NCBI GenBank assembly: GCA_039589315.1 | Contig: JBDHHQ010000111.1 | Span: 1-29,766 of the forward strand | Direction: 5' to 3' | DNA length: 29,766 nt | Source: Gemmatimonadota bacterium | GTDB lineage: Bacteria > Gemmatimonadota > Gemmatimonadetes > Longimicrobiales > Gaopeijiaceae | Shown here: positions 1 to 29,766 of the stretch, piece after piece | Numbering within the stretch: position 1 is the first letter of the stretch | Layout of the letters: every line of letters begins with the position of its first letter | Notes under the pieces: model-generated | The model's database searches: none | The model's input: the letters and a program-made list of their open reading frames with translations, nothing else | Told to the model about the DNA's origin: nothing | Program-made: the position numbers and the translations under genes

Positions 1-219
1 ACCTGGCCCTACGAAGGCGACTTCGCCGGGACGCCGGTGTTCCTGGGCTGCAGCGACGTCGATGCTCATGTGCCCAAGGAGCGCGTGAACGAAAGCGCGG
101 ACGTCTTCTCGAGGATGGGGGCGACGGTCGAGAAGCGCCTGTACCCGGGAATGGGCCACCTGATCAACGAAGACGAGATCGCGGTCGCCCGTTCGATCGT
201 GGACGCCGTGGGGTCGTGA
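1..219 (+). CDS. C-terminal fragment of a phospholipase/carboxylesterase-family alpha/beta hydrolase (5' end outside window)
   Basis: Frame is open from base 1. TPVFLGCSDVDAHVP carries the catalytic Asp region and YPGMGHLINEDE the catalytic His, both typical of this family. Confidence 0.8.
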   Translation, partial: TWPYEGDFAGTPVFLGCSDVDAHVPKERVNESADVFSRMGATVEKRLYPGMGHLINEDEIAVARSIVDAVGS

Positions 220-283
220 GCCCGAACACGGGCCGTGGGGCCGCGAGCCGGAAGTGCGGCCGTGGGACTACGGGCCAGAGCTC

Positions 284-1138
284 ATGACCCGCGTCCTGCC
301 CCTTTCGGAAGCGGTCGCCGAGCTGGTGGACGACGGTGCTCGCGTGGCCATGGAGGGCTTCACCCACCTGATCCCCCACGCAGCCGGACACGAGATCATC
401 CGCCAGGGCCGGAAGGAGCTGACGCTCTACCGGATGACGCCCGACCTCATCTACGATCAGCTGATCGGAGTGGGGGCAGTCGCCAGGCTCGTGTTCTCCT
501 GGGGCGGGAACCCCGGCGTGGGCTCTCTCCACCGGCTCCGGGACGCCGTGGAGCACGGATGGCCCAGGCCGCTGGAGATCGTGGAGCACACCCACGCCGC
601 CATGGCCGCCGGCTACGTGGCGGCCGCGTCCCGACTGCCGTTCACGGTGATCCGGGGCGCTCCGGGGGCCGACCTTCCGGCCGATCCGACCCACGTCTGG
701 TGGCTGAACAGCCCCTTCGACGACGACCGGGTTCTGGCCGTGCGGGCTCACGAGATCGACGTCACCATCGTTCACGCGCAGCGGAGTGACCGAGCCGGCA
801 ACGTCCAGCTCTGGGGCATCACGGGCATCCAGACGGAGGCGGTGCTGGCGGCTTCTCGCGTGCTCGTCACCGTCGAGGAAGTGGTCGACGAGCTGGCACC
901 GGTGCCCGGAGCCGTGGTGCTTCCGCACCAGGTGATCACCGCGGTCTCGGAGGTGCCGGGCGGGGCACACCCCTCCTACGCCCAGGGCTACAGCCGTCGC
1001 GACAACGCCTTCTACCGGGCGTGGGACGGGATCTCGCGGGACCGGGACCGGTTCTCGGGCTGGATCGACCGCCACGTGCGGGGAACGGCGGACCACGCGT
1101 CGCACTTGGAAAGCCTTCGCCAGGAGGCGTCGGCGTGA
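284..1138 (+). CDS. Family I CoA-transferase subunit A (glutaconate / 3-oxoadipate CoA-transferase, GctA/CatI-like)
   Basis: Motifs EGFTHLIP.AAGHEIIRQG, RMTPDLIYDQLIG, FSWGGNPGVGSLHR and GGAHPSYAQGY. ATG at 284 chosen within ORF 254..1138. Confidence 0.9.
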   Translation: MTRVLPLSEAVAELVDDGARVAMEGFTHLIPHAAGHEIIRQGRKELTLYRMTPDLIYDQLIGVGAVARLVFSWGGNPGVGSLHRLRDAVEHGWPRPLEIVEHTHAAMAAGYVAAASRLPFTVIRGAPGADLPADPTHVWWLNSPFDDDRVLAVRAHEIDVTIVHAQRSDRAGNVQLWGITGIQTEAVLAASRVLVTVEEVVDELAPVPGAVVLPHQVITAVSEVPGGAHPSYAQGYSRRDNAFYRAWDGISRDRDRFSGWIDRHVRGTADHASHLESLRQEASA

Positions 1139-1917
1139 GCCACTCTTACGAGCCCTACGAGATCATGACCATCGTGGCGGCCCGGTCGCTGCCGGACGAG
1201 GCCGTGTGCTTCGTCGGGATCGGGCTGCCCAGCGCCGCGGCCAACCTCGCACGCCGCCTCCACGCCCCCGATCTGCTGTTGATCTACGAGTCGGGAACCA
1301 TCGGGGCCAAGCCGGACGTCCTGCCCCTCTCGATAGGAGACGGTGAGCTCGCGGAGACGGCGGACACGGTGGTCGGCGTTCCCGAGGTCTTCGCCTACTG
1401 GCTCGGTGGCGGACGTGTGGACGTGGGGTTCCTGGGCGCGGCGCAGATCGACCGCCACGGCAACCTGAACACGACGGTCATCGGGTCGTACGACGAGCCG
1501 TCCATCCGCCTTCCCGGCGCCGGCGGCGCGCCCGAGATCGCCGCGTCGTCGGGCGAGGTGTTCGCGATGGCTCGGCACACTCGCCGGACCTTCGTAAAAG
1601 AGCTCGACTTCGTGACCACGGCAGGACGAGTGCCTGCGGAGTGGCCGGATGGGCCCGGCCGATCGCACGTGCGAGGGGTGACCCGCGTGATCACCGACCT
1701 GGGCGTCCTCGAGCCGAACGACGACCACGAGCTGACCCTCACGCAGGTCCACCCCGGCGTGTCCGTGGACCAGGTCCGGGAGGCCACCGGGTGGCCGCTC
1801 CGGGTGGCCGACGAGGTCACGGAGACGGCGCCACCGACCCCAGAGGAGCTGGCCGTGCTCCGGGAGCTGAAGACGCGAACGGAGAGGGCACACGCGGAGA
1901 GCCGCATCGGCGGGTGA
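1135..1917 (+). CDS. Family I CoA-transferase subunit B (GctB/CatJ-like)
   Basis: Motifs CFVGIGLPS, LIYESG (catalytic Glu), FLGAAQIDRHGNLNTT and RLPGAGGAPEIA. GTG start overlaps the subunit A stop (GTGA) with an AGGAGG RBS upstream. Confidence 0.9.
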   Translation: MSHSYEPYEIMTIVAARSLPDEAVCFVGIGLPSAAANLARRLHAPDLLLIYESGTIGAKPDVLPLSIGDGELAETADTVVGVPEVFAYWLGGGRVDVGFLGAAQIDRHGNLNTTVIGSYDEPSIRLPGAGGAPEIAASSGEVFAMARHTRRTFVKELDFVTTAGRVPAEWPDGPGRSHVRGVTRVITDLGVLEPNDDHELTLTQVHPGVSVDQVREATGWPLRVADEVTETAPPTPEELAVLRELKTRTERAHAESRIGG

Positions 1918-2009
1918 ACCTCGCCGCATGCAGCATCGTCGTGCGTGGCTCCGCCGCGTACTTTGCATGGACGGGCAGTCCACCGACCCGAGCAGCGCAG
2001 GAGCTCACG

Positions 2010-3422
2010 ATGAGCGAGTCGTCGCGTCCGTTGTCGCGAAGGGATTTCGTAAAGGCGGGAGGGGGCACGCTGGCCGCCGGCGTGGTCCTGGGCCCTTCAG
2101 CGTTGGAGGGTAGCGTCCCGACCGACCTCCCGAGACCGCTGCAGCGACGTCCCGTCCCGCCCCGCCAGACGCCCATGCGCGTGGCTCTGGTGGGCACGGG
2201 CATCCGGGGCACCAGCATGTGGGGCCGGGACGTGGTCCAGGACTACCCCGACGCGGTCGAGTTCGTCGGGTTGTGCGACATCAACCCGGGGCGCCTCGAG
2301 TACGGACGTCAGTACATCGGGGTCGACTGCCCGACGTTCACCGACTTCGAGGTCATGATCCGGGAGACCCGGCCCGAGGCGGTGATCGTCACCACCGTGG
2401 ACAGCACCCATCACGAGCAGATCGTCCGGGGCATGGAGCTCGGCTGCGACATCATCACCGAGAAGCCGCTCACCACGGACGAGGTCACCTGCCAGGCCAT
2501 CCTCGACGCCCAGGTCCGGACCGGGAAGAACGTCACGGTCACCTTCAACTACCGATACTCACCCCATCGGCAGCGGATGAAGGAGCTGCTGATGGAGGAC
2601 CGCATTGGCCGCGTCACGTCGGTGGACTTCCACTGGTACCTGGACATCTACCACGGCGCCGCCTACTTCCGGCGCTGGCACGGCAAGGAGCGCTTCAGCG
2701 GCACGCTCTTCGTCCACAAGGCCACGCACCACTTCGATCTGCTCAACTGGTGGCTGGATTCGGAGCCCGACGAGGTCTTCGCCTACGGGGCGCTGGAGTT
2801 CTACGGGCACAACAACCCGTTCCGCCACACCAACTGCCGAGGCTGCCCCTACCAGGACCGGTGCGAGTTCTACTGGGACATCACCCAGGACGAGCGGCTG
2901 ATGCGGCTCTACGTCGACCACGAGCACCACGACGGCTACCTGCGTGACGGCTGCGTGTGGTCCGAGGACATCGACATCTACGACAAGATGGCCGCCCAGA
3001 TCCGGTACGCGAACGGCGTCCAGGTGAGCTACTCGTGCACCACCTACTCGCCGTACGAGGGCTACCGGATCGCCTTCAACGGCACCGAGGGTCGCGTGGA
3101 GGCGTGGATCAAGGAGCGCCAGCCCTGGGAGGCCGAGGCCTATGACGAGATCCGGGTGACCGACAACTTCGGCGAGACGGAGCTGATCCGGATCCCCCAC
3201 GGTGGCGGGGGTCACGGAGGTGGCGACACCCGTCTCCGGGACCGGATCTTCGTGGATCCCGACGCGCCCGATCCCTGGCAGCAGGCGGCGGGCGTGCGGG
3301 ACGGGGCCATGTCGATCCTGCTGGGTGTGGCGGCCCGGGAGAGCGTGAAGCGGAGCGAGCCGGTGAAGATCGGATCGCTGACGTCGCTGGAGCCTCAGGC
3401 GGTGCGGCCGAAGGGGGGATGA
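2010..3422 (+). CDS. Tat-exported Gfo/Idh/MocA family oxidoreductase
   Basis: AGGAG RBS before ATG 2010. Twin-arginine SRRDFVK followed by a hydrophobic stretch, Rossmann VGTGIRG, EKP motif, HKATHHFDL and GHGGGD. Confidence 0.88.
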   Translation: MSESSRPLSRRDFVKAGGGTLAAGVVLGPSALEGSVPTDLPRPLQRRPVPPRQTPMRVALVGTGIRGTSMWGRDVVQDYPDAVEFVGLCDINPGRLEYGRQYIGVDCPTFTDFEVMIRETRPEAVIVTTVDSTHHEQIVRGMELGCDIITEKPLTTDEVTCQAILDAQVRTGKNVTVTFNYRYSPHRQRMKELLMEDRIGRVTSVDFHWYLDIYHGAAYFRRWHGKERFSGTLFVHKATHHFDLLNWWLDSEPDEVFAYGALEFYGHNNPFRHTNCRGCPYQDRCEFYWDITQDERLMRLYVDHEHHDGYLRDGCVWSEDIDIYDKMAAQIRYANGVQVSYSCTTYSPYEGYRIAFNGTEGRVEAWIKERQPWEAEAYDEIRVTDNFGETELIRIPHGGGGHGGGDTRLRDRIFVDPDAPDPWQQAAGVRDGAMSILLGVAARESVKRSEPVKIGSLTSLEPQAVRPKGG

Positions 3423-3631
3423 TCGATGGGCGGGGTCTGGGATCGAGCGGACCCACGGACGGTGTTGGGCGCCCATGCGGAGGGGGTAGTCCTTCGAGGC
3501 GGTAGCATCGGAATCGCGTCCTTCCAGGCCTATGGTTCCGGCAGGAGGGCTATCCCGGGTGACGTATCAACGTTCGAGCCTTGCACACTGAGGGTTCCGC
3601 GCGGGGCCGGCAACGGGAGAGCATGGCGGCC

Positions 3632-4309
3632 TCACCCCTTCCGGTACAGCCCGTTCACCGTCACCCGGAACCCCCGCTCCCGCTCGGCGTGCACCGCCAC
3701 CGTGGGCACCTCCGGCGCGAAGCCGTGGCGCGCCAGCTCGGCGTCCAGGTCGGCCGGCTCCAGCAGGGTGGCCTGCCGGCCGTCGCTCCACACGTACCCG
3801 AAGCGCTCCCTGGGCACCGCGTCGAGCGGCTTGCCCCGAGGCTGAGACCTGGGGCTGAAGTTGGCCACGAGCAGGCGGCCCCCGGGACCAGTGACGCGAC
3901 CGACCTCGGAGAGCGCCCGGCTCCACTCGGCGTAGGATTCGGCGTCCTGGAAGATCCCCAGCGCCAACACAAGCGCGAACGTCTCGTCTCCGAACGCCGA
4001 CAGGTCGTCCATCCGGCCCTGCACGAGCCGTCGTTCCGCCTCCGCCTCGCCCAACACCGACGCTACCCTGGCCCGCGTCCGCTCGACCATGGGGGCGGAG
4101 GCGTCCACGGCGAACACGTCGAAGCCCCAGCGGGCCAGCGGCTCGGTGTTGCGACCGGCGGCGCACCCCAGGTCGAGGACGCGGGTGGCGGCGGGGTCCG
4201 GGTAACCGGGTGCGAGCTCCTTCAGCCGGTGGTCAGGATCCCGCCGGGCGAATCGCTCGACGGTTTCGGGATGCTCCCAGGGGTTGGGGGCGGGTTCGCC
4301 CGTCTCCAT
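3632..4309 (-). CDS. Class I SAM-dependent methyltransferase
   Basis: Motif I VLDLGCAAGRN, post-I AVDAS and a late RVTGPGGRLLV motif. ATG 4309 overlaps the namZ stop (TGATG). Confidence 0.85.
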   Translation of the reverse strand: METGEPAPNPWEHPETVERFARRDPDHRLKELAPGYPDPAATRVLDLGCAAGRNTEPLARWGFDVFAVDASAPMVERTRARVASVLGEAEAERRLVQGRMDDLSAFGDETFALVLALGIFQDAESYAEWSRALSEVGRVTGPGGRLLVANFSPRSQPRGKPLDAVPRERFGYVWSDGRQATLLEPADLDAELARHGFAPEVPTVAVHAERERGFRVTVNGLYRKG

Positions 4310-5475
4310 CAGTCGTACAGCCGGTATTGCGCCGTATCGTCCAGCCAAGCCCCCAGCTCGCCCCGCACGCCCCGTAGGATCTGCCTCACGTCCGCGCCGC
4401 CGTCGATGCCGCGGCGGAGGTCGTCACTGCCCCACAGGATGTCGATGGGCATCTTCTCCCGCTCGTACTCGTACGGAGGCTCCAGCCACTTGAATCGGTC
4501 TCCCGCCTGATCGCGCACCGTGCGCAGGATGGTGACCGCGGCCTCCACCGGCCGAAAGCGCTCCCGGTCGGTGACGTGGATCTGGGCGCCTCCGCACGCG
4601 GTGCCGGCGTGCTTGTGGAACGTGGGCTCGAACCAGCACGGGCGGAACCGCACGCCGGGCATCTCGCGAGACTCCAGGGCGTCGACCAGCGTGTGGGGCT
4701 CCAGGTACGGGGCGCCGAACAGCTCGAAGGGGCGCGTCGTGCCCCGTCCCTCCGACAGGTTGGTCCCCTCGGTCAGGACCATGCCGGGGTAGACAGTGCA
4801 CGAATCCAGCGTGGGGAGGTTTGGGCTGGGGAGGACGAACGGCAGCCCCGTCTCGTCGAACCACTGATCCCGGCGCCAGTCCTCGCAGGGGATCACGTCG
4901 AGATCGCAGCCGATCTCCTCTTCGGTGTTCATCCACCGGGCCAGCTCCCCGGCGGTGAGCCCGTGGCGAAGCGGGACGGGGTGGAGCCCCACGAAGGACT
5001 CGTAGCCCGGGAGTAGCACGGTCCCTTCCACGATCGTGCCGCCGATGGGGTTCGGTCGGTCGAGCACGACGAAGCGGATCCCAGCCTCGGCACACGCCTC
5101 CATGGCCAGGGCCATCGTCCACACGAACGTGTAGACCCGGACCCCCACGTCCTGGAGGTCGAAGACCAGCGCGTCCAGGCCCTCCAGCATCTCGGCCGTC
5201 GGCTTGCGGACGTCACCGTAGAGCGAGTGGACCGGCAGGCCGGTGCGGAGGTCCACGAAGTGATCGCTCTCGATCATGTTGTCCTGCTTTTCGCCTCGGG
5301 CGCCGTGCTGGGGGCCGAACAGGGCGCGCAGGTGGAACCCGGCCGCCAGCAGGGCGTCGGCCGCTTGCGTCAGCTCGGCCGTAACGGAGGCCGGATGCGC
5401 GATGAGACCGAGCTGCGCTTCGTGGAGCAGCGGTCTCCAGTCCGCGAGCAGTCGTTCGAGGCCAGTGGAGGTCAT
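4309..5475 (-). CDS. namZ: Exo-beta-N-acetylmuramidase NamZ (DUF1343 / YbbC family)
   Basis: Motifs LFGPQHG, PVHSLYG, FDLQDVGVRVYTF, VLDRPNPIGG, RHGLTAGELA, PSPNLPT and EGTNLSEGRGTTRPFE. Confidence 0.9.
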   Translation of the reverse strand: MTSTGLERLLADWRPLLHEAQLGLIAHPASVTAELTQAADALLAAGFHLRALFGPQHGARGEKQDNMIESDHFVDLRTGLPVHSLYGDVRKPTAEMLEGLDALVFDLQDVGVRVYTFVWTMALAMEACAEAGIRFVVLDRPNPIGGTIVEGTVLLPGYESFVGLHPVPLRHGLTAGELARWMNTEEEIGCDLDVIPCEDWRRDQWFDETGLPFVLPSPNLPTLDSCTVYPGMVLTEGTNLSEGRGTTRPFELFGAPYLEPHTLVDALESREMPGVRFRPCWFEPTFHKHAGTACGGAQIHVTDRERFRPVEAAVTILRTVRDQAGDRFKWLEPPYEYEREKMPIDILWGSDDLRRGIDGGADVRQILRGVRGELGAWLDDTAQYRLYD

Positions 5476-5481
5476 GGGGGC

Positions 5482-5510
5482 AATCTGTGACGGCGAGCGA
5501 ACCTGGGCAA
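5482..5510 (-). promoter_or_regulatory. Putative sigma70-type promoter for a leaderless namZ transcript
   Basis: Minus strand reads TTGCCC-N17-CAGATT-N6-ATG(5475). No SD sequence before the ATG. Confidence 0.45.
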
Positions 5511-5543
5511 AGCTGCTCTGCCGAACGGGCCCCGCCGGCTGGT

Positions 5544-8343
5544 TCAGTCGGTCTTCAACGCCTTCATGGGTTCTACCGAGGCGGCGCGGCGAGCCGGCAG
5601 ATACACCGCCAGCGCCGCCACTGCCACCAACACGAGCGGCACGCCGGCAAAGGCCACCGGGTCCAGCACGTTCACGTTGTAGAGCAGCCCCTTGACCAGC
5701 TGAGCCGCACCCGCCGCGCCGATCAAGCCGAGCACCGTCCCGATGACGGTCAACTTCATGCCCTCGCCCAGGACCTGTTTGAGCACGGCGGCCTTGCTGG
5801 CTCCCAGCGCGACCCGGATTCCCAGCTCACGGGTGCGCTGCGCCACCGAGTACGCCATCACGCCGTAGATCCCCACGGCCGCCAGGATCAGCCCCAGCAC
5901 GCCGAACATGCCAAGGACGGAGCCACCGAGCCGGGCCGGGAGCAGCGCGATACCCATGTGGTCCTCCATCGACCGCACGTCGTAGAGCGGTAGGTTGGGA
6001 TCTGCTGTCTGTACCGTCTCGCGAACCCGTCGCAGCACGCCCTGCGGGCTGGATGGGGTGCGCACGACCAGCGTCATGGCGAACGCGAAGCGCTCCCGAT
6101 GCGGCAGGTACATGTACTCGGTGGGCTCCTCGCCGAGGCTGTTGTATTTCCCGGTCTCGACCACGCCGACGACCTCACGGTCGGCGCCGGCCGTCTGGAC
6201 GATCTTCCCCAGAGCGGATTCACCGGGCCAGAATCGGTCCGCGAACCGCTCGTTGATGATGATCACGGGCGCCCCCGCCTCGTCGTCCTGTCGCGTGAAC
6301 CCACGGCCCTCGATGAGGTCGATGCCCATGGCCTCCAGGTAGCCCTCGGTCACGTAGGCGTAGTGGAGGCTGTTGCGCTCGCCCTCAGCGAACTCGTAGC
6401 CCGGGATGCCGACGCCACGATCCGAGGAGCCGAGGCCCAGCGGCAGCGTGGTCGTGAGTCCCACGCCGGTCACCTCGGGGAGGGCGCCGATCTGCTCCGC
6501 GAGTCGATCGAATAGCTCACGGGCCTGGGCCTGGTCGTAGCCCTGGAGACCGGGGTCGAGCGAGGCCACGACCAGGTTGCCAGGCTCGTCGAAGCCGGGA
6601 TCGATCTCCGTCGCCCCCTGCAGGCTTCGCAGGAAGAGGCCGGAGCTGATCAGCAGCAGGAGCGACAGCGCCATCTGGAGCACCACGAGTCCGCTGCTGA
6701 CCCTGGAGCGGCCGGCTTTGGGGCTGGACTCGCCCTTCACCGCCGAGACCGTATCGGGATGGGCGGCCTGGAGGGCCGGTGCGAGGCCGAAGATCAGCCC
6801 CGCCAGGACCGAGACGACCAGCGTGAAGAGCAGCACCCGGCCGTCCATGGGGATGTTGAAGTCGAAGGGCCCGTCGATGGGCGGGCGAAACTGGCCCAGC
6901 ATGCCCATGGCCACGCGGGCGATACCCAGCCCTACCAGACCGCTCAACAGGCTGAACAGGACGCTCTCGGTCAGGAGCTGTTGGATCAGTCGGCGACCCC
7001 CGGCGCCCAGGCTCAGGCGGATGCCCATCTCCCTCCGTCGTTCCCGGGCGCGTGCCAGGAAGAGGTTGGCCACGTTCACGCACGCGATGAGCAGCAATAG
7101 GCCCACGACCACCATCATCACCGTGCTCATGCCCAGCTGCGCGCTCTTGAAGCTGGGGTGGATCCCGGCCTCCATCTGCGGCACGAGCGTCGTGCCCAGC
7201 TGGCTCTCGTAACCTTGAGCTGCAGGAGGACGGCGTCGAGCACCTGCGCCGCCCGCTCCACGGTTGCCCCGTCCCGCAAGCGCGCAACCATCGTCATCAT
7301 GTTGTTGCCCCGGGACTCGATCAGGTCGCGACCGGGCATCGCTTCCCGCTGCATCATGATCGGCACGTAGATCGGGACGACGGCGAAGTTCACGGGGCCA
7401 CGGAAGTCCTCGGGGACCACGCCCACGATCTCGAACGGATGACCGTTGAGGATCAGACCACGCCCACGATCTCGAACGGATGACCGTTGAGGATCATCGT
7501 CTGTCCGACGACCGAGGGGTCCCCCCCGAAGCGGGATTGCCAGAACGCGTGGCCCAGGATCGCCACCGGGTGCGCGCCGGGATCCACGTCCTCCACGCCG
7601 GGGATGAAGGCTCGGCCCAGATAAGGCTGCACCCCGTAGGTCTGGAAGAAGTTGGCGCTGACCATCATGCCGATGGTGCGCTCACTCCGCTCATCGGAGG
7701 AGACGGACAGCGGCACCAGGTTCCAGGCCGAGACGCTCTCGAATGCCTCTCCCGTACGGTCCCGGATGGATTGGTAGTGGGGTATGGAGGTGGAGCCGAA
7801 CTCGATGCCGGCCCACTGGCGGTACACCTGCACGAGCTCGTCCACGTCGCGGGCACCGTCCAGCGGACGGAGCATGATCCCGTTCACGGTGGAGAACGTC
7901 GCCGCATTCAGGCCGATGCCCAGTGCCAGCGTCATGACGGCCGCGATCGTGAAGAGAGGGCTCTTCACGAGCATGCGAACGCTGTACCTCAGGTCCCGCA
8001 GTAGGTCACCCATCACCAACTCCCCCCGCTCTCCAGTGCTCAGTCTCTCGTGGTAGGGGCCGGAGCCGCGCGCCCCGCCATTCCCGACCGATGTGGTGCC
8101 GCTCGCCCTGATCCGCGCAGCCGCCTTCGCGTCCTCGGTCCGCATGCGCAGCACCGACGGAATGACGTCCAGCGTCGCCCTGGCCCAGAAGACGGGAGCC
8201 GCCATGACTCCGCCCGTCGACGAGGCGAGCCGGCCCCGCTCCACGAAGTCGTGGATCATCTCCGGGCCGTAGCGCCGGCGGAACTCCGCCGGATAGAGGC
8301 GAATCGTCAGCCGGTAGAACGTCAGCGCGAGGCGGGAGGTCAT
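5544..8343 (-). pseudogene. ADOP / MacB-FtsX-like duplicated ABC permease, split into three frames (8343-7453, about 7455-7212, about 7211-5544)
   Basis: N-terminal LYPAEFRRRYGPEM and DLRYSVRMLVKSPLFT..A..TLALGIG. The FtsX-type motif occurs twice (LLLIACVNVANL..AR..RE.GIRLSLGA; GIYGVMAYSVAQRTRELGIRVALGA) and the protein ends EPMKALK. A 41-bp tandem duplication creates a stop, and a second frameshift lies near 7212. It could be an intact gene with sequence errors. Confidence 0.88.
7415..7496. repeat. Perfect 41-bp tandem duplication (7415-7455 = 7456-7496)
   Basis: gaccacgcccacgatctcgaacggatgaccgttgaggatca appears twice back to back. Confidence 0.97.
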
Positions 8344-8687
8344 GTGCCCAGCACAGGCAGCGAACGGGCCAGGTTCACGTCGCGCTGAAGGCGTGCGACC
8401 TCGGCCTTCAAAACCGCGAGTCCCGTATCGGTGAGCGCGTAGAATCGTTGTCCCCGACCGTCGGTGCGCTCCGTGGCCTCCCTCTCCTCCTCGATGAGCC
8501 CCCGCTCCGCCAGCCTGTGCAGGTTCTCGTATAGCGTCCCGGGGCTCATGCGGATGGCCCCTTCGGACGACTCCTCCACACGGATTCCCAGGCGGTAGCC
8601 GTTCATGGGCTCGGCGGCCAGGGCCATCAGGATGTGGAAGACCTTCGGCGTGAGAGGCTTGTCTGTCATGGTGTCGCTGGGCGTCAT
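8340..8687 (-). CDS. PadR family transcriptional regulator
   Basis: FHILMALAAEPMNGY, SPGTLYENLHRLAERGLI and RFYALTDTG. Its stop overlaps the permease ATG (ATGA). Alternative start at 8669. Confidence 0.9.
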   Translation of the reverse strand: MTPSDTMTDKPLTPKVFHILMALAAEPMNGYRLGIRVEESSEGAIRMSPGTLYENLHRLAERGLIEEEREATERTDGRGQRFYALTDTGLAVLKAEVARLQRDVNLARSLPVLGT

Positions 8688-8749
8688 CGGGCGTCCGCCT
8701 CGGTTCGAAGTCGTGGGCGACAGCAGGTCGCCCGACCTATCCGATTCCG

Positions 8750-8808
8750 ACCAGACGGAAACCGTCTGGTGGGGCCCTGACGTTACGTACGGGAGAAGAT
8801 GGCCGCAA
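8750..8808 (-). promoter_or_regulatory. Putative padR promoter with a downstream palindromic operator candidate
   Basis: Minus strand TTGCGG(8808-8803)-N17-TAACGT(8785-8780). Perfect 9-bp inverted repeat accagacgg-aaa-ccgtctggt at 8750-8770, just downstream of the predicted start site. Confidence 0.5.
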
Positions 8809-9028
8809 GATTCAGAGTCGGAGCCCCTCGTGGGACGAGCGGCGCAGGGGGCGGACCAGCTGGCCCGCCAGTCTTCCGGCGAAGGCCCGCCACGCGCAGC
8901 CCCCGCTCTTGTTGCGGACTTCGGTCCCGCCCCATGTTCGGGCCACGCCTGGAGCACGCGCCGCCCGGACCCGGTCCGACAGGAGCGCTTCGGACCTCGA
9001 CTCGGACCCTCTCCCCGCGAGCGATCCA

Positions 9029-10051
9029 GTGACCCCACCCCTCCGCATTGTCCACCTCGAACCGCTGCCGGAGTGGATTCAGGGCTTGTACGAGAACCTC
9101 ATGGCCGAATCGGAGCTCAGCCTCGAGTGGGCTGGACACGTTCCGGACGACGCCCTGGCCGACGCCGTGGCCGGCGCCCACGTGCTGGTCACGGGAAAGC
9201 GTGCAGTGGATGGCCCGTTGATGGCTGCCGCGGGGCCTAACCTGCGGTTCATCCAGGTGGTCGGGCGGGCGCCGTGGTCCGTCGATCCCGCCGCGGCGTA
9301 CCGCGAGGGCGTGCAGGTCTCGGTGGTGCCGCACAATGGCGCCATCGCCGTGGCCGAGCACACGATGGCGTTGATGCTCGGGGTCATGAGGCAGCTCGCT
9401 CCCGGCCACGCCGGCACCCGGGACGGGACGTACCGGGACCTGGGTCTCGAGCCCGAGCCCACGGACGAGCGGAACATCGCCTACAACTGGCTGAGCCTCG
9501 AGGGGGTGCGATTGCTCCACGGGAAGAGGCTCGGGCTCGTCGGGCTGGGCCACATCGGTCTGGAGGTGACGAGGCGAGCCCAGGCATTCGACATGGAGGT
9601 TCACTACCACAAGCGCCACCGCCTGCCCGCCGAGCACGAGCGCCTGGCGGACGTCACGTACGCTCCGTTCGACGAGCTCCTGGCCCAGAGCGACGTCGTG
9701 AGCCTGCACGTCCCTCACACCTCCCACACCGAAGGGCTCGTGGACGCTGCCGCCCTGGGGCGCATGAAGCCCACGGCGGCGCTCGTCAACACCGCCAGAG
9801 GTGGACTCGTGGACGAAGCCGCGCTCGTGCGGGTCCTGCGCGAAGGTCGCATCGCGGGTGCGGGTCTGGACGTGTTCGTCGACGAGCCCGTGCCGGCCGA
9901 TCACCCTCTGCTGACTCTCGACAACGTGCTGCTGGCGCCCCACATCGGCGGGGCCGGAGGCACGGGCCAGAAGGGATCCGCGGCCGCGGTCATCGCCAAC
10001 CTGGAGCGGCTGGCTCGGGACGAGACGCCCGGCGGGCTCGTGACCCCGTGA
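9029..10051 (+). CDS. D-isomer-specific 2-hydroxyacid dehydrogenase
   Basis: AVAEHT, Rossmann GLVGLGHIG, DVVSLHVP, VNTARG (Arg), GLDVFVDEP (Glu) and APHIGG (His). The GTG 9029 start is approximate. Confidence 0.9.
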   Translation: MTPPLRIVHLEPLPEWIQGLYENLMAESELSLEWAGHVPDDALADAVAGAHVLVTGKRAVDGPLMAAAGPNLRFIQVVGRAPWSVDPAAAYREGVQVSVVPHNGAIAVAEHTMALMLGVMRQLAPGHAGTRDGTYRDLGLEPEPTDERNIAYNWLSLEGVRLLHGKRLGLVGLGHIGLEVTRRAQAFDMEVHYHKRHRLPAEHERLADVTYAPFDELLAQSDVVSLHVPHTSHTEGLVDAAALGRMKPTAALVNTARGGLVDEAALVRVLREGRIAGAGLDVFVDEPVPADHPLLTLDNVLLAPHIGGAGGTGQKGSAAAVIANLERLARDETPGGLVTP

Positions 10052-10159
10052 GCGTGAGGGACGCGTGGTCGTGATGATGGCTCCGCTGCCGCCAGGTTGG
10101 CGGGGCCGTGATCGCGGCGATCGTGGGATCCGGGCGGTCTCCGAGAGCGCGACGTCGCC

Positions 10160-11305
10160 GTGATCTCGGATCCGCTCCTGCTGCTGGCCTTCATGTTGGC
10201 CGTGGTGGCCTTCACCCGCTGGCTGGAGCGTAAGTACGAGTGGGTCGAGCGGATCAGCTCGGCCGTTGTCTGCACGCTGCTGGGAATCGCCCTGGCGAAC
10301 CTGGGCGTGATCCCTCACACGTCGCCGACCCACGAGGCCGTCTTCACGTACGCGGTCCCGTACGCCATCGTCCTCGTGATCCTGGGCTCGGACCTACGGG
10401 AGCTGGTGAACGCAGGCCGCCCCATGATCCTGGCGTACCTGGCCGCCGCTCTCGGGAGCTTCGTCGGCGGGCTCGCGGCAGGGCTGGTCTTCAACCCCTG
10501 GGTAGGGCCGGAAACGTGGAAGCTGAGCGGCGCGTTCTCGGGCGCCTTCGCCGGCGGAGGGATGAACTTCGCTGCGGTGGGGCAGGGCCTGGAGATCGAC
10601 CCGAGCACGTTCGCGGCGGCGGCCGTGGCGGACAATCTCTCCACCGTGCCGTACCTGCTCTTTCAGGTGGCGCTGGTGTCCCTTCTCGGCGCCGTGTTCC
10701 TCCGCCGAAGCCGAACGCCCGCGACGGCCCACGACCTGGAGCCGGACCAGGATCCCACGGCGCTCCGCAGGGTGTGGACCCACGCCGAGGTCAGCATCAC
10801 CGATCTGTCGATCCTCGGCGCCATCCCCCTCGCGGCGCTCTGGGTGGCCCGGCAGCTCGGCAACGTCTTCCCGGTCATCCCCGAGGTCCTGTGGCTCACG
10901 ACGCTGGCGTTGGTCCTGGCACAGCTCCCCTGGGTACGACGGCTCCGGGGTGCCGAGATGGGGTCCTACTTCGCCCTGCACATCTTCTTCATCGTGCTGG
11001 GGGCGGCCTCGGTCATCGCCGAGGTGATGGAGGCGGGGCTCCCCATCTTCGCCTTCATGTTCGCCATCATCGGGATCCACGTGCTGGTCGTGTACGGATT
11101 GGGCTGGCTCATGCGCATCGACCTGCCCACGGTATCGCTGGCCAGCCAGGCCGCCATCGGGGGGCCGGGGTCGGCGCTGGCGCTCGGCATGGCCATGGGA
11201 TGGCACAAGCTGGTCATGCCGGCGATCATCGTGGGGATCTTCGGCTACGCGTTGGGCAACTACCTGGGCTTCGCGTGCGCCTACCTGGTCAACGCAGCCC
11301 TCTGA
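10160..11305 (+). CDS. DUF819 family multi-pass membrane protein (putative transporter)
   Basis: About 10-11 hydrophobic segments. Motifs LANLGVIP, GGGMNFAAV, AVADN, ASQAAIGGPGSA and GYALGNYLG. Confidence 0.82.
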   Translation: MISDPLLLLAFMLAVVAFTRWLERKYEWVERISSAVVCTLLGIALANLGVIPHTSPTHEAVFTYAVPYAIVLVILGSDLRELVNAGRPMILAYLAAALGSFVGGLAAGLVFNPWVGPETWKLSGAFSGAFAGGGMNFAAVGQGLEIDPSTFAAAAVADNLSTVPYLLFQVALVSLLGAVFLRRSRTPATAHDLEPDQDPTALRRVWTHAEVSITDLSILGAIPLAALWVARQLGNVFPVIPEVLWLTTLALVLAQLPWVRRLRGAEMGSYFALHIFFIVLGAASVIAEVMEAGLPIFAFMFAIIGIHVLVVYGLGWLMRIDLPTVSLASQAAIGGPGSALALGMAMGWHKLVMPAIIVGIFGYALGNYLGFACAYLVNAAL

Positions 11306-11308
11306 GGC

Positions 11309-12115
11309 ATGACGGACTCCCTGGCCGCGTGGGACGCGGCGGTCACGGGTGCAGGCCGCGGGTTGGGAAGAGGCGTCGCACGGGCGTTGGCCCGGACCGG
11401 GATGCGGGTGTGGATTTGCGCCGACCACGAGGCCGAGCTGGAGCGCACCGCCGCCCTGATCGCCGGGGAGGGGGGAGATGCCCGCCCCTGTGTGGTGGAC
11501 CTGGCCGATCCGGAGCAGTGCGCCGCTTTCGCGGATCTGGTGGGCGAGGGGGCGCAGCGTCTGCGGACGCTGGTGAACAATGCGGCCGTGCTGGAGAGGG
11601 TGGCCGTGGAGCACCTGTCCCTGGACCGTTGGAATCACACGCTCGCCGTGAACCTCACCGCGCCCTTCCTTTTGGCCCGGGATCTGGTGCCTCGGCTGGA
11701 CCCGTCCGGCGGATCGGTGATCAACGTGTCCTCCATGGCCGGAGTCCGGCCTACGGCCTTGGAGTCGGCGTACTGTGCGTCCAAGTTCGGGATCGAAGCG
11801 CTGACCCGCTGTCTCGCGCTCGAGCTGCGGGACCGTCCGGTCAGCGTCAATACCATCACGCCGGGAATCCGGATCAAGCCGACGTCCCTCACCGAGGAGC
11901 AGGTCTCGGCGGTGGCCCCGCAGGAGCGGCGACAGTGGAACGATCCCGACCGCATCGCGCCGGCCTTTCTGTGGCTCGCGGGGTTGCGGGGAGAGGTCAG
12001 CGGGTGTCGCTTCGACGCACGCGAGCTCACCGAGGCGCTGGAGCGGCACGGCCCGGATGAAACGCTGAACAGAATCCATCAACTCGACGAGGCGCGGAGC
12101 GCAGAGTGGTTCTAG
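11309..12115 (+). CDS. Short-chain dehydrogenase/reductase (classical SDR)
   Basis: TGAGRGLG, LVNNAA, NVSS, YCASK (YxxxK) and VNTITPG. Confidence 0.9.
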   Translation: MTDSLAAWDAAVTGAGRGLGRGVARALARTGMRVWICADHEAELERTAALIAGEGGDARPCVVDLADPEQCAAFADLVGEGAQRLRTLVNNAAVLERVAVEHLSLDRWNHTLAVNLTAPFLLARDLVPRLDPSGGSVINVSSMAGVRPTALESAYCASKFGIEALTRCLALELRDRPVSVNTITPGIRIKPTSLTEEQVSAVAPQERRQWNDPDRIAPAFLWLAGLRGEVSGCRFDARELTEALERHGPDETLNRIHQLDEARSAEWF

Positions 12116-13023
12116 AGCAGAACAGGAAGGTCATTCGCCAGAGGCCGCAGGCGCGAGCCCTGGCCCAGCGGATGAGGGGGCTGCGTGGTCCGGCGGAGGG
12201 GACGCCACGCGACGGTGCCCCGGAGCGCGAGTCCCCGTTCTCGGTGAAGCTGGTGCTGTACCTGAAGAAGCACCTCGACGCTGGCGAGACCCACTACACG
12301 GCCCGTCCCGGGATGGTGGCGCTGCGGCGGCGCCTGGCCGACGCGTTGGCTGGGCTCGGCGCTCCGGCCCGTGATCCCGACGGGATCCTGATCACGGCAG
12401 GAGAGGGGGAGGCGGTGTTCGCGTGCCTCCTGGCATTCGGCTACGGCCCGGGCGACCAGGCTCGATTCTCGGGCCGGTGGCAGCGCCACGCGCGACTCCT
12501 GGACATGATGGGCGTGACCGTACTCGACGAGCCTCCGGAAGCTCCATTGGAGGAGTGGCGGCTGCTACCCCCGCCACGGGCCGCCCAGGGAGCCTCTCCT
12601 CCCAGCGACGCTGCGGAGTCCGCCGTCGCCTCGGGTGTGCCGAGCTCGGATGCGGCAGCGCCCAGCGGTGGCGTCCCGGAGGAGGGCATGAGCGCGTCGG
12701 CTGCACCGGCGACGGACACGCCCTCCAGCTCGGCCACGAGCCCGCGCCGCCCCGTGCCCATCGTCTGTCTCGGCGACGTCTTCGGTGCGGGCTCCGGCGA
12801 GCTTCCGGAGCTGAACCGGGACGCGATCTACGTGGGCAATCTCGACGGGCTGCCCGAGATGGACATGTTCGGCCTCGGCTTCGTGGCAGGATCGCCCGAG
12901 TGGATCAAGCGGATCATGACGTGGAAACAGGCCTTCTCCATCTGCAGTCCTGCACCGTCGCAGAGGGCGGCGTTGCTGGCTTTCGAGCGCTGGGACGAGC
13001 GGCAGGCCGAGGCCGGCCCATGA
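12106..13023 (+). CDS. Degenerate class I/II aminotransferase-fold protein (no PLP lysine, no C-terminal small domain)
   Basis: HYTARPGMVALRRRLA, ILITAGEGEAVF and KQAFSICSPAPSQRAAL align with class I aminotransferases. The SK motif is replaced by DG. The frame is uninterrupted and overlaps both neighbouring genes. Confidence 0.7.
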   Translation: MVLEQNRKVIRQRPQARALAQRMRGLRGPAEGTPRDGAPERESPFSVKLVLYLKKHLDAGETHYTARPGMVALRRRLADALAGLGAPARDPDGILITAGEGEAVFACLLAFGYGPGDQARFSGRWQRHARLLDMMGVTVLDEPPEAPLEEWRLLPPPRAAQGASPPSDAAESAVASGVPSSDAAAPSGGVPEEGMSASAAPATDTPSSSATSPRRPVPIVCLGDVFGAGSGELPELNRDAIYVGNLDGLPEMDMFGLGFVAGSPEWIKRIMTWKQAFSICSPAPSQRAALLAFERWDERQAEAGP

Positions 13024-14174
13024 GTAACCAGACGGCGCGGGCGGGCGAGCGGGCCACGTCGATACGCTACCGGATGATGGAGCTGGCGTCCCAGATGGAG
13101 GACGTCATCTCACTGGGACGCGGGGACCCCGATCTGGATACGCCGCAAGAGATCCTGGATCTCGTGCCGCCCCGGGCGGAATACTCCGCCCCGCGGAGCC
13201 CGGTGCAGGGCCTCCCGGAGCTCAGGCGCGCCGTGACCCACCGCTACGCCGAGGAGCAGTTGCTGGACCTGGATCCGGAGCGGTGTTGCCTGATCACCAA
13301 CGGTGCCCAGGAGGCGTTGTTCCTGGCGATGCTGGCGCTGGTGGACCCGGGGGACAGGGTGGCGACCCACGACCCCCGCTACTCGTCGTACGACCAGGCC
13401 GTGGGTGCCGCGGGAGGCACGCTGATCACGATTCCCACCCTTCCGGAGCACGACTTCCGGCTCCAGCCCGAGGCGGTGCGAGAGCACGCGGAGGGGACCA
13501 AGCTCCTGGTGTTCGTGAACCCGAACAACCCCACCAGCGCCCACGTCGAGCCCGCAGGCGTCAAGGCCATCGCCGAGGTGGCCCGGGAGATGGACATGCT
13601 GGTGGTCTACGACGAGATCTACGGCGACTTCGTCTACGACGGCGTTTCCTTCCAGTCCATGGCCGCCTGCCCCCTCATGCAGGAGTGGACGGTGACCATC
13701 GGCGGGTTCTCCAAGACGTACGCCATGACGGGCTTCCGCGTGGGGTACCTGATCGGGGAGCCACCCTTCATCCAGGCGGCCACCGCCCTGAAGGCCGCGA
13801 TCTCGGGCCCGTGCCCGAAGTTCTCCCAGCAAGCGGCGCTGGCCGCCATGGACGTGCGCCCGGACCCCAGACCCCGGTTCCGGGAGATCTACGACAGCCG
13901 CCGCAAGCGGATGATGGCCGGGCTGGACGCCATGGGCGCCCGGTACAGCCATCCGGGAGGTGGCCTCTTCGTCTGGGCCGACCTGTCGTCGTTCGGGATG
14001 GAGACCGAGGAGTTCTGCTACAGACTCCTGGAGCAGACGGGCGTGCTGGTCTTCCCCGGCGCCTCGTTCGGGCGGCGGTGGCGGTCCTGGGTGCGCATCT
14101 CGCTCCTGGCCCCGGACGATCGGATCGACGAGGCGTTGGCTCGGATGGAGCGGTTCGTGGGAGGGTTGGCGTGA
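13020..14174 (+). CDS. PLP-dependent class I/II aminotransferase
   Basis: VISLGRGDPD, ITNGAQEAL, VNPNNPT, YDEIY, GFSKTYAMTGFRVGY (K232) and WVRISL. ATG overlaps the upstream stop (ATGA). Confidence 0.92.
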   Translation: MSNQTARAGERATSIRYRMMELASQMEDVISLGRGDPDLDTPQEILDLVPPRAEYSAPRSPVQGLPELRRAVTHRYAEEQLLDLDPERCCLITNGAQEALFLAMLALVDPGDRVATHDPRYSSYDQAVGAAGGTLITIPTLPEHDFRLQPEAVREHAEGTKLLVFVNPNNPTSAHVEPAGVKAIAEVAREMDMLVVYDEIYGDFVYDGVSFQSMAACPLMQEWTVTIGGFSKTYAMTGFRVGYLIGEPPFIQAATALKAAISGPCPKFSQQAALAAMDVRPDPRPRFREIYDSRRKRMMAGLDAMGARYSHPGGGLFVWADLSSFGMETEEFCYRLLEQTGVLVFPGASFGRRWRSWVRISLLAPDDRIDEALARMERFVGGLA

Positions 14175-15577
14175 GCGAGCTGGTGATTCAGGGCGGCACC
14201 CTCGTGGACGCCCGGCGCTCCGAGCCTGCCGATCTACTCATCCGCGACGGCCGGATCGTGGCCCGGGGGGCGGCGGCCACCGAGCAGGCGAGCGGAGCGC
14301 CCGAGATGGACGCCACCGGCCTGCTGGTCATGCCGGGAGGGATCGACACGCACACGCACATGGCCCACCCCATCGACCGGATGGGCATCACCACGGCCGA
14401 CGACTTCCACACCGGAACCGTGGCGGCGGCGTGCGGCGGCGTGACGACCATCATCGACTTCGCGCTCCAGCGGAAGGGCGACCGGCTGGCCGACGTCATG
14501 GAGCGGCGGCTGGAGGAGGTGGCGGCCGACGCCGTGGTCGACTACGGCCTGCATATGATCGTGACGGACGTCCGGGACGACGTCGTCGCGGAGGTGCCGG
14601 AGCTGATCGGCGCGGGCCATCCGTCGTTCAAGATCTACATGACCTACGCGGACAAGGTCGTCCACGACGAGGCGCTCCTGCGGGTGCTGGAGGCCACGGC
14701 CGACAACGGCGGCCTGGTCTACCTCCACTGCGAGAACGACTGCGCGGTGAACCACCTGATCCACCGGTTCCTGGAGGCCGGCCACACCCAGCCAGCCTAC
14801 CACGCCCGCAGCCGTCCACCCCAGGTGGAGGCCGAGGCCACCAACCGGGCCATCCTCCTGGCCGAGGTGGTGGGCGCGCCGATCTGCATCGCCCACGTGA
14901 CGTCGGCCGAGGCCGCGGAGGCGGTGGCGCGGGCCAGAGACCGGGGCATCGCCGTGGCGGGCGAGACGTGCCCGCAGTACCTGGTGCTCACCGAGGACCG
15001 GTACCACGACAACGGCGACTTCGAGGCAGCCAAGTACGTGTGCAGTCCCCCGCTGCGCCCCGCCGGACACCCGGAGGCCTTGTGGTCGGCGCTGGGTGAC
15101 GGCTCGCTTCAGCAGGTGTCGTCCGACCACGCGCCTTTCCGCTTCGCCGACCAGAAGACCCAGGGCCGGGACGACTTCACGCGCATCCCCAACGGGCTCC
15201 CGGGGGTCGAGACCAGGCTGCCGATCCTGTTCAGCGAGGGCGTGACGACCGGGCGCATCTCGGCAAACCGCTTCGTCGAGCTGGTCTCCACCAATCCCGC
15301 CCGCATCTTCGGGCTGTACCCCCGGAAGGGGTCGCTGGAGGTGGGGGCCGATGCCGACCTGGTGTTCTTCGACCCCCAGGCCCAGGCGGTCGTGGACGCC
15401 ACCGATCTGCACTCCGCGGTGGACTACAACCCATTCGAGGGCATGAGGCTGAAAGGGCTCCCGGTCCTGACCATCTCCCGAGGCGAGGTCGTGGCCCGGG
15501 ACGGGGAGCCCACTGCGGTGCGGGGACGGGGACGGCCGGCCGAGCGCTCGCGCGTGTCCGCGGCGGCACTGCCGTAG
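14171..15577 (+). CDS. hydA: Dihydropyrimidinase / D-hydantoinase (cyclic amidohydrolase)
   Basis: PGGIDTHTHM (HxH), GGVTTIIDF, SFKIYM (carbamylated Lys), HCEN, AHVT, ETCPQYL, KYVCSPPLR, SDHAPF and IPNGLPGVETR. GTGA overlap with the upstream gene. Confidence 0.9.
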   Translation: MSELVIQGGTLVDARRSEPADLLIRDGRIVARGAAATEQASGAPEMDATGLLVMPGGIDTHTHMAHPIDRMGITTADDFHTGTVAAACGGVTTIIDFALQRKGDRLADVMERRLEEVAADAVVDYGLHMIVTDVRDDVVAEVPELIGAGHPSFKIYMTYADKVVHDEALLRVLEATADNGGLVYLHCENDCAVNHLIHRFLEAGHTQPAYHARSRPPQVEAEATNRAILLAEVVGAPICIAHVTSAEAAEAVARARDRGIAVAGETCPQYLVLTEDRYHDNGDFEAAKYVCSPPLRPAGHPEALWSALGDGSLQQVSSDHAPFRFADQKTQGRDDFTRIPNGLPGVETRLPILFSEGVTTGRISANRFVELVSTNPARIFGLYPRKGSLEVGADADLVFFDPQAQAVVDATDLHSAVDYNPFEGMRLKGLPVLTISRGEVVARDGEPTAVRGRGRPAERSRVSAAALP

Positions 15578-15767
15578 TCGGCGGCGCACCCGTGCAAGGG
15601 CCGGATCGGGACCGGGGTCCCATGCGCCGTTGTCTGGAGCTGGCCGGCCAGGCCCGGGCCAACGGCGTGACGGCCGTAGACTCCTGGGGTCCGCCACCCG
15701 AGGTGGTGTCCGGGCTCATGGCGGCGGAGTGCCGGGCGCGCCTGTCTCGGCCAGGCGCCCGAGCCGG

Positions 15768-16781
15768 CTAACCCTCAGCCCGCTCCGGCAGCAGGTCGTC
15801 CCGCACCTCGTCGATGATCCCGAAGAAGCAGCACCACTCCCCCTCCAACACCGCCGGTCGAGAGCGGAGCCCGAAGATGACGCCGTCGACCGGGGCCGTG
15901 ACCTCGGCGGCCACGTCGCCGTAGAGGTCGTAGACCCTGCCGAGCAGGCTTCCCGCGGGTACGGGCTCCTCGAAGGGCACGTCCGCGCTCCCGACCCACA
16001 TCCCAGAGGCCGGAGCCAACAGGGCCTGCTGATGGCCGGTGCGCCACCGATCGGCGTACGCCGCCTCTCCATCGATCATGTCGTAGTGCCGCAGGACGTT
16101 CAGGTAGCTGTCCGACAGCTCCCGGGCCACGGCGTGGAAGTCGGCTCCGAGGGTTCGGCAGTTGCCGCCTAGCTCCACGGTGATCCCGCCACCCCCCAGA
16201 GCCCCGATCTTCGACGAGGGGTTGTTGCCGCCCACGCCGGTCTCGAAGACCAGGTCCCATTGGGGTCCCATAGCCGCAGCCAGCTCCATGCTCTCGGGGT
16301 TCCCCGCCGCGAAGATCATGCGTGCCAGGTAGGAGTGCTCCCCGCCGGAGTGAATGGCGATCTGGAGGTCGCACGCGTCCTTCATGGCCGACCAGTGGGC
16401 CCACGCGGCGCGCTCCGTCGGGTAGCCGTCGGCCCGCCCCGGGTAGATGCGGTTCATGTCGTAGCTGAACGTGTCGAGGGGATTGCCCCGCTCGCCAGCC
16501 TGGAACGCAGGCACGTTCATGGCCGGAACCGCGACCACCGTTCCGTGCACGCCCGCCGGGTCCAGAGCCGCGAGGGTCAGGTGGATCGAGAACGCCCCCT
16601 CGGGCTCGTCGCCGTGGGTGCCGCCGTTGAGCCAGAGCACCGGGCCCGGCTCGGCGCCCCGGATCACGACGATGGGGATCTCCTCGGGAGTTCCGTCCGG
16701 CCGCGCGCCCACCGGAATGCCCCCGCGGACGGTGGTGCCCGGGGCCGGGGCCGCGCTGCCGATCTGGATGCGGTCGGTCAT
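15768..16781 (-). CDS. M14-like succinylglutamate desuccinylase / aspartoacylase (AstE/AspA family) deacylase
   Basis: GGTHGDE (Zn ligands), DMNRIYPG, IHSGG, ITVELGG and a C-terminal barrel-sandwich-like segment (APASG...APVDGVI). ATG at 16781. Confidence 0.85.
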   Translation of the reverse strand: MTDRIQIGSAAPAPGTTVRGGIPVGARPDGTPEEIPIVVIRGAEPGPVLWLNGGTHGDEPEGAFSIHLTLAALDPAGVHGTVVAVPAMNVPAFQAGERGNPLDTFSYDMNRIYPGRADGYPTERAAWAHWSAMKDACDLQIAIHSGGEHSYLARMIFAAGNPESMELAAAMGPQWDLVFETGVGGNNPSSKIGALGGGGITVELGGNCRTLGADFHAVARELSDSYLNVLRHYDMIDGEAAYADRWRTGHQQALLAPASGMWVGSADVPFEEPVPAGSLLGRVYDLYGDVAAEVTAPVDGVIFGLRSRPAVLEGEWCCFFGIIDEVRDDLLPERAEG

Positions 16782-16881
16782 GGTGTTTCCAGGAAGAGGT
16801 TTCGGTTGGCGCTCATGGCGTCTGGCCAGGCAGCACCCACCAGGCTGGTGCGTCTGCGCCTCCGGCGGTGAGCAGACACGG

Positions 16882-17982
16882 TCAGTCCGGATTCGGCAGC
16901 GGATCCGGCACTGGATCCGGAAAGCTGAGCCCGACCTCACGACCCAGCTCTGCGACCTGGTCGACGGTGGTCAGAGCAACGGGAATCCCGTCGCGGAACC
17001 GCGTATGGGCCCGGCGCTGCTCGATCTCGCCCGGCAGCATGACGGGCCGCCTGATATCCAGCGGTGGCGCTGACTTCACCTCGTCGATGAGCCGAGCCAG
17101 ACGGCCGTTGAACGTCGGTCGGTCCATGAAGCAGTCCGGATCGATGGCGATCAGGACGTGGCCCACGTCGAAGTGCGTATCGTCCTGGAAGACGGAGCGG
17201 CCGAAGAGCGAGCCGGTCAACACGCCGCACAGCACGTCGGTGACGAGGCTCAGTCCGTACCCCTTGTAGTCGCCCACCGGGAGCAGGGGACCGTCGTTGG
17301 CCGCGACGGGATCGGTGGTCCGCCGGCCCTCCGCGGTCAGGGCCCAGTTGTCCGGCATGGGCAGGCCCGCACGGGCGAGCCAGCGGATCATCCCCTTGCC
17401 GGACTGGGTCAGCGCCATGTCGAGGACGATGGGGTCGTGCCCGCCGCCCCGGGGAACGGCCAGGCCCCAGGGGTTCGTGCCCAGCACCGGCATGGCGGAT
17501 CCCCACGGTGCCATCTCGGCGCCGGCGTTGGTCATGGCCAGGCCGATGAAGCCGTCCCGCGCGGCGTGGAGGGCGTGGTAGCCGGCTACGCCGAAGTGGT
17601 TGCTGTTCCGCACCCCCACCATGGCGATGCCTCTGCCCCGGGCCTTTTCCGTGGCAGCGGCCATGGCACGGTGTGCCGACACGTAGCCGAAGCCCTTGCC
17701 CGCGTCTATCAGGGCGGACGCCGGGGAGTCGTGGATCCTCGCCATCTCGGCCCGGGTGACGATGCCCCCGTTCCGGATGCGGCGTGCGTAGCGGATCAGC
17801 TTTTCGAGGCCCTGCCCCTGACCGGGATGCCACCAGCTGCTCGCCGTGACGAGCCCGTCCGCCACGATGCGCGCTTCGTCCGCACTGGCGCCCAGCGCCG
17901 CGAGGTAGTCCTCGACGAACTCCCGCAACAGGGGCTCCGGATACCGCGCGACGGGGTCGTCGTCGGTGAGCCAGTACGTCAG
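16882..17982 (-). CDS. Ldh_2 family (type 2 malate/L-lactate, AllD/ComC-like) oxidoreductase
   Basis: VRNSNHFGVAGY, GTNPWGLAVP, IVLDMA, GDYKGYGL and MLPGEIE. The start is uncertain: CTG 17982 follows a GGAGGA RBS, and the alternative is GTG 18006. Confidence 0.85.
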   Translation of the reverse strand: MTYWLTDDDPVARYPEPLLREFVEDYLAALGASADEARIVADGLVTASSWWHPGQGQGLEKLIRYARRIRNGGIVTRAEMARIHDSPASALIDAGKGFGYVSAHRAMAAATEKARGRGIAMVGVRNSNHFGVAGYHALHAARDGFIGLAMTNAGAEMAPWGSAMPVLGTNPWGLAVPRGGGHDPIVLDMALTQSGKGMIRWLARAGLPMPDNWALTAEGRRTTDPVAANDGPLLPVGDYKGYGLSLVTDVLCGVLTGSLFGRSVFQDDTHFDVGHVLIAIDPDCFMDRPTFNGRLARLIDEVKSAPPLDIRRPVMLPGEIEQRRAHTRFRDGIPVALTTVDQVAELGREVGLSFPDPVPDPLPNPD

Positions 17983-18878
17983 AACGCGTCCTCCGGAAAG
18001 GCCCACGAGTGTGCGTGGGGCTGGATGAGCTCGACGGTCATGCCGGGTAGCTGGTCCGGGTAGACGAAGGCCTCCAAGCCGTCGTTGGCGTCGAAGACGG
18101 TGTCCCCGAAGAAGGGGACGCCTCGGAACCGCAGATGCGCCACGTCCTCCTCGATGTCGGCCGTCTGCAGGGCGATGTGGTCGAGCCCCTCGCCGCGGGT
18201 GCTCAGGAAGCGGTTCACGCGGGACTCGGGGTTCCAGTTCTGGACCAGGTGCAGCCAGGTCTGGTTCGGGAAGAGGATCCGGGCGTCGAGCTGGAAGCCC
18301 TTGCCCTGGTCGCTCCGGAAGTCCCGCGCCTTCAGGCCGAACAGGCGCTCGAACCGCTCGCAGGACTGGTGCAGATCCTCCACCACCAGGCCCAGGTGGT
18401 GAAGGCGCAGGAGGCTCATGTCACGGGTGAGCGGCTGGTCGACGGCGTCCGCCGGATACACCCAGGCACGCTCATGGGACTGGATCAGCTCGATGGTCAG
18501 CCCCGGGAGCTGATCCGGGTAGACGAAGGCCTCGAAGCCGTCGTTCGCGTCGAAGATCCTGTCCTCGAAGATGGGAACGCCCACTTCCCGCAGGTGGGCG
18601 ACGTCGCCCTCGATGTCATCGGTCTCGATGGCGATGTGCTCGAGCCCCTCGCCCTTCTCCCGGACGAAGCGGTTCACGCGGGACTCGGGGTTCCAGTTCT
18701 GGACCAGATGCAGCCAGCACTCGTTGCCCAGGAGGATCCTGGCGTCGAGCTGGAAGCCACCACCCTGATCGTCCCGAAAGTCGCGCGCTTTCAGCCCGAA
18801 GACGCGCTCGAAGCGTGCGCACGCGTCCTGAAGGTCGTGGACGCAGATACCGATGTGCTGCACGCGCAGAAAGGTCAT
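17979..18878 (-). CDS. VOC / methylmalonyl-CoA epimerase-like protein made of two tandem near-identical domains
   Basis: Each half has HIG..V.DL, GEGL.HIA..T.DIE, AFVYP and ELIQ, as in the MMCE-like VOC fold. The halves are offset by 153 codons. Confidence 0.85.
   Translation of the reverse strand: MTFLRVQHIGICVHDLQDACARFERVFGLKARDFRDDQGGGFQLDARILLGNECWLHLVQNWNPESRVNRFVREKGEGLEHIAIETDDIEGDVAHLREVGVPIFEDRIFDANDGFEAFVYPDQLPGLTIELIQSHERAWVYPADAVDQPLTRDMSLLRLHHLGLVVEDLHQSCERFERLFGLKARDFRSDQGKGFQLDARILFPNQTWLHLVQNWNPESRVNRFLSTRGEGLDHIALQTADIEEDVAHLRFRGVPFFGDTVFDANDGLEAFVYPDQLPGMTVELIQPHAHSWAFPEDAF
18207..18707. repeat. Identical 42-bp blocks (18207-18248 and 18666-18707) inside the duplicated VOC gene
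   Basis: gaagcggttcacgcgggactcggggttccagttctggaccag occurs at both sites, 459 bp apart. Confidence 0.92.
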
Positions 18879-18884
18879 GCCGGT

Positions 18885-18913
18885 ACACTACGGTAGGACC
18901 GCGCGCGTGTCGA
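18885..18913 (-). promoter_or_regulatory. Putative sigma70-type promoter for a leaderless VOC-Ldh_2-deacylase operon
   Basis: Minus strand reads TCGACA-N17-TAGTGT-N6-ATG(18878). No SD sequence. Confidence 0.6.
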
Positions 18914-19420
18914 TCAGGGCACGACAACCTGGCCCGCATGATCGGCCGTTGGCGCTAGACCGACATGCAAAGCGGGTGGTCGCTGCGTGAGATGGACGAC
19001 CTGGAGGCGGCCGCCCGTTGGCTCACGAGTGGGTGGGCCTGATCAACATGACTGCCACAGCCGTGTTGGACTGCGACAGCATCACGCGGGTGTGGGGAGC
19101 CGGCTGAGCTCGTCGCCGGTCCTGACCCGGTCCGTCGGGTCCAGGCACGCACCAGAGGAAGGCGCCTGCCGGCGGCCGTTCACCGTCTCGGCCTTCGCCG
19201 GCGAGTCCCTTCGTTCGGTTCTTTCGGACAAGTCCCATCCCCGCCTCCCTTTCGCCGCGCACTCGGCCCGCTCCGGCTGTCGCCGGCCCCGAGCGGGCCG
19301 GCCCTCTCCTGTAACGTCTGACTGAGGCGGAGACTGACAGACGGAGGAACCCCCCAGCGCCGTTGCGGCCGAGTGAGCCCAGTGCTGCGGGGTTCGGGAA
19401 TCGGGATCGTGGCGGCGCCC

Positions 19421-20344
19421 TCAGCGCTCGGCCGGAGCTCTGGAGAGGAGCGAGCGGAGCTGGTAGGGGATGAGCCAGCGGTAGTACTCGGGGATGAACG
19501 GCATGGCGAAGCCGGCGCGGAGCCACTGGAGGCGTGGCATCCGGTCTCGGTACATGTTGCGGTAGCGGTGCCGGTACGTCCGCCACCCCTTGGCCCGCAT
19601 GGCGTCCCGCACCTCGACCCAGTGGCGGGGATTCCGGCGGGCGAAATCCTGGAGCACGGGGTCGTTGTCCAGGGCATCCAGCCAGGTCTTGATGTCGGCG
19701 GCCAGCTCCCACGGCGACGCCTTGAGGCCCTCGCTCGACTCGTACCAGCGGTTCCCGAACACCGCTTCGGGTGCGTGCGCGACTTTGTGCCCCAGCGCCA
19801 GCTTGAGGGCGAGCAGGTCGTCGTCGCCGTTCACCATCTCGGTGTAGCCGCCGATGGCGCGGATGTCGGCCACCCGGGCCATCATCGTGATGAAGTTCCA
19901 GAACCCGTATTTGCCGTCGATCCACATGCGGACGAACTCGACACCGCTGAACGTGTCGGGTGGCGTCTTGGCAGACCCGGTCGACGGCCGCACCGACCCG
20001 TCCTCGTCGAGCACGTCCACCCGCGGCAGTGAGAGCCGGACCTCCGGGTCGGCGTCCAGGCGGGCAGCGAGCGTCGAAACGAAGTTGGGGCTGATCTCGT
20101 CGTCGTCGCTCAGAAGCGTGTGGTACTCGCCCTCGGCATGCTCCACGAGCTGGTTGAAGTGGATCGACATCGGCACGGTGGCGTCGTTCCGGCGGAAGCG
20201 GAACGGCCGGTCGTAGTGCTCCTCCACGAGCTCCCGGACCTCGGGCCCGTTCTCGCCGTTGTCCGATACCAGCAGATCGATCTCGGGGTAGTCCTGGGCC
20301 GCCACCGACGCCACCGCGCCGGGCAGGAAGACGGGGCGGTTCAA
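19421..20344 (-). CDS. Glycosyltransferase family 2 (N-terminus possibly truncated)
   Basis: NRP..L..AVASVAAQDY, LVSDNG, HFNQLVEHAEGEY and LSDDD (DxD-like). The usual first beta-strand before (L)NR is missing. Confidence 0.8.
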   Translation of the reverse strand: MNRPVFLPGAVASVAAQDYPEIDLLVSDNGENGPEVRELVEEHYDRPFRFRRNDATVPMSIHFNQLVEHAEGEYHTLLSDDDEISPNFVSTLAARLDADPEVRLSLPRVDVLDEDGSVRPSTGSAKTPPDTFSGVEFVRMWIDGKYGFWNFITMMARVADIRAIGGYTEMVNGDDDLLALKLALGHKVAHAPEAVFGNRWYESSEGLKASPWELAADIKTWLDALDNDPVLQDFARRNPRHWVEVRDAMRAKGWRTYRHRYRNMYRDRMPRLQWLRAGFAMPFIPEYYRWLIPYQLRSLLSRAPAER

Positions 20345-20369
20345 GGACCGACCCCTCCGCTCCCGGACC

Positions 20370-21618
20370 TCAGAGCCCGATCCCCTCGTACCGGGTGAAC
20401 GCCGAAGGGTCGAGCATCCTCCGGCCGTCGATCACCAGGGGTGGATTCTCCCGCCCGTTGATCAGCCCGGCGAGCCGGTCGAACTGGTCGGTCCGCTTCG
20501 TGGGCCGCCACCGGGTCGAAGGCACGGACTCCGGCGCCCCGCTCCCGCAGATAGCGGACGATGGGCAGCGCCGGCGATTCCCGGACGTCGTCGGTGCCCG
20601 GCTTGAAAGCCAGTCCCAGGACGGCCACTTCGACACCGTCCAGCTCCGGGAAGTGCCGCTCGAGGCGCTCCACCATCTGCATGGGCTGGTCCGCGTTGAT
20701 GCGGATGACCTGTTCCAACAGCCGCATGGGCGAGCCCGCCTCTTCGCCCCGGGCGATGAGTGCCTTCACGTCCTTGGGGAAGCAGCTTCCGCCGAACCCG
20801 CAGCCCGCCTCCAGGTACGAGACGAAGCCTGGGCGCATGCGCTCGCCGTTCTCCAGCACGGGCATGAACCGGCGATCGAGGTGGAATCCCTCCTGCACCT
20901 GAACCACGTCCACGTCGCCCAGGGCAGCGCACATGTTGCCGATCTCGTTGGAGAACGAGATGAGCGTGGCCAGCAGCGAGTTGGCCGCGTACTTGATCAT
21001 CTCGGCCGTCTTGCAGTTCACCTCCAGGATCCGAGTGCTCTCGAATACCTGGTACAGCCTGCGGATTCTGGCCGCCGCCTGCGGATCCGTGGCCCCGATG
21101 ACGATGCGGTCCGGGTTCATGAAGTCCTCGACGGCCTTGCCCTCGCGGAGGAACTCGGGGTTCATCCCCACGCCCAATCCCTCGCCCACCTTCCGGCCCG
21201 ACGCCTCTTCGAGGATGGGCGCCACCACGTCGTCCGTCGTGCCCGGCACCACGGTGCTCTTGACCAGGACGACATGGGGCTCGTCGGAGCCGGCCAGGGC
21301 CTCGCCGATTTGCCTGGCCGCCGTGCGGATGTAGGTGAGGTCGATGCGGGCGCCGTCGAAGGGGGTTCCCACCGCGATCATGGTGAGCTCGCTGCCCTGG
21401 ACCGCGCCGGTCAGCTCCGTCGTGGCTCGGAGCCGGGGGCCCACGTTCCGCCGAAGCAGCTCGTCGAGGCCTTCCTCGTGGATGGGCGCCTCGCCGCGGT
21501 TGATCCGCTCCACCTTGTCCGCGTCGATGTCGACGCACGTCACGTCGTGGCCCTTCTCGGCCAGGCACACGCCGGAGACGAGCCCGACGTAACCGGTTCC
21601 GATGATGGCGACCTTCAT
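20370..21618 (-). pseudogene. ugd: UDP-glucose/GDP-mannose 6-dehydrogenase, with a frameshifting deletion near 20490
   Basis: MKVAIIGTGYVG, IAVGTP, KSTVVPGT, NPEFLREG, GFGGSCFPKD and LGLAFKPGTDDVRESP. After FDPVAAHEA the normal C-terminus (DQF...VIDGRRML...YEGIGL) continues in another frame. Confidence 0.88.
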
Positions 21619-22748
21619 CAGCGTTCCTCCGCGGTCTGATTCTCGCGGTACCAGATCAGCGCCCGGCGCACACCGTCGTGGACCTCCACCGTGGGGTCGT
21701 ACCCCAGCTCCCGGCGGGCCTTGTCGATCACCGGGCAGCGGCGGTTGGGGTTGTCGGTGAGGTACTCGGCGTCGTCCGACACTCCGATGACCACCCGTCC
21801 CTCGTACCCGAAGAGCTCCCTGGCCGCGTCCACCGTGATGTGGGCGAGCTTCTTCATGGAGATCTCGGGGCTCTCCTTGCCGATGTTGTACGGCTCGCCC
21901 GCCCGGCCCCGCGTCAGGACCTTGTAGTAGCCGCACACGGCGTCCGCCACGTAGCAGAACGTGCGGGTGGGGGCGCCGTCAGAGAGCATGACCACGTTCT
22001 GGCCGCTCAGGATGTTGCGGGCGAAGTCGGGGAGGACCCGGGCGTCCGTGATCTTGAGCCCGGGACCGTAGTTGTTGAACGGCCGCGCCATGGCGATGGG
22101 CAGGTCGTACTGCCGTGCGAAGTTGACGCACAGCGTCTCGCCGTAGCGCTTGGACTCGTCGTAGCACGCCCGGGGGCCCGTGCACGACACGTTGCCCCAG
22201 TACTCCTCGCTGGTCGGGATGAACTGGGGCAACGGGTCGCCGTAGATCTCGCTGGACGAGAAAAACAGGAAGCCCGCCGTCTCCTTGCCCGCCTCCTGCT
22301 GGGCCAGGAAGTAGTCGAGCAGGGTGCGCAGGCCGTTCACGTTCCCGTCCATCGTGCCGATGGGGTCCTTGCGGTAGTAGATGGGCGACGCGATCGACGC
22401 GGCGTGCACGATGTAGGGGTAGTCCGCCATGCCGTCGGGGAGCGGGTCCCGGATGTCGTGCCGATCGAGGGTGATCCACTCCGACCGGTCGGCGACGTCG
22501 GTGAGCCACTGGGGCTGGCCCCGCACGAAGTTGTCGAACACGGTCACGCGTATGCGTCGCGCCACGTCCATCTGGCTGTTCCAGCGGTCCACGGACTGAA
22601 CCAGGTAGTAGCCCAGAAAGCCCGCGCCGCCGACGATCAGGAGGTTCTTCCCCTCCAGGCGGCCGAATTCCTCGGCCAGGTTGCCGCAGATGTAGTCGAG
22701 ATCCTCGGAGACCACCTCGGCCGCCGTGACGGGTTGGGTCAGACGCAT
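21618..22748 (-). CDS. NAD-dependent epimerase/dehydratase (UDP-glucuronate decarboxylase-like extended SDR)
   Basis: GGAGFLG, HAASIASP..Y, SSSEIYGDP, GPRACYDESKR, RPFNNYGPG and TRTFCYV. Confidence 0.88.
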   Translation of the reverse strand: MRLTQPVTAAEVVSEDLDYICGNLAEEFGRLEGKNLLIVGGAGFLGYYLVQSVDRWNSQMDVARRIRVTVFDNFVRGQPQWLTDVADRSEWITLDRHDIRDPLPDGMADYPYIVHAASIASPIYYRKDPIGTMDGNVNGLRTLLDYFLAQQEAGKETAGFLFFSSSEIYGDPLPQFIPTSEEYWGNVSCTGPRACYDESKRYGETLCVNFARQYDLPIAMARPFNNYGPGLKITDARVLPDFARNILSGQNVVMLSDGAPTRTFCYVADAVCGYYKVLTRGRAGEPYNIGKESPEISMKKLAHITVDAARELFGYEGRVVIGVSDDAEYLTDNPNRRCPVIDKARRELGYDPTVEVHDGVRRALIWYRENQTAEER

Positions 22749-22818
22749 GGGCTCGCCGTCACTCCGTGTCGTGTCGTCAGGTGTCGCAGGTCAGCGCCCG
22801 GTTCGTGGGGCGTCCGTG

Positions 22819-22849
22819 ATCGTATCGCGACGGGGGCGCGTGTTTGCAA
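22819..22849 (-). promoter_or_regulatory. Possible internal promoter upstream of the epimerase-ugd-GT2 genes
   Basis: Minus strand TTGCAA-N19-TACGAT in the 113-bp gap. The -10 is good but the spacer is long. Confidence 0.35.
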
Positions 22850-22861
22850 GAAGCGCGCCCG

Positions 22862-23683
22862 TCAGTCTTCCGACGGCGGGTGGAAGGGCGACTCGCCCCG
22901 GGCCAGCGCCCCCGACGCCCGGGCCAGGTCGGCGGGCGTGCCGATGTCGATGCAGCGCCCGTCCCGAAAGGTCACCGTCTCCACGGGAATCCCCGCGTCG
23001 ATGGCCGCCTGGAACACGTGCCCCACCTTGACCTCCCGACGCTCTGCGCCGGCCGCTACCCCCAGCTCCACGGTCTCCAGGTGCTGGTGGAGGAACTCGG
23101 TGAAGACCGGCGTCCACACCGCCGCGTTCCACGTGTACACCAGCTCCGTCTCATCGGGCCAGAAGAGGATCCGTGCCACGCGCGAACCGTCCAGCTCCAC
23201 CATCTCGTCGTCGGGTGGGTGGGGCGCGGGGAAGAGGCCCAGAACCAGGTCCGCGCCGGTGGTGGCCTGGTGCTCGGCCACCTGGCGGAGGGAGTCGTCG
23301 GGGCTCAGCAGGATGTCCGGGAAGCCGAACGCGACCCGGGCGTCCGCCACGAAGGGACGGGCCTGGTCCACCGTGTAGGCGGGGCCGTGGGGGACGGCCG
23401 CCACGAGGTAGGCCAGGTCGATGCCCACGTCGCGGCCGTCACCGTAGTACTGGGGGATGTCCCATTTGCCCGGCCGGAGCACCATGTAGGCGCGTGTCAC
23501 GCCGGCCTCCCGCATGGCAGCCAGAAGGTAGCTGCTCACCACCCGGGGCTGGCTTCCGCTTCTGGGGTCGCCGTGGAACCCCACCGGCAGGATCTCTTTG
23601 CTGCACGGGATCGGCCCCAGGCGACGGCTGAGCCCGCCGGCCGGGATGATGCCGATCAGCGGCATGGAGTCGTGATCAGCCAT
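22862..23683 (-). CDS. Sugar-phosphate nucleotidyltransferase (dTDP-glucose pyrophosphorylase-like)
   Basis: IIPAGGLSRRLGPIPCSKEILPVG signature, GKWDIPQYYGDG, FGFPDIL and IDIGTPADL. Confidence 0.85.
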   Translation of the reverse strand: MADHDSMPLIGIIPAGGLSRRLGPIPCSKEILPVGFHGDPRSGSQPRVVSSYLLAAMREAGVTRAYMVLRPGKWDIPQYYGDGRDVGIDLAYLVAAVPHGPAYTVDQARPFVADARVAFGFPDILLSPDDSLRQVAEHQATTGADLVLGLFPAPHPPDDEMVELDGSRVARILFWPDETELVYTWNAAVWTPVFTEFLHQHLETVELGVAAGAERREVKVGHVFQAAIDAGIPVETVTFRDGRCIDIGTPADLARASGALARGESPFHPPSED

Positions 23684-23689
23684 GGGAGC

Positions 23690-25006
23690 TCACACCAACC
23701 CGTTGTACTTCCTCCAGACCGGCTGCACGGCCCGGCCCTCGAGGTAGCCCTCGAAACCGTCCTCCAGCGCCCGGGCGTAGATCTCCAGCGAGCCGTCGAA
23801 GGCGTCGACGGTGCGCTCGATGTCCTCGTCGGTGTGGCTGTAGCTGATGATCAGGCTCGGCGTCATCACACCCCGTTTCAGGTTCTCCTGGATCAGGAGG
23901 GTGCGGAACGGCTGAGAGGGATTACCGTCCTGGTCCTTGCTGCCGAAGACCACACAGCACGGCCGGCCCAGGACGGGGATGTGGTCCTGGAGCCCGTGCT
24001 TGGCCGCCACCTGCTCGACGCCCTCTGCGAGCTTCTTGCCCTGGCTCCACATCGTGTCGATGACGGGCTCCTCCTGATAGACCCTCAGGGTTGCCAGCAT
24101 GGCGGCCAGTCCGTGCGTCTCGGCGCCGTGGGTGCCCGACAGGAGCCAGACGCGCTCCTTGTCGTGCTTGAGGCCGCCCAGCTCCATGATCTCCTTCTTA
24201 CCGGACAGGGCCGAGACCGAGAAGCCGTTGGACATGCCCTTCCCCCAGCAGGAGAGGTCGGGGACGATGTCGTGCATCCGCTGGCAGCCCTGGTCGTGCC
24301 AGCGGAAGCCCGTGATCATCTCGTCGAGGACGAACACGGTGCCGTGCTCGTGGCAGGCGTCCCGAAGCGCGTGCAGGAAGCCGTCCTCGGGAGGGCCGTA
24401 CTTCTCGGGCTCCAGGATCACGCAGGCGATGCTGTTCGGGTGTACCTCGAACATGGCCCGGACGCTCTCCATGTCGTTGTACTTGAAGGTGGTGGTGAGC
24501 TGCTGCACGGACTCGGGGATCCCGGCGCTCATGGGCGTGTTGCCGATGAACCAGTCGTCCACGGCGAAGAACGGGTGGTTGGCGCAGCGCGCCACCATGT
24601 CCCGGCCCGTGTAGGCCCGGGCCAAGCGTACCGCCCCGGAGGTGGCATCCGACCCGTCCTTGCAGAACTTGACCATGTGGGCGGTGTCGATCAGGTCGAG
24701 GAACGCCTCGGCTGCGTCGATCTCGATGGCCGCCGGACGGATGAAGTTGGTGCCGCCGGCCATGGCCTGATGGGCCGCCTGGACCACCGGCTCGAACCCG
24801 TGTCCCAGCGTGACGGCCCGGAGCCCCATGCCGTACTCGATGAACTCGTTGCCGTCCACGTCCCACACGTGGCTGCCCATGCCCCGGACGATGTAGGGCA
24901 ACATGTGCCCGGGGAACTGGTCGTCGCCCTTCGCGTAGGTGTGGGACCCGCCCGGGACCATGGCGTGGAACCGCGCGTTCAGTGCCAGCGACTTGTCGAA
25001 CTGCAT
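23690..25006 (-). CDS. Glutamate-1-semialdehyde aminomutase-like class III PLP aminotransferase (sugar-cluster type)
   Basis: PGGSHTYAKGDDQ, WDVDGNEFIEYGMG, VKFCKDGSDATSGAVRLARAYTGR, DEMITGFR and WGKGMSNG (PLP Lys). GGAGG RBS before ATG 25006. Confidence 0.85.
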   Translation of the reverse strand: MQFDKSLALNARFHAMVPGGSHTYAKGDDQFPGHMLPYIVRGMGSHVWDVDGNEFIEYGMGLRAVTLGHGFEPVVQAAHQAMAGGTNFIRPAAIEIDAAEAFLDLIDTAHMVKFCKDGSDATSGAVRLARAYTGRDMVARCANHPFFAVDDWFIGNTPMSAGIPESVQQLTTTFKYNDMESVRAMFEVHPNSIACVILEPEKYGPPEDGFLHALRDACHEHGTVFVLDEMITGFRWHDQGCQRMHDIVPDLSCWGKGMSNGFSVSALSGKKEIMELGGLKHDKERVWLLSGTHGAETHGLAAMLATLRVYQEEPVIDTMWSQGKKLAEGVEQVAAKHGLQDHIPVLGRPCCVVFGSKDQDGNPSQPFRTLLIQENLKRGVMTPSLIISYSHTDEDIERTVDAFDGSLEIYARALEDGFEGYLEGRAVQPVWRKYNGLV

Positions 25007-25140
25007 GTTCAGCCCTCCCGGGCCGTTGGGTCGTTGCGAAGACGCGGGGGCTCCCCCCGGCGGCTGACGTTCTCGGTGCTCGGCGGCCACCAGGGGCCGA
25101 CCACCCGGCGAGGCGGGTGTCCGAGGCGGCCCGGTGGCGC

Positions 25141-26427
25141 TCAGGTCGCGCCGAAGTGCGCGTCCTGCTCGGTGCGGAGCCGGTGGGCCAGCCGCCCTTC
25201 CGGCGGCTCCACGTCGGCCTTACGGATCAGCTGGTCCTTCGCGACCGCGTTCACGAGCCGGCAGCCGTCGCACAGGCCCATGAGCAGAGCGTCCTCGGCC
25301 ACCGCGGTCTCGGCGTTCTCGATCTGCCCGTAGGCGGTGTAGCCGCCCACGCCGTCCAGCACCTCACCGGCCTCCATGTCCTTCTTGGCGATGGTGACGA
25401 CCTCGCACACCGGGGCGCCCAGGGGCACCACGGCCGTGTCGCCCAGCAGCGCCGCCCGGGCGGCGGTCAGGGGCGCCTCGAGGTGGGCCAGGTGATACGG
25501 CGTGTAGAAGCAGTACAGCGGCCCTTCGCCCAGCTTGAAGTACCGCATGTACGTCTGCCGCACGGGATGCTCGCTGTAGCCCAGCACGAAGACGCCGGGT
25601 CCGGGCTTGGCCCCGAGCAGGTAGTCCACCAGCCCATGCTCCAGGAGCTGGTCCATTGGGAAGAGGTCGATGGCCTCGTCCACGTGGTCGCAGGTGGGCC
25701 CGTACATGCCCCGCTTGCCGACCTTGAAGCCGGTGGCGTTGGCCACGACGGCGTTCTCCATGGACATCTTCGTGCCGTCGGCGAAGGTGGTGGCCATGCG
25801 GGGCGACAGCCCGAACTTGGCCGCGAACTCCTTCTGCGTGTCGGGCGTCCGATACTCGTTCTGGAAGCCCTTGATGTTCCCGGCCATGACCGGGTTGTAG
25901 CCCACGCTGTCCACGAACCGGTAGAGGTTCATGATCGAGCCGGGCTGGTCGCCGTCGGTGTTGGTGTAGACGATGCCGGCCTTGTCCGCCTTGACCTTGA
26001 GGATGGGACCCACGGTCGCGTCCATGTCCGAGTTCATGGTCACGATGTGCTTCTGGAAGTCGATGGCGGCCATGGTCACGTAGGCGCTCCACTCGACGTC
26101 GCTCGTGGCGTCCAGGATCACGTCGACCCCCATGGCCGACGCCATGAGCGCGGGATCGGTCACGACCGGTCGCCGGCCGGCGTCGATCATCTCGTTCACC
26201 GCGTCTACCGTGTCGACCACCTCGGCGTCCTCGACACCGGCCAGCCGGTAGGCGTCCAGACCCCGCCCGGCGTCCCGGTTCGCCAGCGCCACGACCTTCA
26301 TGGCGGGCACGAACTGCTCGATCTGGAGCGCCACGCCTCGTCCCATGAAGCCAGCACCCACCAGGCCCACACGGAGAGGGTCGTTGTCTTCGAGACGCCG
26401 TTTGAGGGCGGTGTCGACAATGATCAT
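25141..26427 (-). CDS. NAD(P)-dependent oxidoreductase with C-terminal SAF domain (homoserine dehydrogenase-like / StrU-like)
   Basis: MIIVDTAL, VGAGFMG, DGDQPG, FADGTKMSME, YTPYHL and the SAF segment AKKDMEAGEVLDGVGGY. Confidence 0.85.
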   Translation of the reverse strand: MIIVDTALKRRLEDNDPLRVGLVGAGFMGRGVALQIEQFVPAMKVVALANRDAGRGLDAYRLAGVEDAEVVDTVDAVNEMIDAGRRPVVTDPALMASAMGVDVILDATSDVEWSAYVTMAAIDFQKHIVTMNSDMDATVGPILKVKADKAGIVYTNTDGDQPGSIMNLYRFVDSVGYNPVMAGNIKGFQNEYRTPDTQKEFAAKFGLSPRMATTFADGTKMSMENAVVANATGFKVGKRGMYGPTCDHVDEAIDLFPMDQLLEHGLVDYLLGAKPGPGVFVLGYSEHPVRQTYMRYFKLGEGPLYCFYTPYHLAHLEAPLTAARAALLGDTAVVPLGAPVCEVVTIAKKDMEAGEVLDGVGGYTAYGQIENAETAVAEDALLMGLCDGCRLVNAVAKDQLIRKADVEPPEGRLAHRLRTEQDAHFGAT

Positions 26428-26699
26428 TCAGCGGTCCTCTTGGGCCGTGCGGAGCGTGCGCCGTGCTCCCAGGCCGGCCTCGTAGGGTGGAGGTGTCTCG
26501 CTTTCCGGAGGCCCTGCGGCGACCCCGTTCGCCTCGCCGCGCAGGGACGCGAGTGCCAGGCGGCGGGACCGGGCGCGAGGGAGCGCATCAGGGTCATCCC
26601 GCCCAGGCCCGGGGCCCGGCGGCCCCAACGTAGACGGGGCCCCGAAGCGGGTCAACGCGCGTGCCGGGGTGAAGCGCGGCTCCTGGGTGCCTCGGCGGT

Positions 26700-27233
26700 T
26701 CAGGCGACGAAGTCGGGCCAGCTCCGGTCCTTCTCGGAGAGGATCACGCCCTCGGTGATCGGCCAGTGGATGCCGAAAGCCGAGTCGTCCCAGCGGGCGC
26801 CGCGTTCCGACTCCGGCGCGTAGGGCGTAGAGGTCTGATAGAGGACGTCCGTCTCGTCCTCCAGGATCTGGTAGCCGTGGGCGAAGCCTTCGGGGATGTA
26901 CAGCATGGTGCGGTTGCTGGCGCTCAGCTCGGTACCGAACCACTGCCCCAGCGTCGGAGAGCCGGGCCGGACGTCCACCGCCACGTCGAAGATGCTCCCC
27001 CGGGTGCAACGCACCAGCTTCGCCTCCTCGAAGGGGCTCTCCTGCCAGTGGACGCCCCGCAGCGTGCCGCGCTTCTCGTTGTACGAGAAGTTGATCTGCG
27101 TCACGCGGGGGTTCAGACCGGCGTCCCGGAACTCCTTCTCGCACCACGCCCGGGCGAAGAAGCCGCGCTCGTCTGCGAGGGGTTGGAGCTCCACGAGGGT
27201 GACGTCCCCGAGAGGGGTTTTGGTGAAGATCAT
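26700..27233 (-). CDS. rfbC: dTDP-4-dehydrorhamnose 3,5-epimerase family (RmlC/RfbC cupin)
   Basis: DERGFFAR, TLRGVHWQ, AKLVRC.RG.IFDVAVDVR, IPEGFAHGYQ and ILSEKD. Confidence 0.9.
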   Translation of the reverse strand: MIFTKTPLGDVTLVELQPLADERGFFARAWCEKEFRDAGLNPRVTQINFSYNEKRGTLRGVHWQESPFEEAKLVRCTRGSIFDVAVDVRPGSPTLGQWFGTELSASNRTMLYIPEGFAHGYQILEDETDVLYQTSTPYAPESERGARWDDSAFGIHWPITEGVILSEKDRSWPDFVA

Positions 27234-27257
27234 GACGCTCGTTTCCGGGTCCGGCTC

Positions 27258-28079
27258 CTAACGCGGACTCCGCTCCTCTCTGAACCGCCGGATCCGCTCC
27301 CGCTGCTCGCCCGCGATCTCGACGAGACGCCGGAGCTCGGCGATCGGCTGTTCGCTGTCATCCACCTGGAGCCGCAGCACGACGTCGTTGTTGAGCCAGA
27401 CGCCGCCGTCCTCCTTCACGATGAGCATGGCGGCCGACTGCATGCCCCGGGTGTCACCGCCCGCCGCTTGCCCGGCCTCCAGCGCCGCCAGGAGCCGGGT
27501 CGACAGGTGTCCCTCGGTCTCCTGGAAAGCTCGCACCATGTGGTCCACGACCTCGGGCCCTGCCAGGATGTTGCCCTGGGCGGACACGTGCTCGTCGATG
27601 CGATGGCCCGCCCAGTCGCTGGCTTCGGGCCCGGTGTACGTGGTCACGTTGCCCTGGGTGTCCATCACCGAGAACTGGCGGCCGTGCTTGGTCCAGCGCT
27701 CGGGATCGGGGTCGGGATCCGCCGCCCACACGCTGTCGACCACCTGCTCGGGCGTGAGCCCCGCCCTGAGCAGCTCCAGCGCCTGAGGTCCGTAGCTCAC
27801 GTCCACGATGGCCTGGGTCGCCACCACCCCGACGTTGGCCTCGGCCCAGAGCACGCCGTTCCCCACCGAAAACACCCTGGACTGGACCGCGCCCCCCACC
27901 TCTCCCGTCTCGGGGTCGAAGCCCACGATCGAGAACGTGGCCACGGGTGGGCCGTGGTGGGTCCAGCCGGCCGCGTCCTGCGTGGCGGTGGCGGACGCCT
28001 GGCTCCAGACCGCGACTGGATGCGTAAGAGCGAGGAGCGCTGCGGCGGCGAAAGCGGGGGCAAGGCTCGATGGGCGCAT
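27258..28079 (-). CDS. DUF1028 domain protein (Ntn-hydrolase-like), secreted
   Basis: N-terminal signal peptide followed by ATFSIVGFD, GVVATQA, SAQGNILAG, LEAGQAAGGD.RG.QSAA and LQVDD...PIAEL.RL. Confidence 0.85.
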   Translation of the reverse strand: MRPSSLAPAFAAAALLALTHPVAVWSQASATATQDAAGWTHHGPPVATFSIVGFDPETGEVGGAVQSRVFSVGNGVLWAEANVGVVATQAIVDVSYGPQALELLRAGLTPEQVVDSVWAADPDPDPERWTKHGRQFSVMDTQGNVTTYTGPEASDWAGHRIDEHVSAQGNILAGPEVVDHMVRAFQETEGHLSTRLLAALEAGQAAGGDTRGMQSAAMLIVKEDGGVWLNNDVVLRLQVDDSEQPIAELRRLVEIAGEQRERIRRFREERSPR

Positions 28080-28207
28080 GAGAGTCCGTGTCGGCTCGAA
28101 GGGCGCGCTCGTGGGCGGACGGAGGCCCGCGTCGACCCAACACCTTTGGGCGGCTCACCTGATCGGGGCAAGGCTTCGGCAGGATGGCGGACCCGTCCGA
28201 AGTCGTC

Positions 28208-28219
28208 TAGAGTGATGCC
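28208..28219 (+). promoter_or_regulatory. Putative -10 element for a leaderless M23 peptidase transcript
   Basis: TAGAGT-N6-ATG(28220) with no SD. The -35 is weak. Confidence 0.4.
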
Positions 28220-29173
28220 ATGACGAGATCGCGAGTCAGGGGTCGGTCGGTCGCCGTGATTCTGCTCATGGCTCTGGTGGAGGCGCCAGGGTCGGGGGTC
28301 TTGGCTCAAGAGGCCGGTCAACAAGCCCCTCGGGACCTGCCCACGGACGCGCCGGCCGTGATCGCCACGCCCGGCGCGGGCGAGATCACCTGGTCGCCCG
28401 ATCGTCCCGTCCAGGGCCAGCTCTTCGTCGTCCGCGTCACGCCTCAGGTCGGCGTCCTCGAGATCGGCGGCGAGGTGGCCGGCGAGGCTCTCCACTTCGG
28501 CCTGGGCCCGGCCGGCCTGTTCGAGAGCCTGGCGGCGGTGCCTATCGACACGGAGGGCAGCCTCGAGGTGACTGTGACCGTGACGTACGAGGCCGGACGG
28601 GTGGAGTCGCTGGCCTCGAGCGTCCCGGTGGTCGCCGGCGACTACGAGCACGAGCGCCTGACGGTGGCCCCCGAGTACGGCTCGCCACCCGACTCGGCGG
28701 CCCAGGCACGTCTGGAACGGGACCGGGCCAAGGCCCGGGAGGTATCGCGCCAGGCCCACCAGACGCGCCGGCTCTGGACGCCCGAGCAGGTGATCCCCCG
28801 CGACGACCGGGTCACCAGCGGGTTCGGGAACGGCCGGGAGTTCAACGGGCAGATCTCGAGCCGGCACATGGGCCTGGACCTGGACGGCGAGCCGGGGGAC
28901 ACCGTGGTGGCCGTGACCCGCGGCGTCGTGGCGCTCGTGGACGAGTTCCTCCTGGCGGGCAACATCGTCTACCTGAACCACGGCGGCGGCCTCCTCAGCG
29001 GCTATTTCCACCTGAGCGAGCAGCTCGTGGCGGCCGGTGACACGGTGGAGGCGGGCACGCCCATCGGCCGGGTGGGGGCCACGGGGCGCGTGACCGGTCC
29101 GCACCTTCACTGGGTCGTTCGCTACGGCAGGACCAGCGTCGATCCCCGGAGCCTGCTGGAGGTGGGGCGGTAG
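28220..29173 (+). CDS. M23 family metallopeptidase, exported
   Basis: Signal peptide, TSGFGNGR.FNG, HMGLD (HxxxD), YFHLS and GATGRVTGPHLHW (HxH). Confidence 0.9.
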   Translation: MTRSRVRGRSVAVILLMALVEAPGSGVLAQEAGQQAPRDLPTDAPAVIATPGAGEITWSPDRPVQGQLFVVRVTPQVGVLEIGGEVAGEALHFGLGPAGLFESLAAVPIDTEGSLEVTVTVTYEAGRVESLASSVPVVAGDYEHERLTVAPEYGSPPDSAAQARLERDRAKAREVSRQAHQTRRLWTPEQVIPRDDRVTSGFGNGREFNGQISSRHMGLDLDGEPGDTVVAVTRGVVALVDEFLLAGNIVYLNHGGGLLSGYFHLSEQLVAAGDTVEAGTPIGRVGATGRVTGPHLHWVVRYGRTSVDPRSLLEVGR

Positions 29174-29243
29174 GACGGGGGGCGTCGTGACGGGCGGCGC
29201 CCGACGGGACGTAGGGAATCGCAACCTCGCGGGCGGACGTAGC

Positions 29244-29714
29244 GTGACCAAAGAGCCCACCACCATTCCACCACCGCTCGTGCGCTTCGTCGAGTTGTTC
29301 AACGACGGCCGGCACTGGGAGAGTCACGAGGTCCTGGAGGACCTTTGGCGCCAGCGGGACAGCGACTTCCTGCAGGGGCTCATCCTCTACGCGAGCGCCT
29401 TCGTCCACGTGCGACGGGGCAACCGCCACGGGATTCAGGCCCAGCTCTCGAAGGCCGAGAAGAAGCTGGCTCCGTACGGTCCCCGCTACCTGGGCGTCCA
29501 CGTGGAAGACGTGCTGGCGAACATCCGGCGGTGTCAGGGAACCCTGCTGACCCATCCCATTGCCCAGCCTGAAGACTGGCCGGGTCTCATCCCGTACCCC
29601 CTTCTGAAGATCGACGCACGGTGGGTGAGGGGAGACGAGCCGGAGCTGAGCGGGGTGCCGGCGAGTGGTCGAGGGGACGAACCCGACTCGGTGGAAGCGA
29701 GCAGGCTGGACTAA
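29244..29714 (+). CDS. DUF309 domain protein
   Basis: LFNDGRHWESHEVLEDLW and FLQGLI..A.A.VH..RGN..G. Start uncertain (GTG 29244 or GTG 29187). Confidence 0.8.
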   Translation: MTKEPTTIPPPLVRFVELFNDGRHWESHEVLEDLWRQRDSDFLQGLILYASAFVHVRRGNRHGIQAQLSKAEKKLAPYGPRYLGVHVEDVLANIRRCQGTLLTHPIAQPEDWPGLIPYPLLKIDARWVRGDEPELSGVPASGRGDEPDSVEASRLD

Positions 29715-29736
29715 CGACCCGCAGACGGAGCGGTCC

Positions 29737-29766
29737 ATGAAGCTCACTCGAGGATCGATGAGGTCC
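29737..29766 (+). CDS. Possible start of a gene running off the window (MKLTRGSMRS...)
   Basis: GGAG lies 6 nt before ATG 29737 and the frame is open to the window end. Only 10 codons are visible. Confidence 0.3.
   Translation, partial: MKLTRGSMRS

Follow-up and report, generated by a model that had tools for sequence, protein, structure and literature searches.

Homodimeric class I aminotransferases possess two active sites per dimer. The glycine decarboxylase P-protein (GcvPA/GcvPB) is a fold-type I homodimer that has become a heterodimer with one site, and it also occurs in a fused form. In class I, an interface tyrosine that acts on the PLP of the partner subunit is approximately 90% conserved, and according to the same 2022 review, little is known about whether distinct aminotransferase monomers assemble into heteromultimers (PMC9309667). 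The study of SerTA (Ser4/Ser5) from Serratia sp. ATCC 39006 describes itself as the first on a heterooligomeric aminotransferase (PMC11726168). SerTA is encoded by tandem genes and combines a short partner, which lacks the catalytic lysine and comprises mostly the large domain, with a full-length subunit that lacks a dimer loop; each heterodimer has one active site, and the dead subunit binds the PLP phosphate. In eukaryotic serine palmitoyltransferase, the LCB1 and LCB2 subunits are homologous, the PLP lysine is present on only one of them, and a single site has been proposed (PMC3794620). The principle of a one-site heterodimer is thus already known from SerTA and serine palmitoyltransferase, and the SerTA precedent lowers the novelty of the locus described here.

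Here, we examined two adjacent genes, A and B, in a 29,766-nt stretch of a Gemmatimonadota genome (contig JBDHHQ010000111.1; the whole stretch is referred to as the window; Table 1). An initial annotation had proposed that they encode complementary halves of an aminotransferase; the coordinates, the residues assigned to both proteins, and the translational coupling through an ATGA overlap at 13020–13023 were as it had claimed. B passed the Pfam class I/II aminotransferase model PF00155 (200.2 bits against a cut-off of 19.7) and has NPNNP at residues 167–171, DEIY at 198–201, K232, R240, and R359, with R59 in the canonical Tyr column. A aligned with B at 24% similarity over 237 columns (E = 1e−5). 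In A, H63-Y64 is present, the Lys and Arg columns are occupied by G248 and G256, respectively, and the chain stops short of the small domain. A Pfam scan gave no match for A, including no DNA-binding domain; nevertheless, the A-family profile matched class I aminotransferase structures (best E = 8e−18), as did the structure model of A in Foldseek (E = 1e−8), so that A is a homologue of the fold-type I large domain that falls below the class I/II cut-off. Scans for promoters and terminators yielded nothing exceeding chance.

Table 1. Features of the A-B locus and its neighbors in the window (aa, amino acids; loci are counted among 85 retrieved)
Feature	Coordinates	Strand	Remarks
D-2-hydroxyacid dehydrogenase	8909..10051	+	First gene of conserved operon; 71/85 loci; true start probably ~120 nt downstream
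DUF819 membrane protein, likely transporter	10160..11305	+	79/85 loci
Short-chain dehydrogenase	11309..12115	+	79/85 loci; 3' end overlaps A start by 10 nt
Gene A, predicted trans-donor subunit	12106..13023	+	305 aa, GTG start; truncated subunit of class I aminotransferase type, Lys-less
A trans loop 1, G60-G69 (GETHY64..R67PG)	12283..12312	+	Y64 codon 12295-12297
A low-complexity Ser/Ala/Pro stretch	12553..12744	+	Replaces pyridine-binding part of large domain (NPNNP region); variable or deleted in relatives
A Gly248, Schiff-base Lys column	12847..12849	+	Lys in 0/65 A sequences
A trans loop 2, W273-Q286 (WKQAFSIC..APSQ)	12922..12963	+	I279, C280: kept by A, lost by B
Gene B, predicted catalytic subunit	13020..14174	+	384 aa, PF00155; start inside A's stop codon (ATGA)
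B lost Tyr loop, residues 50-62	13167..13205	+	R59 at Tyr column; length and sequence vary across family
B Lys232, Schiff-base lysine	13713..13715	+	Invariant in 65/65
Dihydropyrimidinase/hydantoinase	14171..15577	+	TIGR02033 552.8 bits, cut-off 393; 63/85 loci, 0/9 fused loci
AstE/AspA-family deacylase, convergent	15768..16781	-	66/85 loci; inside A-B operon in fused loci
Ldh_2-family 2-hydroxyacid dehydrogenase	16882..18006	-	Highest-scoring model: L-sulfolactate dehydrogenase (232 bits; cut-off of 500 not reached); 47/85 loci
Two-domain VOC/glyoxalase protein	17979..18878	-	17/85 loci, often past fetched flank

The occurrence of A is not attributable to chance, because 40 proteins (including A itself) were homologous at E ≤ 1e−3 and 234 genome stretches matched. 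Across 65 A sequences, most of them approximately 30–45% identical to that of the window, 24 columns were invariant, including G60, T62, H63, Y64, R67, and G69, and the K..SIC motif was present in every sequence (65/65). The missing lysine and the early end of A, both pointed out in the initial annotation, were therefore confirmed, as were its expectations that homologues of A would keep the tyrosine and K..SIC, adjoin B-like genes, and show dN/dS below 1. Two of its observations can be refined: the Arg-to-Gly change is present in the window, but 39 of the 65 A sequences keep the arginine, and although DEIY was said to be missing from A, its aspartate survives as D224 (38/65). For 17 of 18 pairs, the dN/dS ratio of A was between 0.22 and 0.63, so that purifying selection acts on A. 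That A is a decaying duplicate might be suggested by the lack of a Pfam match, the variable length, and the low-complexity middle (an insertion around residues 150–190, with pLDDT <50 over most of the stretch and mostly shorter in relatives). However, this reading is contradicted by the invariant columns and the dN/dS ratios, and A has open frames and a core that is confidently folded in the structure model; we regard a pseudogene as barely credible.

In B, D198, N170, Y201, R240, and R359 were invariant (65/65), as was K232, whereas the tyrosine at its canonical place was found in 118/118 intact paralogues and 65/65 A sequences but in 0/98 B sequences. Tyr55 of B, which the initial annotation had named as a possible substitute, was rejected as a stand-in, because no B homologue has the canonical tyrosine and Tyr55 itself occurs only in the window and in one relative (L006). 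When we considered the 142 positions conserved at ≥95% among the 118 intact paralogues, 72 were conserved in B only, 6 in A only, 9 in both, and 55 in neither, and all six A-only positions lie within the two trans loops, the second of which we take to be the counterpart of the 292–297* loop of aspartate aminotransferase. The division into trans parts kept by A and cis parts kept by B was therefore borne out in these counts, except that the second trans loop of B, rather than decaying, has become fixed in another form (K258, G263, and P266 invariant; S262 in 63/65). R63 of B is also nearly invariant. This loop (K258, G263, P266) and R63 could serve a B:B interface.

The two genes were also tightly linked. 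Among 85 loci retrieved with A as the query, B directly followed A in 83 (74 separate and 9 fused), and the remaining two stop at a contig edge; 43 of 71 separate pairs had the 4-nt overlap. B without A was sought in 251 genomes of the phylum, in which A and B occurred together and adjacent in the same 15 and no B without A was found; the 14 positives besides the genome of the window all come from a single family, and they overlap with the training set. Fusions of A and B were found in 27 of 101 Acidobacteria-centered relatives of G251, and further fusions (P0219 and P0225) belong to another lineage. One fusion, P0187, has lost both the tyrosine and the lysine, and L064 and L131 have a frameshift in B. 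For the 627-aa natural fusion L080, an AlphaFold2 model (pLDDT 89.6, pTM 0.92, low-confidence linker at 246–249) predicted a fixed packing of the A and B parts. The model may echo the likeness to solved homodimers. Among the 50 matches listed for it, no single-chain glycine decarboxylase spanned both halves.

Because the genes are adjacent in relatives, fused in some, and complementary in their active-site halves, they likely encode a single two-part aminotransferase. From the sequences and models, we infer that A binds B and that the two probably form an obligate heterodimeric aminotransferase with one active site. In B, K232 would hold PLP as a Schiff base, and the cis functions known for this family would fall to D198, Y201, N170, R240, and R359. 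A, which has no Lys, no NP.NPT, and no small domain, would be unable to bind PLP in the usual way. Instead, it would occupy the place of the partner and give Y64 to the PLP phosphate of B, and its R67, Q275, I279, and C280 would line the wall of the substrate pocket of B. The tyrosine equivalent to Y64 acts on the PLP phosphate of the partner in class I enzymes (PMC9309667, section 14). The Tyr loop of B would face the dead site of A, which may be why it varies freely in length; insertions of up to approximately 25 residues were visible, whereas the loop is fixed at 26 residues in 118/118 intact paralogues.

Tyr70 mutants of Escherichia coli aspartate aminotransferase reportedly retain partial activity, so that the residue is not strictly essential and B alone need not be dead. 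B could then work as a homodimer without Tyr70*, with A as an optional partner tuning stability, specificity, or rate in mixed dimers, and both the conserved second loop with R63 and the faster evolution of A than of B in every pair compared are compatible with this. We consider it improbable, since the insertions in the Tyr loop of B are hard to fit at the active-site entrance of a partner, B did not occur without A in the genomes surveyed, and the fusions fix a 1:1 ratio. It is more improbable still that A is a stand-alone non-catalytic protein (a ligand sensor or scaffold) or a partner of the intact paralogue C (G000:C17; L086, 8067–9239, minus strand). Of the 15 genomes that carry A and B, 12 also carry C, often approximately 8–27 kb away, and the motifs kept by A match those of C; however, C itself possesses the Tyr and the SIC loop (118/118), it was not found in the other three genomes, and in the loci examined A was coupled or fused to B, never to C. 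The absence of a DNA-binding domain also argues against a sensor, and the features of MocR/GabR regulators were not found in A, which has neither a winged helix nor another Pfam domain, nor the lysine.

The A:B heterodimer could instead catalyze another fold-type I reaction on an amino acid, such as elimination, cyclization, or decarboxylation. Among NCBIfam models, that of the PLP cyclodehydratase GntC (NF041364) scored highest against B (272.8 bits) and also against A (45.2 bits), and the fold neighbors include C-S lyases and OrfR. However, the score of B is far under the curated cut-off of 415, true aminotransferases (Z 46.7, rmsd 2.1, 379 aligned) outranked GntC by structure, where it came 29th (Z 38.5, rmsd 2.2, 340 aligned, 19% identity), and the solved sequences nearest to B are aspartate and aromatic aminotransferases. 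The two 2-hydroxyacid dehydrogenases in the cluster would also suit an oxo-acid product. Therefore, we consider a reaction other than transamination unlikely.

With regard to the pathway, the A-B operon is likely catabolic. An imported amino acid may be freed by the deacylase and hydantoinase and transaminated by A:B, and the resulting oxo acid may be handled by the two 2-hydroxyacid dehydrogenases; this order of steps is tentative. Among the neighbors, only the dihydropyrimidinase passes a specific family cut-off; HADH, SDR, AstE, and Ldh_2 are below theirs. The conservation of Arg16, Arg34, and Arg120 in B and of Arg67 in A suggests that the substrate may have an anionic side chain.

A lies within a larger Lys-less clade, the members of which range from full length (approximately 340–415 aa) down to 146 aa; in the 146-aa minimal A, the trans motifs are retained but the central part of the domain is gone, and one row of the clade (P0274) has a lysine in the Schiff-base Lys column. 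The existence of this wider clade shows that A did not arise through a recent duplication of B. The trees suggest that an old duplication gave rise to a Lys-less lineage, at first full-length, that would have been trimmed more than once to little beyond the interface, and fused to B at least twice. In plasmids, the full-length Lys-less protein P0214 had 13 matches (29–33% identity), and P0227 had none. In a search of 301 Acidobacteria-centered genomes for full-length Lys-less proteins, the ordinary Lys motif was present in all 23 loci that could be parsed among the 25 best. Cluster look-ups of the full-length Lys-less proteins returned one organism name, Ca. Dormiibacterota, and no neighboring genes. 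Overall, we lean slightly toward a broader reading, in which the aspartate-aminotransferase family would have in A/B its first obligate heterodimer, and A/B would be a branch of a wide, unrecognized clade of Lys-less trans-donors that currently carry ordinary aminotransferase annotations. Every stage would then be found in living genomes, from the intact homodimer through a full-length dead subunit and a 146-aa interface cap to re-fusion into a single-chain one-site aminotransferase; substrate specificity would depend on the invariant R67 and I279/C280 of the dead subunit. Such a natural series would make the path from homodimer to obligate heteromer by complementary loss directly testable, the fusions would be scaffolds for single-chain transaminases with active-site halves that can be changed separately, and a set of mis-annotated proteins is flagged; in a screen, either subunit would appear inactive on its own.

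Compared with known systems, B shares its fold and cis residues with the Thermus and Phormidium aspartate aminotransferases, the Pyrococcus aromatic aminotransferase, MJ0684, and paralogue C (with C also LGRGDPD and Arg positions), and A shares the GETHY and K..SIC loops with homodimeric class I aminotransferases and C; unlike in A/B, these enzymes carry both residue sets on one chain. GcvPA/GcvPB resembles A/B in its conversion to one site and in its fusions but is a decarboxylase of another subfamily, the dead half of which is not known to be trimmed to approximately 150 aa. LCB1/LCB2 resembles A/B in having homologous subunits with one PLP lysine but is a membrane-bound alpha-oxoamine synthase, not an aminotransferase, with both subunits near full length. 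A literature search conducted mostly outside subscription journals found no such heterodimer reported for the aspartate-aminotransferase family, and a PDB search with the A profile found no short chain of the SerTA kind. SerTA is a close parallel: A/B likewise pairs a short Lys-less gene in tandem with a full-length one, the trans loop lost by the full-length subunit appears from the sequences to be replaced by the short one, and a single site with phosphate binding by the dead subunit is predicted. In contrast, SerTA is annotated as a sugar aminotransferase in an amino-group-carrier-protein biosynthetic cluster, whereas B belongs to PF00155 (no DegT/DnrJ match at E 0.01) in a catabolic-type operon, with no gene of such a cluster among the scanned ORFs of the window; the donated residue is Asn/Arg in SerTA and is predicted to be Tyr in A/B. 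The two systems thus appear to have arisen independently, and, if the proposed heterodimer is correct, A/B would be a second, independent case of a heterooligomeric aminotransferase, in the best-studied class.

Genes A (305 aa) and B (384 aa) were two reading frames joined by an ATGA overlap, as the initial annotation had described. In a Pfam scan, B matched PF00155 (200 bits) and no family matched A; the claimed homology of the two was recovered by pairwise alignment (24% identity, E-value 1e−5). A profile of the A family searched against the PDB retrieved class I aminotransferases (best match MJ0684, E-value 8e−18), and the fold neighbours of the AlphaFold2 model of A (pLDDT 74.1; residues 150–189 mostly below 50) belonged to the same class. 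Because the profile matches and these fold neighbours agree, A is a real fold-type I derivative carrying a disordered insertion.

Homologues of A comprised 40 proteins of 187–305 aa (A itself counted), five metagenomic loci, and 234 genome stretches. For the best 80 of the 234, the titles are mostly those of Gemmatimonadota and Acidobacteriota. Across 65 aligned A sequences, 24 columns were invariant, including G60, T62, R67, G69, W273, and P284–R287. H63, Y64, K274, S278, I279, and C280 were also invariant, in line with the predicted retention of the HYT and KQ.xSIC motifs, and the catalytic column was without Lys in 65/65, again as predicted. The dN/dS ratio of A, expected to fall below 1, was 0.22–0.63 in 17 of the 18 pairs (window against locus L006, 0.29) by the Nei-Gojobori method, which is rough for GC-rich DNA and was applied to close relatives picked by hand; the remaining pair was nearly identical (dS 0.005, dN/dS 2.19). 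Across the same 17 pairs, the ratio for B was 0.05–0.22.

The anticipated neighbourhood was equally consistent, with B following A in 83 of 85 loci: 74 with separate B genes (71 near-complete and three cut by a contig end) and nine in-frame fusions. At the other two (L059 and L079), the contig stops at A or just past it. The 4-nt overlap recurred in 43 of the 71 separate pairs. Among 251 genomes of the window's phylum, A occurred in 15 and B adjoined it in those same 15, although the 14 besides the window's belong to one family, overlap the training set of the alignment, and are not independent. The fusion was found in 27 of 101 relatives of a fused-type genome, a count that includes most of the first nine fused loci, and two further fusions (P0219 and P0225) branched separately from the others in both halves. 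Another fusion, P0187 (616 aa), has lost the Tyr from its A half and carries His for Lys in its B half; judging from these residues, it may be decaying or wholly non-catalytic.

The window's genome also encodes C, an intact paralogue that carries the two motif sets together, and 118 near-full-length homologues of C (out of 120 listed) served as the reference. Of 142 positions conserved in at least 95% of C sequences, 72 were kept (at least 90%) in B only, six in A only, nine in both, and 55 in neither. The A-only positions (L59, G62, H65, Y66, I270, and C271 in C numbering) all fell in the Tyr or the SIC loop. We take the SIC loop to be the trans-acting 296–297* positions; a literature search found no paper confirming this equivalence. 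The Tyr, conserved at about 90% in class I aminotransferases, acts on the PLP phosphate of the other subunit (PMC9309667). This canonical Tyr was present in 118/118 C sequences versus 0/98 distinct B sequences. The Tyr-loop segment had 26 residues in every C and varied in length in B, where the shortest values are possibly pattern mis-hits and the frameshifted L064 was left out. This pattern fits the proposed division of trans-acting parts to A and cis-acting parts to B, but the split is not a clean one: B retains K258, G263, P266, and mostly R63, and the dead-site Asp and Arg survive in many A sequences.

A natural fusion (L080, 627 aa), folded with a 74-row alignment, gave a pLDDT of 89.6 and a pTM of 0.92, with a low-confidence linker at 246–249. 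Since this pTM spans both parts, we infer a fixed predicted packing of the A and B parts; the high score may also largely reflect resemblance to solved homodimers. The B half superposed on class I aminotransferases with an rmsd of 1.9 Å in one comparison and, in another, with Z 46.7 and an rmsd of 2.1 over 379 aligned residues. GntC was the top NCBIfam score of B (272.8, against a cut-off of 415) and ranked 29th among the structural matches, so the score is not read as indicating function.

Searching 1.84 billion representatives with a profile yielded 59 matches at E ≤ 1e−30 and 399 at 1e−10, the latter set containing ordinary enzymes. The 140 newly listed rows included 38 proteins of 341–415 aa with the Tyr and K..SIC-type loops but without Lys, and many more of 150–290 aa, partly fragments. 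In L129 and L130, A is a separate 146-aa gene before B, with its mid-domain deleted. In a tree of 86 rows and 145 columns (trait columns included), the 48 A-like rows formed a single group (support 100/94); all lacked Lys except P0274. In a tree of full-length rows, 20 long A-like proteins grouped with an SH-aLRT of 99, or 86 with trait columns removed. The grouping of the A-like rows means that A did not arise as a recent copy of B and suggests that the Lys-less lineage was truncated more than once. Full-length Lys-less proteins include P0214, P0216, P0218, P0220, and P0242; some are called “aspartate aminotransferase” by their sources.

The conserved gene order was dehydrogenase (71 of 85 loci), DUF819 (79), SDR (79), A (85), B (83), and dihydropyrimidinase (63), with a deacylase (66) and an Ldh_2 dehydrogenase (47) convergent, all neighbour counts being limited by flank length. 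In the nine fused loci, the deacylase sits within the operon and no dihydropyrimidinase was found within the flank. C was present alongside A and B in 12 of 15 genomes and belongs to a separate operon (ABC transporter, amidohydrolase, and oxidoreductase) that lies 8–27 kb away in several of them; the L087 counterpart of its 472-aa protein had no NCBIfam match. Through the A-B operon, the cell might import an N-acylated or cyclic amino-acid derivative and degrade it by way of transamination, a tentative and rather doubtful reading. Three arginines common to B and C, together with R67 of A, hint that the substrate may have an anionic side chain. The co-occurring D-2-hydroxyacid and Ldh_2 dehydrogenases may parallel two-dehydrogenase sulfolactate racemisation. 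In one relative (L099), genes for purine catabolism (allantoinase, OHCU decarboxylase, HIU hydrolase, and xanthine-dehydrogenase-like subunits) lie just 3′ of A-B; this cluster was not seen as conserved. Elsewhere in the window, an exact 41-nt tandem duplication breaks the frame of a permease; the break may be real or an artefact of assembly.

Locations of features in the window and in related loci
Feature	Location	Strand	Remarks
MacB/FtsX-type permease, two ORFs	window 7453–8343 and 5544–7184	−	behind PadR gene
41-nt tandem duplication	window 7415–7496		
D-2-hydroxyacid dehydrogenase	window 8909–10051		
Ldh_2 dehydrogenase	window 16882–18006		
Nucleotide-sugar cluster	window 19421–26427	−	Pfam scan: glycosyltransferase 2, UDP-glucose dehydrogenase, epimerase, nucleotidyltransferase, class III aminotransferase, DRL/SAF oxidoreductase
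Minimal A (~146 aa)	L129 2618–3058	−	directly 5′ of B
Minimal A (~146 aa)	L130 1044–1484	+	directly 5′ of B
Minimal A (~146 aa)	L131 about 6560–7003	+	directly 5′ of B; second copy in genome G253; B split over two frames
Paralogue C operon	L086 (G000:C17) 3270–15606		ABC peptide-type transporter, 472-aa protein, amidohydrolase, Gfo/Idh/MocA oxidoreductase; MocR regulator alongside
Purine-catabolism cluster	L099 11691–19753		

A and B are thus real and conserved, and very probably form an obligate one-site heterodimer, a principle also seen in glycine decarboxylase. In SerTA, the Ser4/Ser5 aminotransferase of Serratia sp. ATCC 39006, each subunit is insoluble alone, each heterodimer contains one active site, and the dead subunit's Arg191* is indispensable (PMC11726168); a further case is serine palmitoyltransferase (PMC3794620). 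A literature search with thin coverage of subscription journals found no class I heterodimeric aminotransferase. The heterodimer principle has precedent, but the A/B family, its natural reduction series, and its fusions seem not to have been described and lend themselves to easy testing. A/B, known from sequence and models, would share the working principle of SerTA but lies outside its sugar-aminotransferase family.
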